Assembly: GCA_023460995.1 (NCBI GenBank)
Contig: JAEWOE010000006.1
Span: forward strand, 231,933 to 295,932
DNA length: 64,000 nucleotides
DNA from: Bacillota bacterium
Lineage (GTDB): Bacteria > Bacillota_I > Bacilli_A > RF39 > UBA660
Direction: 5' to 3'
The notes under the pieces are model-generated. The model saw only the letters and a list, made by a program, of their open reading frames with translations, was not told the origin of the DNA and searched no databases. Made by a program: the position numbers and the translations under genes. Shown here piece after piece: positions 1 through 64,000 of this stretch. The first letter of the stretch is position 1; the number at the start of each line of letters is the position of its first letter.

Positions 1-39
1 TAAATATAATCAGCTAATCCGCATTGAAGAAGAGATAGA

Positions 40-66
40 AAGAAACGTTTAATGTTTCTTTTTTTG
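40..66 (+). terminator. Rho-independent terminator of the gene ending upstream of the window
   Basis: Stem AAGAAAC (40-46) / GTTTCTT (54-60), followed by a T-run. Confidence 0.6.
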
Positions 67-131
67 AATAAATAAAATAAAAAAGGGAAAGATATTAAAA
101 AATGCTATAGTTATGGAAAGGTAAGATAAAT

Positions 132-1691
132 ATGTCATTACTTAATAAGAAAAATAAGCAGTTACTCCTAGATAACAAAATTACTAAGTTAAATAATAAT
201 TTAGATGATTATACTTTGACAGAAGATTTAAAAGAGAATATAGAACTTTTTTCAAAATTGTTTGAAAAAGTTTCAACAATGATAACTCGTAATATAAGTA
301 ATGAAACTTATGCCAATCAAAAATATTCTTTAATGTACTGTGAGGGATTAGTAAATTCTGAAATAATTAATGATAATGTTATTAGACCATTAATACTTTC
401 TAAAATAAAAAAAACTAAAACAGAATTTTTAGATGTTATTGAGAAACAAATAATTCAAATAAATAACTTGAAAAAAACTAAAAGTGTAAAAGATATAGTA
501 GAAGCTATTACATATGGTGAAACAGTTTTATTTGTTGATGGTTATAATGAAGTATTTTTGCTTAATACACAAAAATTCAATTTAAGAAGTGTTACTGAAC
601 CAGAGAATGAGAAAATTCTTCTTGGTCCAAGAGAGGGTTTTACCGAATCTATTTTATTTAACATATCTATGCTACATAGGAAAATTAGAACTAATGATTT
701 TAAGGTTGAATATAAAACAATTGGTAAAAGAACTAATACAAAAATAGCATTATGTTACATGGATAGTGTTGTTAAACCAGAGATATTAGAGGAATTAAAA
801 AAAAGACTAGATGCTATAAATATAGATGGAATTCTAGATAGTAATTATATTATAGAGTTAATTAAAGATAACAAGAATTCTCCTTTTAGAACAATAGGTA
901 ATACTGAAAGACCTGATGTTGCTGTTGGAAAAATACTCGAAGGAAGAATTGTTCTATTTGTTGATGGAACTCCTATTGCACTAACTTTACCATATTTATT
1001 TATTGAAAATTTTCAAAGTAGTGAGGATTATTATTTAGGGTTTTTATATGCGTCTTTTTCAAGAATAATAAGAATGCTTGGATTTATAATAACTACAACT
1101 TTTCCTGCTCTATATATAGCCATAGTTGCTTTTCATCATGAAATGATACCTACCTCATTATTCTTAAATATAACAATGGAAAGACAAAGTGTCCCGTTAC
1201 CTGCTGCATTAGAGGCTTATATAATGTTAATAGTATTTGAAATTCTACGAGAAACTGGTGTTAGAATGCCTACTGGAATTGGACAAGCACTTAGTATAGT
1301 TGGAGCAATAGTCGTAGGTCAAGCAGCTGTTGAGGCAAAGTTAGTAGCAGCTCCTATGATTATAGTCGTTGGTATGACCGGAATAACAAGTTTACTTATT
1401 CCTAAAATGAATGCTGCTAATATATATCTAAGGTTTACTATTCTATTTTTTGCTTCAATGTTTGGTTTCTTTGGATTTTTAATAGCTGGTGCATTTTGGC
1501 TTATACATATTTTAAATTTACAATCTTTTGGAGTAAACCAAGTTGATTTCTTAGAAAGAGGATGGACAAAGAAATTTGAAGATGATCTTGTTAGATTCCC
1601 ATGGCAAAGTATGAAGTCAAGACCTTTTGATATAGCTAATCAAAATAACTTAGTTCGAAATAACACAAAAAGTGGTGATAAAAATGCATAA
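132..1691 (+). CDS. Spore germination receptor A subunit (GerA/GerKA family)
   Basis: 519-aa ORF with a soluble N-terminal part and a C-terminal multi-TM region typical of GerA-family proteins. First gene of an A-C-B operon. RBS GAAAGG lies upstream. Confidence 0.85.
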   Translation: MSLLNKKNKQLLLDNKITKLNNNLDDYTLTEDLKENIELFSKLFEKVSTMITRNISNETYANQKYSLMYCEGLVNSEIINDNVIRPLILSKIKKTKTEFLDVIEKQIIQINNLKKTKSVKDIVEAITYGETVLFVDGYNEVFLLNTQKFNLRSVTEPENEKILLGPREGFTESILFNISMLHRKIRTNDFKVEYKTIGKRTNTKIALCYMDSVVKPEILEELKKRLDAINIDGILDSNYIIELIKDNKNSPFRTIGNTERPDVAVGKILEGRIVLFVDGTPIALTLPYLFIENFQSSEDYYLGFLYASFSRIIRMLGFIITTTFPALYIAIVAFHHEMIPTSLFLNITMERQSVPLPAALEAYIMLIVFEILRETGVRMPTGIGQALSIVGAIVVGQAAVEAKLVAAPMIIVVGMTGITSLLIPKMNAANIYLRFTILFFASMFGFFGFLIAGAFWLIHILNLQSFGVNQVDFLERGWTKKFEDDLVRFPWQSMKSRPFDIANQNNLVRNNTKSGDKNA

Positions 1692-2829
1692 GAAATTATT
1701 ATTAATATTGATCGCATTATTTAGTGCATTATTAACAACTGGTTGCTGGAATTATATAGGGCTAAATGAAATGACAGTAGTGGCTGGAGTAGCAATAGAC
1801 AAATCTGGAGACGAGTACCAGTTAAGTTTTGAAATATATGATTTACAGGATACCGCAACAGGTGAACCAATTAAAACAGAAATAGTTCAATCTACGGGTA
1901 AAACAATATTTGATGCGGTAAGAAATGCAAAGAAAAGAGTAGCAAATAAATTGTATTTTGCCGAAACTAGAATAATAATAGTTAGTGAAGAAATAGCAGA
2001 AGATGATGGACTTAACACTGTTATGAATTGGTTTTACAGAGATCCAGAAGTAAGGGAGACTCTAAGAGTAGTAGTGTCTCAGGAAAGAAGTGCTGTAGCT
2101 CTTTTAAAGGTAGACTCTCTCACAAGTAGTAGTGTTTCAGCAGATATAGAAAATATGGTAGAAAAGGATTTGAAAATTACCGGAGCAACGGTATCAATGC
2201 CTATATATAAGGTATATAATATACTTAATTTTGAAGGAGAGTCATTAACTTTATCAGCTATACATCTTACTAATAATAATGGTGAAAAAGTATGTGAAGT
2301 TAATGGTATAGCTCTGTTTAAAGAGGATAAACTAGTTGACTATTTATCAAGTGATGATAGCAAGTACTATTTATTAGCTAAAGGCGAATTAGAAGGCGGA
2401 ATAATAACGATTAAAACTAAAATAAAAAGTGATGATACAGAGCCGCAGAATTTGTCATTGGAGATAAAGAAAACAAGCTCATCAAGAAAATATATATCCT
2501 TTGATCCTAATAATCTAGCATATAAAATATCGACAAAAGTCCAAGTAACTATAGGAGAACTACGTGATCAATCTGATAAATTAAAAGATGAAGACTTGCT
2601 AAAATTACAAAATGAAGCAGGAGATATTATCAAAGATAGAATAAAAAGTGTGATTGAAAAAATTCAAGAAGAATACAAAACAGATGTTATCGGTTATGGA
2701 GATACTTTATATCGAAGTAATCCTAAAGTATGGAAAAAAGTTAAAGAAAATTTTCAGGAAAAGTTTACTAATATAAATACCGAAGTTGAATGTGAAGTAG
2801 AGATATATAATACAGGGTTTACAAAATAG
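1684..2829 (+). CDS. Spore germination receptor C subunit, lipoprotein (Ger(x)C family)
   Basis: Lipobox LLTTGC after a hydrophobic signal. Start moved to ATG 1684, which follows GGTGAT (1674-1679). Overlaps the end of the A-subunit gene by 8 nt. Confidence 0.8.
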   Translation: MHKKLLLILIALFSALLTTGCWNYIGLNEMTVVAGVAIDKSGDEYQLSFEIYDLQDTATGEPIKTEIVQSTGKTIFDAVRNAKKRVANKLYFAETRIIIVSEEIAEDDGLNTVMNWFYRDPEVRETLRVVVSQERSAVALLKVDSLTSSSVSADIENMVEKDLKITGATVSMPIYKVYNILNFEGESLTLSAIHLTNNNGEKVCEVNGIALFKEDKLVDYLSSDDSKYYLLAKGELEGGIITIKTKIKSDDTEPQNLSLEIKKTSSSRKYISFDPNNLAYKISTKVQVTIGELRDQSDKLKDEDLLKLQNEAGDIIKDRIKSVIEKIQEEYKTDVIGYGDTLYRSNPKVWKKVKENFQEKFTNINTEVECEVEIYNTGFTK

Positions 2830-2841
2830 AAGGAGGAAAAT

Positions 2842-3042
2842 ATGCTTTTATTAATAATATTTGGAATATATTCTTCGGTTTTTATTTTTGATTTTTTAAA
2901 GATAAGAAAAAAACAAAACAAAACCCAGAATATTATATATTTATTTTTATTTTTTACAGCGTTAGCCTTTTCTCTTTCTGATGTATTAGGAATACCAATA
3001 CCAAAGTTTTCGGAAGTACTAAGAAGTATAATTGGAAAATAA
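2842..3042 (+). CDS. Small two-TM membrane protein embedded in the ger operon (possible D-type germinant receptor subunit)
   Basis: 66-aa ORF with a strong AGGAGG RBS and two hydrophobic segments. Lies between the C and B subunit genes. Confidence 0.5.
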   Translation: MLLLIIFGIYSSVFIFDFLKIRKKQNKTQNIIYLFLFFTALAFSLSDVLGIPIPKFSEVLRSIIGK

Positions 3043-3065
3043 TGTAGAAGAGGAAGGTGCGTAAA

Positions 3066-4196
3066 ATGGATAAATATATGTTGTCTTCAAGACAAATAAT
3101 GTTTTTAATAGCAGTATTTTTATTTGGGAGTAGTGTTGTTATAGGAGTTAATATAAACTCAACTGTTGCACAAGATTCTTGGATATCGTTATTTCTATCG
3201 CTTTTTTTTATTATTCCTTATATGCTTATGTTTGCGAGAATAGTTAAGCTTTTTCCACAAAAAAATTTGTATCAGATAATTGATATTCTTTTTAATAAAA
3301 AAATAGCTAAAATCATAATAGTTTCATTTATCATATTTGCATTTTACTTAGGCGGAATAGTATTATGTAACTTTGATCAATATGTTGATGTTACAACGTT
3401 ACCAGAAACACCTCTTTTGCCTATATCAGTGTGCTTTATAGTAATTGTAACCTATTTAGCACGAAGTGGATTAAAAACAATTGGTAGGTGGGGAATGATA
3501 ATATTAGTAGCTCTAACAGTAGTAGTCTCTTTCACTTTATTCTTTTCAGTACCACATTTGGATATTAAATATATATTTCCTATAATGGAACATCCAGTAG
3601 GTGAAATAACTTATACTGCATATAGTATATTTATGTTGCCCTTTGCAGAATTAATCGTTTTATTAGGATTAGCTGATCAGTTTAATATTACAAAAAAAGA
3701 AAGAAGAACTTTTGTAATAGGAGTAATTATTGATTGGTTTCTAATATTGTCTGTTTTAATTAGAAATATACTTATACTTGGTGCCCCACTATTAAAAAAC
3801 ACATTTTTCTCTTCTTATGAAGCTGTTAGAATAATTGAAGTTGGAACCTTTTTAACAAGAATGGAAGGAGTAGTAACAATGAATTTTATCTTGGGAGGAA
3901 TTACTAAACTAGCTATATTTGTAATTTCATTGTCAAAAGGAATTGGTCATCTTTCAAAAAATAATGATTATAGAAAATTAGTTTTTCCTGTAGGTTTAGT
4001 TATATTAGGTACATCTCCTTTACTATTTAAGAACGTTGTGGATATGTTTGATTTTGCTCCAATATTTGGGTTGTATGCTATTCCTTTTCAAATAATATTG
4101 CCTATTTTAATTTGGCTAACTGCAGAATATAAAAACAAAAAAGGTTTATTAAATATTAAAAAAATTAATGATATTGAAAGCTTGCAAGTAACGTAA
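3066..4196 (+). CDS. Spore germination receptor B subunit (GerAB-type, APC-superfamily permease-like)
   Basis: About 10 predicted TM segments. Last gene of the ger operon. ATG 3066 lies 8 nt after AGGAAGG. Confidence 0.8.
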   Translation: MDKYMLSSRQIMFLIAVFLFGSSVVIGVNINSTVAQDSWISLFLSLFFIIPYMLMFARIVKLFPQKNLYQIIDILFNKKIAKIIIVSFIIFAFYLGGIVLCNFDQYVDVTTLPETPLLPISVCFIVIVTYLARSGLKTIGRWGMIILVALTVVVSFTLFFSVPHLDIKYIFPIMEHPVGEITYTAYSIFMLPFAELIVLLGLADQFNITKKERRTFVIGVIIDWFLILSVLIRNILILGAPLLKNTFFSSYEAVRIIEVGTFLTRMEGVVTMNFILGGITKLAIFVISLSKGIGHLSKNNDYRKLVFPVGLVILGTSPLLFKNVVDMFDFAPIFGLYAIPFQIILPILIWLTAEYKNKKGLLNIKKINDIESLQVT

Positions 4197-4219
4197 TTGC
4201 GAGCTTTTTTTGCAAAGAA

Positions 4220-4246
4220 AAACAACATATTATTACTATGTTGTTT
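4220..4246. terminator. Bidirectional intrinsic terminator between the convergent ger operon and the giant pilin-like gene
   Basis: AAACAACATA (4220-4229) / TATGTTGTTT (4237-4246), with A/T runs on both sides. Confidence 0.6.
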
Positions 4247-4250
4247 CAAA

Positions 4251-7200
4251 CTAATTTCCTAAATATGTAAATATAGCTAAACCATTACCACCATGTCCAG
4301 TTTCTGTACCTGTTGCTAAACTTGGCATAACAGCGTTTCCAGCTATCATAGATGTGTTATTAAATGTAGTTCCTGAATAATGGTTGGAATTACTTAATAC
4401 TATTAAATTTGATGATGTAGATATTGCATCTATTCCAAAGCACCCTTCATATCCTGAGATATATGATGAACCACCAGCTCCAGATGATACTCCTGAACTG
4501 ATGACACCGCCACCACCGCCACCGTAGTATCCACCACCGCCACCACCGCCGTGATTAATTTGAGAAGTTCCTCCATCTCCAAATTTACCATACAGTCCAA
4601 GGCCTGATGAACCACCAGGTTTTCCACCGGAAATTTGTGTTCCTCCTGTTGCAAGAGGGTGAGAAACTGCTCCGGTGTTTAATAGACCAGGTCCACCTAT
4701 AAGAGCTCCACCATATCCACCTGTTCTTGCATTAGTCCAGTTAGATGATCCAGCACCACCTCCTGCAACCATAATACGAGTTTTAATACTATCAAAATCC
4801 ATAGTACCATCAAGTGTATATGTTCTTCCAACTGAAAGTTCTGGATATGCACCATCTTTTACTGAGTTAAACATTTCAAGATTATTAGTTTTATCATTAT
4901 TAAGCAGTTGAAGTTTTGTTATATAAACTCTATTATCTGTATAATAATGCCATACTTTTACATCACCAATCTCATATTCAGCACCCAAATCTATTTCAAC
5001 ATATGTTTCAATACCATTACATGCACTTGAATATATGTATGCTGATGATGTAGTAACACCATCTGTTAAAGCGGCAAAACTAGTCATGCCTGCACAATTA
5101 CTAGTAACTTCTTTATTTGCTGATATTAAATTACCTTTAGTATCAAATACTTGAAGTTCAACCCAGTGGTTACCATTATTAACACTACTACCTGTTAGAT
5201 AATCTCTAACATATCTATATTTTTTAGTTTCAGGAGCTAGTCTAACATCGGTTGCTCCACCACCAGAAGAACCACCTTGATATGATGTGCCACCAGCTGA
5301 CCCTCCATTAAAACTTGTTAGACGGTAGTTAGTCGCGCCATCTTTTCCAGCACCACCAACATAAACATATAAACTTTGTCCAGCTATTAAATATGTAGTT
5401 CCTGAAGTATATGCACCAAGTCCACCGCCAACAAGACCACCAGAATTATTTGTTAAATATCTACTAAACCCACCTTGTGCACCCCATAGTTCTATTTTGT
5501 AGTTACCACTAACAGGGGCAGAGAATTTTTGATAATCACCACTATATCCAAATACATAGTTGTAATAATTGTTGTTATATAGTTGACCAACATTAATTGT
5601 TCCTTGACCTCCCGGTGCACCATATGTTTGTGTGATACCTCCACTAGCTACAATATTTCCATATGAACTAATCGTATTAGCAAATACATTAATGCTACCA
5701 CCACCAGAAGAACCACCAGATGCACCAGTACCATAACCACCTTGAGAACCATTAGAAGAAATAGTTCCATTGTTTTCAAATGTTCCGGTATATATCATAA
5801 GTAGTCCACCAGTCCCAGTACCACCTGGACTATGTGTACAGCATGATGAACCAACACCTGCGCCACCAGGATTACCTGCACCACCACCTGCTGCATATCC
5901 ACCAGTGTTTGAATATGTATTTGATTTACCTGCGCCACCAGCACCACCAGTGTTTGACCCAGCATTACCATAGTATGTTACTCCTCGTGAAGTTGTAGCT
6001 CCACCACCAGCACCTCCAGAATAAGATGTCCCAGCACCACCAGGACCAGATCCTGAGTAACCAGAAACATTATTGAATACTCCACCTGAACCTCCGCCAC
6101 CAGTAGAACGGTTGCTTCCATCGACACCTGATTTACCAGCAATTGATATGGAATCGGCGTTTGATAAAGCTACAGCAGTTCCACCACCACTTCCAACTGC
6201 TGGAATATATTCATATGTATTATCTGAATTTTTATACAATAGAACATTTTGCCCTGCAGCAGAAGCACCGCGCGCTGTCATAGATATATTTCCATTGTTT
6301 ATAAGCTTTTTTTCTACATAAACAAGAAAACCTTTTTTTCTAACTTGAGGTGTAAGTGTAACACTTGCATCAACAGTTAAATTTCCATTATATTTATAAA
6401 TACACATTTTTGTATCTACTACATTATCACATAGTGTTGGAGTAGTAGTATAATTTGTATCTTCTTTTATTACATAAATTTCTGCTAAAATTTCTTCATC
6501 ATTAGCTAAGTGTAGTGTATATGTTCCGCTACTAACAAGATAATAACTACTAACAGCATCATATAAAGTATCTTTATATATAGTATCTCCGTCAACATAT
6601 ATTTGACCTACAATAATTTCTAATTTCTTTGTAATACTACCAGTTTTTACAGTAATATTAGTTGTTCCATTTCCAACACCAGTTACTAACCCTTTATCAT
6701 CAACTTTTGCAATACTTTCATCATCACTTATATATATTAAATTTTTATTAGTTGCATTACTAGGAGTTATTGTTGGATTCATTTGTAATGTTGCATCTTT
6801 AACTATATTGTATGTGGTTTGATCAAATGAAACATCACTAACTAATATTTCATTTGTTTCACCTTCAACATACATTTTTTGACCATTATATATAATTCTA
6901 TATCCACCAAAATTACATACAGCTTCTTCAATTTTATTATCATCAATATTAAAATAGCCATCAGTTGGATAACTGCCACTAATTTTAATAATATTATTTA
7001 GATATACATCAGTATTATCATTTATTGTTTCTTCTGCGTATACTTTAGGTATTAAAAGATCACTCAATCCTAAATTTGGTATTTGATAATCTACATAATT
7101 ACTATTTGGTGAAACGTAATATCTATATCCATCATCAATTTCACATTCATCCTTATTCATCTGACATATTACTAAATATGTATCAACTGCTTTAATATAC

Positions 7201-7340
7201 GCATTAAAACTAGTTTTTGCTGCTTCCTTTCGTGCTTCACCCGCGATTTTTGTAATTACCATAGTAGATATAAAAGTAATAATTATAAGTACTATTATTA
7301 CTGCTAATAGTTCAATTAAAGAAAATCCCTTTTTATTCAT
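4251..7340 (-). CDS. Giant (1029 aa) protein with a prepilin-type N-terminal cleavage/methylation signal, a Big_2-like Ig domain, glycine-rich modules and a discoidin (F5/8 type C)-like insert
   Basis: N-terminus MNKKGFSLIELLAVIIVLIII (G-1, F+1, E+5). Big_2-like NATNKNLIYISDDESIAKVDDKGLVTGVGNGTTNITV. Long GGxGG tracts. YKIELWGAQGG motif. HWVELQVFD...YVEIDLGAEYEIGDVKVWHYY. Confidence 0.85.
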   Translation of the reverse strand: MNKKGFSLIELLAVIIVLIIITFISTMVITKIAGEARKEAAKTSFNAYIKAVDTYLVICQMNKDECEIDDGYRYYVSPNSNYVDYQIPNLGLSDLLIPKVYAEETINDNTDVYLNNIIKISGSYPTDGYFNIDDNKIEEAVCNFGGYRIIYNGQKMYVEGETNEILVSDVSFDQTTYNIVKDATLQMNPTITPSNATNKNLIYISDDESIAKVDDKGLVTGVGNGTTNITVKTGSITKKLEIIVGQIYVDGDTIYKDTLYDAVSSYYLVSSGTYTLHLANDEEILAEIYVIKEDTNYTTTPTLCDNVVDTKMCIYKYNGNLTVDASVTLTPQVRKKGFLVYVEKKLINNGNISMTARGASAAGQNVLLYKNSDNTYEYIPAVGSGGGTAVALSNADSISIAGKSGVDGSNRSTGGGGSGGVFNNVSGYSGSGPGGAGTSYSGGAGGGATTSRGVTYYGNAGSNTGGAGGAGKSNTYSNTGGYAAGGGAGNPGGAGVGSSCCTHSPGGTGTGGLLMIYTGTFENNGTISSNGSQGGYGTGASGGSSGGGSINVFANTISSYGNIVASGGITQTYGAPGGQGTINVGQLYNNNYYNYVFGYSGDYQKFSAPVSGNYKIELWGAQGGFSRYLTNNSGGLVGGGLGAYTSGTTYLIAGQSLYVYVGGAGKDGATNYRLTSFNGGSAGGTSYQGGSSGGGATDVRLAPETKKYRYVRDYLTGSSVNNGNHWVELQVFDTKGNLISANKEVTSNCAGMTSFAALTDGVTTSSAYIYSSACNGIETYVEIDLGAEYEIGDVKVWHYYTDNRVYITKLQLLNNDKTNNLEMFNSVKDGAYPELSVGRTYTLDGTMDFDSIKTRIMVAGGGAGSSNWTNARTGGYGGALIGGPGLLNTGAVSHPLATGGTQISGGKPGGSSGLGLYGKFGDGGTSQINHGGGGGGGYYGGGGGGVISSGVSSGAGGSSYISGYEGCFGIDAISTSSNLIVLSNSNHYSGTTFNNTSMIAGNAVMPSLATGTETGHGGNGLAIFTYLGN

Positions 7341-7444
7341 TATAATTCCTGCTTTCTATTTTAATTCATTAAAATAACAAAACCAATTATGTAGTGTATT
7401 TAGCCTATACAATAGATATTAGTAAGACACATTAATACTAATTG

Positions 7445-7479
7445 GGTTAAAAAATAAGAAGTTAAAATATGACTTCTTA
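7445..7479 (-). terminator. Orphan minus-strand intrinsic terminator-like hairpin upstream of the giant pilin-like gene
   Basis: TAAGAAGT (7455-7462) / ACTTCTTA (7472-7479). On the minus strand it is followed by TTTTTT (7445-7454 region). Confidence 0.35.
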
Positions 7480-7717
7480 CTTCAATATATTATTTTTAGG
7501 GTTATACATAATCTATTATTATTTAAGTATAAATACTTAAATAAAACAAATACAATAGTAATCATAATTTAATTAATTTATTATATCTATTGTTAATTAA
7601 TTATAACATTTACAAACAAAAATTAAAAGTTAAACTTATTTGAATTACTATATATACAAATAAAAGTTATTACAATTTACTTTAAACTAAAAACTTTTTC
7701 TTTTTATCAAAAAGATA

Positions 7718-7746
7718 TTGACAAATACACTTGTTATTAATATAAT
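7718..7746 (+). promoter_or_regulatory. Consensus sigma-A promoter of nadE
   Basis: TTGACA 7718-7723, 17-nt spacer, TATAAT 7741-7746. Confidence 0.75.
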
Positions 7747-7760
7747 GTTAATAACAAGTG
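7728..7760. promoter_or_regulatory. Perfect 13-bp inverted repeat (candidate operator) bracketing the nadE -10 box
   Basis: CACTTGTTATTAA (7728-7740) / TTAATAACAAGTG (7748-7760). The 7-nt centre is TATAATG. Confidence 0.5.
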
Positions 7761-7787
7761 ATAACTGTATTATAAGGAGATGAATTT

Positions 7788-9725
7788 ATGTATAAAAAAT
7801 ATGGATATGTAAGAATAGGTGCTTTAATTCCTAAGTTGAAAGTTGCTGATACTGAGTTTAATACTAAGCAAATGATAATGGAAATAAAAAAAGCTGAGGA
7901 GTTGGGTATTTCTATTTTGACTACACCAGAACTTTCTTTAACCGGATATACTTGTGCAGATTTATTTGGTCAAGATACTTTAATAGAAGAAAGTTATAAT
8001 GCTTTAGAAGAAATATTAGAAGGAACTAAAGACTTTGAAATAATATCAATAATAGGATGTCCTATTAGAAATGAGAATCAATTATTTAACTGCGCAGTTG
8101 TATTACAAAAAGGAAATATACTAGGTATAGTACCAAAGACATATATACCAAATTATAGCGAATTCTATGAAAAGCGCTGGTTTGCTTCAAGTATAAATAC
8201 ATATAATAATGAAATAGAAATAAACAATAGAGTTGTTCCATTTGGAACAAATATCATCTTTAATGATATAAATTCAAAAGAAATAAGTTTTGGTATAGAA
8301 ATTTGTGAAGATTTATGGTGTAGTTTTCCGCCAAGTACTAATCATACCTTGAAGGGAGCATCAATTATTTTTAATCTTTCCGCAAGTAATGAAATAATAG
8401 GAAAGTATAGTTACCGTAAGGATTTAGTTAAAAATCAATCAGCAAAAACATTATGTGCTTATGTATATGCTTCAAGTGGTGTAAATGAATCAACAACTGA
8501 TGTTGTCTTTGGCGGTCATGCAATGATTGCTGAGTGTGGTGTAATCTTAGAAGAAAATAAAAGATTTAACTTTGAAAGTGAATTAATATATACAGATATA
8601 GATATAAAAAGAGTTATGAATAATCGTTATAAAAATATTAGTTATATGGGAATTAATAGTAATTTAAATTATAGATATATAAGTATTGATGTTAAAGATA
8701 AAATAACAACACTACATAGAAAATATGATAAATATCCATTTGTACCAAGTGATGAAAAAACAAAGGATGAAAGATGTGAAGAAATATTTAATATCCAGTC
8801 AGCAGGTTTGGCAAAAAGATTACTACATACGGGCATTAAAAAAACAGTTATTGGTATAAGCGGTGGACTGGATTCTACTTTAGCCTTTCTCGTTATATTA
8901 GAGGCATATAAGAAAATAGGAATAGATGTCTCAAATCTTATTGCTATAACTTTACCTGGATTTGGAACAACAGGAAGAACTTATAATAATGCTTGCAATC
9001 TGGTAAGAGAAAGTGGAGCAACATTAAGAGAGATAGATATTAAAAAAGCCTGCCTAGTTCATATGAATGATATTGGTTTAGAAGAAAATGATAGAAGTGT
9101 TACATATGAAAATAGTCAAGCCAGAGAAAGAACACAAATTTTAATGGATGTAGCAAATAAAGAAAATGCTTTGGTAATAGGAACAGGAGATTTATCAGAA
9201 CTAGCTCTTGGTTGGTGTACATATAATGGTGATCATATGAGTATGTATGCTGTTAATACTAGCATTCCTAAAACTTTAGTAAGGTACTTAGTAAAATGGA
9301 TTGCTGATAGAAATCCTAAAATGAAAAAAACCATTTATGATATATTAGATACACCAGTAAGTCCAGAATTATTACCTCCAGATGAAAAAGGAAATATTGT
9401 TCAAAAAACAGAAGATAATATAGGACCATATATGTTACATGATTTCTTTTTATATCATTTTCTTAGATATGGTGCATCACCAGATAAGATTTATATAATT
9501 GCGAAGGAAACATTTAAAGCAGATTTTTCTAACATAGAGATAATGAAATGGCTTAAAGTTTTTATTAGAAAATTTTTTAGTCAACAATTTAAAAGAAGTT
9601 GTCTTCCAGATGGACCTAAAGTTGGTACAATAAGTTTAAGTCCAAGGGGAGATTTAAGAATGCCAAGTGATGCTGAAGTTAATATTTGGTTAAAAAGATT
9701 AGACGAAGTAGAAAAAGATATTTAA
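7788..9725 (+). CDS. nadE: Glutamine-dependent NAD+ synthetase (CN-hydrolase glutaminase domain + NAD synthase domain)
   Basis: 645 aa. N-terminal nitrilase-like domain (EICEDLW). C-terminal SGGLDS PP-loop and the ELALGWCTYNGDHMS motif. Confidence 0.9.
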   Translation: MYKKYGYVRIGALIPKLKVADTEFNTKQMIMEIKKAEELGISILTTPELSLTGYTCADLFGQDTLIEESYNALEEILEGTKDFEIISIIGCPIRNENQLFNCAVVLQKGNILGIVPKTYIPNYSEFYEKRWFASSINTYNNEIEINNRVVPFGTNIIFNDINSKEISFGIEICEDLWCSFPPSTNHTLKGASIIFNLSASNEIIGKYSYRKDLVKNQSAKTLCAYVYASSGVNESTTDVVFGGHAMIAECGVILEENKRFNFESELIYTDIDIKRVMNNRYKNISYMGINSNLNYRYISIDVKDKITTLHRKYDKYPFVPSDEKTKDERCEEIFNIQSAGLAKRLLHTGIKKTVIGISGGLDSTLAFLVILEAYKKIGIDVSNLIAITLPGFGTTGRTYNNACNLVRESGATLREIDIKKACLVHMNDIGLEENDRSVTYENSQARERTQILMDVANKENALVIGTGDLSELALGWCTYNGDHMSMYAVNTSIPKTLVRYLVKWIADRNPKMKKTIYDILDTPVSPELLPPDEKGNIVQKTEDNIGPYMLHDFFLYHFLRYGASPDKIYIIAKETFKADFSNIEIMKWLKVFIRKFFSQQFKRSCLPDGPKVGTISLSPRGDLRMPSDAEVNIWLKRLDEVEKDI

Positions 9726-9738
9726 ATATCTTTTTTTA
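9714..9738 (+). terminator. nadE terminator
   Basis: AAAGATA/TATCTTT palindrome overlapping the stop codon, followed by a T-run at 9731-9737. Confidence 0.55.
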
Positions 9739-9778
9739 TTTTCAGCATGTTATAATATGAACGTAAAGGAGGAATAAT

Positions 9779-10843
9779 GTGATAAAAGATTTATGTTTTG
9801 AAATAATTCAAAAATGTCCAAATAATTGCTTGTTTTGTTCCTCTTGTTCATCAATAGATAAAGAAAATATAATTGATTTAAGTGTATTTAAAAAAACAAT
9901 AGACCATTTAATTAAACTAGGTGGAATAAAAGAAATATCTATTTCGGGTGGAGAACCATTTCTTCATCCAGATTTATTTGAAATGATTAAATATTGTAAA
10001 GATAAAGGAATTAAAGTAATTTTATTTACTAGTGGTATAAAAAGGAAGAAAAAAGTCACAAATTTAGAATTGGAAAACATAGTAAGGGAGATAAATGAAA
10101 AGTATAGAAAGTACATAAATCAAGGTATGGAAGAAAGAGAGTATCAAAAATATATTAAAATAGAAATTGATCAACTAAATTATTTTTATAAACAAGAGTA
10201 TAGTGAAATTTCAAGAAATGAAATGGAATATTTAAAGTATATTGGATTAGATAAAATAGTTTTTGACTTTCAGTCTTCTGAAGAAATTTCTTATAACTAC
10301 GTAATGAATACAAAGAATATGCTAACTAATCTAATTGGTTCAATGGTTAAAGCAACTGTTGCCAAACTAGATACAGATGTACACTTTATTCCAATGAAAT
10401 GTAATTATAAAAATTTCTTAGATATAATAGAATGTTTAAATATAGCTGAAATTAATAACCTTAGTATATTAAATTATGTTCCGCAGGGAAGAGGAGCAGA
10501 TAATGTTGATGAACTTATGCTTACATCAGAGGAAATGTTAGAATTTAAAAAAATATATAGTGAAGGTCTTAAAATTTTTAATGGTAGAATAAGGATAGGT
10601 ATTCCATTAATAAGTGATGATATACACTTGTGTACTGCTGGACTAGATAAGTTAGTAATAAAATATGACGGTACTGTATTACCTTGTCCTGCTTTTAAAG
10701 AATACAATTTAAAGGAACTAAATGAGTTAGGCATAGAGACACCAAATATTTATACCGAATTGGAAAAAGTTCATGTAAAAGTAGGAAGTAGAAATAAACC
10801 ATTATGTAAAGAATTGTATAGATTTAGTGATAGTATAAAATAG
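9779..10843 (+). CDS. Radical SAM protein with a Cys-containing C-terminal (SPASM/twitch-like) region
   Basis: CPNNCLFC (CxxxCxxC) near the N-terminus, ISISGGEPFLHP, and C-terminal CTAGLDKLVIKYDGTVLPCPAF. GTG start 7 nt after AGGAGG. Own TGTTATAAT at 9748-9756. Confidence 0.75.
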   Translation: MIKDLCFEIIQKCPNNCLFCSSCSSIDKENIIDLSVFKKTIDHLIKLGGIKEISISGGEPFLHPDLFEMIKYCKDKGIKVILFTSGIKRKKKVTNLELENIVREINEKYRKYINQGMEEREYQKYIKIEIDQLNYFYKQEYSEISRNEMEYLKYIGLDKIVFDFQSSEEISYNYVMNTKNMLTNLIGSMVKATVAKLDTDVHFIPMKCNYKNFLDIIECLNIAEINNLSILNYVPQGRGADNVDELMLTSEEMLEFKKIYSEGLKIFNGRIRIGIPLISDDIHLCTAGLDKLVIKYDGTVLPCPAFKEYNLKELNELGIETPNIYTELEKVHVKVGSRNKPLCKELYRFSDSIK

Positions 10844-10863
10844 ATTTGTTTGGAGATGTATTG

Positions 10864-10938
10864 ATGAAAAAAATCAGAATCAAATATTTTACTTATAATT
10901 GCCGTATCTATTTATATGACATTAAAAATAATAGATAA
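10864..10938 (+). CDS. Candidate 24-aa mini-ORF (MKKIRIKYFTYNCRIYLYDIKNNR) directly downstream of the radical SAM gene
   Basis: GGAG at 10852-10855 lies 8 nt before the ATG. There is no other support. Confidence 0.2.
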   Translation: MKKIRIKYFTYNCRIYLYDIKNNR

Positions 10939-11095
10939 GTTAATATTTAAAATTCCTGATATGGTTTACGTAGTACTTATTTTTATATGTATTGGAATAG
11001 TATTTAGTGCTTTAAAGAGTCAAAAGCAAGAAAAATGATTATTGTTGACTTAATTTTTGATTTATAGTTAAATATATATAATAGGAGGTTAGAAA

Positions 11096-11938
11096 ATGAA
11101 TAATAATTTTGTTTTAAATAATGAAATAATAATACCAAATATTGGATATGGAACTTGGAAGAGTCCTAATGATAAAACAACTATTGATGCAGTTTTATTA
11201 GCTATAAAAAATGGTTATAGACATATTGATACAGCAGCCATATATGGAAATGAAGAAAGTGTTGGTAAAGCAATTAAAATGTGTGGAGTTCCAAGGGATC
11301 AGTTATTTATAACTAGTAAAGTTTGGAACACAAATAGAGGATACAAAAAGACGTTGCTTGCTTTTGAAGAAACTCTTAAAAAATTAGATTTAGAATATCT
11401 GGATTTGTATTTGATACACTGGCCAGCTTCCCCAAACCAGTTTGAAAACTGGAATGAAATAAATTTAGATACATGGAGAGCTTTAGAAAAATTATATAAA
11501 GATGGCAAAGTAAAATCTATAGGAGTTAGTAATTTTAGAAAACACCATTTAGAAATAATATTAGAAAATTACGATGTAAAACCTATGATTAATCAGTTAG
11601 AAATTCATCCAGGTTTTTTACAAGAAGAACTTTGCAATTTTTGTAATGAAAATGATATTGTTGTAGAAGCTTACAGTCCGCTTGGTTCAGGAGAAGTATT
11701 GAAAAACGAAGTTTTGCTTAATTTATCAGTTAAGTATAATAAGTCAGTAGCGCAACTATGTATTAGATGGTGCTTACAGCATAATACTTTACCTCTTCCT
11801 AAATCAGTTACTGAGAGCCGTATTATTGAAAATTCACAAGTTTTTGATTTTCAAATAAGTGATGAAGATATGATAATAATGGATAACATAAAATTAAGTG
11901 AAGGATTAGGAGTAGATCCAGATAAAGTAGACTTTTAA
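11096..11938 (+). CDS. Aldo/keto reductase (2,5-diketo-D-gluconate reductase-like)
   Basis: 280 aa with GYRHIDTAAIYGNE, LDLYLIHWP and IGVSNF motifs. Confidence 0.85.
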   Translation: MNNNFVLNNEIIIPNIGYGTWKSPNDKTTIDAVLLAIKNGYRHIDTAAIYGNEESVGKAIKMCGVPRDQLFITSKVWNTNRGYKKTLLAFEETLKKLDLEYLDLYLIHWPASPNQFENWNEINLDTWRALEKLYKDGKVKSIGVSNFRKHHLEIILENYDVKPMINQLEIHPGFLQEELCNFCNENDIVVEAYSPLGSGEVLKNEVLLNLSVKYNKSVAQLCIRWCLQHNTLPLPKSVTESRIIENSQVFDFQISDEDMIIMDNIKLSEGLGVDPDKVDF

Positions 11939-11942
11939 GACG

Positions 11943-11967
11943 AAAGACTTTCATAGTCTTTTTTTTG
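11943..11967 (+). terminator. Intrinsic terminator
   Basis: AAAGACT/AGTCTTT stem followed by T7. Confidence 0.65.
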
Positions 11968-12015
11968 TGATGTTTTCAAATAATATGTTATAATAATGCA
12001 TTAGAGGGTGACGGT

Positions 12016-13053
12016 ATGAAGCGTAATAAAGAGATAGATAGTTATTTTAATATTCTTTGTAAAGGTGATTATCCATATTTTATAGATAGATATATTGATA
12101 CAGTAGAAATGCAAAGATTAGCATATGTAGGACAATTTTGTGGATGTGATTATACTAAAATACATAATATTAAATATTGGTATTCAAGACTAGAACACAG
12201 TATAGCAACTGCTTTAATGACTTGGAATTTCACTAAAGATAAGACCCAAACTTTAGCTGCTTTATTTCATGATTTAGGAACTCCTACATTTAGTCATTGC
12301 ATTGATTATGTTATGGGGGATACAGTTAATCAAGAAAGTTCAGAGATTGATGTTTTTACTATCATTAAAAGTTCTTCAAAAATAGCTAAGTATTTAAAAG
12401 ATGACGATGTAAATATTGATGATTTAGAAGACCTTGAGAAGTACCCAATTGTCGAGAATAAAAAACCAAAATTATGTGTAGATAGACTCGATGGAGTATT
12501 ACATACTTGCCTTATTTGGCAACAGTACTGGGATTTATCCACAGTAAAAAAAGTTTATGACAATATAGTTGTTCTTAATAATGAATTTGATGAGTTAGAA
12601 ATTGGTTTTCAAAATCAAGAAATAGCTGAATTATTTTTTGATGGTGTTTTCAAATATAGTATCGAACTTCAAAAAAATGAAGATAAGTACGCAATGCAGT
12701 TCATAGCGGATATTATTAAGGATATGATAGATAAAAAAATATTAAAAATAAAAGATCTATATGAACTTAAAGAAAAAGCTATAGTGTCTATGATGTTTGA
12801 ATTATATGATGAATTTGAGCAATTTAATATTGCTGAAAAGATAGAAAGAACTGATGAAATTCCAGTTGATTATTACTATGTTTCAGTTGACGCTAAGAAG
12901 AGATATGTAATTCCTATATGTGTAAATGGTAATGAAATCGCAAGATTAGACACATTTTCAACCGACTGTAAAGAAAAACTAGAGGAATATCTAAATTTTA
13001 AAGATTCTAAGTATGCATATGTAAAAAAAATCAAAAAAATAAGGAAGAATTAA
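12016..13053 (+). CDS. HD-domain phosphohydrolase (dNTP triphosphohydrolase/YdhJ-like signature)
   Basis: RLEHS...LFHDLGTPTFSH resembles the R..HS / HDxGHxPFSH pattern of HD-domain dNTPases. Confidence 0.55.
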   Translation: MKRNKEIDSYFNILCKGDYPYFIDRYIDTVEMQRLAYVGQFCGCDYTKIHNIKYWYSRLEHSIATALMTWNFTKDKTQTLAALFHDLGTPTFSHCIDYVMGDTVNQESSEIDVFTIIKSSSKIAKYLKDDDVNIDDLEDLEKYPIVENKKPKLCVDRLDGVLHTCLIWQQYWDLSTVKKVYDNIVVLNNEFDELEIGFQNQEIAELFFDGVFKYSIELQKNEDKYAMQFIADIIKDMIDKKILKIKDLYELKEKAIVSMMFELYDEFEQFNIAEKIERTDEIPVDYYYVSVDAKKRYVIPICVNGNEIARLDTFSTDCKEKLEEYLNFKDSKYAYVKKIKKIRKN

Positions 13054-13066
13054 TTCTTCCTTTTTA
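13041..13066 (+). terminator. Intrinsic terminator
   Basis: AAGGAAGAATT/AATTCTTCCTT followed by a T-run. Confidence 0.65.
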
Positions 13067-13119
13067 TTATTTTATTTCCACAGTATAAAAAATATGTTAG
13101 AATTAAATAGGTGATAAAA

Positions 13120-14007
13120 ATGTGGTTTATGTATGCAATTATGACTTTTTTAGCATGGGCAGTAGCTGATTTATTTTACAAAAAAGGAAATAACGAAAAC
13201 GATAGATATAGTCATTTAAAAACAGGATTAGCAGTTGGAACTATTATGGGTATACATGCGACTGCATATTTGTTTTTCAATAAAACGAATATAAACATAA
13301 TTGATATATTAAAGTATTTACCTGTTTCTTTATGTTATATTACATCAATGGTTATTGGATATAAGGGATTAAAATATTTAGAACTTTCAATATCTTCTCC
13401 TATTCAAAATTCTTCAGGAATTATTACTTCAATTCTACTTTGTTTAATATTTAACATAGCATTATCAAAATTAGAGATAATTGGAATAAGCATTGTTTTT
13501 TTTGGGGTTGTTTCACTTTCATTATTTGAAACATATTATGATAAGAGTAATAGACAAAAAATTTTTAAGAATTTGACTATAATGGCAGTTTTTTTTCCAA
13601 TCATATATTGTATTTTTGATGGTGTAGGAACATTTCTAGATTCTTTATACCTAGATCAATTAGAGTTAATAACAGAAGATGTTGCTTTAGTAGCGTATGA
13701 GTATACTTTTTTTATGTATGCAATTGGAATAATTCTTTTTCTAAAAATCAAAAAAGTTCCAGTTATAATAAAAAGAGAAAAAAACAAGATATATGCTGCA
13801 TTATTTGAAACATTTGGACAATTTACATATGTATTTGCTGTTTCATCTCATTCAGTGATAACGGTACCTATTATAGCTTGCTACAGTGCTTTATCTGTTT
13901 TATTGTCTAGAATATTTTTGAAAGAAAAACTAAACATTTTACAGTATATGGCAATACTAACTATTTTTATAGGAATATTAATCCTAGGTATATCAGAAGT
14001 ATTATAA
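13120..14007 (+). CDS. Polytopic membrane protein, DMT/EamA-like transporter
   Basis: About 10 hydrophobic segments. Start set at ATG 13120, after GGTGAT-AAAA. Confidence 0.5.
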   Translation: MWFMYAIMTFLAWAVADLFYKKGNNENDRYSHLKTGLAVGTIMGIHATAYLFFNKTNINIIDILKYLPVSLCYITSMVIGYKGLKYLELSISSPIQNSSGIITSILLCLIFNIALSKLEIIGISIVFFGVVSLSLFETYYDKSNRQKIFKNLTIMAVFFPIIYCIFDGVGTFLDSLYLDQLELITEDVALVAYEYTFFMYAIGIILFLKIKKVPVIIKREKNKIYAALFETFGQFTYVFAVSSHSVITVPIIACYSALSVLLSRIFLKEKLNILQYMAILTIFIGILILGISEVL

Positions 14008-14079
14008 AAGGGCAAATATTAAATTTGTCTTTTTTAGTCCTAATATATATATGCTATAATATAATAAGAGGTGGCTTTA

Positions 14080-14877
14080 TTGAAAATATTAATGAGTATA
14101 AATTATAAATTTATGTCTAAAACTCCTAAAGATTTAATTGATATAATAAACAAGCAAAATTCACAAGTAGCTGGTTTTGAAGTGTGTGTAAATATTTATA
14201 ATGAGAACGAAGTTAATTATTTAAGGAAACTTGCTTTTGAAGCTTATAGAAACAATTTGGTACTACAAATGCATGGTACTACTTATAATAATGATAATGA
14301 AAACTTTCGATATTTAGATTTCATTAATGAAATTAGTAATATTATGCAATCAAGTATAAGTATTGTATATCATTCTTTATATAATGAAAAAAAAGAAGAA
14401 AGTATTAAAAATAGTATAAACTTCTTTAATAAAGTAACAGATTATATAAAACAAAAAAATTATAATATCACTTTGAGTATAGAGAATCTAAATGATTTGG
14501 ATAATCAAGATAGACTAAATAAAAACGACTTAATACCAATATTAGAATCAGTTCCAAATTTAAATTTCACCTATGATATTGGTCATGAATTAATTGATTA
14601 TGGAAATATAATTGACTTGAAAGAGATTCTTTTAAATAGATTAATAAATGTACATATTCATACATTTAACAATTGTTATGACCATCAAATTTTAACAGAT
14701 ATTGATGAACATAAAAATCAGTGGATTAAAGGAATAACATATTTAAAAATTGTAGGATATGATAATACTCTTGTTTTAGAATATGATATTAATGCTTATA
14801 AATATGATTATTTTGATGAAAAGTTAATTGCATATCTAAAGTCAATTAATGTAATAAATGAATATTTCTATGATTAA
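14080..14877 (+). CDS. Possible xylose-isomerase-like TIM-barrel protein (sugar phosphate isomerase/epimerase family)
   Basis: Spaced H/E/D motifs (QMHGT, SIENL, YDIGHE, NVHIHT, VLEYD). TTG 14080 lies 6 nt after AGAGGTG. Confidence 0.35.
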   Translation: MKILMSINYKFMSKTPKDLIDIINKQNSQVAGFEVCVNIYNENEVNYLRKLAFEAYRNNLVLQMHGTTYNNDNENFRYLDFINEISNIMQSSISIVYHSLYNEKKEESIKNSINFFNKVTDYIKQKNYNITLSIENLNDLDNQDRLNKNDLIPILESVPNLNFTYDIGHELIDYGNIIDLKEILLNRLINVHIHTFNNCYDHQILTDIDEHKNQWIKGITYLKIVGYDNTLVLEYDINAYKYDYFDEKLIAYLKSINVINEYFYD

Positions 14878-14903
14878 TATGTTATAATGAAAGTGGTGAT
14901 AAT

Positions 14904-15950
14904 ATGATAGATACAAGTAATGAAGATCAAATAAGAGTTTATAATGATAAACTAAAAATATTAAGAAATCAAATAGATGAAACAGGTTATAATGAAAATA
15001 ATTTGAAAATTGTTATAACTGCTAATATGTTTCCTGAGGAGAGAACTGTTCTTCCTTCTGGAAAAGAGCCATATGTTTATAAAAATCCTGATTGCTCATT
15101 AGGAATAATAGTTAGGGATAGAATAGATAAAGTTGATGGAATTGATAAGTATGATGATAGCCAACTGGCTACTTTAAAACTTCAATCAGAAAAATACATG
15201 CCATATAATTCAAAATATGTTTCTGTTGTTTACGCAGCAATTAATGGGTTATATCCCGATTATTATGCAACTAATTATATAATAGTTGATAGTTTTAAAG
15301 AACATGTTGCTAATGAAAAAATATTATCTATGCGTCCTGAAACAACTTTATTTACAGGTGCGGTAACACTTACTAATGAAGCTGTAATATTAATTAAAAG
15401 TGAGAATTTGGAGGCTTTCAGTAATAAGTACCCAGAACTTAATAGAATGAATGTAGTAACTTTTAAGGGGGACCCAGCCCAAGCACTAAGTATGTATTTG
15501 GTTAATATTGGAATAGTACCTGAAAAGATGACAAAAGATTTTGTTGTTACTTCTCCAACTTCATTTAAATTTAATGAGTTTATTAATCAATACTCAGCAA
15601 GTAAAAAAATACCTCTTTTGAAATATGAAGAATTAGATTTTTATGAAAGCGATCAAAAGAATACTGAAATACTAGAAAAAATTTATGATGAAACTTTCTA
15701 TGGCTTCTTATTAAAGGCTATTAATGTTCCAGAAGAAAGTTACCCAGAATTATTCAAAAGGTTATGTGAAGGTGACCGTTATGATGCTGACAATTTAATT
15801 ATTTTAGATGGTATAATTGATAGTATTGGTGCTCAAGGTTTAATTGACATAGTTAATTCATTTAATGGTAAGATTGATGAAATGATTAGAGATAAAAAAT
15901 ATCCCGTTAATGAAAAAATAATTGAAAATAAAAAAATAGAATTAATCTAA
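14904..15950 (+). CDS. Hypothetical protein (348 aa)
   Basis: ORF with TGTTATAAT (14880-14888), GGTGAT (14895-14900) and its own terminator. Confidence 0.6.
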   Translation: MIDTSNEDQIRVYNDKLKILRNQIDETGYNENNLKIVITANMFPEERTVLPSGKEPYVYKNPDCSLGIIVRDRIDKVDGIDKYDDSQLATLKLQSEKYMPYNSKYVSVVYAAINGLYPDYYATNYIIVDSFKEHVANEKILSMRPETTLFTGAVTLTNEAVILIKSENLEAFSNKYPELNRMNVVTFKGDPAQALSMYLVNIGIVPEKMTKDFVVTSPTSFKFNEFINQYSASKKIPLLKYEELDFYESDQKNTEILEKIYDETFYGFLLKAINVPEESYPELFKRLCEGDRYDADNLIILDGIIDSIGAQGLIDIVNSFNGKIDEMIRDKKYPVNEKIIENKKIELI

Positions 15951-15962
15951 TTCTATTTTTTT
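15934..15962 (+). terminator. Intrinsic terminator
   Basis: AAATAGAATT/AATTCTATTT followed by a T-run. Confidence 0.6.
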
Positions 15963-16000
15963 ATGTTATACTATTTTATAATAAGATAGGGGAATTAATT

Positions 16001-16417
16001 ATGAGTAATATAGATGTTCAAAATATGAAATACGGTTTAGACCGTAAAATATATAAAGTTCTTGGTATGTCTAAAAAAGACTATATGGGAACTTATGATT
16101 TTATTGTAAGACAAACAATAAATTATGAAAAAAAATCTAACGGTAAAGATTCTAATAAAATTATTACCATTATTTCCAATCCAGAAGGCAACTATATTGA
16201 CTATGTCAAAGGAAAAAAACAAGATCAAAATAATCTTAGCTTTGGCAAGCGTTGTGTGTTTATTAAAAATAATATTATAATTACAGGTGCAGGAGAAGAG
16301 CCTAATGTAGCATTATTACTGCTTAAAATTAAGGCGATAAGTAAGTTGTTTTTTAATTTAGCTATAGTAATATTATTTATATATTTAGGATATAGATTAT
16401 TAATGATGCTTTTATAG
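16001..16417 (+). CDS. Hypothetical protein with a C-terminal TM anchor
   Basis: 138-aa ORF, RBS AGGGGA, hydrophobic C-terminus. Confidence 0.5.
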   Translation: MSNIDVQNMKYGLDRKIYKVLGMSKKDYMGTYDFIVRQTINYEKKSNGKDSNKIITIISNPEGNYIDYVKGKKQDQNNLSFGKRCVFIKNNIIITGAGEEPNVALLLLKIKAISKLFFNLAIVILFIYLGYRLLMMLL

Positions 16418-16423
16418 TAATAA

Positions 16424-16553
16424 TGTGGAAAACTCATTATTTTAAAAAAATGAATTAAAATTACAAAAAAATGTGGAAAAAAGTAACATTTTTGTGGAAA
16501 AAGTGAACAAAAGTACTTGTCTAAAACAAAAACAACAATAGAATTGTGGAAAA
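16424..16553 (+). repeat. Four direct copies of TGTGGAAAA in a convergent intergenic region
   Basis: Copies at 16424-16432, 16472-16480, 16493-16501 and 16545-16553. The first and last sit in hairpin loops. Confidence 0.7.
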
Positions 16554-16559
16554 CTATTG

Positions 16560-17450
16560 TTATTTTTGCTTTTTTAATTGATTACAAAATTCTTTTGCTA
16601 CTGGGCTAAGAAGTGCATTTTCTAATGTTGTAATACCATATTCAATTTTTGAAAGTTCGGGTTTAATATTTATTTCAAAAACTTCATTTCTTTTTAACTC
16701 TTCTTTGATATATTCTTTTGTAGCTATGCCTATCCCATACCCAATTTTAGTAAAATTTTCTACTAGTGATAAACTTGCTACTTCCATTTTGTAGTCTATT
16801 TTCATGAACTGATCATTAAAATATTTATTTAAACGTAATCTTGTTAGTGAAGAATCTGTTGGAAGTATAATTGGATATTTTATTATCTCGTTTAATGAAA
16901 CTTCTCTACCTAATAATTCTTTATAATCGTTATTACAAATAAAAGTATCATGTAAATCTCCAATTTTATAATATGAAAGACCTGTTTCTTTTTTTGAAGG
17001 AAATTTTGTGAATAGCAAATCTAATTTTCCATCTTTTAAATGTTTAATAAGATCACATGTTGGTCCAATTGCTATTTCTACTCTTACATTAGGATACTTT
17101 TTATGAAGTACTTCGAGTACGGGTATTAAAAATACTTTTGTTAATGATTTTCCTGTACCAATTTTAATTACGCCTGATTCTATTTTATTTAGAGAATTAG
17201 AAATGTTTTCAATATTCCTTATGTACTTCATTGCTTCTTTAATTTGGCTATATACTTCTTCACCATTGCTAGTTAGTATGACCCCTCTCTTAGTTCTAAT
17301 AAAAAGTTGAAAACCAAGTATTTCTTCTAGATTTTTAATTTGTTTTGTTATAGCCGGCTGAGATATATGTAATTCATTACTAGCTTTAGTGATATTTTTA
17401 TTTTTTGCCACTATATAAAAAATGTTGTATAGTTCTAAATTAATATTCAT
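16560..17450 (-). CDS. LysR-family transcriptional regulator
   Basis: N-terminal wHTH (ASNELHISQPAITKQIKNLEE) and a LysR substrate-binding domain. Divergent from the Nudix-PHP gene. Confidence 0.85.
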   Translation of the reverse strand: MNINLELYNIFYIVAKNKNITKASNELHISQPAITKQIKNLEEILGFQLFIRTKRGVILTSNGEEVYSQIKEAMKYIRNIENISNSLNKIESGVIKIGTGKSLTKVFLIPVLEVLHKKYPNVRVEIAIGPTCDLIKHLKDGKLDLLFTKFPSKKETGLSYYKIGDLHDTFICNNDYKELLGREVSLNEIIKYPIILPTDSSLTRLRLNKYFNDQFMKIDYKMEVASLSLVENFTKIGYGIGIATKEYIKEELKRNEVFEINIKPELSKIEYGITTLENALLSPVAKEFCNQLKKQK

Positions 17451-17462
17451 AATAACCTCCCG

Positions 17463-17477
17463 TTATGATAGACATAA
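17463..17477. promoter_or_regulatory. Candidate LysR box (T-N11-A type dyad) in the divergent promoter region
   Basis: TTATG-ATAGA-CATAA dyad between the LysR gene and the Nudix-PHP gene. Confidence 0.35.
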
Positions 17478-17536
17478 GATATTTGTATTTTAATTATAAC
17501 AGTTGATAAGGTATAATTCAAGTAAGGAAGTGTATT

Positions 17537-18931
17537 ATGAATAAAGAAATAATAATTAATGAAGGAAATTTACAATCTGATGAAGTAAATGATAGAAAGC
17601 AAAAAAGTCGTTTGATAGTTATAAATAATAATAATCAAATTTTACTTCAAAATTATGATGGAGTATTTATGTTGCCGGGTGGAAAAATTGATAAAGAGGA
17701 AACAATTGTTTCAGGACTTGTTAGGGAAATTAGAGAAGAGACAGGTTTACTAATCAATACTAACGAAATAAAATCATTAGTAACGATTAAAAATTATGCT
17801 AGAGATTATCCTAGAAGAGATAGTAGTTATAAAATTAATAAATTAGTTGAAACAAGCTACTTTTATTTAAGATGTAATAGTAATATAAGTAAAGGACAAA
17901 GCGATCTTACTTTAAGTGAAAAAAATTACAACTTAACTACACAGTTTGTAGATATAGATAGAATACCTACACTTATTATTAATAATGATTCAACTAATCC
18001 ACGTAAAAAATTCTATGATGAAGAATTATTGAAGGTATTAGATGAGATTAAAAATACAAATATAATTGGTTATAAAGATAATGATAAACTAATAGACATG
18101 CATATTCATTCAAGTTATTCAGACGGAGACTATGAACCAGTAGAAATAACTAAAATGGTTAAAAAGGCAGGAATTGAAGTATTTTCTATTACTGATCATG
18201 ATACTGTACTAGGCTGTATGCAATTAGTTGGATATTCTACACCAGGTATAATGTTTATTCCTGGTGTAGAATTAAATGCTTCCGTTGTCAAAGGAAGAAT
18301 GCATATATTAGGATATAACTTTAATATATATAATAAAGATCTATTAAAATTACTTCAAGACAAAAAGAATAATTCTTATAGATCAATAGAACTTATGTAT
18401 CAGTATATGCACAATGAACATGGAGTTACTATTCCATCATTTGAACTTGATAATTTATTTAAAAAAACAGGTAATATAGGTAGACCGGATTTAGCTATAT
18501 TATTAAGAAAATATGGCTATGCAATTGATAATAATGATGCATTTAAAAAATACTTAGTTGAGGCTTATGAGAAAACTTTTTATGATAGAATTACAACATC
18601 TAAAGAAGAGTGTATTGATGTTTTAAAGAAATCAGGTGCATATATATCTATTGCTCATCCTATAACCTTAAAGATGGACTATGAAGAATTAAAAAAAGAA
18701 CTAATTTATTTAAAGAGCTTAGGACTAGATGCTATTGAAATTTGCCATAGTAATCAGTCAGAGGAATATAGAAATATCTTAAGAATTTTAAGAGATGAGT
18801 TAAATTTATATGAAACTGGTGGTAGTGACTATCATGGACCAAATGTTAAACCAGATATAGAATTAGGCACAGGTAGAAACAATAATATAAAAATAAAAGA
18901 GTTAAAGTTGCTTAATAAAATGCAAAATTAA
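17537..18931 (+). CDS. Nudix hydrolase - PHP (polymerase/histidinol phosphatase) phosphoesterase fusion protein
   Basis: Nudix box GGKIDKEETIVSGLVREIREETGL (N-terminal half). PHP motifs IDMHIHSSYSDGD, ITDHD, AHP and GGSDYHG (C-terminal half). Confidence 0.8.
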   Translation: MNKEIIINEGNLQSDEVNDRKQKSRLIVINNNNQILLQNYDGVFMLPGGKIDKEETIVSGLVREIREETGLLINTNEIKSLVTIKNYARDYPRRDSSYKINKLVETSYFYLRCNSNISKGQSDLTLSEKNYNLTTQFVDIDRIPTLIINNDSTNPRKKFYDEELLKVLDEIKNTNIIGYKDNDKLIDMHIHSSYSDGDYEPVEITKMVKKAGIEVFSITDHDTVLGCMQLVGYSTPGIMFIPGVELNASVVKGRMHILGYNFNIYNKDLLKLLQDKKNNSYRSIELMYQYMHNEHGVTIPSFELDNLFKKTGNIGRPDLAILLRKYGYAIDNNDAFKKYLVEAYEKTFYDRITTSKEECIDVLKKSGAYISIAHPITLKMDYEELKKELIYLKSLGLDAIEICHSNQSEEYRNILRILRDELNLYETGGSDYHGPNVKPDIELGTGRNNNIKIKELKLLNKMQN

Positions 18932-18968
18932 AACTCTTTTTTGTGTTATAATTATAATAGGTGATAGT

Positions 18969-19802
18969 ATGAAAAGAGATAGGGGTTTTACTTTAATAGA
19001 ACTATTGGGAGTCATTATATTATTAGGAGTTATCATAGCGATAATTGTTCCTAAGATTAGTACAACAATAGAATCAAGTAAACAAAAGGCTGCAGCTGAT
19101 AACGGACTTGTATATATTAAAGCAACAAGAGATTACTATAATGCTAATATATTGAATAGTGACTTTATACTTAAAGATGGTAAAAACTATGTAAAAGATA
19201 TAGATGGGTATATAGAAATTAAAGGCGATAGACCGCTATCAGGTTATCTAACAATAACGGATGATAAGATTGTATATGCTAAAATGTGTATTAACTATTA
19301 TGAAGTTATATATCAGAATAATGATGCTAGTGTAACCGGAAAGTGTGATGGTGTTGATGAGGAAGAATCTAATAGTTACACATCATATGTAGCTGGTGCA
19401 GCAAAAGCATATATATATGTTGCGCCTGGTCAATTTGATGATAAGGCTGTACTCGGAGCTCCACAAAAAACATTAATAATATATGTTGATTCAGATGAAA
19501 AAGTTATAAGTGCTCACTGGGGATATGTTTTTGATACAATAGATCCAACTATAATTCAAAGTTATAGTTCGGAAATCAATTCTATTTACTCAAGTTTCCC
19601 AATTCCAGTAGATGTTTCACATTATTATATATTAGAAGAATTATCTGTTTTATATTTAATGGAAAATAATACTTATATGAATATGGATGGAGCACCAGTA
19701 GTAGACTATTCAGCATCTCTTGCTACAGTTTTTGATAGTTTAAATGCTACTATATTTGGTGGTGTTATATCAACAACAGTGTATAAAACAATTGTATTTT
19801 AA
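18969..19802 (+). CDS. Prepilin-type N-terminal cleavage/methylation domain protein (pilin/pseudopilin-like, 277 aa)
   Basis: MKRDRGFTLIELLGVIILLGVIIAIIV class III signal. Confidence 0.8.
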   Translation: MKRDRGFTLIELLGVIILLGVIIAIIVPKISTTIESSKQKAAADNGLVYIKATRDYYNANILNSDFILKDGKNYVKDIDGYIEIKGDRPLSGYLTITDDKIVYAKMCINYYEVIYQNNDASVTGKCDGVDEEESNSYTSYVAGAAKAYIYVAPGQFDDKAVLGAPQKTLIIYVDSDEKVISAHWGYVFDTIDPTIIQSYSSEINSIYSSFPIPVDVSHYYILEELSVLYLMENNTYMNMDGAPVVDYSASLATVFDSLNATIFGGVISTTVYKTIVF

Positions 19803-19830
19803 AAGCTAACAAAATTTTGTTAGCTTTTTT
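19801..19830. terminator. Bidirectional terminator shared by the two convergent pilin-like genes
   Basis: AAAAGCTAACAAAA/TTTTGTTAGCTTTT perfect 14-bp dyad. Confidence 0.7.
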
Positions 19831-20557
19831 ATCCTATAGGTGGATTATCTTCACATAAATGAGTATAAAAATTTAACACTTCGGTTTCATCATATACACT
19901 ATATTTAGCACAAAATGAACTGCCTTCTATTTCTGTAGAATATAAATTAATTCCACTTACTTCAATGTTACCATTAATACTTGTTAAAAATCCACTTTCA
20001 ATTTCAATAGGAGGATCTATAACTGCTGAATCTTGAAATGTTAAACTTAGTGTTTCGTTATTTAAAGAAAACTCTCTATATAAACCATCATTATTGTAAT
20101 ATAGTGCTTTGTCTAAAATGTAAGTTACTGTATCTCCAAAATCACAATAACTCATATCACCAGATGTAATAATATCACTAAAATATGTTTTGAATGAACA
20201 TAAATCATTATTTTTTATGTATATTCCAATTAATCCATCCTTAGTAACTTTTACATAGCCGTGCCCATTTTTAATTTTTCCATCGGTAGTTATAGAGGCA
20301 GTTGTACTACAGTTAGTTCCACTTTCATCACATTCATAAAGTTTGTTAGTATCAAAAAGATAAGCTTTAGTTTCAAAATCACTATTTTGAGATTCAGATT
20401 TAACTGTTGCTAATAAACCAGAAACACTAGCCATAAAAGCTTTTTTTCTTTGTTTTTCTATTGTTGTATTAACTGTTGGTACTATAATAATTCCTATTAA
20501 CCCTAAAATAACAATAACAGCAATTAATTCTACTATTGTAAATCCATTCTTTTTCAT
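19829..20557 (-). CDS. Prepilin-type N-terminal cleavage/methylation domain protein (pilin/pseudopilin-like, 242 aa)
   Basis: MKKNGFTIVELIAVIVILGLIGIIIVP. Start moved to ATG 20557, 5 nt after AGAGGTG. The tracked ORF carries an 18-codon upstream extension. Confidence 0.8.
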   Translation of the reverse strand: MKKNGFTIVELIAVIVILGLIGIIIVPTVNTTIEKQRKKAFMASVSGLLATVKSESQNSDFETKAYLFDTNKLYECDESGTNCSTTASITTDGKIKNGHGYVKVTKDGLIGIYIKNNDLCSFKTYFSDIITSGDMSYCDFGDTVTYILDKALYYNNDGLYREFSLNNETLSLTFQDSAVIDPPIEIESGFLTSINGNIEVSGINLYSTEIEGSSFCAKYSVYDETEVLNFYTHLCEDNPPIG

Positions 20558-20674
20558 AACTACACCTCTATTATCTATTGGTATTATATAATAAAATAAA
20601 CTTAATAGCAATAAACTTTCCTTTCTATCTTGCTAAAATATTACTTTGGTGTTAAAATATTTTTAGGTGATATT

Positions 20675-21028
20675 ATGAAAAGTAAGGAAGAAGCCATAAA
20701 GCTTATTACGAAGAAATTAAAAAATGATAGTTATCTTACGTATGATGAAATTTCTATTATTACAGGATATCACACTAAATATTTATTTAAATTAAAAAAC
20801 GAGATATTAAATGGAACTATCTCTTTACAACATGGTAATAAAAATAAAAAACCACATAATGCTATAAGTGAAATTGAAAAAGAAAAAATTAAACAGTTAT
20901 ATAGTAGATCATCTGCAAGTATAAGAAAATTTTGCAAGTTCTATGGTAAACATAGTTATTCATGTATATATAACATAGTTCATGATATAGAGAAAGAAAA
21001 AATCGAGAAGATTGAAATTAAAAAATAA
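20675..21028 (+). CDS. Stand-alone HTH protein resembling the N-terminal DNA-binding part of an IS transposase (ISNCY-like); no catalytic domain
   Basis: LTYDEISIITGYHTKYL...HGNKNKKPHNAIS...IRKF pattern. 117 aa. Start at ATG 20675, after TAGGTGAT. Confidence 0.4.
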   Translation: MKSKEEAIKLITKKLKNDSYLTYDEISIITGYHTKYLFKLKNEILNGTISLQHGNKNKKPHNAISEIEKEKIKQLYSRSSASIRKFCKFYGKHSYSCIYNIVHDIEKEKIEKIEIKK

Positions 21029-21049
21029 GGATTTGTCCTTATTTTTTTC
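21025..21049 (+). terminator. Intrinsic terminator
   Basis: ATAAGGA/TCCTTAT followed by T6. Confidence 0.6.
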
Positions 21050-21093
21050 ATATTTTGTTATGTTCGAAATATAATTCTATGGGAGGACAAACT

Positions 21094-23670
21094 ATGAAAT
21101 ATGATAGCAATGGATTAAATGATAATGATGTTTTAATAAGTCGCAAGAAAAATGGTACAAATTCTTTAATAATAGATCGAAAAAATAGTTTTTTAAAATT
21201 AGTCATTGAGTCTTTTGGTGACCCAATAATTAAAATATTATTAGTAGTACTGGGAATAAAAATAGTAATACTTTTTAAAGATTTTGATTGGTATGAAACA
21301 GTAGGAATTGTAATAGCTATTTTTTTAGCGTCTTTTATTTCCTCCTTATCAGAATATGGTAGTGAAAAAGCTTTTGATAAAATGCAAGATGAAGCTAGTA
21401 AAATAAAATGTAAGGTTAAAAGAAATAGAAATCTAGTAGAAATACCAATAGAAGAAGTAGTAGTTGGTGATATCGTTATTCTTGAAACTGGTGATAAAAT
21501 ACCTGCAGATGGTGTAGTTATAGACGGTGAAATTTCTGTTGATGAATCTATGATTAATGGAGAAACAAAAGAAGTGTATAAAAGAAAGTATATGCCAAAT
21601 TGTATAGATAATAGTTACATATATAAAGGGACAGTAGTTTGTCAGAAAAGAGCTACTATGTATGTAACAAAAGTTGGTGTTGATACAATGTATGGCAAAT
21701 TATCACTAGAACTTAGTGATAATACTAATGATAGCCCACTTAAACAAAGGTTAAAAACTCTTGCCTCTACAATTAGTAAATATGGATATATAGGAGCTTT
21801 TTTAGTAGCTGCTTCATATCTATTTTCTGTTTTTATTCTAGATGGCAATTATGGAATGTTCAGTGATATTAGAGTAATTACTGGACATTTATTATACGCT
21901 ATTACACTAGCTGTAACTGTTATTGTAGTTGCAGTGCCAGAAGGCTTACCCATGATGATAACATTAGTACTATCTTCTAATATGAAAAGAATGATAAAGA
22001 AAAATGTTTTAGTAAGAAAGTTAGTTGGTATAGAAACAGCGGGTAGTATGAATATTTTATTCACTGATAAGACAGGCACTTTAACAAAAGGAAAGCTAAG
22101 TGCAATAGGATATGTTACACCAAACTTAAGTTTGTTTAATAGCGAAGAACAACTTTATAGTTCAAATTATTATAATATTGTTAAAAAATCATGTATCTAT
22201 AGTAATACTACTATTAATGACGAAGGGGTAATGGTGGGTGGAAATAGTACCGAGAAAGCGGTCAGAAACTTTATAAAAAGTAGTATTAGTTACTTTAACA
22301 TCGAAAAGGAAATAGAATTTAATAGTACAAATAAATTTTCATCTATTACTGTGGATAAAATAAATTATATAAAGGGTGCTCCAGAAGTTATTTTAAGTAA
22401 TTGTACTAAGTATTTAGATGAGAACAATAATGAAAAATTCTTGCTAAATAAAAATCAAATTAACGAATATATAAAAATGGAAGCTGCTAAAGGAACTAGA
22501 GTTATCGCAATGAGTTACTCTAGATACCACGCAGATATTGATCCTATAAAAAGTAGTGTATTTCTTGGATTAATTCTTTTAAAGGATGAAATAAAGGATA
22601 ATGTCAAGGAGACTGTAACTGAACTTAAAGAAGCTGGAATTAAAGTTGTTATGGTGACTGGAGATAATAAAGAAACAGCCACTAATATTGCAAGGGAAGT
22701 TGGTATTTTAACAAGTGGAGTAGTAATAACAAGTAGTGAATTAAACAAGATGAAAGATGAGGAAGTAATTAGAATGCTCCCTAATCTTGAAGTATTAGCG
22801 AGAAGTATGCCAACAGATAAAAGCAGACTAGTTCATTTAGCGCAAAAATTAGAATTAGTTGTAGGTATGACTGGTGATGGTGTAAACGATGCCCCAGCTT
22901 TAAAAAAAGCAGATGTAGGATTTGCAATGGGTAGTGGAACAGAAGTTTCAAAAGAAGCTAGTGACATTATAATTTTAGACGATAATTTATCTTCTATTGA
23001 GAGTGCTGTAATGTTTGGAAGAACAATCTTTAAAAGTATAAGGAAATTTATTATATTTCAATTAACTGTAAACATGTGTGCAGTAAGTTTATCAATAGTT
23101 GGTCCATTTATAGGTATAGAATCACCAATAACAGTTGTTCAAATGTTATGGATAAATATGGTTATGGATACTCTAGCTGGATTAGCGTTCTCATTTGAAC
23201 CACCTCTTAAAGAATATATGAAAGAAAAGCCTAAGAAAAGAAATGAAAGAATAATAAATAAGTATATGAAAAATGAAATATTGTTTACAGGTGCTTATTC
23301 TTCATTTCTCTGTGTTATCTTTCTAAAATCTAACTATTTGAATAGTCTTTTTGGAAATAATTTAAACACTATTTTTACAGCATTCTTTGGATTATTTATT
23401 TTTATAGCTATATTTAACAGCTTTAATGCAAGAACAAGTAGACTTAATATTTTTGCGGATGTAATAAGAAACAAAGTATTCTTAATAGTTCTCATATTTA
23501 TAATAATTATTCAAGTATTAATGATTTATCATGGTGGTAATATTTTTAGAACAAATGGCCTATCAATGTATGAATTTAATATTATGCTTATTCTAGCTTC
23601 AACAGTAGTGCCAATTGATCTAATTAGAAAATTTTACATAAAGAGACGTAATTTGTTTGGAGGAGTATAA
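21094..23670 (+). CDS. P-type cation ATPase, Ca2+-transporting (PMCA-like)
   Basis: DKTGTLT phosphorylation site, TGDNKETA, GDGVNDAPALKKADVG. Start at ATG 21094, after GGGAGG. Confidence 0.85.
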   Translation: MKYDSNGLNDNDVLISRKKNGTNSLIIDRKNSFLKLVIESFGDPIIKILLVVLGIKIVILFKDFDWYETVGIVIAIFLASFISSLSEYGSEKAFDKMQDEASKIKCKVKRNRNLVEIPIEEVVVGDIVILETGDKIPADGVVIDGEISVDESMINGETKEVYKRKYMPNCIDNSYIYKGTVVCQKRATMYVTKVGVDTMYGKLSLELSDNTNDSPLKQRLKTLASTISKYGYIGAFLVAASYLFSVFILDGNYGMFSDIRVITGHLLYAITLAVTVIVVAVPEGLPMMITLVLSSNMKRMIKKNVLVRKLVGIETAGSMNILFTDKTGTLTKGKLSAIGYVTPNLSLFNSEEQLYSSNYYNIVKKSCIYSNTTINDEGVMVGGNSTEKAVRNFIKSSISYFNIEKEIEFNSTNKFSSITVDKINYIKGAPEVILSNCTKYLDENNNEKFLLNKNQINEYIKMEAAKGTRVIAMSYSRYHADIDPIKSSVFLGLILLKDEIKDNVKETVTELKEAGIKVVMVTGDNKETATNIAREVGILTSGVVITSSELNKMKDEEVIRMLPNLEVLARSMPTDKSRLVHLAQKLELVVGMTGDGVNDAPALKKADVGFAMGSGTEVSKEASDIIILDDNLSSIESAVMFGRTIFKSIRKFIIFQLTVNMCAVSLSIVGPFIGIESPITVVQMLWINMVMDTLAGLAFSFEPPLKEYMKEKPKKRNERIINKYMKNEILFTGAYSSFLCVIFLKSNYLNSLFGNNLNTIFTAFFGLFIFIAIFNSFNARTSRLNIFADVIRNKVFLIVLIFIIIIQVLMIYHGGNIFRTNGLSMYEFNIMLILASTVVPIDLIRKFYIKRRNLFGGV

Positions 23671-24461
23671 TGAAAAATAATTTAATTCTATTTTTAAAAG
23701 GAGTGATTATTGGAATAGGTAAGATTATACCTGGCGTTAGTGGCGCAATGTTAGCTATATCATTAGGTGTTTATGAAGAATTAGTATCATCAATGGCAAA
23801 TATCAATAAAATTAATAAACAAAAATTTAAGTTTCTAATAATTATTGGGCTAGGTATGATATTGTCCATAATGTTATCAAGTAAAGTTATAATATATTGT
23901 TTAAATAATTATTATCTTCCAACAATGTTACTATTTATAGGTATGATTACAGGGTGTATTCCACAAACCTTGAAAATCACTAAAAAAACAGTTTCAAAAA
24001 AAAATGTTATATTACTTGTAATACCTTTTATAATTCTTCTATTATTAAGTTTTGTTTCAAATAGTGAATTTAATATTAAGACTAACTTCTTTAATTTAAT
24101 TCTAATAGGATTAATAGAAGCACTTACTATGATAGTTCCAGGTATTAGTGGTAGTGCGGTACTTATGTTACTTGGAGTTTATGAAGTAATTATTAATTCT
24201 TTATCCTCGCTTAATAATTTGGCAATATTAATACCTTTCTTAATAGGAACAATTTTAGGTCTATTACTATTATCAAAATTAATAAACCGACTCTTTTTAA
24301 AATATAACATATCCTGTTATTATGTAATCTTAGGATTTACAATTACTAGTATATTTATATTATTAGGTGATATCTTCGTTATTAGTTATTCCTTTTATGA
24401 AATTTTTAAAGGCATATTATTTTTGATATTTGGTTTTTATATCAGTTATAAATTGGATTAA
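23670..24461 (+). CDS. DUF368-family polytopic membrane protein (family linked to undecaprenyl-phosphate recycling)
   Basis: Duplicated G(V/I)SG..(M/L)L..LGVYE motifs. Start overlaps the ATPase stop (TAATG). Confidence 0.65.
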   Translation: MKNNLILFLKGVIIGIGKIIPGVSGAMLAISLGVYEELVSSMANINKINKQKFKFLIIIGLGMILSIMLSSKVIIYCLNNYYLPTMLLFIGMITGCIPQTLKITKKTVSKKNVILLVIPFIILLLLSFVSNSEFNIKTNFFNLILIGLIEALTMIVPGISGSAVLMLLGVYEVIINSLSSLNNLAILIPFLIGTILGLLLLSKLINRLFLKYNISCYYVILGFTITSIFILLGDIFVISYSFYEIFKGILFLIFGFYISYKLD

Positions 24462-24491
24462 AAATGTGATATAATTATGTTAGGTGATAAA

Positions 24492-25721
24492 ATGGTCAAG
24501 AGGAAAAGAAAAATTAAAATTAAAAATATTGTTTTACTGTTAATAATACTTACTATGTTCTTTATAGCTATATATAAAATAGTAACTCATAATGATTTTA
24601 AAGTTACTTTGAAAAGGACAACATTTGAAATTGGTGAAGAGTATACTAATGACTTTGTCGCTACATATAAAGGTGATGATGTAACGGATAAAGTTGAAGT
24701 AACTCATAATATATATAGTAATGCAGTAGGAAAGTATCAAGTTGTTTTTAGTTATTCTGTGGAAAACAAGCAATATAAAGTTACGAAAACAATAGAGATT
24801 CAAGATGTTACTAAACCAGAAATTAAACTAAAAAGTGGTGAAACCATTATGGTTGTTTTGGGTAATAAATTTGCTGATCCGGGCTATACTGCTGTAGATG
24901 ATTATGATGGCGATATAACTAATAATGTTAAAGTATCTGGAGAAGTTGATACTGATAAAGAAGGTTCATATACATTAAAATATACAGTATCTGATTCTAG
25001 CGATAATAAGACTGTAGTAAAAAGAAAAGTAACTGTTACTACTAATTCTCCACTTACAATGTCTTTAAAAGACTTTAGTTTAACTGGCTATTTTACTAAT
25101 GTATTACTAAATGATACAAAAGACGCTGGTGAAAAATATACAGATAACTTTATTTTTGTCGGAGATAGTACAGCTTTATATTATGTAATGAATAAAGTTA
25201 TAACTGGTAAACAATTATGGCATAAAGAAGGAGTAAGCTTAGAAACTATATTTACACAAAATATATATATTAACCATATAGATTCTAAATTAAACTTGAT
25301 AGATGCCTTTGAAAAAAATAAACCAGCTAAAGTATTGCTATCTCTTGGAACTAACAGTGTATCAACAATGGAGATTGATTACTTTATTGAAAAATATGAA
25401 CAACTATTAACTAGTTTAAAAAAAGTTAGTCCTAGTTCATTAATAATTGTACAATCTATCTTTCCAGTTGCTGCATCTTTAGATGAAGCAGGAAAAGGAT
25501 TAAATAATGATAAAATCAACAAAATGAATTATAAATTATTAGAATTATGTAGTAAGCTAGATATACCATTTTTAAATACAGCTGAGGTATTAAAAGATGA
25601 AAATGGTCAGCTTAAAGATGGATATTTCCGTACAACTGCAAACGAAAATGGTGTTCATTTATCAGAAGAAGGAAATAAAGTGGCAATGCAATATTTTAGA
25701 ACACATGCATATGAAAACTAG
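24492..25721 (+). CDS. Membrane-anchored protein with an Ig-like (DUF5011-type) domain and a C-terminal SGNH/GDSL-like hydrolase domain
   Basis: N-terminal TM. PGYTAVDDYDGDIT...YTLKYTVSDSSDN. FVGDST and GVHLSEEG motifs. Confidence 0.55.
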   Translation: MVKRKRKIKIKNIVLLLIILTMFFIAIYKIVTHNDFKVTLKRTTFEIGEEYTNDFVATYKGDDVTDKVEVTHNIYSNAVGKYQVVFSYSVENKQYKVTKTIEIQDVTKPEIKLKSGETIMVVLGNKFADPGYTAVDDYDGDITNNVKVSGEVDTDKEGSYTLKYTVSDSSDNKTVVKRKVTVTTNSPLTMSLKDFSLTGYFTNVLLNDTKDAGEKYTDNFIFVGDSTALYYVMNKVITGKQLWHKEGVSLETIFTQNIYINHIDSKLNLIDAFEKNKPAKVLLSLGTNSVSTMEIDYFIEKYEQLLTSLKKVSPSSLIIVQSIFPVAASLDEAGKGLNNDKINKMNYKLLELCSKLDIPFLNTAEVLKDENGQLKDGYFRTTANENGVHLSEEGNKVAMQYFRTHAYEN

Positions 25722-25741
25722 TAAGAAATTACTAGTTTTTT
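25716..25741 (+). terminator. Intrinsic terminator
   Basis: AACTAGTAA/TTACTAGTT followed by a T-run. Confidence 0.7.
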
Positions 25742-25764
25742 CATATACTATAATGGGTGATAAT

Positions 25765-26088
25765 ATGAAAGATAAACTTCCTAAGGTTTTTGCTAATTCT
25801 TTAAATAGGCAAATTAAAAATAATGAAAGAGTATATCATTTTAAAGAAAATGAAATAGAACCAGAATCAAAAGTTGTACCAGAAAAAAAGATACAGACAG
25901 AAAGTGTTAATGATAAGATAAATTCATTATTTAAATCAACAAGATATGTATACAAAATGGACGTAGAAATTACCACAAAAAGTGGCACAGTAAAAAAGAA
26001 AATAATAGGTAAAAATAAAACTAATTTAATTACTATGGAAAATGAGTTAATAGCAATTTCGGATATTTTGGATATAAAAGTATTGTGA
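25765..26088 (+). CDS. Hypothetical protein (107 aa)
   Basis: True start is ATG 25765, after GGTGAT (25756-25761). The tracked ORF from 25597 overlaps the upstream gene and terminator. Confidence 0.55.
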   Translation: MKDKLPKVFANSLNRQIKNNERVYHFKENEIEPESKVVPEKKIQTESVNDKINSLFKSTRYVYKMDVEITTKSGTVKKKIIGKNKTNLITMENELIAISDILDIKVL

Positions 26089-26142
26089 CTTTTAAAATAA
26101 GATTAAATATAGTATAATTAACATCATGAAAGAGGGCATATT

Positions 26143-26940
26143 ATGAAAAATAGTTACAAAAGTACTTTAATAGCGTTATTATTAACTTTAGTCATAGTGA
26201 TTGGTGGCTCTTTTGTTGTTAATGCACTTAATACAAATGAAAGTAAGAAGGTATATACTTCTAATAGCAAGGTAGAAACAAAAAGTTCAAATAATATAGA
26301 TCAGAATAAAAAAACTACTAATGATTTTTCAAATAATGATGAAATTTCTATTAATGATGAAATAGTTATTGAAGATACTAGTTCTGCGTCAGCTATAGAG
26401 GCATCTGAAGTGGGAAGTGATATTATAATAGATAATTCTGCTCCTATTGATAATCAAGCAATAGAGTATTTTGAAAAAGCTGAAGTTAAAGTTGATACTA
26501 TGTACGATAGTATTGATAAAGTTAAAAAAGAAGGAAAAGCTTTATTTGTAAAATTAGTAGACTTTGTTTTTTATGATACAAAAATTAATGGCATTAAATT
26601 TAGAGATTTAACAGTCGCAACACAAGAAAAACTAATAGCTATTGTAAATAGTATAGATAGGAAAATCGAATCAAAAATACCGGGTTACAAAGAAACAGTA
26701 ACTGATTATGCAGGTAAAACATATACATATTTAAGTGAAAAATTAAAACAAGGTAAAACATATATCGATACAAAAATAACTGAGAATGTTGACCCAGATA
26801 AATACGCTGAAGTTAAAGAAGAAACTAGTGGTGCACTAGATACAATTAAGGAAAGTGTTAGTAAAGCAATCGACATAAGCAAGGAAACGTTAACAACCGG
26901 AAAAGAAAAACTAAAAAAATGGTACGAAGGATGGAAATAG
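26143..26940 (+). CDS. Hypothetical secreted/membrane-anchored protein (265 aa)
   Basis: N-terminal hydrophobic segment and an acidic, low-complexity linker. Confidence 0.55.
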   Translation: MKNSYKSTLIALLLTLVIVIGGSFVVNALNTNESKKVYTSNSKVETKSSNNIDQNKKTTNDFSNNDEISINDEIVIEDTSSASAIEASEVGSDIIIDNSAPIDNQAIEYFEKAEVKVDTMYDSIDKVKKEGKALFVKLVDFVFYDTKINGIKFRDLTVATQEKLIAIVNSIDRKIESKIPGYKETVTDYAGKTYTYLSEKLKQGKTYIDTKITENVDPDKYAEVKEETSGALDTIKESVSKAIDISKETLTTGKEKLKKWYEGWK

Positions 26941-26951
26941 CATCCTTTTTT
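26927..26951 (+). terminator. Intrinsic terminator
   Basis: AAGGATG/CATCCTT followed by a T-run. Confidence 0.65.
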
Positions 26952-26952
26952 A

Positions 26953-26982
26953 TTGCATAAATATAGTAAAAAATGATACAAT
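26953..26982 (+). promoter_or_regulatory. Promoter of the LytTR regulator / kinase operon
   Basis: TTGCAT 26953-26958, 18-nt spacer, TG-extended TACAAT 26977-26982. Confidence 0.6.
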
Positions 26983-27020
26983 GTCAGTGGATTGTTAGCA
27001 AAATGCTAGTGGTGATGTGA

Positions 27021-27731
27021 ATGGTAGAGTTTATTATTTGTGATGATGATAAGAAATTTCTAAAACAAGTTGAAGATCTTATCTCTAAAATTATGGTAAA
27101 GAAGAAAATAGAATATGATATTTTAAAATTTTATGATTACGATGATAAATTTTTTAATCATATTGCAGCCAAGGAATGCATGCGCATTTTTATCCTTGAT
27201 ATAGAGACACCTACTAACTCAGGAATAATAGTTGGTAGAAAAATTAGAAAAACGGATTATGAAAGTCCAATAATATTTTTGACGGGACATGAAGAGTTAG
27301 GAAATATGCTATTACGTAAAGATTTAATGTTTTTAGCATTTATTAATAAATTTGAGGAATTTAATACAAGATTAAAAAAGACTATTGAAAAGGCATTAGC
27401 TATTTCAAATAAAAAAACATATTTAGATATAGATAGTCACGGAATAACATATAAAATTGCATTTGATAAAATACTTTATATTACTAGAGATAGTGTAGAA
27501 AGAAAGACTCTTATAGTAACTGAGATTAATACACATAAAATATTAAAAAGCTTGTCTGAAGTGGTTGAGAGTCTCGATGATAGATTCATTCAAACTCATA
27601 GGGCCTGTATAATAAATAGTGATAGGGCTGAAGAAATTAATTATAAACAAAAATACATCTTGTTTGATAACGGAATTAAAATTGATTTAATATCTAATAA
27701 TTACAAGATAGGAGGAAGAACAAAGTGTTAG
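27021..27731 (+). CDS. LytTR-family response regulator (AgrA-like)
   Basis: Receiver domain (ICDDD...FILDIETP) and a C-terminal LytTR-type DNA-binding domain. Confidence 0.8.
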   Translation: MVEFIICDDDKKFLKQVEDLISKIMVKKKIEYDILKFYDYDDKFFNHIAAKECMRIFILDIETPTNSGIIVGRKIRKTDYESPIIFLTGHEELGNMLLRKDLMFLAFINKFEEFNTRLKKTIEKALAISNKKTYLDIDSHGITYKIAFDKILYITRDSVERKTLIVTEINTHKILKSLSEVVESLDDRFIQTHRACIINSDRAEEINYKQKYILFDNGIKIDLISNNYKIGGRTKC

Positions 27732-29056
27732 ATGGAATTGTTGACTTATATGGATTAGTATTATTAAAAATTTTCATTATTGCTTCTTTATATAAAATAA
27801 ATAATAAAAAGCTTTATATCAAGGATAAAGATTTTTATATATGCACTGCTATATATCTTCTAATACAAATAGTTTTTGGAGGAGAGATTTTCTATAACGT
27901 AAGACCATTTATAAATTTTCTTTCATTAATCATAATATGTTGGAGAATTTTAAAAAAAGAATTAATTCAGTCTTTGCTGTCAGCAATATTTATATATTTT
28001 TTTATGATAGTGTTTGAGTTTTTATTAATTTTTTTAGTCTTAGCAATAGCGAGAATAACAACAACCATATCTTTGTCACTGCTCTTAAAATTAATTGATG
28101 GGAATACTGTTTATTCTTTTTTAATTAATGCAATTTTTGCTATGTTTTTTTACTGCTTCTGTAGTATTAAGAAAGTTTTAAAAGTATATGGTTATATGGA
28201 TAATTACCTATATAAGAATAGATTCAAAAAAAGTTATTCTCTTATTTTTCCGATCTTCTTATTCTTATTATTTTCTTTTTGGATTTTATGTTTTAGTAAT
28301 AATTTGGTAGTAATAATATCTATATATTTCGTTATTTTTATATTTACAAGCTATATTATTTTTAACAGTTTTTGTATAAGTAATGATTATGAAAAAGCGA
28401 AGGAAAAATATACAAAAACCTATAATAGTTTAATTGAGTATGAACAAATGATTGATAAGTATAGAATAAATAATCATGAAAATAAAAATCAATTGCAGAT
28501 GATAAGAAATATGATAAGACAAAAAGATAAATCTGTTGATAAATATATAGACAATTTATTAGATACTGTCTATACAGTAAATGAGTCAATTATGATGGAT
28601 GTTTCTATTATTCCTGCGGGTGGCTTACGTGCTACAATTTATTCAAAATTAGTAACAATGGATAATAATGGTATTAAGCATATTATGAATATTGATCATG
28701 GATTAAGGAATGTAGATTTTTTTGAAAACAATCCGAAGATAACACTAAAAATTTGCGATTTACTAAGTATTTTTATTGATAATGCCATTGATGAGGTGAA
28801 GCTTCAGGATGATAAATGTATTAATTTGGATATTTTTTTAGAAGATGAGAATAGAATGATTTTTGAAATTTCTAATTATGTCGTTAGTAAATTTGATTTT
28901 AATAAAATATTTGATAGCCGATATACTACAAAAAGTGATGGGCATGGTTATGGTCTTGTTTTAGCTAAAGAAATAATTGAAAGTGAGACAATTATTTCTA
29001 ATGAAACATCAATTGTTAATGATGTCTTCATTCAAAAAATAATAGTAATAATTTAA
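27725..29056 (+). CDS. AgrC-like (HPK10) membrane sensor histidine kinase
   Basis: About 6 N-terminal TM segments, H-box NHENKNQLQ, and a GHKL ATPase region with DGHGYGL. GTG start overlaps the regulator gene by 7 nt. Confidence 0.75.
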   Translation: MLDGIVDLYGLVLLKIFIIASLYKINNKKLYIKDKDFYICTAIYLLIQIVFGGEIFYNVRPFINFLSLIIICWRILKKELIQSLLSAIFIYFFMIVFEFLLIFLVLAIARITTTISLSLLLKLIDGNTVYSFLINAIFAMFFYCFCSIKKVLKVYGYMDNYLYKNRFKKSYSLIFPIFLFLLFSFWILCFSNNLVVIISIYFVIFIFTSYIIFNSFCISNDYEKAKEKYTKTYNSLIEYEQMIDKYRINNHENKNQLQMIRNMIRQKDKSVDKYIDNLLDTVYTVNESIMMDVSIIPAGGLRATIYSKLVTMDNNGIKHIMNIDHGLRNVDFFENNPKITLKICDLLSIFIDNAIDEVKLQDDKCINLDIFLEDENRMIFEISNYVVSKFDFNKIFDSRYTTKSDGHGYGLVLAKEIIESETIISNETSIVNDVFIQKIIVII

Positions 29057-29060
29057 TGAA

Positions 29061-29092
29061 AAAACGATAAGATATTAATATCTTATCGTTTT
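29061..29092. terminator. Bidirectional terminator between the kinase operon and agrBD
   Basis: AAAACGATAAGATA/TATCTTATCGTTTT 14-bp dyad with a TTAA loop. Confidence 0.75.
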
Positions 29093-29102
29093 AACTATAA
29101 TA

Positions 29103-29219
29103 TTATAAAAGTTCTTTAGGACAAACTGGTTCATCAGTCCAAATAAGTCCAGATCTCTGTACATTAGCTGTTCCAGCAGCAATACTTAGAACAGAAATTA
29201 TGTGTGATAACAACCCCAT
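29103..29219 (-). CDS. agrD: AgrD-like autoinducing peptide precursor (38 aa, absent from the ORF track)
   Basis: Translation: MGLLSHIISVLSIAAGTANVQRSGLIWTDEPVCPKELL. AAGGAGG RBS lies inside the agrB 3' end. C-terminal DEPVCPKELL matches the AgrD recognition tail (DEVEVPKEL / DEPEIPAELL). Confidence 0.7.
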   Translation of the reverse strand: MGLLSHIISVLSIAAGTANVQRSGLIWTDEPVCPKELL

Positions 29220-29221
29220 TT

Positions 29222-29839
29222 TTATTCCTCCTTTCGTTTATAGTTTCCATAAACAATGTAATTGTTATATGGCTGATTAAAAAGCTTGTATGTGAAAGGA
29301 GAAATTAAAAGTGACTGAATTAACAAGCTATATGTAGTGGCGTTCAGTATAAAGTTATTTTTAATAATAAGTTGGAGTAATAAAAACATTAATACAACTA
29401 TAATAGACTTAATTTTTCTTTTTATTCTATCGTTTTCTCTAATTAATGGTCTTTTTTTTGTGTCTGCAGGACTATACAATGCAAAAATAGAAATAGCTGC
29501 TCCAGTTATGATGAGTCTATATGACATTTCTATGAAAATATGTATGCATGCGTATGTTCCGCCTATAAATAGTATAATTGATAATATAGTGCAGCTCAAA
29601 CTATTAGATAAATGTAGCCCACCAGCATATGATCTAAGTAGCCAGCACAATAGCAAAAGTATATATAATTTTATTGTTATTCCAATAATTATACTTATAA
29701 ATGTAATAATAATTAATTTTGTGACAAATATGTATAATACTTCTAAACCATAATGTGCTATTATTTTATCCTTCTCTGTATAAACATTATGTTTTTCCAA
29801 AAAGGGCATCGCTTTATCGGCAAATTTTTTACTACTCAT
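29222..29839 (-). CDS. agrB: AgrB-family membrane peptidase (AgrD processing/cyclisation)
   Basis: 205-aa polytopic protein with AgrB-like YAGGLH and PADT motifs. agrD follows immediately. Confidence 0.8.
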   Translation of the reverse strand: MSSKKFADKAMPFLEKHNVYTEKDKIIAHYGLEVLYIFVTKLIIITFISIIIGITIKLYILLLLCWLLRSYAGGLHLSNSLSCTILSIILFIGGTYACIHIFIEMSYRLIITGAAISIFALYSPADTKKRPLIRENDRIKRKIKSIIVVLMFLLLQLIIKNNFILNATTYSLLIQSLLISPFTYKLFNQPYNNYIVYGNYKRKEE

Positions 29840-29921
29840 ATTATCACCTATTATAAAAATACCATCTAAAAACAGTATTTATTTTAATTTTGACTGAAAA
29901 TAAATATGCGCTGTATGAAAT

Positions 29922-30052
29922 AAAAAAAATGTCGATTTTTGCAACTCTTTTTCCATTTCGTGCATAAACTTTGCTCTTTAAGACATCCGACAGGGATATA
30001 AAACTTATTCATTTTATAATAAGAATGTTTCTAAAAAAAGTGTCGATTTTTG
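29922..30052 (+). repeat. Two direct copies of A7-8-TGTCGATTTTTG in the agrB/csp divergent intergenic region
   Basis: TGTCGATTTTTG at 29930-29941 and 30041-30052, each preceded by an A-run. Confidence 0.7.
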
Positions 30053-30066
30053 GTGATTGCATTTTC

Positions 30067-30095
30067 TTGAAAACGAATGCTTACAATTGTATATT
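30067..30095 (+). promoter_or_regulatory. Candidate promoter of the cold-shock gene
   Basis: TTGAAA 30067-30072, 17-nt spacer, TATATT 30090-30095. Overlapped by the dyad GCTTACAAT (30079-30087) / ATTGTAAGC (30099-30107). Confidence 0.45.
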
Positions 30096-30134
30096 TATAT
30101 TGTAAGCAAGATTACTAGAAGGGAGATTTTAGAT

Positions 30135-30347
30135 ATGCGAGGTAAAGTAAAATGGTTTAATAATTCTAAAGGATATGGATTTATTGAATATGATAATGGA
30201 GAAGACATTTTCATTCATTATTCTGCTATTCTTTCAGAAGGATATAAAACATTAGTTGAAGGTCAATTTGTTGAATTTGATTTAGTTCAAACTGCTAAAG
30301 GACTTCAAGCTAAGAATGTTGTCGAAATTAAAACTGCTTTAGTATAA
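30135..30347 (+). CDS. Cold-shock protein (CspA family)
   Basis: 70 aa. [12 protein letters not shown] (RNP1) and DIFIHYS (RNP2). Start at ATG 30135, after AAGGGAG. Confidence 0.9.
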
Positions 30348-30428
30348 GTAGTTTTTTTTATAACAATATGCTATAATATATATATAAACTATTATGGAAA
30401 GCTGGTGTCCCAATGAACACATTTGTTA

Positions 30429-30470
30429 ATTTCACATAATAGATAAAAAATTTGTGATATTATGTGAAAT
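30429..30470. promoter_or_regulatory. 13-bp perfect inverted repeat upstream of hpf
   Basis: ATTTCACATAATA (30429-30441) / TATTATGTGAAAT (30458-30470), with a 16-nt loop. Confidence 0.4.
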
Positions 30471-30529
30471 CCGTTTATCTTATTTATTAAATATATTGTT
30501 ATGCTATAATTTAATAGGAGGATGATAAT

Positions 30530-31063
30530 ATGAAATTTATTATTAGAGGTCAGAAACTTGAAGTAACTGACGCAATTAAGAAGTATATTGAAGAAAAAAT
30601 TGGAAGATTAGACAAATACTTTGAAAACCCAGATGAATTAACTGCTACAGTAGCAGTTCGTGTTAGAGGAAAAGGACAAATAGTGGAAGTAACAATTCCA
30701 GCTAAGAAATTTATTCTTAGAGGAGAGGAATCTAGCGAAGATTTATATGCTTCAATAGACTTAGTATCTGATAAAATTGAAAGACAAATTAGAAAAAATA
30801 AAACTAAAATGCAAACTAAAAAGGCAAAACCTGTCTTTGCGGATTTTGATATGAATTTTGAAATTAATGATGAAGAAGAAAATGGTAATTTAATCGTTAA
30901 AAGAAAAACGATAGATACTAAGCCGATGTCAGAAGATGAAGCAATACTTCAAATGGAACTAGTAGATCATTCATTCTTCATATTTAAAAATGCCGCAACT
31001 AATAATACTAGTGTGGTATATAAACGAAATGATGGAAATTACGGTTTAATTGATACTAAATAG
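30530..31063 (+). CDS. hpf: Ribosome hibernation-promoting factor, long form
   Basis: 177 aa with an S30AE N-terminal domain (MKFIIRGQKLEVTDAIKKYIEEK) and a C-terminal dimerisation domain. Lies upstream of secA, as in many Firmicutes. Confidence 0.9.
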   Translation: MKFIIRGQKLEVTDAIKKYIEEKIGRLDKYFENPDELTATVAVRVRGKGQIVEVTIPAKKFILRGEESSEDLYASIDLVSDKIERQIRKNKTKMQTKKAKPVFADFDMNFEINDEEENGNLIVKRKTIDTKPMSEDEAILQMELVDHSFFIFKNAATNNTSVVYKRNDGNYGLIDTK

Positions 31064-31070
31064 ACTTAAG

Positions 31071-31095
31071 AAAGACTAAAGTTTAGTCTTTTTTA
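31071..31095 (+). terminator. Intrinsic terminator
   Basis: AAAGACTAAA/TTTAGTCTTT followed by a T-run. Confidence 0.7.
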
Positions 31096-31184
31096 TTTAA
31101 TTCATTAATATTTCACCAATTAACCTTTTAAATATAAAGGATTTTTGATAAAATAATATATGTGTAATTGAGAGGATGAGTAAA

Positions 31185-33677
31185 ATGAATTTTATTAAAA
31201 AAATCTTTGATCATGGATATAAAGAACTTGAAAGTTTTAAAATCAAGGCTAACCAAATTATGGCGCTTGAAGAAGAAATGAGTAAATTATCTGATGACAA
31301 ATTAAAAAAGAAAACGGATGAGTTTAAAAAGAGACTAGCAAGTGGCGAGACTCTAGAAGACATATTAGTAGAAGCTTTCGCTGTAGTTAGAGAAGTTTCA
31401 GAAAGAATGATTGGTGAGAAACCTTTCTATGTTCAAATACTTGGTGGTTTAGCTATTCATTATGGAAATATTGCAGAAATGAAAACTGGTGAAGGTAAAA
31501 CATTAACTTTTGCTATGCCTGCATATTTAAATGCTCTTGAAGGAAAAGGTGTTCATTTGGTTACTGTTAATGAATACTTAGTTGGTGTTGGTGCTGAGTA
31601 TAATAGGAAAACTTTTGAATTTTTAGGTTTAACTGTTGGTACTAATTATAGAGATATGACTCCGAGAGAGAAAAAAGAGACATATGCTTGCGATATTACT
31701 TACTCTACTAATAATGAAGTAGGTTTTGATTATTTACGTGATAACATGGTCGTTAAAGCCGAGAATAGAGTTCAAAGACCACTTAACTTTGTTATCATAG
31801 ATGAAGTTGACTCAGTTTTAATTGATGAAGCAAGAACACCACTTATTATTTCTGGTGGCGCTGTGACATCAGCAAATTTATATATTCAAACTGATAAATT
31901 TGTAAAAAGTTTGAAAGAGAATAATGGTTATTTATATGATGAAAAAACTAAAGCTGTTACCCTTGATAATGAAGGTGTAGAAAAAGCAGAGAAGGCATTT
32001 GGTGTTGATAATCTTTATGATATAAATAATACTAACTTAGTACATTTTATTAATCAAGCTTTAAAGGCGAATTACGCTATGAAAAAAGATTTTGATTATG
32101 TAGTTGAAGAAGGAAAAGTAGTAATAGTTGATTCATTTACTGGCCGCTTGATGCATGGTAGGGCTTATTCTGATGGTTTACATCAAGCAATTGAAGCTAA
32201 AGAAGCAGTGGAAATTCAACAAGAAACAAAGACACTTGCGACTATTACATTCCAAAATTTATTTAGAATGTATGATAAATTATCTGGTATGACAGGAACA
32301 GCTAAAACAGAAGAAGAAGAGTTTAGAGAAATATATAATATGTATGTTATATGTATCCCTACCAATAGAGAAGTAGCTCGTATAGACTATGGAGATTTAA
32401 TATATTCAAATCAAGCTGGTAAATTCAAGGCTATTGTTAAAGAAATAAAAGCTAAACATGAAGTAGGACAACCAGTATTAGTTGGTACTGTAGCTGTTGA
32501 AACTAGTGAAATGCTAAGCAATTTACTTAAAAAAGAACATATTCCACATGAAGTATTGAATGCAAAGAATCATGCTCGTGAAAGTGAATTAATTATGAAT
32601 GCTGGTCAAAAAGGAGCAGTTACAATCGCAACTAATATGGCTGGTCGTGGTGCCGATATAAAGTTAGGCGAAGGTGTTAAAGAATTAGGCGGTTTAGCCG
32701 TTCTTGGTACTGAAAGACATGAATCACGCCGTATTGATAATCAGTTAAGAGGTCGTTCAGGTCGTCAAGGAGATCCTGGATTCTCACAATTTTATGTTTC
32801 ATTTGAAGATGATTTAATGGTGAGATTTGGTACTGATAGAGCAAAAGGGCTACTACAAACATTAGGTTTTTCTGATGATGTAGCTATTCGTCATAAAATG
32901 TTATCTTCAACTATTGAACAAGCTCAAAAGCGTGTTGAAGGTTCAAATTATGATATTAGAAAAACATTACTTCAATATGATGATGTAATTAATCAACAAA
33001 GAGAAAATATTTATGAAAAAAGAAATAAGATATTAGATCAAGAATCAATTCATGATATTATTTTAAGTTCAATTGATAATTATATTTATGATCTAGTATT
33101 CTCACATATGGGTCCTGATAATGCACTTACAGAAAATGATATAGATGAAATACTTGAGTATGTTAATGCAAATTTGGTTAAAGATAAAATAACTAATGAA
33201 GAACTTATTGAACTTACTCCTGAAGAAATAGTTGAGTTTATTGTAAACCGTGTTACAGAAGAGTATAAATTTAAACTTGAAGAAATTCCAGTAGAATTAC
33301 AAAATGAATTTGAAAAGGCAATTGCTTTAAGAGTTATTGATACATATTGGATGGAACATATTAACACAATGTCTATTTTAAGAGAAGGTATTCACTTAAG
33401 AGGATATGCTAACGAAAATCCACTTCGTGCTTATACGAATGAAGGATTCCAGTTATTTGAAGACTTATTAATAAATATTGATAAGCAAACAACACTATTC
33501 TTAATTAGAGCAGAAATAAGACAAAATATTGAAAGAAAACAAGTTGCTAAACCAGAATTAACAAATGATGCTGGAAAAGAAACTAAGAAACAACCAAAAA
33601 AAGTTCAAAAGGTTGGAAGAAATGATGCTTGTCCATGTGGTAGTGGTAAAAAATACAAGCAATGTTGTGGAAAATAA
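31185..33677 (+). CDS. secA: Preprotein translocase ATPase SecA
   Basis: MKTGEGKTL Walker A, DEVDSVLIDEARTPLIISG, and the C-terminal zinc motif CPCGSGKKYKQCCG. Start at ATG 31185. Confidence 0.95.
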   Translation: MNFIKKIFDHGYKELESFKIKANQIMALEEEMSKLSDDKLKKKTDEFKKRLASGETLEDILVEAFAVVREVSERMIGEKPFYVQILGGLAIHYGNIAEMKTGEGKTLTFAMPAYLNALEGKGVHLVTVNEYLVGVGAEYNRKTFEFLGLTVGTNYRDMTPREKKETYACDITYSTNNEVGFDYLRDNMVVKAENRVQRPLNFVIIDEVDSVLIDEARTPLIISGGAVTSANLYIQTDKFVKSLKENNGYLYDEKTKAVTLDNEGVEKAEKAFGVDNLYDINNTNLVHFINQALKANYAMKKDFDYVVEEGKVVIVDSFTGRLMHGRAYSDGLHQAIEAKEAVEIQQETKTLATITFQNLFRMYDKLSGMTGTAKTEEEEFREIYNMYVICIPTNREVARIDYGDLIYSNQAGKFKAIVKEIKAKHEVGQPVLVGTVAVETSEMLSNLLKKEHIPHEVLNAKNHARESELIMNAGQKGAVTIATNMAGRGADIKLGEGVKELGGLAVLGTERHESRRIDNQLRGRSGRQGDPGFSQFYVSFEDDLMVRFGTDRAKGLLQTLGFSDDVAIRHKMLSSTIEQAQKRVEGSNYDIRKTLLQYDDVINQQRENIYEKRNKILDQESIHDIILSSIDNYIYDLVFSHMGPDNALTENDIDEILEYVNANLVKDKITNEELIELTPEEIVEFIVNRVTEEYKFKLEEIPVELQNEFEKAIALRVIDTYWMEHINTMSILREGIHLRGYANENPLRAYTNEGFQLFEDLLINIDKQTTLFLIRAEIRQNIERKQVAKPELTNDAGKETKKQPKKVQKVGRNDACPCGSGKKYKQCCGK

Positions 33678-33826
33678 TTAAAATATAGTAATTATAAATT
33701 TTAATGAAACTTAAGATATAATGGGTTTAACAAATGCAGAGTTAATATTATTAAAATATATAGTATAATTATATTGACTCTGAATGTTTATAAGATAGAA
33801 AAAGTTTTAGAAAGTAGGAATGTATT

Positions 33827-34630
33827 TTGAGTAAGGAAAGTAAAATAGTATTTGCGGTTATTGTACTTGTTTGTTTGGGATTTATTTTATTTTATAGTAT
33901 AAATAAGGACAATAAGAATATGAAAACTGTTAATCAAATAGTTGAAAATGTTTTGGACGCAGATAGCCAAACAATGTTATATATTGGTTCAAGTGATTGT
34001 GAGGCTTGTGATCTACAAGCAGTACAAATGAGCTTACTTTTAGAAAATTATGATTTTGAATATTATTATGTAGATTTTAATAAAATTTCTACTACATCAG
34101 CTAAGACAAAGTTTATTAAAAGTCTAGGAGTTGATACTTCAGAAGATTTTCAAACACCTATGATTTTAATCTATAAAGATGGTGAAATAGTAAGTCAAAC
34201 ACCTAGCTTGACTAGTATAAACAAGATTTTTACTACATTACAAAAAAATAACATCATTTCTAAAGAAGATGCTTTGCCAGTAAATTATCTTACTTTATCA
34301 AGTTTTATTGAACTTACAGAAAAAAGTGGTAAACAAGCTGTTATGCTAGGTTCGCCTATTGAAGTTCAGTCAAATAGTGCTCAGGAAATAATATGGGATA
34401 TAGCTAAAGAAAATAAAATAAGTATTAATTATTTTATGCTTAATGATCTTACTGAAGCAGAAGGAAAAACTTTTGAAAATTCATTAGATTTCTATTCGGT
34501 TGATGACAACAATATAGTTATACCTACATTATTAATAATAGAAGATGGTAAAGTGATAGATTTTATGTCGCAGTTACAAGATTCAGATGCTTATACTAAT
34601 TTCTTGAAAGAAAACGGCATTATAGAATAG
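33827..34630 (+). CDS. Membrane-anchored protein with two thioredoxin-fold-like repeats
   Basis: N-terminal TM, a CEAC motif, and a repeated (I/L)L(I)(Y/E)(K)DG(E/K)(I/V) pattern. TTG start. Confidence 0.45.
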   Translation: MSKESKIVFAVIVLVCLGFILFYSINKDNKNMKTVNQIVENVLDADSQTMLYIGSSDCEACDLQAVQMSLLLENYDFEYYYVDFNKISTTSAKTKFIKSLGVDTSEDFQTPMILIYKDGEIVSQTPSLTSINKIFTTLQKNNIISKEDALPVNYLTLSSFIELTEKSGKQAVMLGSPIEVQSNSAQEIIWDIAKENKISINYFMLNDLTEAEGKTFENSLDFYSVDDNNIVIPTLLIIEDGKVIDFMSQLQDSDAYTNFLKENGIIE

Positions 34631-34640
34631 GGGTGTTAAA

Positions 34641-35093
34641 ATGCAAAAAGAAAATTTAGAAATAATTTATAATAAGGTTATGGAATTTCGCCATAAATAT
34701 CCAATGACAGTGGCATGGAGAATAAAAAAACATTGTAAGATTGTTGCTTTACATATGAATGAAGGCGAACAAGTTAAATATGCTTTTGCTGCTCAAAAGA
34801 ATGATAGTCCGTTTGATATAATTACTACTTATGTAATAGTACTTACAAATAAACGTATTTTATTAGGTTCTAAGAGAGTTGTATTTGGTTATTTTTATAC
34901 AGCAATTACTCCAGACATGTTCAATGATTTAAGCATAAAAATGGGTCTTATCTGGGGCAAAGTATGTATTGATACAGTAAAAGAACAAGTATACTTATCT
35001 AATATTCAAAGAGAAGCATTAGATGAAATTGAAACAGAAGTCACAGAATATATGATGGAAGAAAAGAGAAAATATGCCAATTTTGGAAAATAA
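34641..35093 (+). CDS. Bacterial PH-domain-like (YokE-like) protein
   Basis: 150 aa. YAFAAQKN...YVIVLTNKRILLG pattern. Confidence 0.4.
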   Translation: MQKENLEIIYNKVMEFRHKYPMTVAWRIKKHCKIVALHMNEGEQVKYAFAAQKNDSPFDIITTYVIVLTNKRILLGSKRVVFGYFYTAITPDMFNDLSIKMGLIWGKVCIDTVKEQVYLSNIQREALDEIETEVTEYMMEEKRKYANFGK

Positions 35094-35119
35094 GAAGTAA
35101 GTAATTACTTCTTATTTTA
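35090..35119 (+). terminator. Intrinsic terminator
   Basis: ATAAGAAGTAA/TTACTTCTTAT followed by a T-run. Confidence 0.65.
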
Positions 35120-35172
35120 TTGAAAAAAATTTATTTTTAAGGTATACTTATTATTATAAGGTCGGTGAATAA

Positions 35173-36459
35173 ATGAAGAAGCTATTTGGTATGTTAGTGT
35201 TACTATTTGCTCTTTACTTTTTATATCAGATAACATTTGTTTATTTCCAGGGTGGACATAATATAGATTATGAATTATCTGACGGCAATAATAAAGTAAA
35301 GATTAATGAAGTATTAAGATCAGGAAATAAGAGCGATGCAGATAATTATTCTATATCTTTCAGTATTAATGATATAAATTTTAATGTACAAACTTTTTAT
35401 AATTTTAGCAGAAGTAGTAAAATTATAAGAACTGTTAAATATTATGAAGATAATGATAATAATTGTATCTTTATAAGATATCGAAATAATCAAATTTTAA
35501 ATGATATTTTATGTAATAAAAATAGTGTTTTAATACCATTACATAATTTAGATAATATATCAGATGGATTAAAAGAATTTGTTGAAGAAATGGCAAAATA
35601 TGGTTATGATGATAATAATTGGAATGATAATACTTCTGGTAGTATTGAAAAAGAGGGTGCAACTTTATACCCTAAAAACTTAGTTGAAAATCATTATCTT
35701 GGAGTATCATCTTCATCTGGTTTATATAGAATTAATAAAATTGATCAAATTAAATATGTAAAAGTATATACTACTGATTTAAATAATAATCAGCCTATTT
35801 TAAAAGGTTTTGTTAATGACAAGTATATTGTAGCAAATTATGATGATCAACAAATATATAGGTTCTTTGTTTCTAATTTAACTAATAATGGTTCAAATAT
35901 GTTTGCTACTAAAGTTATTTCAAATGGTACTTATGTACTTGGAAGTTATGGAACATCACTTTATATATATGATCCAGATGCTAGAAAAGAATATGAACTA
36001 GACTATGATTCTCAGAGCCTTTTAGAGGTTGGGAATGTAGAAACTAATATTTTATATTATAGTGAAGGTAAATGGCAAAGAACTCCAATAACTGATAATT
36101 TAACTACTTTGAATTTTGGTAATAATTATTCTAATGATTATATAAATGATAATTATGAAAAAATTGTAAAAGTTGGTAATAACTATGGATACTATTATTT
36201 ATTTAAAAAAGTAAATGATAGGTACATTGTATATAGGTCAGATATAACAAATAGTGAAGTTCTTACTTATTTATTTACTACTACAAATATTAGCAATTTA
36301 GTTTTTACGGATGATTACATATATTATGTAAGTGATGGAAATTTAAAATACTATAGTGATGCAACAGGTAATAGAACGGTAGTTACAAATAGTAATATAT
36401 TAAGTCCTTCTAATGTATCTATTGGTGTATATGTAGAAAGAAAAAAAGAATTATTTTAA
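35173..36459 (+). CDS. Membrane-anchored protein with a beta-propeller-like (DUF5050-like) C-terminal region
   Basis: N-terminal TM, and repeated YIYY..DGNLKYY-type strands. Confidence 0.4.
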   Translation: MKKLFGMLVLLFALYFLYQITFVYFQGGHNIDYELSDGNNKVKINEVLRSGNKSDADNYSISFSINDINFNVQTFYNFSRSSKIIRTVKYYEDNDNNCIFIRYRNNQILNDILCNKNSVLIPLHNLDNISDGLKEFVEEMAKYGYDDNNWNDNTSGSIEKEGATLYPKNLVENHYLGVSSSSGLYRINKIDQIKYVKVYTTDLNNNQPILKGFVNDKYIVANYDDQQIYRFFVSNLTNNGSNMFATKVISNGTYVLGSYGTSLYIYDPDARKEYELDYDSQSLLEVGNVETNILYYSEGKWQRTPITDNLTTLNFGNNYSNDYINDNYEKIVKVGNNYGYYYLFKKVNDRYIVYRSDITNSEVLTYLFTTTNISNLVFTDDYIYYVSDGNLKYYSDATGNRTVVTNSNILSPSNVSIGVYVERKKELF

Positions 36460-39122
36460 TTCTTTTTTTCTTTTACTCTATTCATTTTTTTGAATACTTC
36501 CATAACTATTATTATAGGAATAGCTATTAAAATTAGTTTAATCAAATCTGTATAAGGTACTTTATGAGTACTTAGAACTCTTGATAATGGTTCAATTTCC
36601 ATAATAATAATTTGTAATATAATTGAACTAGATATACTAAATATAACCCAAAGATTTCCTTTAACTCCGTATTCTAATATTGATTTATGTTCACTACGAC
36701 AGTTTAATACATGGAAATTTTGAATGAAAACCATTAGTGCCATAACATAACCTCTTGCACTACTAATTTCCATATGATAAACATTTATAAGTAAATACCA
36801 TACAGCAAATACAATTACACTTATAACTATACCCGAAACCATTAACTCTTGTATAAGCAATTTATCAAATAGTGCTTCTTTAGTATTGCGTGGTTTATGT
36901 GTAAGCATACTTGACTTTTCTCTCTCAAAAGAAAGGGCTAAGTCTTGAAAACCATCTGTTACAACATTAAGCCATAAAAGTTGTATTGCGGCAAGAGGCA
37001 TAGGCATATTAAATAATATCGCAAGTAAGAAAAAAATAACTTCCCCGAGACCACATGAAATTAAAAAATATACAATTTTTCTAATATTATTGTAAGCATT
37101 TCTTCCTTCTTTAATCCCTTCTACAATTGATAAAAAATTATCATCTATAATTATCATAGATGCAGTTTCTTTAGCAACGTCAGTGCCACTTCCCATAGCA
37201 ATACCTATATTGGCAGCTCTAATAGCTGGTGCATCATTAACACCATCACCTGTTACAGCAACAAATTCTTCTTGTCTTTTATAAGAGTTAACTATTTCTA
37301 ATTTTTGAAGAGGTGAAACTCTTGAAAAGACAGTTTTATTCTTAATGTAGTTATCAAATTCCTCATGTCCTTTTTCTAGATATAAAACAATATCTTTATC
37401 AGTAGCAACCTCATCATATGATGAAGCAATATTAAGCTGCTTAGCAATAGTAAAAGCAGTAAGTGGGTGATCTCCCGTAATCATTACGACTTTTATTCCA
37501 GCCTTTTTACAATCTCTTATTGAATTAATAGTCTCAACTCTAATAGGATCAATAAATGCAACTAATCCTTTAAATATAAGAGGTTCTATATCATTATCAC
37601 TATATGCTTCTCTTTCTATAAAGTTATTAATTTTACCATCAGCAAGAGCTATTACACGATAGCCTTCACTTGCTAGCACTTCATTTTGTTTCATAATCAT
37701 TTCTTTGTCTAAGGCAGTTAATTTTTTATCTTTTTCCATGTATTTGCAAAATTCAAATACTTTTTCGACTGATCCTTTTACAGTACAGTGTATTTCATTA
37801 TCTGTATTATAGAAAACAGCGGAATACTTATTTTCTGATTCATATGGAATAATGCCAATCTTATCATTATCATTGTTAATAATTCCGGCTTTGCTTCCTA
37901 GAACTAAAAAGGCTATATCTATGGAATCTCCATTGTATTTCAAACTTTTACCATCATTAATTAAAGAAGCTTCATTGTTTATAACACCTAATTTACTTAA
38001 ACTAATAGCCTTTTCAAATTCTTCGTTGTTGTTATTTACTATTTTTCCATTAATGTCATACCCAATACCATCAATTTCAAAAATTTGTCCACTAGGTAAA
38101 ACTATTTTTTTAGCTGTTTGTTGATTAACAGTTAAAGTACCTGTTTTATCAGTAGCAATGACTGTACAACTTCCTAAACTTTCTACAGAGTTTAACTTCT
38201 TAACAACTACATTCTTTTTTGCCATTCTAGTTGAGCCAATTGTTAAAGCCATTGTTAAGGCAAGTGGTAAACCTTCAGGCATAGCTGACACTGAAAGAGC
38301 AATAACAGCTAGAAAGATAGTCGTCATATCATTTCCTTTACTAACTAATACTGCTGTAACAATAAAAGCAATAATTAGTATTAAGAAAGAAATCTGTTTG
38401 GAAAATTTTGCCATTCTTATAGTAAGTGGTGAAGGTGTTTCAACCGTTTTAGATACCTTATCAGCAATCTTTCCAATTTCAGTATTTGCACCAGTTTCGA
38501 CAATTATCGCTACTCCACGCCCTGTAATAACGCTTGTACCAGCGTATAACATATTTTTTCTATCAGCAAGGCTAACTTCATCTTCAATAACATCTTTTAA
38601 TTTAACACTATTTATACTCTCACCAGTAAGAATAGATTCATTAATAGTTAAGTTTTTAGCTTCAATTATCCTTAAATCAGCTGATATTTTATTTCCTGAT
38701 TCTATTAAAACAATATCACCAATAACAAGTTCACTAGAATCAATTTCTATTTCTTTACCATCTCTTCTAATTTTAACTTTTACTTTTATAAGTTGTTCTA
38801 GTGCCTCAGCACTTTTCTCTGCGCGCCACTCTTGAAAAGTTCCAATAATAGCGTCTATCATTATTATAAAAATTATTGCAAAAGCATCAAGCGCTTCATT
38901 CGCTACAAATGATAGTATAATAGCGACAATTAAAAGCAAAACTATTGGGTCATTAAATTCACTAATAAATATTTTTAAAATACTGTCTTTCTTTTTCTTT
39001 GGTAGCTCATTGAGTCCATTTTCTTCAAGAAGCTTTTTCGCTTCTTTATTTTTTATACCATTAATACTACTATTCAATTTCTCAAAAATAATTTCATTCG
39101 ATAATTGATACCATTCTTTCAT
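36456..39122 (-). CDS. P-type cation ATPase (Ca2+/Mg2+, SERCA/YloB-like)
   Basis: DKTGTLT, TGDHPLTA, TGDGVNDAPA, and 10 predicted TM segments. GGTGAT RBS. Confidence 0.85.
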   Translation of the reverse strand: MKEWYQLSNEIIFEKLNSSINGIKNKEAKKLLEENGLNELPKKKKDSILKIFISEFNDPIVLLLIVAIILSFVANEALDAFAIIFIIMIDAIIGTFQEWRAEKSAEALEQLIKVKVKIRRDGKEIEIDSSELVIGDIVLIESGNKISADLRIIEAKNLTINESILTGESINSVKLKDVIEDEVSLADRKNMLYAGTSVITGRGVAIIVETGANTEIGKIADKVSKTVETPSPLTIRMAKFSKQISFLILIIAFIVTAVLVSKGNDMTTIFLAVIALSVSAMPEGLPLALTMALTIGSTRMAKKNVVVKKLNSVESLGSCTVIATDKTGTLTVNQQTAKKIVLPSGQIFEIDGIGYDINGKIVNNNNEEFEKAISLSKLGVINNEASLINDGKSLKYNGDSIDIAFLVLGSKAGIINNDNDKIGIIPYESENKYSAVFYNTDNEIHCTVKGSVEKVFEFCKYMEKDKKLTALDKEMIMKQNEVLASEGYRVIALADGKINNFIEREAYSDNDIEPLIFKGLVAFIDPIRVETINSIRDCKKAGIKVVMITGDHPLTAFTIAKQLNIASSYDEVATDKDIVLYLEKGHEEFDNYIKNKTVFSRVSPLQKLEIVNSYKRQEEFVAVTGDGVNDAPAIRAANIGIAMGSGTDVAKETASMIIIDDNFLSIVEGIKEGRNAYNNIRKIVYFLISCGLGEVIFFLLAILFNMPMPLAAIQLLWLNVVTDGFQDLALSFEREKSSMLTHKPRNTKEALFDKLLIQELMVSGIVISVIVFAVWYLLINVYHMEISSARGYVMALMVFIQNFHVLNCRSEHKSILEYGVKGNLWVIFSISSSIILQIIIMEIEPLSRVLSTHKVPYTDLIKLILIAIPIIIVMEVFKKMNRVKEKKN

Positions 39123-39219
39123 ATTATCACCTACTATAATTTTAACTTTTATTTAGATATTTGTCTAGGTAGTAATAAGATATAATTCAATTTATGCTAT
39201 AATGATAATAGGTGATAGT

Positions 39220-40464
39220 ATGAAACGAGCAATAGTTTTATCAGGTGGTGGTTCAAAAGGCGCATACCAAATTGGTGTTTGGAAAGCCTTAAGAAAACTA
39301 CATAAGAAGTACGATATTGTAACAGGAACTTCTATAGGAGCAGTTAATGGTATTTTAATGGTTCAAAAAGAGTATCACAAGGCAAAAAAATTATGGAAGA
39401 ATATAGGGTATGATGATTTGTTTGATATACGATTTGATGATGCTAAAACAGAGTTTGATATCTATCGTAAGTATGCTGAAGAATTTATTTCAAATGGTGG
39501 AATGAATACTAAAAAAATCCGTAATTTTATAGCCAGTTCATATAATGAAAAAAAATTTTATAGATCAAAAGTTGATTATGGCATTGTAACTTTTAGTGTT
39601 AGTAAAATGCAACCAAAGATAGTATTAAAGAAAGAATCAAAAGATAAAATCTTAGATTATGTAATGGCATCTAGCGCTTGTTTTCCAGCTTTTCAGTCTA
39701 TTAAAATAGATAATGATAGTTATGTAGATGGTGGATATTATGATAATTTACCTATAAATTTAGCTATTGAAATGGGCGCTGAAGAAATAATAGCAATTGA
39801 TTTAGGCGCAATAGGAATAAAGAAACATGTACATAATAATAATGTTAAAATAGTAAATATAGTTCCTAAAAATGATATTGGTTCGTTTCTAGTATTTGAC
39901 AAAAATATATGCAAAAAAGCTATAAACTATGGTTATAATGATACAATGAAAATATTTTGTAAACTTGATGGAGATAACTATACTTATAGAAAAGGTAATA
40001 TAATCGCGAATTATAAGAAAAAGAAGAACAATTATGTAAACCAAATAGAAAATGTTTTAACTGATTATGAAAATGAAATAAAATTGATAGATAGAATTAT
40101 AAATTTAAACGAAATTACGGATTTATATGTTAAAAGAAATGACTTATTAGTAAAACCTAATATGCTTAAAGTAATGGAGTATGCTGGAGAAACTCTTGGC
40201 TTAGACAGCTCAAAAATATACGATGTCAACTGGTTTAATTACTTACTAAAAGATGCTCTACTTAAAAGAGAGGCTTTTAGTAAAAAATACATTAAAAAGT
40301 TAATTGAGCAAAAAAATCTTAAGAAATTATTAAATACTAGTGCAATAATCCGTTACATATATGATGCTATTATGAGTGGTAATGATAAACAATTAGAAAT
40401 ATATTTATTAGCAAGCTTATTTCCAAAAGAGTTTTTAAGTGCAATATATATTTCTATATTATAG
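39220..40464 (+). CDS. Patatin-like phospholipase with a C-terminal extension
   Basis: LSGGGSKGAYQIG oxyanion motif, GTSIGA nucleophile elbow, and DGG catalytic Asp. Start at ATG 39220. Confidence 0.8.
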   Translation: MKRAIVLSGGGSKGAYQIGVWKALRKLHKKYDIVTGTSIGAVNGILMVQKEYHKAKKLWKNIGYDDLFDIRFDDAKTEFDIYRKYAEEFISNGGMNTKKIRNFIASSYNEKKFYRSKVDYGIVTFSVSKMQPKIVLKKESKDKILDYVMASSACFPAFQSIKIDNDSYVDGGYYDNLPINLAIEMGAEEIIAIDLGAIGIKKHVHNNNVKIVNIVPKNDIGSFLVFDKNICKKAINYGYNDTMKIFCKLDGDNYTYRKGNIIANYKKKKNNYVNQIENVLTDYENEIKLIDRIINLNEITDLYVKRNDLLVKPNMLKVMEYAGETLGLDSSKIYDVNWFNYLLKDALLKREAFSKKYIKKLIEQKNLKKLLNTSAIIRYIYDAIMSGNDKQLEIYLLASLFPKEFLSAIYISIL

Positions 40465-40470
40465 TGAAAT

Positions 40471-41136
40471 ATGAAATATTATAAATTTACTTATAAAAAA
40501 CATTGGATATATATTGTAACTGCATTAACATTCATAATATTTTTATCATTACCAGAAAATATAATACTTGCTATTCCTAATATATATAATGAACTAGTAG
40601 TAATGCTTTTAATATTTATAGTTCATGAACTTTTACATGGACTAGGTTTTAGAATATGTGGAAAAGCTAGGACAAATAATATAGTTTATGGTGCAAAATT
40701 AGAAAATGGAATTTTTTACTGTGCTTGTAAAGAAGAAATAACTAAATATGGTATTATTGGTTCTTTATTAGCGCCCATAGTATTTTTAACAATTATACCA
40801 GCTATTATAGGATTTGTCTTTAATTTAGATGTTCTTATATTAATAGCCATAATAAATCTATTTGGTGCATCATTAGATATTTTAGCGACCATAGATATTT
40901 TAAGATTACCTAAAAATATTAAATATAAAGATTTAGATGATACATTAGGTTTTATCATAATTTCAGAAATTGATTTATCAAAGATAAATTATTGTGGATT
41001 AAAAATTATCAAGCAAGGTAATTATGATATAAATAAAATAAAAGCTGTTAATTATAATAAATTAACTATATCTAAACCATCAATAGTAATTTTTATAGTG
41101 ATTATCATTTTATTAATAATAGGTTTTATGTTATAA
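40471..41136 (+). CDS. DUF3267-like putative membrane zinc metalloprotease
   Basis: HELLHG motif in a TM context. 221 aa. Confidence 0.5.
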   Translation: MKYYKFTYKKHWIYIVTALTFIIFLSLPENIILAIPNIYNELVVMLLIFIVHELLHGLGFRICGKARTNNIVYGAKLENGIFYCACKEEITKYGIIGSLLAPIVFLTIIPAIIGFVFNLDVLILIAIINLFGASLDILATIDILRLPKNIKYKDLDDTLGFIIISEIDLSKINYCGLKIIKQGNYDINKIKAVNYNKLTISKPSIVIFIVIIILLIIGFML

Positions 41137-41154
41137 TTACTAACAGGTGATATT

Positions 41155-41178
41155 ATGAAACGATGGCGTAATTCCTAA
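41155..41178 (+). CDS. 7-codon upstream ORF MKRWRNS (contains a Trp codon) in the trpS leader
   Basis: AGGTGA (41145-41150) + TATT + ATG, which is the typical start context in this window. TGG at 41164-41166. Stop lies 15 nt before the trpS RBS. Confidence 0.3.
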   Translation: MKRWRNS

Positions 41179-41204
41179 GAAATATTAAATTTAGGAGGAA
41201 ATAT

Positions 41205-42221
41205 ATGGAAAAGAAAATTTTAATGACAGGTGATAGACCAACAGGTAAATTACATTTGGGACACTATTTTGGTTCTATTCAAAATAGAGTGAAAATGCAA
41301 TATGACTATGATACTTATATATTAATCGCTGATGTACAAGCGTTAACAGATAATTTCAATAATCCTGATAAAGTAAGAAAAAGTGTTAAAGAATTAACAC
41401 TAGATTATTTAGCTTCAGGAATCGATCCAAAACATTCGCACATTTATATTCAGTCAATGATACCAGAGATAGCAGAACTTACTGTTTATTATTCTAATTT
41501 AGTTACGGTAGCGAGACTTTATCGTAATCCAACAACTAAGTTTGAAGCAGTTCAAAAAGAGAATATTTTTGGTAATAATGCTGAAGGTATAACATATGGC
41601 TTTTTAGGTTATCCTGTAAGTCAAGCTGCTGATATTACAGCTTTAGATGGTGATATTGTTCCAGTAGGAGAAGATCAACTTCCTCATATTGAACAAACAA
41701 GAGAAATAGTTAGAAAATTTAATAATATATATGGTGATACATTAAAAGAACCTAATGCTGTATTATCATCTAATCCTAAAATTAAAGGACTAGATGGTAA
41801 TGAAAAAATGGGTAAAAGTTTAGGAAATGCTATTTACTTATCTGATGATGAACAAACTGTAACTAAAAAAGTTATGAGTGCTGTAACTGATCCTAATAAA
41901 GTAAGAAAAGATGATCCAGCTAATCCAGATGTATGTATGGTTTATTACTATCATAAATTATTAAGTAGTAAAAATTTAGATACTATAAACTTTGAATGTA
42001 GAAAAGGTACTAGAGGTTGTGTAGGATGTAAGAAAGAATTAATTAATGAGTTAATGGAATTCTTAGGGCCTATTCAAGAGAAAAGAAGGTACTATGAGGA
42101 GCATCCAGAACTAGTAGATCAAATATTACTAGAAGGTACAGAAGCAGCCAGAAACCAGGCTAAAAACGTCATGAAGCGTGTTAAAAAAAGTATGGATTTA
42201 GATTATTTTGAAAAACAGTAG
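41205..42221 (+). CDS. trpS: Tryptophan--tRNA ligase
   Basis: GKLHLGHY (HIGH) and KMGKS (KMSKS). 338 aa. Confidence 0.95.
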   Translation: MEKKILMTGDRPTGKLHLGHYFGSIQNRVKMQYDYDTYILIADVQALTDNFNNPDKVRKSVKELTLDYLASGIDPKHSHIYIQSMIPEIAELTVYYSNLVTVARLYRNPTTKFEAVQKENIFGNNAEGITYGFLGYPVSQAADITALDGDIVPVGEDQLPHIEQTREIVRKFNNIYGDTLKEPNAVLSSNPKIKGLDGNEKMGKSLGNAIYLSDDEQTVTKKVMSAVTDPNKVRKDDPANPDVCMVYYYHKLLSSKNLDTINFECRKGTRGCVGCKKELINELMEFLGPIQEKRRYYEEHPELVDQILLEGTEAARNQAKNVMKRVKKSMDLDYFEKQ

Positions 42222-42238
42222 TAAATACTGTTTTTTTT
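42213..42238 (+). terminator. Intrinsic terminator
   Basis: AACAGTA/TACTGTT followed by T8. Confidence 0.7.
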
Positions 42239-42271
42239 AGGTTTTAATAAATAAATATTGTATATATAAGT

Positions 42272-43765
42272 ATGGATAAATATTTAGATACAATATTTGA
42301 TGAAATAGATTCAAGTATAAAATTAGATAATAATCAAAAAGAAGTAGTTTTAGATAACAGTAATCATATTATTGTTGTAGCTGGAGCAGGTTCAGGTAAA
42401 ACGACAACAATTACAGCAAAAATAAAATACTTAGTAGAAATAAAAAAAGTATTACCTAAAGACATACTAGTTATCTCTTTTACAAATAAAGCAATAAATG
42501 AATTAAAAGAAAGAATTAATAATGATTTCAAAATAGACTGTTCCATATGTACTTTTCATAAATTCGCATATGATATTCTTAAAAAATATGATAACAAATA
42601 TAAAATAATCGCAAATCCTAAAGATATAATAAAGAAAATTATACTTGAGGATAACGAGACTAATAAAGTTATAAAAGAACTATTAAAAAACAAAAAGTAT
42701 AAATTAAAAAGTAGCAAATACAGTACCGATATGAATTATTTTACTGAGTTTACTTTAGAAAATATAAGTTTATATAAAATGACTGATATTAATGATAAGC
42801 AAATAACTAATAAAAGAACACTAACTTATTTTAAATATTTAGAAAAAATAGTTTCAAAATACTCTACATATTTAAAAAGTGAATACTTATTAGATTTTGA
42901 AGATATAGTTATTGAAGCTACTAAAATAGTGCAGTATATACCTCTTAAATACAAATATATAATTATTGATGAATATCAAGATATATCATATAATAGGTTT
43001 AAACTTATTAAAAAGATATCAGATTTATATCAAGTAAAAACAATGGTTGTTGGTGATGACTGGCAAGCTATATTTTCTTTTGCAGGATCTAATGTTAACT
43101 TGTTCTTAAACTACAAACAAGTAATGAATGCTAAGATGTATATGATAGTTAATACATATCGTAATAGTCAAGAGTTAATAGATATAGCAGGTAACTTTAT
43201 TATGAATAATAAAAAACTATTACAAAAAAAACTAATTTCAAATAATAAACTTAGTTTTCCAGTTGAGATATATAGATATAAGAATAATATACATGAAATA
43301 TTAATAATGATATTAAATAAGATTATAGGAGAAAGTGGTATTAATAAAAATATTCTTATTTTAGGAAGATATAATATGGATATAAAACTTATTATAGGAA
43401 ATAGTATTAAGGTAAAAAATGAAAAAATTATATATAAAAAATATCCTAATTTAAATATTACTTTCATGACTGTTCATGCATCTAAAGGTCTTGGATATGA
43501 TAATGTCATATTAATAAATATGATTAATGACACATATGGTTTTCCAAGTAAAATAGAAAATGATGAAATTAAAGATATCCTAATAAATAAGTCTGACAGT
43601 ATACTAGAAGAACGAAGATTATTCTATGTAGCCTTAACAAGAACAAAAAATAAAGTATATATATTAACCAAAAATAAAAAAGAGTCTTCATTTGTTAAGG
43701 AAATAGCCAATAACACTAATGTATATTATGAAAGAAAAAATACTAAAAAAAATACACAATCATAA
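42272..43765 (+). CDS. UvrD/Rep-family (helicase IV-like) SF1 DNA helicase, compact 497-aa form
   Basis: AGAGSGKTTT Walker A, IIIDEYQD, VGDDWQAIFSFAG, TVHASKGLGYD, RRLFYVALTRTK. Confidence 0.8.
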   Translation: MDKYLDTIFDEIDSSIKLDNNQKEVVLDNSNHIIVVAGAGSGKTTTITAKIKYLVEIKKVLPKDILVISFTNKAINELKERINNDFKIDCSICTFHKFAYDILKKYDNKYKIIANPKDIIKKIILEDNETNKVIKELLKNKKYKLKSSKYSTDMNYFTEFTLENISLYKMTDINDKQITNKRTLTYFKYLEKIVSKYSTYLKSEYLLDFEDIVIEATKIVQYIPLKYKYIIIDEYQDISYNRFKLIKKISDLYQVKTMVVGDDWQAIFSFAGSNVNLFLNYKQVMNAKMYMIVNTYRNSQELIDIAGNFIMNNKKLLQKKLISNNKLSFPVEIYRYKNNIHEILIMILNKIIGESGINKNILILGRYNMDIKLIIGNSIKVKNEKIIYKKYPNLNITFMTVHASKGLGYDNVILINMINDTYGFPSKIENDEIKDILINKSDSILEERRLFYVALTRTKNKVYILTKNKKESSFVKEIANNTNVYYERKNTKKNTQS

Positions 43766-43784
43766 AATATACTGAGGTGGATAT

Positions 43785-44684
43785 ATGAAAAACGCTATAA
43801 ATTATTATTATAATTTAACGCCTTGCGATATTCGCCAAAGCAAAAACAAATATTATTTTGAATATGAAAATTTTAATTATGTTTTTGAAGAATGTTTTCG
43901 AACTACTGAAGAATTATATGAACTTTATAATTTAGAATACTATTTATATAACCAACAAATATATCTACACCAGTTTGTACTTAACAAAAGTAATGAAATA
44001 ATAACAGAAGTTAATAATAAAAAATATGTATTATTAAGAAAAATAGTTAACAATGAAAATAAAATAACTATTGAAGACTTAAAAAGATTCAATAGTATAA
44101 AAATACTAGCTAATTATAAAAATATAACCAAGAATGATTGGCGTAGTTTATGGACTATGAAAGTTGATTATATTGAATATCAAATTGATTCTAATAAAAA
44201 TCGTTTTAAAATAGTTAGTAATAATATTGATTACTTTATAGGAATAATAGAAACAGGTATTGCTTTATTATTAAATAAATATACTGTAGATTTATATTTA
44301 TCTCATAGAAGAGTAAAAGTTGATACTAAAGTTACTGATTTATATAACCCATTAAATATTATAATTGATACAAGAATGAGAGATTTAAGTGAGTATTATA
44401 AAAACTTTGCTTTTAAGTATGATGTAAATGAAAATGATATATTAAATATATTAAATGACATTAATTATTCAAACGATGAAAAAGTACTCTTTTTTATTAG
44501 GTTTCTTCTTCCATCTGATTTTTTAGATATATATGATGAAATATTATTAAATGGGGCAAGTGAAGATACACTAAATTATGTTTTAAATAATGCTACAGAG
44601 TATGAGTATTTAATTAGACTAATATACTTAACATTATATAGAAATAGAATATTACCTGATATAGAATGGCTAAAAAAAATGTAA
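43785..44684 (+). CDS. Hypothetical protein (possibly CotS/YutH-like spore-coat kinase fold)
   Basis: 299-aa Tyr/Asn-rich ORF, closely following the helicase gene. Confidence 0.3.
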   Translation: MKNAINYYYNLTPCDIRQSKNKYYFEYENFNYVFEECFRTTEELYELYNLEYYLYNQQIYLHQFVLNKSNEIITEVNNKKYVLLRKIVNNENKITIEDLKRFNSIKILANYKNITKNDWRSLWTMKVDYIEYQIDSNKNRFKIVSNNIDYFIGIIETGIALLLNKYTVDLYLSHRRVKVDTKVTDLYNPLNIIIDTRMRDLSEYYKNFAFKYDVNENDILNILNDINYSNDEKVLFFIRFLLPSDFLDIYDEILLNGASEDTLNYVLNNATEYEYLIRLIYLTLYRNRILPDIEWLKKM

Positions 44685-44701
44685 GATATACTATCTTACA
44701 T
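44679..44701. terminator. Bidirectional terminator
   Basis: ATGTAAGATA/TATCTTACAT dyad with a flanking A8 run. Confidence 0.6.
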
Positions 44702-44933
44702 TAATTACTTCTTTTACAGTTGGGATTTCTTCTTTAATAGCGGCTTCAATACCATCTTTTAAAGTTAAATCAAGCATGTGACAATTTGAACATGCTCCCA
44801 TCATTCTTATATATACAACATTATCTTCGTACTTAACATATTCAATGTTACCGCCGTCATTAATTAAAAACGGTCTTAAACGGTCAATAATCTCAATTAT
44901 TTTCTCTTCTTCTTTGTTTATTTCTTTATCCAT
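44691..44933 (-). CDS. NifU-C/Nfu-type Fe-S cluster carrier protein
   Basis: RPFLINDGGNIEY...GACSNCHM (CxxC). Start at ATG 44933, after GGTGAT-GAAA. Confidence 0.8.
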   Translation of the reverse strand: MDKEINKEEEKIIEIIDRLRPFLINDGGNIEYVKYEDNVVYIRMMGACSNCHMLDLTLKDGIEAAIKEEIPTVKEVINVR

Positions 44934-45033
44934 TTTCATCACCTACGCATTATTATATATTAAAATATATCATAAGTAAACACTTTAAAAAGGTTTTTAT
45001 GTATGTTATAATACCGTTAGCGAGGTGATACAA

Positions 45034-45399
45034 GTGATCCCATATAAAAAAGGACAAACTGTGAAAGGAACTATTACTGGAATTGAAAAATACGGTGCCT
45101 TTGTATCGCTAGATGAGTATTATACAGGACTTATTCATATTTCAGAAATATCACATGGTTATGTAAAAGACATAAATGATTTTATAAAAATAGGAGATAC
45201 TATATATGTTGAAGTTCTTGATGTAGATGAAGAACAATTTCAATTAAAACTAAGTATAAAGAATATTACATATAAAAGAAATCCTTATGTACCAAAAAAG
45301 AAGATTAAAGAGACTAGTTTAGGATTTAAAACACTTGCTTATAAATTACCTATTTGGATAGAAGAAAATTTAAAAAAACAAGAAAAAACTGTTAAATAG
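45034..45399 (+). CDS. S1 RNA-binding domain protein (YugI/GSP13-like)
   Basis: KGQTVKGTITGIEKYGAFVSL...GLIHISEIS. GTG 45034 follows GAGGTGAT. Confidence 0.8.
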   Translation: MIPYKKGQTVKGTITGIEKYGAFVSLDEYYTGLIHISEISHGYVKDINDFIKIGDTIYVEVLDVDEEQFQLKLSIKNITYKRNPYVPKKKIKETSLGFKTLAYKLPIWIEENLKKQEKTVK

Positions 45400-45401
45400 T
45401 G

Positions 45402-45430
45402 TTGACAAACAATTATTATAATGATATATT
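45402..45430 (+). promoter_or_regulatory. Promoter of tRNA cluster 1
   Basis: TTGACA 45402-45407, 17-nt spacer, TG-extended TATATT 45425-45430. Confidence 0.7.
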
Positions 45431-45452
45431 TAATTACGTCAACTGATTTTTC

Positions 45453-45529
45453 GGGCGATTAGCTCAGTTGGTTAGAGCACCTGCCTTACAAGCAGGGGGT
45501 CGTAGGTTCGAGTCCTACATCGCCCACCA
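45453..45529 (+). tRNA. tRNA-Val (UAC)
   Basis: Cloverleaf, anticodon loop CTTACAA, encoded CCA. Confidence 0.95.
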
Positions 45530-45537
45530 TATATTGT

Positions 45538-45613
<76 letters not shown>

Positions 45614-45636
45614 TTTTTATTATGACGAATACATAT

Positions 45637-45720
45637 GGAAGGATAGCGAAGTGGCTAAACGCGGCAGACTGTAAATCTGTTCCTTCGGGTTCGATGGTTC
45701 GAATCCATCTCCTTCCACCA
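45637..45720 (+). tRNA. tRNA-Tyr (GUA)
   Basis: Long variable arm, anticodon loop CTGTAAA, encoded CCA. Confidence 0.95.
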
Positions 45721-45751
45721 CTTTATTATTTGACATATGTAGGCAATACAT

Positions 45752-45826
45752 TGCCTCGTGGCCAAGCGGTAAGGCACCACACTTTGACTGTGGCATGCGC
45801 TAGTTCGAATCTAGCCGAGGCAGCCA
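45752..45826 (+). tRNA. tRNA-Gln (UUG)
   Basis: Anticodon loop CTTTGAC, encoded CCA. Confidence 0.9.
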
Positions 45827-45838
45827 TTTTTAATATTT

Positions 45839-45914
45839 GTCCCGTTAGCTCAGCCGGTAGAGCATTTGACTTTTAATCAAAGGGTCGTGAGTTCGAATCT
45901 CGCACGGGACACCA
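45839..45914 (+). tRNA. tRNA-Lys (UUU)
   Basis: Anticodon loop CTTTTAA, encoded CCA. Confidence 0.95.
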
Positions 45915-45922
45915 TTTTATAT

Positions 45923-46011
45923 GCCTGAGTGGCGAAATTGGTAGACGCACAGGACTTAAAATCCTGCGGGAGTCAAATCCCATGCCGGTTCAAGTCCGGC
46001 CTTAGGCACCA
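45923..46011 (+). tRNA. tRNA-Leu (UAA)
   Basis: Long variable arm, anticodon loop CTTAAAA, encoded CCA. Confidence 0.95.
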
Positions 46012-46022
46012 ATAAGTAAATT

Positions 46023-46044
46023 AACTCCTGTTAGGAGTTTTTTT
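46023..46044 (+). terminator. Terminator of tRNA cluster 1
   Basis: AACTCCT/AGGAGTT followed by T7. Confidence 0.75.
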
Positions 46045-46114
46045 ATAAATTTTATTAATTTATAAAGCATATAATAGAATATCAAGAAAAATGTTCATTT
46101 TGTTAGGATTTTTG

Positions 46115-46144
46115 TTGACTTTTAAATTTTATTTATGCTATAAT
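46115..46144 (+). promoter_or_regulatory. Promoter of tRNA cluster 2
   Basis: TTGACT 46115-46120, 18-nt spacer, TG-extended TATAAT 46139-46144. Confidence 0.7.
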
Positions 46145-46191
46145 CTACTTGTCTCTTGAAAAGAAGAGCACAAATCAACGAGTAAAAATGT

Positions 46192-46282
46192 GGAGAAATA
46201 CCCAAGTCTGGTTGAAGGGACCGGTCTTGAAAACCGGGAGGTCGGAGACGGCGCGGGGGTTCGAATCCCTCTTTCTCCGCCA
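46192..46282 (+). tRNA. tRNA-Ser (UGA)
   Basis: Long variable arm, anticodon loop CTTGAAA, encoded CCA. Confidence 0.95.
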
Positions 46283-46312
46283 TTAATGTTTTGGCAAATA
46301 ATAAATTTATAT

Positions 46313-46389
<77 letters not shown>

Positions 46390-46392
46390 TAT

Positions 46393-46468
46393 GGTTCCGT
46401 AGTGTAGTGGTTATCACGTCTGCCTGTCACGCAGAAGATCGCCGGTTCGAACCCGGTCGGAACCGCCA
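46393..46468 (+). tRNA. tRNA-Asp (GUC)
   Basis: Anticodon loop CTGTCAC, encoded CCA. Confidence 0.95.
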
Positions 46469-46478
46469 TTTATTATTT

Positions 46479-46554
46479 GGCTCTGTAGCTCAGTCGGTAG
46501 AGCAAGGGACTGAAAATCCCTGTGTCGGTGGTTCGATTCCACTCGGAGCCACCA
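46479..46554 (+). tRNA. tRNA-Phe (GAA)
   Basis: Anticodon loop CTGAAAA, encoded CCA. Confidence 0.95.
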
Positions 46555-46588
46555 TTTTTTATTTAATATAGAAAATAAAAATTTATCT

Positions 46589-46665
46589 GCGCTCGTAGCT
46601 CAATTGGATAGAGCATCTGACTACGGATCAGAAGGTTTCGGGTTCGACTCTTGACGAGCGCACCA
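46589..46665 (+). tRNA. tRNA-Arg (ACG)
   Basis: Anticodon loop CTACGGA, encoded CCA. Confidence 0.95.
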
Positions 46666-46678
46666 TTTAATTATTAAC

Positions 46679-46755
46679 CGGGAAATGGCTCAACTTGGTA
46701 GAGCACTTGGTTTGGGACCAAGGGGTTGCAGGTTCAAATCCTGTTTTCCCGACCA
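46679..46755 (+). tRNA. tRNA-Pro (UGG); its 3' end is the island attachment site
   Basis: Anticodon loop TTTGGGA, encoded CCA. The last 15 nt plus 2 flanking nt are repeated at 59301-59317. Confidence 0.95.
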
Positions 46756-46757
46756 TT
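46741..46757 (+). repeat. attL core (within the intact tRNA-Pro 3' end)
   Basis: CTGTTTTCCCGACCATT, identical to 59301-59317. Confidence 0.8.
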
Positions 46758-46767
46758 CGATATATCA

Positions 46768-46791
46768 CCCTTACTTTATAAGGGTTTTTTT
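46768..46791 (+). terminator. Terminator of tRNA cluster 2 (supplied by the island arm)
   Basis: CCCTTA/TAAGGG followed by T7. Confidence 0.7.
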
Positions 46792-46809
46792 ATGGTCTAA
46801 AAGTACGTT

Positions 46810-46831
46810 GGTCTTGTTTTGGTCTTGTTTT
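46810..46831 (+). repeat. Tandem GGTCTTGTTTT x2 in the left island arm (candidate arm-type recombinase site)
   Basis: GGTCTTGTTTTGGTCTTGTTTT, 53 nt inside attL. A near-identical copy is at 59175-59196. Confidence 0.6.
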
Positions 46832-47063
46832 GGGGAAATAATTTTAAATTTTAAAAAGTTAAATTTGCATGTTAAATTGACGTTATAATGAGAAAATAAT
46901 TAGTTTTACTACTACGATTGGCAAACACGAACTTAATAGAATAGTGGTTTAGAGTAAGATATAAATTAAGTCACTATATATTTTTAATATAGCAATTAAA
47001 TTTATTGTGTGAACATAGTCGAATTATAAATATAATGATATAATGGTATTAGTAGGTGATAAA

Positions 47064-48293
47064 ATGAATGTATTACAAGTTTGTGATAGTTATGGATATG
47101 AAACAGGAATTTCTTCAATCATTAATTATAGCGAAAGATATAAAGTAATAACAAAATCTAATTTTCAAAATATTTCATATGTCTCATATGATGCTTTCAT
47201 TATTGATATTGATGTTTTAGCTGAGGTAAAGGATATAGACAGTTTATTAAACAACATATATAAACAAAGTAAGCCTGTAATTTTTGTGTATCGTTCTCAT
47301 AATCTTCCTGAAGATGAAGGAATGTTATACTTAGCTAAAAAATATGAAATTACGTTTAAACAGATGGACTGTTCTATTATAGATACAAATAATTGGAATT
47401 TTAAACCTGAAGCTGAAGGAGATTTTGCATATTCTATTAACTCGAAAAAGGGTATTAATATTTGCGGTATAAAGAATACAGAACAATATTATATTTCCAA
47501 ACATAAAAATATTGTTATTATGCATGATACTGAGTGTAAATGGAATAATGGGACTCCGGATATATCTAAAACTGCCAACCTTTTAGAATTTTTATTTAGT
47601 ATTAATGAAGAATATGAAAAATCTAGCCAGGCAGAGTGGGTAAACAGAATATCGATTTTGGATGATAAAGAATTGAACCTACAATTGGCAAAAAATAAAT
47701 TAAAAATTGCAGAATTAGAAAAAGATAATAGTCTTATAGTAAATAAAATCAATAATAATAATTATTTTAAAAAGTTGCTATATACTACAGGCGACGAATT
47801 AGCATTTGTAGTTAGAGATGTATTAGGGGAAATATTAGGTATAAAAGTTGATGATATTGATAAGAAAAAACAAGATTTATATTTTAAATTAGACAATATA
47901 AATTTTTTAGTCGAAGTAAAAGGCGTAAATAGACCATATCAAAGAGATGACATAGGACAAGTCATGAGACATGTTAATGATTATGCTTCTATTAACGGGA
48001 TTTATGGTGAAGATATATTGAAAAAATGCAAAGGGTTATTGATTATAAATCCATATAACTTAAATGATTTGGATAATAAAATAAAAAAAGAATTTTATAG
48101 TCAAGAAGTTAAGCAAGACGCAGAATATTATAATATTTGTACTATTGATGCAATTACTTTACTTAGTATATATTCAAAATGGAGAAAAAATAAGGAAGAT
48201 GTTGATTTGAAGGATATTATACTTAATAAAAGTTATAATGAACCTGATTTTATGGAAATAATAATGGACGATTTAGAAGAATTTAAAAGTTAA
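47064..48293 (+). CDS. Three-part island protein: N-terminal alpha/beta domain, coiled coil, and a C-terminal PD-(D/E)xK nuclease-like domain
   Basis: Coiled coil LNLQLAKNKLKIAELEKDN. C-terminal TGDELAFVVRDVLGEILG...QDLYF...FLVEVKG (D...ExK). Start at ATG 47064, after GGTGAT. Confidence 0.5.
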   Translation: MNVLQVCDSYGYETGISSIINYSERYKVITKSNFQNISYVSYDAFIIDIDVLAEVKDIDSLLNNIYKQSKPVIFVYRSHNLPEDEGMLYLAKKYEITFKQMDCSIIDTNNWNFKPEAEGDFAYSINSKKGINICGIKNTEQYYISKHKNIVIMHDTECKWNNGTPDISKTANLLEFLFSINEEYEKSSQAEWVNRISILDDKELNLQLAKNKLKIAELEKDNSLIVNKINNNNYFKKLLYTTGDELAFVVRDVLGEILGIKVDDIDKKKQDLYFKLDNINFLVEVKGVNRPYQRDDIGQVMRHVNDYASINGIYGEDILKKCKGLLIINPYNLNDLDNKIKKEFYSQEVKQDAEYYNICTIDAITLLSIYSKWRKNKEDVDLKDIILNKSYNEPDFMEIIMDDLEEFKS

Positions 48294-48346
48294 TTATATT
48301 TAACTAATCTTATTAATTTTAGGAAAAGTATAATGTAGGTGAAAAA

Positions 48347-49000
48347 ATGTCAAAGTATAAATTAATTTTGGATGAATCAGGAAATTTTGATGATAAATAA
48401 GAAAGATATATTATAATAGGCGGGGTTTTATTCAAATCTGAAGATGAAGAAGAATTGTCTAAATATTTTACGCCAATACATAAAAGATATTGTGAGATAT
48501 TAGAGGTTAATGAGTTGCATGCATCTTCTTCATCAAAATCAAAAAAGATTATGGACTGTTTATTTTCTCATATAGTAATGAATGACAAAATAAAGGCAAT
48601 AGTATATATAATAGATAAAAAGAATTCCTATATATTTAATTTATATGATAAAAAATCATTTAAATATAATAAAGCTATAGAATGGCTTTTAAAGGATATG
48701 ACTCAAAAAGGTGTAATAAATATATATAGTGATCAAATTGAAATTAAAATAGATAATATAAATATAAAAAAAGAGGAAATTAGAAATTGGAATTGGTTAC
48801 CAGCTAATTTTAAATTCGTTAAAGAAATAGTTGAAGCAGATTCAAAAAATGTTATATGTATTCAACTAGCAGACTACATTGTAAATTCTTTTAGTAAAAA
48901 CGATGTATTTGATGTAAAATCTATACGAAATCAACTTTTAAATCCTATTATTTTAACTTTCCTAAAAAATACAGAAGAAGAATATTTAATTAAAAAGTAA
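48347..49000 (+). pseudogene. DUF3800-like gene interrupted by one in-frame TAA (48398-48400)
   Basis: MSKYKLILDESGNFDDK*ERYIIIGGVLF... DESG N-terminal motif and C-terminal IQLADYI motif. Own TATAAT (48329-48334) and AGGTGA RBS. The tracked ORF covers only 48455-49000. Confidence 0.55.
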
Positions 49001-49056
49001 GACGCTATCACTATTTAAAATGAATTAGTTGTTATTTATGAATGGAGGTATATGTG

Positions 49057-49530
49057 GTGTTATCAGATTATATTGCTTATGGCGCATTAATCATTTCTTC
49101 TATAAATTTAATATGGATAATTATATCACATTCTAGGAAAATAGGAGTACAAATTATCTCGTATAGGGATCACAAATTTCCAAATTATTATTGGTCTTGT
49201 TTTGGTATTATGATAGAAAATAATTCTCGCTTACCGATTTCTATTTCGAGAATAATAATTGATAATTTTAATACAAAGTGTGAATTTAATAAACAACAAT
49301 TGACAGAGACTACCAAAAAATCTGGTGATGTAATAAAAAGTATTGAATATACGTATTCAGTTCAATTACCACTTAATATTCCCGGTTTAGATTCAAAACT
49401 TGAAAACTTCATATTTAAATCTAAAGTCGAAATAAAAAAAACTGACAAATTAAACATAACGGTAATTACAAATAGAGGAAAAATTAAAAAGAAGATAGCA
49501 TTCTCAGAAGATACACCATTCAGTTTTTAA
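49057..49530 (+). CDS. Hypothetical single-pass membrane protein with a small beta-rich domain
   Basis: GGAGGT at 49044-49049, GTG start at 49054 or 49057, N-terminal TM. Confidence 0.45.
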   Translation: MLSDYIAYGALIISSINLIWIIISHSRKIGVQIISYRDHKFPNYYWSCFGIMIENNSRLPISISRIIIDNFNTKCEFNKQQLTETTKKSGDVIKSIEYTYSVQLPLNIPGLDSKLENFIFKSKVEIKKTDKLNITVITNRGKIKKKIAFSEDTPFSF

Positions 49531-49584
49531 CACAAATTTCCCCTTATAATTATGTAATTGTATTATAATATTTCCAAGTGATTA

Positions 49585-49610
49585 AATTCTTATTTTATAA
49601 GAATTTTTTT
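49585..49610 (+). terminator. Intrinsic terminator
   Basis: AATTCTTAT/ATAAGAATT followed by T7. Confidence 0.7.
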
Positions 49611-49772
49611 GTCAAAAATTTGCCTTCTTATTTTAGTCTGAGTTTATTTTTAAATGTGTTAATATAAAGTATTAAAAAGTAATATTTTCGGAAAATATAC
49701 ACATATTCGAACTTCTGTTCGTAAAAAAATACAATATTTGATAAAAATGATTGTATAAAAAAACAAAAGTTG

Positions 49773-49801
49773 TTGACTTTTGCACAAATGCATGCTACAA
49801 T
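49773..49801 (+). promoter_or_regulatory. Near-consensus promoter of the island HTH gene
   Basis: TTGACT 49773-49778, 17-nt spacer, TG-extended TACAAT 49796-49801. Confidence 0.65.
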
Positions 49802-49833
49802 AAAGGTAGAAAAAAAAGAGAGGAAGATATAAT

Positions 49834-50589
49834 TTGGAAAAAATTAATTTTAAAACCGAATTAGAAAGTTATGGAGTAGATAATATAACTAGTATTTCAA
49901 GACTCTTAGGTATATCAAGGCAACAATATTACAATTTAATTAAGTCATCAAATGGATTAAATGCTAATCAACAAAAAAGATTTGATTTTTTTATAAATTT
50001 AGTGAAAAAACACGAAAAAGATAATTTGGGTGTTAATAAACTTTTACAAACTTCTATAACAATTTTGGATAATTCAGATATTATAGATAAAATAGGCAAG
50101 AATAACTTATCAATAACACAAAAACACTATTTTTTTAATGTGGTCAAAGATTTGTTTGAATTAAAAGATATCGAAAAAAACTTTGATGGTATAACTAGGT
50201 TTCTTAGTATATTAAAGCTTAAAAATCTAGAGATTTATTATTATATGAATTTTATGAATAAGTATATGATCAATATGGATGTTGACAATTATATATCTGA
50301 ACATGAGGAACAACAAAAAAAAATGGAAGTTTTATTATTTAAATCCATAATGCAATATAAAGATGATTGTTATGTTTTAAATGAGAATGAATATTTAGAT
50401 TTTGTAAAATACATGGAAAATAAAGAAAAAGCACTACTTTCAACTAGTGATAGAATATTAAACGAAATAAGTAGTCTTGTTGAACAATCAAAAAATAGTA
50501 CTGAAGATGCAGAATTAATTCAAAAAAAAATAAAAGATATGGTTTCTAGTTTGTTAAGTGAAATTAATGGAACTAAATCGACATTCTAA
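49834..50589 (+). CDS. Island protein with an N-terminal HTH (251 aa)
   Basis: ITSISRLLGISRQQYYNLIKS helix-turn-helix. TTG start after GAGAGGAAG. Confidence 0.5.
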   Translation: MEKINFKTELESYGVDNITSISRLLGISRQQYYNLIKSSNGLNANQQKRFDFFINLVKKHEKDNLGVNKLLQTSITILDNSDIIDKIGKNNLSITQKHYFFNVVKDLFELKDIEKNFDGITRFLSILKLKNLEIYYYMNFMNKYMINMDVDNYISEHEEQQKKMEVLLFKSIMQYKDDCYVLNENEYLDFVKYMENKEKALLSTSDRILNEISSLVEQSKNSTEDAELIQKKIKDMVSSLLSEINGTKSTF

Positions 50590-50740
50590 AACATTGTCGT
50601 TAAAGAAGTTTTGGTAAAAAGAAAAAGCCCTGAAACAGGCTTAATGTGTAGAAATTGTGAGCTCTACCTATTAAGTATATCATAATATTTTTCTTTTTTC
50701 AAACTGTTTTAATATGGGCGGAAAGAAAGGTGCATTTATA

Positions 50741-50959
50741 TTGAATACTATCCATGTAACTCCAAAAGGAGATGAGTGGCAAGTAAAAAAAGGCGGCGCT
50801 GAACGAGCTTCAAAATTGTTTCCTACACAAAAAGAAGCAATTGGTTATGGAAGAGAAAAAGCAAAGTCTGAACAAAGTGAGTTTTTTATTCACAATAGTC
50901 AAGGGATTATTAGAAAAAGAGATTCATATGGCAATGATGATTTTCCTCCAAGAGGATAG
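50741..50959 (+). CDS. DUF2188-family small protein
   Basis: HVTPKGDEWQVKKGGAERASKLFPTQKEAIGYGREKAK. TTG 50741 lies 8 nt after AAAGGTG. Confidence 0.55.
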   Translation: MNTIHVTPKGDEWQVKKGGAERASKLFPTQKEAIGYGREKAKSEQSEFFIHNSQGIIRKRDSYGNDDFPPRG

Positions 50960-50974
50960 AAAGAGTGATATATA

Positions 50975-51256
50975 ATGATATATGCAAAGAAAATAAAGAT
51001 GAATTTGGACTGTCAAAACTCAAAGGAAGTTACAGATATAAATTCTATATATGTTGAGGGCAGTTTTTGGGAAACTGGTTGGCATACAAAAGGTGAACTT
51101 TATGATAAAATTAAAGATTCTGGCTGGGTAGTTAAGGTTGGATTGGATCCTTTTCCAACACTAGTTCCTGCACTAAGTAAAAATTATGAAAAATATGTTC
51201 ATTCTCAGCCAAATGGCATTGAAAAAGATAATTTACTTGAATTAGATAGAGTATAG
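50975..51256 (+). CDS. DUF3892-like small protein
   Basis: C-terminal ...KYVHSQPNGIEKDNLLELDRV resembles the DUF3892 tail (..DNLL.LP..). Confidence 0.35.
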   Translation: MIYAKKIKMNLDCQNSKEVTDINSIYVEGSFWETGWHTKGELYDKIKDSGWVVKVGLDPFPTLVPALSKNYEKYVHSQPNGIEKDNLLELDRV

Positions 51257-51350
51257 TATCCTTTATAAGCAACTATTATTATAGTTGCTTTTTTTATATA
51301 AAATATTCTTGATATAAGTTTGCCATTAAATCTAAAGGAAAGTGATATAA

Positions 51351-51660
51351 ATGCAATATATATACTGGAACTTTAGCGTCGTCTGAGGAGGACATAACAA
51401 CCAGTGAAGAAGTTATAACTTACGGTCCTCAGGTTTCAAATTTACTAACAACAAACAACACCATTAATAATATTACTAATACAATTACTAGTAGAGACAC
51501 ACTTAATAAAGAGATGGAAGAACACTCATATTATTACTTCTCAACAAGAAAGAAAACATCTAATTCTACTAACAACATTACTTCTAATAGAAAGAAGCGA
51601 ACAAAAATAGCAAAGTGCGATAGTCACAAGGCTCATAATAAAATAGATGGCAGAACATAG
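51351..51660 (+). pseudogene. Frameshifted T/N/S-rich ORF (start codon and body in different frames across an (AT)4 tract)
   Basis: RBS AAAGGAAAGTGAT and ATG 51351 open an 11-codon frame that stops at 51384. The +1 frame is open from 51346 to 51660 but has no start codon. One extra TA unit in ATATATATA (51356-51364) would fuse them. Terminator at 51650-51676. Confidence 0.4.
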
Positions 51661-51676
51661 AGGTTCTGCTTTTTTG
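51650..51676 (+). terminator. Intrinsic terminator
   Basis: GCAGAAC/GTTCTGC followed by T6. Confidence 0.7.
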
Positions 51677-51768
51677 TGCTATAAAAACATAATTCAGCAT
51701 CAGTAATGCCACATTCAAAAATATTGTAAAATCTTCTTAACTAGTTTGTTAGTTTAGGAAGGAAAAAA

Positions 51769-52068
51769 GTGAAAAGAATTGAAGAAATTAACAAAGCTGA
51801 AGATGAAAAGGAGGCTTACATCTCTAGAACATCTGATTATATTTCAGATATTATTGCAATTAATTATAAATTTGTTAATAATAATCATAAAATAACATTT
51901 GATATGTTCTTTATGCAGGGGATGGGTGAAATAAGGCTATCGAAAGAAGAACTTCAAGAACTATATGACTTAATTGAGAGAAGACTTCAAGAAAAATACG
52001 AATTAATAAGAATTAACAGTGGTTATAATAGACCATTAGTGTTAAAAGATTTAAGAGAGGAAGAGTAA
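51769..52068 (+). CDS. Hypothetical island protein (99 aa), translationally coupled to the SSB gene
   Basis: GTG start after AGGAAGGA. Stop TAA lies 1 nt before the ssb ATG. Confidence 0.5.
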   Translation: MKRIEEINKAEDEKEAYISRTSDYISDIIAINYKFVNNNHKITFDMFFMQGMGEIRLSKEELQELYDLIERRLQEKYELIRINSGYNRPLVLKDLREEE

Positions 52069-52069
52069 T

Positions 52070-52366
52070 ATGTTAAATCAAACGGTATTAGTAGGAAGAT
52101 TAGTTGAGACTCCTACAATTGAAAAAAACAAAGAAATAAGAGGGACTAACATTAAATTAGCTATACCTAGAAGTTATAAGAATACTGAGGGAGACTATGA
52201 TACAGACTTCATAACTTGTCTAGTATGGGGAGGGATAGCTGACAATGTTACTGAGTACTGCAAAAAAGGTGACCTAATAGGTGTTAAGGGTAGGTTAGAA
52301 CAACAAGATAACAATGCAGTTGTTGTAGCAGAGAAAATAACATTCCTATCTAGTAAAAAAGAGTAG
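52070..52366 (+). CDS. ssb: Single-stranded DNA-binding protein, OB-fold only (no acidic tail)
   Basis: MLNQTVLVGRLVETPTIE...FITCLVWGGIADNV..YCKKGDLIGVKGRL. Confidence 0.7.
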   Translation: MLNQTVLVGRLVETPTIEKNKEIRGTNIKLAIPRSYKNTEGDYDTDFITCLVWGGIADNVTEYCKKGDLIGVKGRLEQQDNNAVVVAEKITFLSSKKE

Positions 52367-52487
52367 TGTTATTTTAAAGAGAAACAGGTCAAATTTAAAG
52401 ATAAGCATTTTTAGTATAAATGTATTAGAACATCTATAACAAAAGAATTTGATAGAGTTCTAGTATGAAATTCCAGGGAATAAGAAG

Positions 52488-52511
52488 CAACACAATAAGG
52501 GTGTTGTTTTT
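52488..52511 (+). terminator. Intrinsic terminator
   Basis: CAACAC/GTGTTG followed by a T-run. Confidence 0.5.
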
Positions 52512-52619
52512 ATTATCTTAATTCTAATATTTCAAAAATCTATAGTTATTAATTAGAAAAAATATGTGGTATAATGTAAGCAATAAAATGTGTTTTAATT
52601 CACTTTAATGGAGGAAAAA

Positions 52620-53501
52620 ATGGAAAAATTTTTTAGTGATATAGAAAATGGATTGCCACCACAAATTAATACTGAAATTTCAGCCGATGTTTTTAATGGA
52701 ATAATAAGTATTTACTATAAATATACAAAGTCCATGTCATTTTCATTTCCGGCAACTTGCCCAGATGATAATTCTGTTATTGGTTTTAATGAATATTTAT
52801 TTGTTATGAAATTGAAATCAATAATACCAAATTTTCCGCTTTCATATGATTCAATTAATTTTATGAATTATAATAGTGTAGTTGATATATATGCATTATT
52901 GGATTTCATAGAATTATGCATATCTAATATTTGTGATTACTCTGAAGATAAAGTTCACGAATTTTTCAACCATAATCATTTGAAAAAATTAAGTTCGTGT
53001 AAAAACAAAAATGATTTTTCTAATGAAATAAATCAAATATTTGAAAGAAATGGACTTGCTTATAAATTGGTTAATAATTCATCAATCAAAAGAGTTTTAC
53101 CAATTGAACTTGAGAACTTAATTAAAAACTATATTCCAAAAGGTAAAGATCCAGAGTTAAATAAATTAATCGATATAGCTATTAAATACATATCTTTGCC
53201 AAAATATGAAAATAAACAGATCGCTTTAGAAAAAATATGGGATGCGTTTGAAAGAATAAAAACATATATTTCAATAGATAAAAAAGAATCAACTAAAAAT
53301 CTATTAAAAAAAGTAGCTGGTGGTAAAGAAGAATTTTTTAAATTATTAGATAATGAAGCACTATTACTTACAACAATTGGCAATGATTTTAGAGTTAGAC
53401 ATCATGAAACAAATAAAATTAAGATAGAAACAATAGATCATATTGATTATTTATTTTATAGAATGATGGCTTTTATTAGTTTATTAATTAATTATTTATA
53501 A
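52620..53501 (+). CDS. Island protein with an AbiJ-N-terminal-domain-like and a HEPN-like signature (tentative)
   Basis: NEINQIFERNGLAYKLVNN and C-terminal IGNDFRVRHHETN (R..H motif). TGGTATAAT at 52567-52575. ATG 52620 follows GGAGGA. Confidence 0.35.
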   Translation: MEKFFSDIENGLPPQINTEISADVFNGIISIYYKYTKSMSFSFPATCPDDNSVIGFNEYLFVMKLKSIIPNFPLSYDSINFMNYNSVVDIYALLDFIELCISNICDYSEDKVHEFFNHNHLKKLSSCKNKNDFSNEINQIFERNGLAYKLVNNSSIKRVLPIELENLIKNYIPKGKDPELNKLIDIAIKYISLPKYENKQIALEKIWDAFERIKTYISIDKKESTKNLLKKVAGGKEEFFKLLDNEALLLTTIGNDFRVRHHETNKIKIETIDHIDYLFYRMMAFISLLINYL

Positions 53502-53506
53502 TTAAG

Positions 53507-53533
53507 ACAACACAATAGTTTGTGTTGTTTTTT
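53507..53533 (+). terminator. Intrinsic terminator
   Basis: ACAACACAA/TTGTGTTGT followed by T5. Confidence 0.7.
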
Positions 53534-53812
53534 AGTTCAGCATCAGTATTTTGTAGTTGGAATATTTGTTATTATTTGTATAAAAGAAAACAATTGTTAT
53601 TGCTTACTTAAAAATAATTATAAAAATACATAAAAATTGAGCGATTTTTATCGTAAATTCATAGAAGATTAGCAACGGAAGTTTTCTCTCATGATTTATA
53701 GAAATATAAGCTTTTGTCATTTTTCTATGACTAAATAAATGTACGAAATTCAATATAGACATTAAAACAAAAAAGAAACCAAATTTATATGATCTCTTTT
53801 TTATACAAATTA

Positions 53813-54727
53813 TTAATCTAAATAGTAGTGTGTAACATTTATACCGCCAGTTTGATCATATTTAGCAGCAACTGTTGAATCAGTGAAATTAATAACTCCA
53901 CCCATGCCACCTGAATTAATTGTATATTTTTGAGAATCAGCAAGTGGAACATCAGAAGTAGCATGTTGGTATGTTCCTCTGGCTGTAAAGTATGTTGCTC
54001 CTGAATTAACAGTTACGGTCATTTCATTTTCAAGAGAAGTTGTGACACTATCTAAAATATTCATTGATATTCCGACTCCGCCTACTATTCTTGTAATGGA
54101 GTTTTTCCATATTATTTTTGTATTAGACGAAAGCGCATCATAGTTTACATAATTGCCATCATATTTTTGATAACCAGTTATAAGACCTTTATTTTGACTT
54201 CCTATAACGGGTAAAGTGGCATCTGTGTCTATTCTTACAGCAATTACGTCATAAGATTTTACTTGAGGAATTGATTTCCATTTATTATTTATAGTGATAT
54301 ATCTTACATCTAAAGCACCAGTAGTAATAGATAATGTGATTTTTTTCATAGTTGTTTCATAAGTACCTGCAGTAAATAATGATATTGTAGGTTGTTCAAA
54401 AACTTCATATTCTTCTTTTGTAACGTCAGTTTCACTTTTTGATACTAGTTCTCCTGAGTAGTTATAGTAACAATTTACTTTAACATAAGTTTCTGACGAT
54501 GTACTTTTTAACGTAGTATCATCTTTTATTAAATTTATTTGCGTGGCTGACATTGTATAAATAGTATCATCACTAAAAGCTCTTGCTAGATTATTATATT
54601 GTACTTCAGTTAATTGAACTCCATTCATGTTAGTATAATAAATATCTGATTTGTCATTTGTCTTTGCAAAAACAGATAATGGTGAAAATAATAGTATAAT
54701 TAAAGTGGAAATTAATAATTTTTTCAT
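53813..54727 (-). CDS. Secreted beta-rich protein of unknown function
   Basis: Signal peptide MKKLLISTLIILLFSPLSVFA. Start at ATG 54727, after AAGGAG. The tracked ORF is longer at its 5' end. Confidence 0.6.
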   Translation of the reverse strand: MKKLLISTLIILLFSPLSVFAKTNDKSDIYYTNMNGVQLTEVQYNNLARAFSDDTIYTMSATQINLIKDDTTLKSTSSETYVKVNCYYNYSGELVSKSETDVTKEEYEVFEQPTISLFTAGTYETTMKKITLSITTGALDVRYITINNKWKSIPQVKSYDVIAVRIDTDATLPVIGSQNKGLITGYQKYDGNYVNYDALSSNTKIIWKNSITRIVGGVGISMNILDSVTTSLENEMTVTVNSGATYFTARGTYQHATSDVPLADSQKYTINSGGMGGVINFTDSTVAAKYDQTGGINVTHYYLD

Positions 54728-54985
54728 TTTATTCTCCTTAAATATTTTTGTTTTATTGTATTGTCTTGTTTTACATATAATCACTCCTTTCTATAACAAA
54801 AAAACTCGTATAGTACTTACAAAGTCTATACGAGCCCTTTTTATTTTAACTATATCATGGATGACAAAGTTTGACAATAATGTATATTACATTTTTCAAA
54901 TTTTGACACATCTTGCGTAGTATTTACAAAACCTATGTTATAATTATTATATATTATGGTAGTAGTGATGAACGGAGGTAAATTC

Positions 54986-57655
54986 TTGTTAGAATTTAAA
55001 GGAGTTAATAAGCATTATAAACCTAAGAAAGGTTATATTACAAAAGCCTTACAAAATATAAACATTCAATTTCCTAACACTGGTATGGTCTTCATCATTG
55101 GAAAAAGTGGTAGTGGGAAAAGTACTTTATTAAATCTTATTGGAGGTTTGGATAAACAAGATAGCGGTGAAATATTTTTAAATAATAAGAGCTTCAGAAC
55201 ATTTAAAAACAAAGACTTTGATTATTATCGAAATACATGCATAGGTTTTATATTTCAAGAGTTTAATTTATTGGCCAATGATAATGTTTATCAAAATATC
55301 CGTCTTGGATTAGATTTGAAAAAAGAAAAAATTTCTAATGAAAATATGGAGAATTTATTAAATGAAATTGGTATATCTGGTTTAGGAAATAGGAAAATTA
55401 ATGAATTATCAGGTGGACAAAAGCAAAGAGTAGCTATAGCTAGAGCATTAGCAAAAGACCCCAATATAATTTTAGCCGACGAACCAACGGGAAATTTAGA
55501 TTCAGATACAAGTAAACAGATATTTGAACTATTAAAATCAATAAGTGAACAAAAGTTAGTTATTGTTGTTTCTCATGATATGGAATCGGCACAAAATTAT
55601 GCTGATCGCATAATCGAGCTTAAAGATGGTCAAATATTAAATGATACAAACAATAACTTTATTGTAGAGGACAATAAAGAACTAAAATTAAAAAAGACGA
55701 AATTATCTTTTGATAGAACTTTAAGATTAGCAGTTTCCAACTTAAAAAGAAAGAAATTAAAAATTTTAGTTACAACACTACTGATAACTTTTTCACTTAT
55801 TTTATTTGGGTTTTCATATATGTTAACTAAATTTGATATACCATATACACATGCTAAAACAATTGCCACAACTAACGAAGATAAAATTGAAGTTTATAAA
55901 AAAGTTAATAACAAAATATATGCTATAAATTCTTCAATAAACTCATATACAACTAGAGATTTAAACTATTTAGAAAATAAATTAATGGAGAATAAAATTG
56001 AACCATTAGAGGTTAGCACAATCAAAGAAAATGATGCTATTTTACAAATAAATTTTAATGAGTCATATCAAGAACAAGAAAACTATAAAGACTATGCCTA
56101 CTATTCACTTGGAATGTACAATACATTATTCACGGAACTTCCTGAAAGTGCAAACATCAAAATAATAGGAACAAAGCCGAAAGAAAAGAATGAAATATTA
56201 GTAAGTAAGCTGTTTGCTGATTATATGATACATAAAGGTATAGTAAACTATGATACTGATAAAGAGGGCGAACTGGTTTCAAAGATAATTAATTTTAAAT
56301 CATATGATGAAATTATTTCTAAAAATTACAAAATTAATTTTGGTTCTACTTATTTGATAATAAGTGGAATAATAGATAATGATTTAAGCAAATATGAATA
56401 TCTAAAAAATACAACAGTTAATGAGGTAAGTGTAAATAGGGACAATCTATATAATGAATTTCAAACAAAATATTCTCAGCACTGGTATATTTATGTTAAT
56501 AATAACTTTTTTGATGATTTGGAATTACAACCAAATAAGGGGCTAAATCAAAGTTTGTATAAAGCAAATATTATGAAAAATGAAAACAAAATATTTTTAG
56601 ACTATTCTTTATTAAATTTAGATAAAGAGATAACTGTTTATGATGACGAAAACAGCAAGAAAATAAATAAATTAGGGGATAACGAAATAGTTATAAATGA
56701 TTTATTTTTAGACAAAATGACAGAAGGTGATTTTGGCAAAAAACAGTTAGAATATTTAAAGCAAAAAGAAGATGAATATAAAACTTTAGAGGAAGAACGA
56801 GAAAAAAAGATAGAAGAGCAAGCAAAATTAAAAGAACAAAATCCAGCATTAGAATTTGAAGATATTCCAGACATTGTTAGGACAGACACATATACTTTAG
56901 CTAGAGATTTTACTTATAACTATTTAAAAGAAAATAGTATTATTGGTTCTACAATTAATTTGCAAATTAATGATTTGTATTTGCGTTTAAGTCAAAATGG
57001 CACTACAAATTATGAAAACATTAAAATAGTAGGTTATACAAGTGATGATAGCTTTTCTACGTTTGTATCAAATAACATTATTGATAAGTGGATAGATCCG
57101 AATATTGAGATAGCATATGTTTATTTTAATGAAGACAATATAGAAGTTTTAAGAAAAATATTTAATGAAATACCTTCAAATAGTAAAGAATATATGGTAA
57201 AAACTATCTACAGTAGCAGTATGAAAATATTGGAAAAAATAGTGAATAAGGTATCGACGATAGCTAAATATACTAGTCTTGTATTTTTGTTATTTTCTGT
57301 ATTTCTATTCACAAATTTTGTGGTTTCTAGTATTAATAATAGTAAAAAGGACATAGGAATCTTAAGGGCGTTAGGTACTAGAAAAAAAGATGTGTTTAAA
57401 ATTTATATTTTAGAAGATTTTATTGTTGGACTATTTTCACTTTTATTATCATTATTAATTGTTTTGATGCTTAAAGATTATTGCAATACACTTATATCAA
57501 GGGATCTATTTTTTACAGCCGAGGTGTTAATCTTTAGAATTGATGTTGTATATGCACTTATTATTTCAATTTTTATAATAGTTTTAGTTTCTTCAATTAT
57601 ACCAATATATAAATTGTCAAATATGAAACCAATAGATGTTATTTATGACAAATAA
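54986..57655 (+). CDS. Fused ABC transporter: ATP-binding domain + MacB/FtsX-type permease with a large extracytoplasmic domain
   Basis: GKSGSGKST, LSGGQKQRVAIARAL, ILADEPTGNLD, and the C-terminal FtsX motif GILRALGTRKKDV. TTG 54986 lies 6 nt after GGAGGT (alternative start ATG 54968). Confidence 0.8.
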   Translation: MLEFKGVNKHYKPKKGYITKALQNINIQFPNTGMVFIIGKSGSGKSTLLNLIGGLDKQDSGEIFLNNKSFRTFKNKDFDYYRNTCIGFIFQEFNLLANDNVYQNIRLGLDLKKEKISNENMENLLNEIGISGLGNRKINELSGGQKQRVAIARALAKDPNIILADEPTGNLDSDTSKQIFELLKSISEQKLVIVVSHDMESAQNYADRIIELKDGQILNDTNNNFIVEDNKELKLKKTKLSFDRTLRLAVSNLKRKKLKILVTTLLITFSLILFGFSYMLTKFDIPYTHAKTIATTNEDKIEVYKKVNNKIYAINSSINSYTTRDLNYLENKLMENKIEPLEVSTIKENDAILQINFNESYQEQENYKDYAYYSLGMYNTLFTELPESANIKIIGTKPKEKNEILVSKLFADYMIHKGIVNYDTDKEGELVSKIINFKSYDEIISKNYKINFGSTYLIISGIIDNDLSKYEYLKNTTVNEVSVNRDNLYNEFQTKYSQHWYIYVNNNFFDDLELQPNKGLNQSLYKANIMKNENKIFLDYSLLNLDKEITVYDDENSKKINKLGDNEIVINDLFLDKMTEGDFGKKQLEYLKQKEDEYKTLEEEREKKIEEQAKLKEQNPALEFEDIPDIVRTDTYTLARDFTYNYLKENSIIGSTINLQINDLYLRLSQNGTTNYENIKIVGYTSDDSFSTFVSNNIIDKWIDPNIEIAYVYFNEDNIEVLRKIFNEIPSNSKEYMVKTIYSSSMKILEKIVNKVSTIAKYTSLVFLLFSVFLFTNFVVSSINNSKKDIGILRALGTRKKDVFKIYILEDFIVGLFSLLLSLLIVLMLKDYCNTLISRDLFFTAEVLIFRIDVVYALIISIFIIVLVSSIIPIYKLSNMKPIDVIYDK

Positions 57656-58319
57656 AATATATAAAAATGAAGAGGAAATGATTGAAGAAAATAAAGTCCT
57701 TCAAAAGCAAGCATTAAAAGATTTACAAAAAGCTAATACTGAATGGAAGAAAAGTAAAAAAAGAAAATTGATAATATGGGTATCTTGTGTTATAACTTTA
57801 TTTGTAATATTCAAGATTTTTGTTGGTGAAATTATTTTGCAAAATATAGCATTTTATAATAAAAATAGGTGGTATATTGTTAAGATAAACAATGAGGTGA
57901 CTACAGTACATGTTGATGAGGAACAGTTTACAACTATCATTCCTTTTATGGTAAGATTAAAATCAATAAGTATTGAAAATTTTTATGGTGATAATCCGCT
58001 TGTTAGTGAGTTTCAAATTAAAAAGGGCGATAGTATAAATATGACAATTAAATCTTATACTTGCTTTTATGAGGCTTATGATATGCAAATGCCATGTAAT
58101 TCAGAAAAAAAAGAACTAATTAAAACAGTTACAAATGATACGACTTACAATTTATATATAAGACGCAATAAAAATCAAGAAGTTATGTATGATGGAGTTT
58201 TAATTAATGATATAAGCAAATATTTTCCTGAAAAGGGAGGCTATTTTGTTTATATTACAGGAAATTATAAGAATGTAGTGTCTTATATAAGTTTTATTGT
58301 TAATGTTGTTGAAGAATAA
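57645..58319 (+). CDS. Single-pass membrane protein, paralogue of 63132-63803, translationally coupled to the ABC gene
   Basis: ATG 57645 overlaps the end of the ABC gene by 11 nt. EEMIEENK..QKQALKDLQKA, a TM segment, then a Cys-containing ectodomain. Confidence 0.6.
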   Translation: MTNKIYKNEEEMIEENKVLQKQALKDLQKANTEWKKSKKRKLIIWVSCVITLFVIFKIFVGEIILQNIAFYNKNRWYIVKINNEVTTVHVDEEQFTTIIPFMVRLKSISIENFYGDNPLVSEFQIKKGDSINMTIKSYTCFYEAYDMQMPCNSEKKELIKTVTNDTTYNLYIRRNKNQEVMYDGVLINDISKYFPEKGGYFVYITGNYKNVVSYISFIVNVVEE

Positions 58320-58327
58320 AATTTTAA

Positions 58328-58664
58328 GTGTATGCAAAATATTATGTAAACGATAATAGACCTAAGATAGCACTAGATGCTTTTCGTAATTGGTTTTTAT
58401 TTGGTGGCTTAAAACCTTATTCGTACACAACAGCTAATAATCATAAAAAAAGTATTGTAAACTTTCTAATGTTAAACAAATAATATCACGGGAGTTTAGA
58501 CATGGTCATGTATCACTACCTATTAATTAAAGCGTAATGATAACAGAATTAGTGAGCGATTAGGATATGCTGATCCAAGCATAACTTTAGGAATATATTA
58601 ACATATGCTACTAAAAGAAAATAATCAGGTATTAGATGTATTAAATAGTTTAAATAGCAAGTAG
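58328..58664 (+). pseudogene. Remnant of a tyrosine recombinase (phage integrase family) with an internal deletion, frameshifts and stops
   Basis: N-terminal SAM-like fragment ..IALDAFRNWFLFGGLKPYSYTTANNHKKSIVNFL*. Box II fragments RHGHVSL and ISERLGYADPSITLGIY*H, where consensus YSH is replaced by Y-TAA-H at 58599. Confidence 0.7.
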
Positions 58665-58709
58665 AAATATTTGCTTTTTTTGTAATATGATCTATAATTC
58701 TATTAAAAT

Positions 58710-59168
58710 ATGAATAGGATGAATATTGTGGATAACTATAAAAATTTAAGGCTTTGGTTAGAATCTATGGACAAAGAAAATGATAAAAAAATTTTGATTG
58801 GGAATTATATACTGGAGAATTACTTAAAGGATGAAAAGTCAACTGGTTTTCAAATAAATCATGCTTATGAAAAAACTAAAAATATAGAATTTAGTTTAAA
58901 CTATGACGAAACTAATAGCATATATTTTTGTGAGTGGTATGATAATCAAAATTTGGCTACTCAATATATGGCTTTTTTAGAAGATGCAAAAAAATCACCA
59001 TTTGATAAAACACCTATAACTTTCATTTTTATTACTTAGGAAAAATTAAAAGAAAAAATTTCAGTAGTATCTGAAGATAGTGATTTAAAACAATCAGAAA
59101 CATTTTTTATTATTGCAATTGAAGAAATTAATAAATTATTAGGCTATCCACTAAATGTTTCTAGTTAA
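58710..59168 (+). pseudogene. Hypothetical island ORF with an in-frame TAG at 59037-59039
   Basis: The 109-codon ORF continues in frame for 42 more codons after the TAG, to TAA at 59166-59168. Confidence 0.35.
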
Positions 59169-59174
59169 TAATTT

Positions 59175-59196
59175 GGTCTTGTTTTTGTCTTGTTTT
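59175..59196 (+). repeat. Tandem GGTCTTGTTTT/TGTCTTGTTTT in the right island arm
   Basis: GGTCTTGTTTTTGTCTTGTTTT, 105 nt inside attR, in the same orientation as the left copy. Confidence 0.6.
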
Positions 59197-59300
59197 GACT
59201 AAAAAGTAGAGGATTATAGAGGTAAATGGTAAACAGTGATAACTAACAAAGCCTTATAATATAAGAAAATAAACTTTTAAGATACGCACTTCAAATTTTT

Positions 59301-59317
59301 CTGTTTTCCCGACCATT
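59301..59317 (+). repeat. attR core (displaced tRNA-Pro 3' fragment)
   Basis: CTGTTTTCCCGACCATT, preceded by the degenerate T-arm remnant TTCAAAT. Confidence 0.8.
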
Positions 59318-59496
59318 ATATAAAATATCGATGCGTATTAATGTTTTTTTTATGTCTTAATTAATATTCTATAAAATTCCTTAGAGATTTTATTAAATAA
59401 AATTAAATAGTAATTATACAATGACACTATATTTAAAAATATTGCTTAATAACACGTAATGTAGTAAAATTATAAAAGATTTAAAGAGGTGAATTT

Positions 59497-60309
59497 ATGT
59501 TAAATATTAATAATCAATCTGATAAAGAAAAGATGATGCAATATCACAGAACTAAAGATATGATTAATTTAATAACATACTTTCCAGAACTAAGTCCTAT
59601 AAGAAATTTAACTATTGTCGATTCACTTGAAGATTATCTTGATAATTATGATTTATGTAAAAATTTTCCTGGAGAAAGAAATGATACTCTAATTATAAAA
59701 CCAGCTATGAAGAGCATAGAACAAACAGGTATTAATCCTAATATAGTTGAAATATTCCCGTTAGTAAAAGAAGCAGATTCAGATGGTGTTATAGTTTTAT
59801 TTGATTTATGTCATAGTCCTAGCGAAAGGTATGAAAGATATGCAGGTATTTCAATAGGTGTAAGTATAGGAAAAGGTATATTTATTGATGCAGTAGGTAG
59901 AGGCTTTGATGGTAGAGAAGTTTCAAAAGGCTTATCAGTTCATGAGAGATATTATATACCTTGGTACGAGTTGAGAAAAGTTTGTGTAACTAAATTTAGA
60001 GATTATAGAACCTATGTTATTTCAGAATTAGATTATATAATAAGCAGAGAAAATAGAATAAAATTCTTATTGTCATTAGGCTTAGATGAAGAACTTATAA
60101 ATAATAGTGTACCATTAATGTACGAAGAGATACCAGATTTTATTTGGAAAGATGTAATTACAAAATTAATAAAAAAATTAGAAAAAATGGAAGAAGAATT
60201 GATAGCAGTAGGATTAAATGAATTTGCAGTTAGCGGGCATACTGAAGGCAAACAATTTTTACCTTGGCAGCTGTTTGATAAATCTAGATATATTTTAAAA
60301 AATAGATAG
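59497..60309 (+). CDS. Hypothetical protein (270 aa)
   Basis: ORF with an AAAGAGGTGA RBS. Confidence 0.55.
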   Translation: MLNINNQSDKEKMMQYHRTKDMINLITYFPELSPIRNLTIVDSLEDYLDNYDLCKNFPGERNDTLIIKPAMKSIEQTGINPNIVEIFPLVKEADSDGVIVLFDLCHSPSERYERYAGISIGVSIGKGIFIDAVGRGFDGREVSKGLSVHERYYIPWYELRKVCVTKFRDYRTYVISELDYIISRENRIKFLLSLGLDEELINNSVPLMYEEIPDFIWKDVITKLIKKLEKMEEELIAVGLNEFAVSGHTEGKQFLPWQLFDKSRYILKNR

Positions 60310-60472
60310 ATTTTGTCATGTAATGGTATAATTAAAAAGAGAGATGTTGTATATGCTTTTGAATAATAGTAAAGAAGATTATTGTAAATAGCGTATTTAA
60401 AAAAATAACAAAAGTTAAAGAACAATTATAAACTTAACATAAGTTACAATGAATTAAAGGAGAACTTGCTAT

Positions 60473-61153
60473 ATGAGAAAAGTATTTCTATATCTATATC
60501 CAGTAGAAGAATATCAAAGAATTTTTATATTATCTGATAAATACTATGAAAATCATAATTTAGAAAATCCAATTATAGTTTTAAATGAATGTATTAAAAA
60601 AAGATATAAAGAAAATGGCTATGAAGTTATAATAGCTAACTATCCTGATAAAGAAGTGTTTGGCATTAGTAAAAGTAATATAGATAGAATAATTAATACG
60701 GATGTTACATTTAAAGAAGCTTCTGGTTATAGAGAAGATGGTAGTGAAAAACCTCTTGAAGAAGTAAAATATCCTAGTGAGCAACACTTACTAGATCAAG
60801 TTGGCAATGTGGATGAAATTATAGTTGGTGGATTTCATGCAGGTGACTGTGTAAAAAGAGTAGCTGAACATTTCTATAAAAATGGGATCAATACAATGAT
60901 TGATTTAGAGCTTACCGACTTCTTATTTCATTTGTATAAGCAACCATACTTTAGAAAAGAAGTTTATAATCCTTCTAACTATAAACAACATAGTATTGCA
61001 CTAGGATTAAGATATAAAGAAAATATTGATTGGATCACTAACCAACTAAAAGAAACATACGGATCACCAATATACAAATTTGATGAGTATGAACCAACTA
61101 TATCAATAGAAGAAGTATTAGATAACAATCAAACAAGAATGCAAAGAAGGTAA
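60473..61153 (+). CDS. Hypothetical protein (226 aa)
   Basis: ORF with an AAAGGAG RBS. Confidence 0.55.
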   Translation: MRKVFLYLYPVEEYQRIFILSDKYYENHNLENPIIVLNECIKKRYKENGYEVIIANYPDKEVFGISKSNIDRIINTDVTFKEASGYREDGSEKPLEEVKYPSEQHLLDQVGNVDEIIVGGFHAGDCVKRVAEHFYKNGINTMIDLELTDFLFHLYKQPYFRKEVYNPSNYKQHSIALGLRYKENIDWITNQLKETYGSPIYKFDEYEPTISIEEVLDNNQTRMQRR

Positions 61154-61157
61154 ATGT

Positions 61158-61658
61158 ATGAATACAGAAATTATGGATATTATAGAAAATCCAGATACGA
61201 ATTATTTAAATAATTTTATTAAAAATATTTTTGATTCAATAGCAATTAAAAATAAGAAAGAACTTTTGGAAAATGAAAAAATTTCCATATTTTGTCATTA
61301 TACTGATAGTGAGTTTGATTTAATATGTGATGGATATAATTTTTACATAGAAGTATTTTATAGCCTTTGCGGATTAGGTGAAGAATTAATAGAAAAAACA
61401 TATATTGCATTTGATAATAAAAAAGATGCAATTATGTTTACTTCATTAATATATGAAAAGTTTAAAGAATATTTTGGTGAGTCTGGATATGATATTTCTG
61501 ATAATGAAAGTGGAAAATCATTTTCATCTGGTGGAACTAATTTCAATTTTGAAAAGAATTGTGGTATTAATTTTGTATGTCATGGTATAGAACCTAGTGT
61601 ATTTAAAAATAAAGAAAAGAAAATAGGTAATTATAAATATAGCAAAAGAAATAATTAA
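61158..61658 (+). CDS. Hypothetical protein (166 aa)
   Basis: Tightly follows the previous ORF (4-nt gap). Confidence 0.5.
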   Translation: MNTEIMDIIENPDTNYLNNFIKNIFDSIAIKNKKELLENEKISIFCHYTDSEFDLICDGYNFYIEVFYSLCGLGEELIEKTYIAFDNKKDAIMFTSLIYEKFKEYFGESGYDISDNESGKSFSSGGTNFNFEKNCGINFVCHGIEPSVFKNKEKKIGNYKYSKRNN

Positions 61659-61683
61659 AATTTTAGTTAAGAAAGGTGATATT

Positions 61684-62040
61684 ATGGATAACAGTAAAAG
61701 TTATAAAAATATTGATGAGTATATAAATCTTTATCCTAGTGATGTAAGGGAAGTATTAGAACAATTAAGAAATGAAATAAATAGTGTTGCTCCAGAAGCT
61801 ATTGAAGTAATAAGTTATAACATGCCTGCTTTTAAATTGAGTGAAGTATTAGTATATTTTGCGGCATATAAAAAACATATTGGTTTTTATCCAACTCCAG
61901 ATGCTATAACAGAATTTAAGGATGAATTAGTATCTTATAAAACATCAAAGGGAGCAGTTCAGTTTCCATTAGATAAACCATTACCATTAGATTTAATTAG
62001 GAGAATGGTTAAATATAGAATTGATACAACTACTAAATAA
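61684..62040 (+). CDS. DUF1801 (YdhG-like) domain protein
   Basis: IDEYI...VREVLEQLR..I....PEA.E.ISYNMPAF......VYFAAYKKHIGFYP pattern. Confidence 0.65.
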   Translation: MDNSKSYKNIDEYINLYPSDVREVLEQLRNEINSVAPEAIEVISYNMPAFKLSEVLVYFAAYKKHIGFYPTPDAITEFKDELVSYKTSKGAVQFPLDKPLPLDLIRRMVKYRIDTTTK

Positions 62041-62080
62041 TAGATGATTATAAATCAAGTTTAAAATATGCAATATTTAA

Positions 62081-62106
62081 ATTCCTGTAAAGCAGGAGTT
62101 TTTTTA
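62081..62106 (+). terminator. Intrinsic terminator
   Basis: ATTCCTG/CAGGAGT (one G-U pair) followed by T7. Confidence 0.6.
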
Positions 62107-62172
62107 TGTCTAAATTATTACATTTTAAAATTATATGTTATAATCTAGACAGTAGTATAACGGGAGAAAATT

Positions 62173-63099
62173 ATGAAAGAAATTTGGTTAGCAGGTGGCT
62201 GTTTTTGGGGAGTAGAAGAATATTTTTCAAGAATTAAAGGTGTGGTAAAAACGGAAGTTGGATACGCTAATGGTAATACTGAAAATACCAATTACCAAAT
62301 TATTAGTAAAACAAGTCATTCAGAAGCAGTGTACATTATGTATGATGAAAATGTAGTTAAGCTTAATGATATATTAGATTATTATTTTAATATAATTGAT
62401 CCTACTTCTATAAATAGACAAGGTAATGATATCGGCTTACAATATAGAACAGGAATATATTATAAAGATGAAAGTGATTTATATGTTATTGAAAATATGC
62501 TAGAAAAAGAACAATTAAAATATAACAAAAAAATAGTTATTGAGGTAAATAAAATTAACAACTATGTTAAAGCCGAAGATTATCATCAAAATTATTTAAA
62601 GAAGAATCCAAATGGGTACTGTCATATAGATTTGCAAAGTATACCTATTAATCAAAATAAATACATTAAACCAAGTGATGAAGAAATTAAACAAAAATTA
62701 ACAGGTATTCAGTATGATGTCACACAAAATAATGCGACAGAAAAACCCTTTGAAAATGAGTATTGGAATCATTTTGAAAAAGGAATATATGAAGATGTTG
62801 TTACAGGAGAACCATTGTTTTTATCTTCAGATAAATTTAATTCAAACTGTGGGTGGCCAAGTTTTTCTAAGCCAGTTGGTAAAGAGTTAATTGAAACAAA
62901 AAAAGACTTTAGTCTAAATATGAAAAGAGAAGAAGTTAGAAGTAAAATAGGGAATAGCCATTTAGGTCATGTTTTTAAAGATGGTCCATTATTAAAAGGT
63001 GGTTTAAGATACTGTATTAATAGTGCTTCTTTAAGGTTTATTCCTCTTTCAAAGATGGATGAAGAAGGCTACGGACAGTATATAAATAAAGTGAAATAG
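62173..63099 (+). CDS. msrAB: Bifunctional peptide methionine sulfoxide reductase MsrA-MsrB
   Basis: GGCFWG (MsrA) and CGWPSF...RYCINS (MsrB). Confidence 0.9.
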
Positions 63100-63131
63100 A
63101 TCAATTTTAATTAGAACAGTGGTGATTTGTT

Positions 63132-63803
63132 ATGGTAAACAAGATATATAGAAGCGAAGAAGAAATGATTGAAGAAAATAAATCCATTCAAAAACAAGCT
63201 TTAAAGGATTTACAAAAAGCAGATATTGATTGGAAGAAAAGTAAGAAAAAGAAAGTGATAATATGGGTATCCTGTATAATAGTTTTCTTTATAATATTTA
63301 AAATTTTTGTTGGGGAAATTATTTTAGAAAACATTGCACTATATAATAAAAACAGATGGTATATTGTTAACATAAATGATAAGCCATTAACGGTACATGT
63401 TTATGAGGAAAAATATTCAACAGTTATTCCGCTCATGGTAAAAATAAAGTCGGTGAGTAATACAACTTTTATAAATGGTGATATGGTTATTAATGAGGTT
63501 CAAGTAAATAAGGGTGACGATATTAATTTGGCAATAAACTCTTATACTTGTTCATATGAAGCTTATGATATGCAGATGCCTTGTGATCAAGATAAAAAGA
63601 ACCTGATTAAAACAATTACAAATGACACGACCTACAATTTATTTATAAGACGTAATAAGCATCAAGAAGTTATGTATGATGGTGTATTAGTAAATGATAT
63701 TAGTAAATATTTTCCTGAAACGGGTGGATACTTTGTTTTAATAACAGGGAATTATAAAAATGTTGTTTCTTATATAAGTTTTATAGTCAATGTCAATGAA
63801 TAA
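63132..63803 (+). CDS. Single-pass membrane protein, paralogue of 57645-58319
   Basis: Co-linear similarity over the whole length (for example IWVSC..F.IFKIFVGEIIL.NIA.YNKNRWYIV and TYNL.IRRNK.QEVMYDGVL.NDISKYFPE.GGYFV.ITGNYKNVVSYISFIVNV). Confidence 0.6.
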   Translation: MVNKIYRSEEEMIEENKSIQKQALKDLQKADIDWKKSKKKKVIIWVSCIIVFFIIFKIFVGEIILENIALYNKNRWYIVNINDKPLTVHVYEEKYSTVIPLMVKIKSVSNTTFINGDMVINEVQVNKGDDINLAINSYTCSYEAYDMQMPCDQDKKNLIKTITNDTTYNLFIRRNKHQEVMYDGVLVNDISKYFPETGGYFVLITGNYKNVVSYISFIVNVNE

Positions 63804-63912
63804 TAATGAAGTATTAATTATGGCTAAAGAAATAGAAGATATCAAGAGAATTATGAATAATATTAGTCCATTAAATGGATAATAAAATATATAGAATTAA
63901 ATAGGTGAAGAT

Positions 63913-64000
63913 ATGAAAAAATTAAGAAAAATGTTAGGTAAATATGATGATGATCATATTATAAACTTAATGAAACTAATTGAATCACAAAGTAAAGAAA
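63913..64000 (+). CDS. 5' end of an ORF truncated by the window edge
   Basis: TAGGTGAAG RBS, ATG 63913, MKKLRKMLGKYDDDHIINLMKLIESQSKE... Confidence 0.4.
   Translation, partial: MKKLRKMLGKYDDDHIINLMKLIESQSKE

What the first reader, a model, noticed from the sequence alone, without database searches (positions are those of the whole stretch)
4251..7340. 1029-aa protein with a pilin signal fused to Ig-like, discoidin-like and glycine-rich modules
The N-terminus MNKKG|FSLIELLAVIIVLIII is a textbook class III (prepilin peptidase) signal, with Gly-1, Phe+1 and Glu+5. The mature part is about 1000 aa, whereas ordinary pilins are about 120-200 aa.

The mature part contains:
- a Big_2-like Ig domain
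- two long blocks of GGxGG repeats. The second starts with YSGDYQKFSAPVSGNYKIELWGAQGG and reminds me of the ALK/LTK-type glycine-rich domain family.
- a discoidin/F5-8-type-C-like carbohydrate-binding insert (HWVELQVFD...YVEIDLGAEYEIGDVKVWHYY) splitting the second glycine-rich block

The gene is monocistronic. It lies between a bidirectional terminator and a 447-bp AT-rich region, with no pilus-assembly genes nearby. A filament-displayed adhesin or lectin built on a pilin stalk would be an unusual architecture.
Basis: partly seen in the sequence, partly recalled or inferred. Interest (0 to 1): 0.7.

Follow-up and report, generated by a model that had tools for sequence, protein, structure and literature searches.

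The report
Giant modular type IV pilin adhesin
This gene encodes a very large pilin-type surface protein, from an uncultured spore-forming gut-type bacterium, that carries an Ig domain, two glycine-rich modules and a sugar-binding-like domain; it is a well-supported new example of the already described "modular pilins", not a new kind of system.

Summary
The ORF is real. It runs from 4251 to 7340 on the minus strand and encodes 1029 aa. A syntenic orthologue at 90% identity shows purifying selection.

The architecture has five parts:
- **Pilin module.** It starts with the class III signal MNKKG|FSLIE. The model gives a 54-residue helix and a 4-stranded sheet. The family profile hits only solved type IV pilins.
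- **Big_2 Ig domain.**
- **Unannotated glycine-rich module**, about 350 aa, with about 1,200 representative clusters in public data.
- **ALK/LTK-type glycine-rich domain.** Pfam gives 3e-33, and the top 21 PDB fold matches are ALK/LTK.
- **Discoidin/CBM32-like insert** that splits the ALK/LTK-type domain. It looks circularly permuted and is homologous to Bacillus phage tail-tip proteins.

The gene is monocistronic. There are no pilus-assembly genes in the roughly 85 kb visible, nor beside nine homologues. Four more orphan prepilin genes lie in the same 85 kb. I could not test for a prepilin peptidase or ATPase elsewhere in the genome.

Modular pilins were described in 2021, and the pilin–PF12810 architecture is already catalogued. 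This is therefore a new member of a known kind. It most likely acts as a filament-displayed glycan or surface-ligand adhesin. Interest is moderate.

The parts
7326..7340 (-). Leader peptide MNKKG (aa 1-5) of the class III (prepilin) signal. Cleavage is predicted after Gly5.
   Evidence: Sequence. Profile position 6 aligns to residue 1 of mature solved pilins. 56 homologues have G-1/F+1/E+5 with leaders mostly 4-10 aa long.
6846..7325 (-). Pilin module (aa 6-165): hydrophobic alpha1N, a long alpha1 helix, a variable low-confidence loop (78-113) and a 4-stranded antiparallel sheet.
   Evidence: The AF2 model has helix 8-61 and strands 127-133, 136-144, 147-151 and 156-161. Profile A4 hits S. sanguinis PilE1 at 1.2e-9, and MshA, PilA and Geobacter PilA-N. 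The NCBIfam hits are only to pilin or pseudopilin N-termini.
6612..6842 (-). Big_2 bacterial Ig-like domain (aa 167-243), a probable spacer.
   Evidence: Pfam Big_2 at 3.2e-13. PDB 7quz by sequence at 9e-9 and by fold at rmsd 1.4 A over 83 columns.
5541..6605 (-). 'Module X' (aa 246-600): an unannotated module with 21% Gly. It has a beta-rich N-terminal part followed by a well-ordered glycine-rich part.
   Evidence: pLDDT is mostly above 90. There is no Pfam hit except a weak DUF4397 match, no PHROG hit and no match in phage genomes. The PDB fold search of the N-terminal model returned only Big_2/Ig-type matches among the 50 best listed. 1194 representative clusters score at E<=1e-3 and 256 at E<=1e-30, with up to 5 copies in proteins of up to 7394 aa.
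5235..5540 (-). ALK/LTK-type glycine-rich domain, N-terminal part (aa 601-702; starts YSGDYQKFSAPVSGNYKIELWGAQGG).
   Evidence: Pfam ALK_LTK_GRD at 3.1e-33 in two stretches. AF2 pLDDT is 91.7. Foldseek ranks 1-21 are all ALK/LTK TG/GRD structures.
4806..5234 (-). Discoidin (F5/8 type C, CBM32-like) beta-sandwich inserted in the glycine-rich domain (aa ~703-845). It looks circularly permuted.
   Evidence: Pfam gives 25.1 bits on the isolated insert, and 14 of 15 homologous inserts match PF22633. The PDB profile hits are all CBM32, discoidin or fucolectin modules, with the RYVR..W.E motif aligned to their C-terminal strands. tblastn against Bacillus phage minor tail / tail fibre proteins gives 4e-18. 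Phage CP-51 tail protein matches at rmsd 1.7 A. phrog_21973 'tail protein' scores 9.7e-11.
4254..4805 (-). ALK/LTK-type glycine-rich domain, C-terminal part (aa 846-1029).
   Evidence: The best Pfam stretch covers 847-1026 and profile positions 95-242 of 243. Model and fold matches as for the N-terminal part.
4217..4247 (-). Intrinsic-terminator-like hairpin for the pilin gene (11-bp stem, then UUUUUCUUUG).
   Evidence: Fold energy is -10.7 kcal/mol with z = -2.8. Sequence. The neighbouring + strand gene has its own hairpin with a U7 tail at 4176-4211.
7341..7787 (.). 447-bp, 17% GC divergent intergenic region holding the promoter(s). No known riboswitch.
   Evidence: GC content. Promoter-like hexamers occur at no more than the chance rate. 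No Rfam match at E<=1.

Best explanation
The gene encodes a modular type IV pilin. The proposed mechanism has four steps.

1. The protein is made as a prepilin. Its 5-residue leader is removed after Gly5, and Phe+1 is probably N-methylated, by a prepilin peptidase encoded elsewhere in the genome (inferred).
2. The hydrophobic alpha1 helix with Glu+5 then lets the small pilin module enter a type IV filament assembled by an unlinked machinery.
3. Because the head is about 860 aa, the protein most likely sits as a low-abundance subunit at or near the filament tip (inferred by analogy with S. sanguinis PilB and PilC).
4. The rest of the protein is a ligand-binding head. A Big_2 Ig domain acts as spacer. 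It is followed by an unannotated glycine-rich module. Last comes an ALK/LTK-type TNF-like/glycine-rich domain, which presents a discoidin/CBM32-like domain at one of its loops.

Both the glycine-rich domain and the insert also occur in phage tail and receptor-binding proteins. The head therefore most likely binds a glycan or another surface ligand on host mucus, food particles or other cells.

Shown: the ORF, its conservation, the domain identities and the predicted folds. Inferred: processing, filament incorporation and the ligand class.
For: - **Signal and fold.** The class III signal has G-1/F+1/E+5. The predicted pilin fold has a 54-residue alpha1 helix and a 4-stranded sheet.
- **Profile matches.** The family profile hits only solved type IV pilins, in the register of the mature N-terminus.
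- **Conserved motif.** G-1/F+1/E+5 occurs with short basic leaders in 56 of the 240 proteins collected through their C-terminal modules. That includes all of the closest full-length relatives.
- **Real gene.** The syntenic orthologue is under purifying selection, with 255 synonymous against 100 non-synonymous codon changes. The alpha1N segment has 1 non-synonymous change in 33 codons.
- **More prepilin genes.** Four further prepilin-type genes with the same signal lie in the same ~85 kb, which implies a working peptidase.
- **Head domains.** GRD. Discoidin-like insert. Homology of the insert to a siphophage tail-tip protein encoded next to the tape-measure protein. Many phage proteins share the GRD fold.
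- **Precedent.** Modular pilins PilB (vWA) and PilC (lectin) are filament-borne adhesins (PMC8179133; PMC9934059).
Against: - No prepilin peptidase, PilB/ComGA ATPase or PilC/ComGB platform was found in the window or within 10 kb on either side.
- None was found within 10 kb of nine homologues either. The rest of the genome could not be read.
- The protein's own N_methyl and TIGR02532 scores fall just below the curated cut-offs.
- Nothing shows that a 1024-aa mature subunit can be incorporated into a filament.
- Ligand binding is inferred only from domain families.
- The insert scores below Pfam's cut-off in this protein.
Confidence: 0.6

Rival explanations
1. It is a pilin-like surface protein that is not polymerised. 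On this view the class III signal serves only for prepilin-peptidase processing and for anchoring through alpha1N in the membrane. The ~1000-aa head then projects through the wall as a cell-bound adhesin or binding protein. The analogy is to archaeal sugar-binding proteins that carry class III signals (my own knowledge of the Sulfolobus bindosome, not tested here).
For: - The gene and all nine homologue loci examined are unlinked to any assembly genes.
- Some genomes carry 11 or more tandem paralogues of pilin-GRD genes, which is far more than a filament needs as minor subunits.
- Related heads are fused to N-termini that lack Glu+5, such as G|ITLIAL and G|FAISG. That suggests anchoring alone can suffice.
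- The head is very bulky.
Against: - Glu+5 is dispensable for cleavage but important for filament assembly (established pilin biology). It is retained in this protein, in its orthologues and in all of the closest full-length relatives.
- The module after alpha1N is a complete predicted pilin head, not just a helix.
- Characterised modular pilins are in filaments (PMC8179133).
Confidence: 0.27
2. It is an ordinary signal-anchored (type II membrane) or Sec-secreted surface protein, and its N-terminus only resembles a prepilin signal by chance.
For: - The Pfam N_methyl score (18.0) and the TIGR02532 score (15.7) are below their cut-offs.
- No peptidase gene was seen in the readable DNA.
Against: - G-1, F+1 and E+5 are conserved together in the 56 homologues with this signal type. 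A charged Glu inside a plain membrane anchor would not be kept.
- The profile matches only solved pilins, at 1e-9.
- The predicted fold is a pilin fold.
- 12 of 14 homologous N-terminal modules match TIGR02532, best 4e-9.
Confidence: 0.04
3. It is a prophage- or phage-derived receptor-binding (tail-fibre-like) protein rather than a cellular surface organelle subunit.
For: - The GRD fold and the discoidin-like insert recur in phage tail proteins.
- Big_2 is common in phage structural proteins.
Against: - The neighbours are housekeeping genes (gerA operon, NAD synthetase, radical SAM) and there are no phage genes.
- The same synteny holds in a second MAG.
- GC3 is like that of the host genes.
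- The pilin N-terminus is not a tail-fibre feature.
- Module X is absent from 50,697 phage genomes and from PHROGs.
Confidence: 0.03

Closest known systems
Modular type IV pilins: Streptococcus sanguinis PilB (pilin + vWA) and PilC (pilin + ConA-like lectin), as defined by Raynaud et al. 2021 (PMC8179133) and Shahin et al. 2023 (PMC9934059)
   Same: A small N-terminal pilin module with a class III signal carries functional, non-pilus-specific module(s) predicted to bind ligands. The host is a monoderm. The published catalogue already contains IPR012902-PF12810, IPR012902-Big_2 and IPR012902-F5/8-type-C architectures.
   Different: - This protein carries four extra modules (about 860 aa) instead of one.
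- The combination Big_2 + unannotated glycine-rich module + GRD split by a discoidin-like domain is not listed in that catalogue.
- The gene is an orphan far from any pil genes, whereas S. sanguinis pilB and pilC lie in the pil locus (my knowledge).
- No experimental data exist for any pilin-GRD protein.
ALK/LTK extracellular TG (TNF-like + glycine-rich) domain, PF12810 (PDB 7NX1, 7MZY, 7N00, 7LS0)
   Same: The Pfam match is 3e-33. The 21 best PDB fold matches are all ALK/LTK. Glycine runs alternate with strands that build a beta-sandwich.
   Different: - Sequence identity is about 13% and TM is about 0.4 normalised on the target.
- The context is bacterial, on a pilin rather than a receptor kinase.
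- An extra ~140-aa discoidin-like domain is inserted.
- The cytokine ligands (ALKAL) have no bacterial counterpart.
- The polyglycine-II lattice itself could not be verified, because no model coordinates were available.
Phage tail-tip and tail-fibre proteins with carbohydrate-binding decorations (Bacillus phage BSTP12 minor tail protein, CP-51 and JL tail proteins), and the polyglycine-rich gp38 adhesin of phage S16 (PDB 6F45; cited in PMC13243192)
   Same: The insert is 30-38% identical to a domain of these Bacillus phage tail proteins and superposes at 1.7 A. GRD-fold proteins are common in phages. Glycine-rich scaffolds that present binding loops are an established phage adhesin principle.
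   Different: There is no phage context. The N-terminus is a pilin module. gp38 itself was not among the fold matches. Module X has no phage counterpart.
Competence (Com) pilus pilins ComGC/GD/GE/GF and T2SS pseudopilins GspG/H
   Same: They share the class III signal and alpha1N, which give weak N-terminal HMM hits.
   Different: Scores are 16-24 bits against equivalog cut-offs of 49-89. Similarity is confined to the first ~70 residues. Size and the C-terminal modules are unrelated.

Membership tests
Type IV pilin / prepilin (class III signal peptide) | Short basic leader ending in Gly-1, hydrophobic +1 residue (Phe), Glu at +5, and about 20 hydrophobic residues | tested here: met
   The sequence is MNKKG|FSLIELLAVIIVLIIITFISTMV. 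The same pattern occurs in 56 homologues.
Type IV pilin / prepilin (class III signal peptide) | Curated HMM for the N-terminal methylation motif (PF07963 / TIGR02532) scores above its cut-off | tested here: inconclusive
   This protein scores 18.0 against 21.2 and 15.7 against 16.3, both just below. Of 14 homologous N-terminal modules, 12 match TIGR02532, best 4.1e-9. The family profile hits solved pilins at 1.2e-9.
Type IV pilin / prepilin (class III signal peptide) | Pilin fold: an extended alpha1 helix of about 50 residues packed on an antiparallel beta-sheet | tested here: met
   The AF2 model has helix 8-61 and four strands at 127-161, with pLDDT about 70-85 and a disordered loop at 78-113. 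This is a prediction only.
Type IV pilin / prepilin (class III signal peptide) | The genome encodes a prepilin peptidase (Peptidase_A24), an assembly ATPase (T2SSE) and a platform protein (T2SSF) | not testable with these tools
   None was found in the ~85 kb readable. The remaining ~870 kb of the contig, and any other contigs, could not be accessed.
Type IV pilin / prepilin (class III signal peptide) | Leader cleavage, N-methylation and incorporation into a filament | not testable with these tools
   These need biochemistry and microscopy.
Modular pilin (sensu Raynaud et al. 2021) | An N-terminal pilin module plus at least one extra domain not specific to pilus biology | tested here: met
   The pilin module is followed by Big_2, ALK_LTK_GRD and a discoidin-like domain. 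The definition and catalogue are in PMC8179133.
ALK_LTK_GRD (PF12810) | Pfam HMM scores above the gathering score | tested here: met
   116.2 bits against 24.5, in two stretches that flank the insert.
ALK_LTK_GRD (PF12810) | TNF-like sandwich plus glycine-rich (polyglycine-II) lattice fold | tested here: inconclusive
   The model has pLDDT 91.7. Foldseek ranks 1-21 are ALK/LTK with probability 0.85-1.00 (16 of them at 1.00) and TM of about 0.2-0.4 normalised on the target. PGII geometry could not be measured without coordinates.
F5/8 type C (discoidin) / CBM32 | Pfam HMM scores above the gathering score | tested here: not met
   PF22633 scores 20.3 bits on the whole protein and 25.1 on the isolated insert, against 27.8. 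PF00754 scores 14.3 against 28.2. At family level, 14 of 15 inserts match PF22633, best 1.5e-8. I therefore call it discoidin-LIKE.
F5/8 type C (discoidin) / CBM32 | Canonical strand order, with the R-Y-V-R...W..E motif at the C-terminus | tested here: not met
   The motif YRYVRDY..HWVELQVF lies at the START of the insert and aligns to residues 109-134 of the AlyQ CBM32. The TDG..YVEIDLG..Y part aligns to residues 24-69. This suggests a circular permutation, but the second alignment is weak.
Big_2 (PF02368) | Pfam HMM above the cut-off, and an Ig-like fold | tested here: met
   49.9 bits against 22.8. 7quz matches at rmsd 1.4 A.
Com pilus pilins (ComGC/GD/GE) or T2SS pseudopilins | NCBIfam equivalog score above its cut-off | tested here: not met
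   Scores are 16-24 bits against cut-offs of 49-89, and the matches cover N-terminal residues only.
Phage tail fibre / receptor-binding protein | Encoded among phage structural genes | tested here: not met
   The neighbours are gerA/gerC/gerB, nadE and radical-SAM genes, with the same synteny in L001.

The most novel reading that the evidence does not exclude
Pilin-GRD proteins could be a phage-tail-fibre-like, diversifying repertoire of interchangeable receptor-binding heads carried on type IV filaments of gut Bacillota.

- Their modules (the ALK-type glycine-rich scaffold and a permuted discoidin domain) would be exchanged with phage tail-tip proteins.
- Some genomes have expanded them into arrays of 11 or more tandem paralogues.
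- The unannotated 'module X' (about 1,200 representative clusters) would be a second, new polyglycine-type fold.
- The bacterial and phage GRDs would be the evolutionary source of the metazoan ALK/LTK ligand-binding domain.
Probability: 0.2. Interest if true: 0.65.

Novelty: new member of a known kind. Interest (0 to 1): 0.35.

Why it matters
Modular pilins explain how simple filaments gain new functions, but only a few (vWA and lectin modules) have been studied experimentally.

- **A concrete example with good models.** This protein puts an ALK/LTK-type glycine-rich domain on a pilin, and it is conserved and models with high confidence. No bacterial member of that domain family has a known function.
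- **A link to phages.** The head domains also occur in phage tail-tip proteins.
- **A sizeable family.** Pilin-GRD genes are orphans, and in some genomes they form large tandem arrays.
- **An undescribed module.** It also exposes a widespread ~350-aa glycine-rich module that domain databases do not yet describe.

None of this changes the current picture of type IV filaments. It extends a known theme and gives targets for glycan-binding and structural work.

Tried and rejected
1. **Assembly genes.** I ran Pfam on all ORFs of at least 100 aa in the window, apart from five (three lying inside longer ORFs and two short ones). I also read the gene calls for 10 kb beyond each side. Neither showed a Peptidase_A24, T2SSE or T2SSF gene. 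The rest of the 959-kb contig cannot be read with these tools.
2. **Linkage in relatives.** Nine homologue loci were inspected and none lies beside pilus machinery.
3. **Riboswitch.** I looked for a c-di-GMP or other riboswitch in the 447-bp leader region. There was no Rfam match at E<=1.
4. **Horizontal transfer as the cause of the GC bump.** Rejected. GC3 is 9-15%, like the neighbouring genes, and the bump follows glycine content.
5. **Are the two glycine-rich blocks related?** BLASTP found no similarity. An hhalign hit between alignments A2 and A1 was an artefact, caused by module X copies present in other rows of A1.
6. **Fold of module X.** The PDB Foldseek search of the N-terminal model was dominated by the Big_2 domain and said nothing about module X. 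Phage genomes and PHROGs gave no hits.
7. **Com pilus minor pilin or pseudopilin identity.** Rejected on NCBIfam cut-offs.
8. **Literature on bacterial PF12810 proteins.** I found nothing beyond the 2021 catalogue. The De Munck 2021 paper was not held.


Full report
**What is there.** The coordinates 4251..7340 delimit a single ORF of 1029 codons on the minus strand. It starts at an ATG preceded by AGGA. It ends 4 nt before an 11-bp hairpin followed by UUUUUCUUUG.

Both neighbours are on the plus strand. A gerA/gerC/gerB-type germinant-receptor operon converges on its 3' end. A glutamine-dependent NAD synthetase gene diverges from its 5' end, across a 447-bp spacer of 17% GC. So the gene is monocistronic.

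The '+' gene has its own hairpin with a U7 terminator.

The window is 27% GC and comes from a 959-kb contig of an uncultured, spore-forming Bacillota (ENA ERZ27268749). A MAG labelled 'Bacillota bacterium OH_PBB_246' has a syntenic orthologue of the same length and 90% identity. The two differ by 255 synonymous and 100 non-synonymous codons. This is an expressed-type, selected gene and not a chance ORF. Its higher GC (35%) is a glycine-codon effect, because GC3 is as low as in the neighbours.

**Anatomy.**

*(i) aa 1-165, pilin module.* The N-terminus MNKKG|FSLIELLAVIIVLIIITF has Gly-1, Phe+1 and Glu+5.
- The protein's own scores against PF07963 (18.0 against 21.2) and TIGR02532 (15.7 against 16.3) fall just short.
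- The AlphaFold2 model gives an uninterrupted helix at 8-61, a low-confidence loop at 78-113 and four antiparallel strands at 127-161. That is the pilin fold.
- A profile of this module from 14 homologues hits nothing in the PDB at E<0.1 except type IV pilins. These include S. sanguinis PilE1 at 1.2e-9, MshA, PilA and Geobacter PilA-N. Profile position 6 aligns to residue 1 of the mature chains.
- I collected 240 proteins through their C-terminal modules, not through the N-terminus. Of these, 56 carry G|F-x-x-x-E after a short basic leader.

*(ii) aa 167-243, Big_2 Ig domain.* Pfam gives 3e-13, and 7quz matches at rmsd 1.4 A.

*(iii) aa 246-600, 'module X'.*
- It is 21% glycine and is modelled at pLDDT above 90.
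- It has no Pfam, PHROG or phage-genome match. The PDB fold search of the whole N-terminal model listed only Ig-type matches and so did not assess it. It shows no similarity to the C-terminal glycine-rich block.
- It is a real, widespread domain. 1194 representative clusters score at E<=1e-3 and 256 at E<=1e-30, with up to five copies in proteins of up to 7394 aa.

*(iv) aa 601-702 plus 846-1029, ALK/LTK-type glycine-rich domain.* Pfam gives 3.1e-33 in two stretches. The model has mean pLDDT 91.7. Its 21 best PDB matches are all ALK or LTK TG/GRD structures. In the viral structure library, many phage proteins share the fold.

*(v) aa ~703-845, beta-sandwich inserted into a loop of the glycine-rich domain.* Relatives without the insert join ...GGGATDVRL directly to ...SRIMVAGGG (e.g. 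P0023).
- The insert is below Pfam's cut-off in this protein: 25.1 bits against 27.8.
- 14 of 15 homologous inserts match F5_F8_type_C_2, best 1.5e-8.
- A profile of them finds only CBM32, discoidin or fucolectin modules in the PDB.
- The order of motifs is swapped relative to canonical discoidin domains. R-Y-V-R...W.E.QVF comes first and TDG...YVEIDLG...Y comes second, which suggests a circular permutation. This is an inference, because the second alignment is weak.
- The insert is 30-38% identical to part of Bacillus phage 'minor tail' or 'tail fibre' proteins (4e-18). In phage BSTP12, that protein is the 1120-aa tail-tip protein encoded just after the tape-measure and distal-tail genes.
- It superposes on the CP-51 tail protein at 1.7 A and matches a 'tail protein' PHROG.

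**Surroundings.** Pfam scans of the ORFs of at least 100 aa in the window found no prepilin peptidase, assembly ATPase or platform protein (five were left out: three inside longer ORFs and two short ones). The gene calls for 10 kb beyond each end showed none either.

The same ~85 kb does contain four more prepilin-type genes with canonical signals. They encode proteins of 277, 260, 360 and 683 aa. All are scattered among housekeeping genes, and none has the size of a typical major pilin.

The homologues behave the same way. Nine loci were examined, all in housekeeping neighbourhoods and none beside pilus genes. In two scaffolds, pilin-GRD genes form head-to-tail arrays of at least 11 paralogues. 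The 447-bp upstream region has no Rfam match.

**Mechanism.** The best-supported reading is a modular type IV pilin.

*Shown:* the signal, the predicted pilin fold, the domain identities, conservation and gene solitude.

*Inferred:* a peptidase encoded elsewhere removes MNKKG and methylates Phe+1. The alpha1 helix with Glu+5 inserts the subunit into a filament. The bulky head makes a tip or near-tip position most likely, as argued for S. sanguinis PilB (PMC8179133). The head binds a glycan or surface ligand.

The ligand inference rests on two points. The first is the discoidin/CBM32-like family. The second is that both the glycine-rich scaffold and the insert are used by phage tail proteins. 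Glycine-rich polyglycine-II scaffolds are an established adhesin principle in phage S16 gp38 (cited in PMC13243192).

The variable parts between orthologues are the pilin head, Big_2 and the insert, while the glycine-rich cores are most conserved. This fits a conserved scaffold that presents a variable binding module.

The main rival is that such orphan 'pilins' are processed but stay membrane-anchored as cell-bound surface proteins. The lack of linkage, the large paralogue arrays and the sister proteins whose N-termini lack Glu+5 all speak for it. Retention of Glu+5 and a complete pilin head speak against it.

A plain signal anchor and a prophage tail fibre are both unlikely.

[quoted passage not shown] The supplementary catalogue of that paper already lists IPR012902-PF12810 (2 proteins), a triple-PF12810 form, IPR012902-IPR000421 and several Big_2 forms. 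The kind is therefore known, and even the key fusion is catalogued.

Four things are new:
- the particular five-part architecture;
- the discoidin-like domain nested in the glycine-rich domain;
- the link of that domain to phage tail-tip proteins;
- the recognition of module X as a large unannotated family.

I found no paper that characterises any bacterial PF12810 protein.

**Verdict.** The interpretation 'pilin-borne adhesin or lectin' is the best explanation, but it is not an unusual architecture in kind. The decisive genome-wide check for the assembly machinery remains open. I rate it a new member of a known kind, with interest of about 0.35.

Noticed in passing
L009 2470-22220 and L010 5598-22160: These are head-to-tail arrays of at least 11 same-strand paralogous genes (418-739 aa). 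Every gene has ALK_LTK_GRD and most have an N_methyl signal. Each array is preceded by a DUF402 gene and a ~266-aa ORF, in two ENA gut-type MAG scaffolds. They look like an expanded, possibly diversifying surface-protein family.
   Followed up: partly
window 18969-19802 (+) and 19829-20611 (-; likely true start ATG at 20557): Two further prepilin-type ORFs (277 and ~242 aa) lie tail to tail, with signals MKRDRG|FTLIELL and MKKNG|FTIVELI. They have no other Pfam domain and no pilus genes around them.
   Followed up: partly
L012 12299-14350 (about 2.3 kb right of the window end) and L004 20253-21335 (about 3 kb left of the window start): Two more orphan prepilin-type genes (683 aa and 360 aa) have strong N_methyl hits (5e-8). 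The ~600-aa C-terminal part of the 683-aa protein has no Pfam or PDB sequence match. It could be another modular pilin with an unknown head.
   Followed up: partly
window 5541-6605 (-) and proteins P0241-P0359: 'Module X', a ~350-aa glycine-rich domain without any Pfam model, has about 1,200 representative clusters. It occurs up to five times in giant proteins of 2,000-7,400 aa. It also occurs in Paenibacillus proteins that start without a signal peptide (MATYTG...) and carry F5/8 type C domains.
   Followed up: partly
proteins P0015, P0018, P0032-P0037, P0121-P0139: The same head modules are fused to other N-terminal types that resemble class III signals but lack Glu+5: K-G|ITLIALVITII (Ala+5), K-G|ISLIVLVITII (Val+5), NK-G|FAISGVLYP (Gly+5) and QK-G|IVLSGLIY. 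There are also ~290-aa stand-alone GRD proteins that begin MQTFTAPVSGNYKLEVWGAQGG.
   Followed up: no
window 45453-46752, then 47043-54784: A cluster of 12 tRNA genes is followed by about 8 kb of ORFs mostly without Pfam hits, plus DUF3800 and an AbiJ N-terminal-domain protein. This may be an integrated element or defence islet next to the tRNA array.
   Followed up: no
window 27021-29839: An agr-like quorum-sensing set: a LytTR response regulator and a GHKL histidine kinase on the + strand, and AgrB on the - strand.
   Followed up: no
window 24477-25721 (+): A 414-aa protein has two Bact_surface_Ig-like domains fused to a GDSL lipase/acylhydrolase, so it is a likely surface enzyme. The same Ig-like domain recurs in many pilin-GRD relatives.
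   Followed up: no
window 132-4196 (+): A complete GerA/GerC/GerB-type spore germinant receptor operon converges on the pilin gene. Together with SpoIID just outside the window, it marks the organism as an endospore former.
   Followed up: no
L015 14540-16189: In one homologue's contig, comEA-like (SLBB/HHH) and comEC-like (Competence/Lactamase_B) genes lie about 8 kb from the orphan pilin gene. At least that relative therefore has DNA-uptake machinery, which normally goes with a Com pilus and a prepilin peptidase.
   Followed up: no
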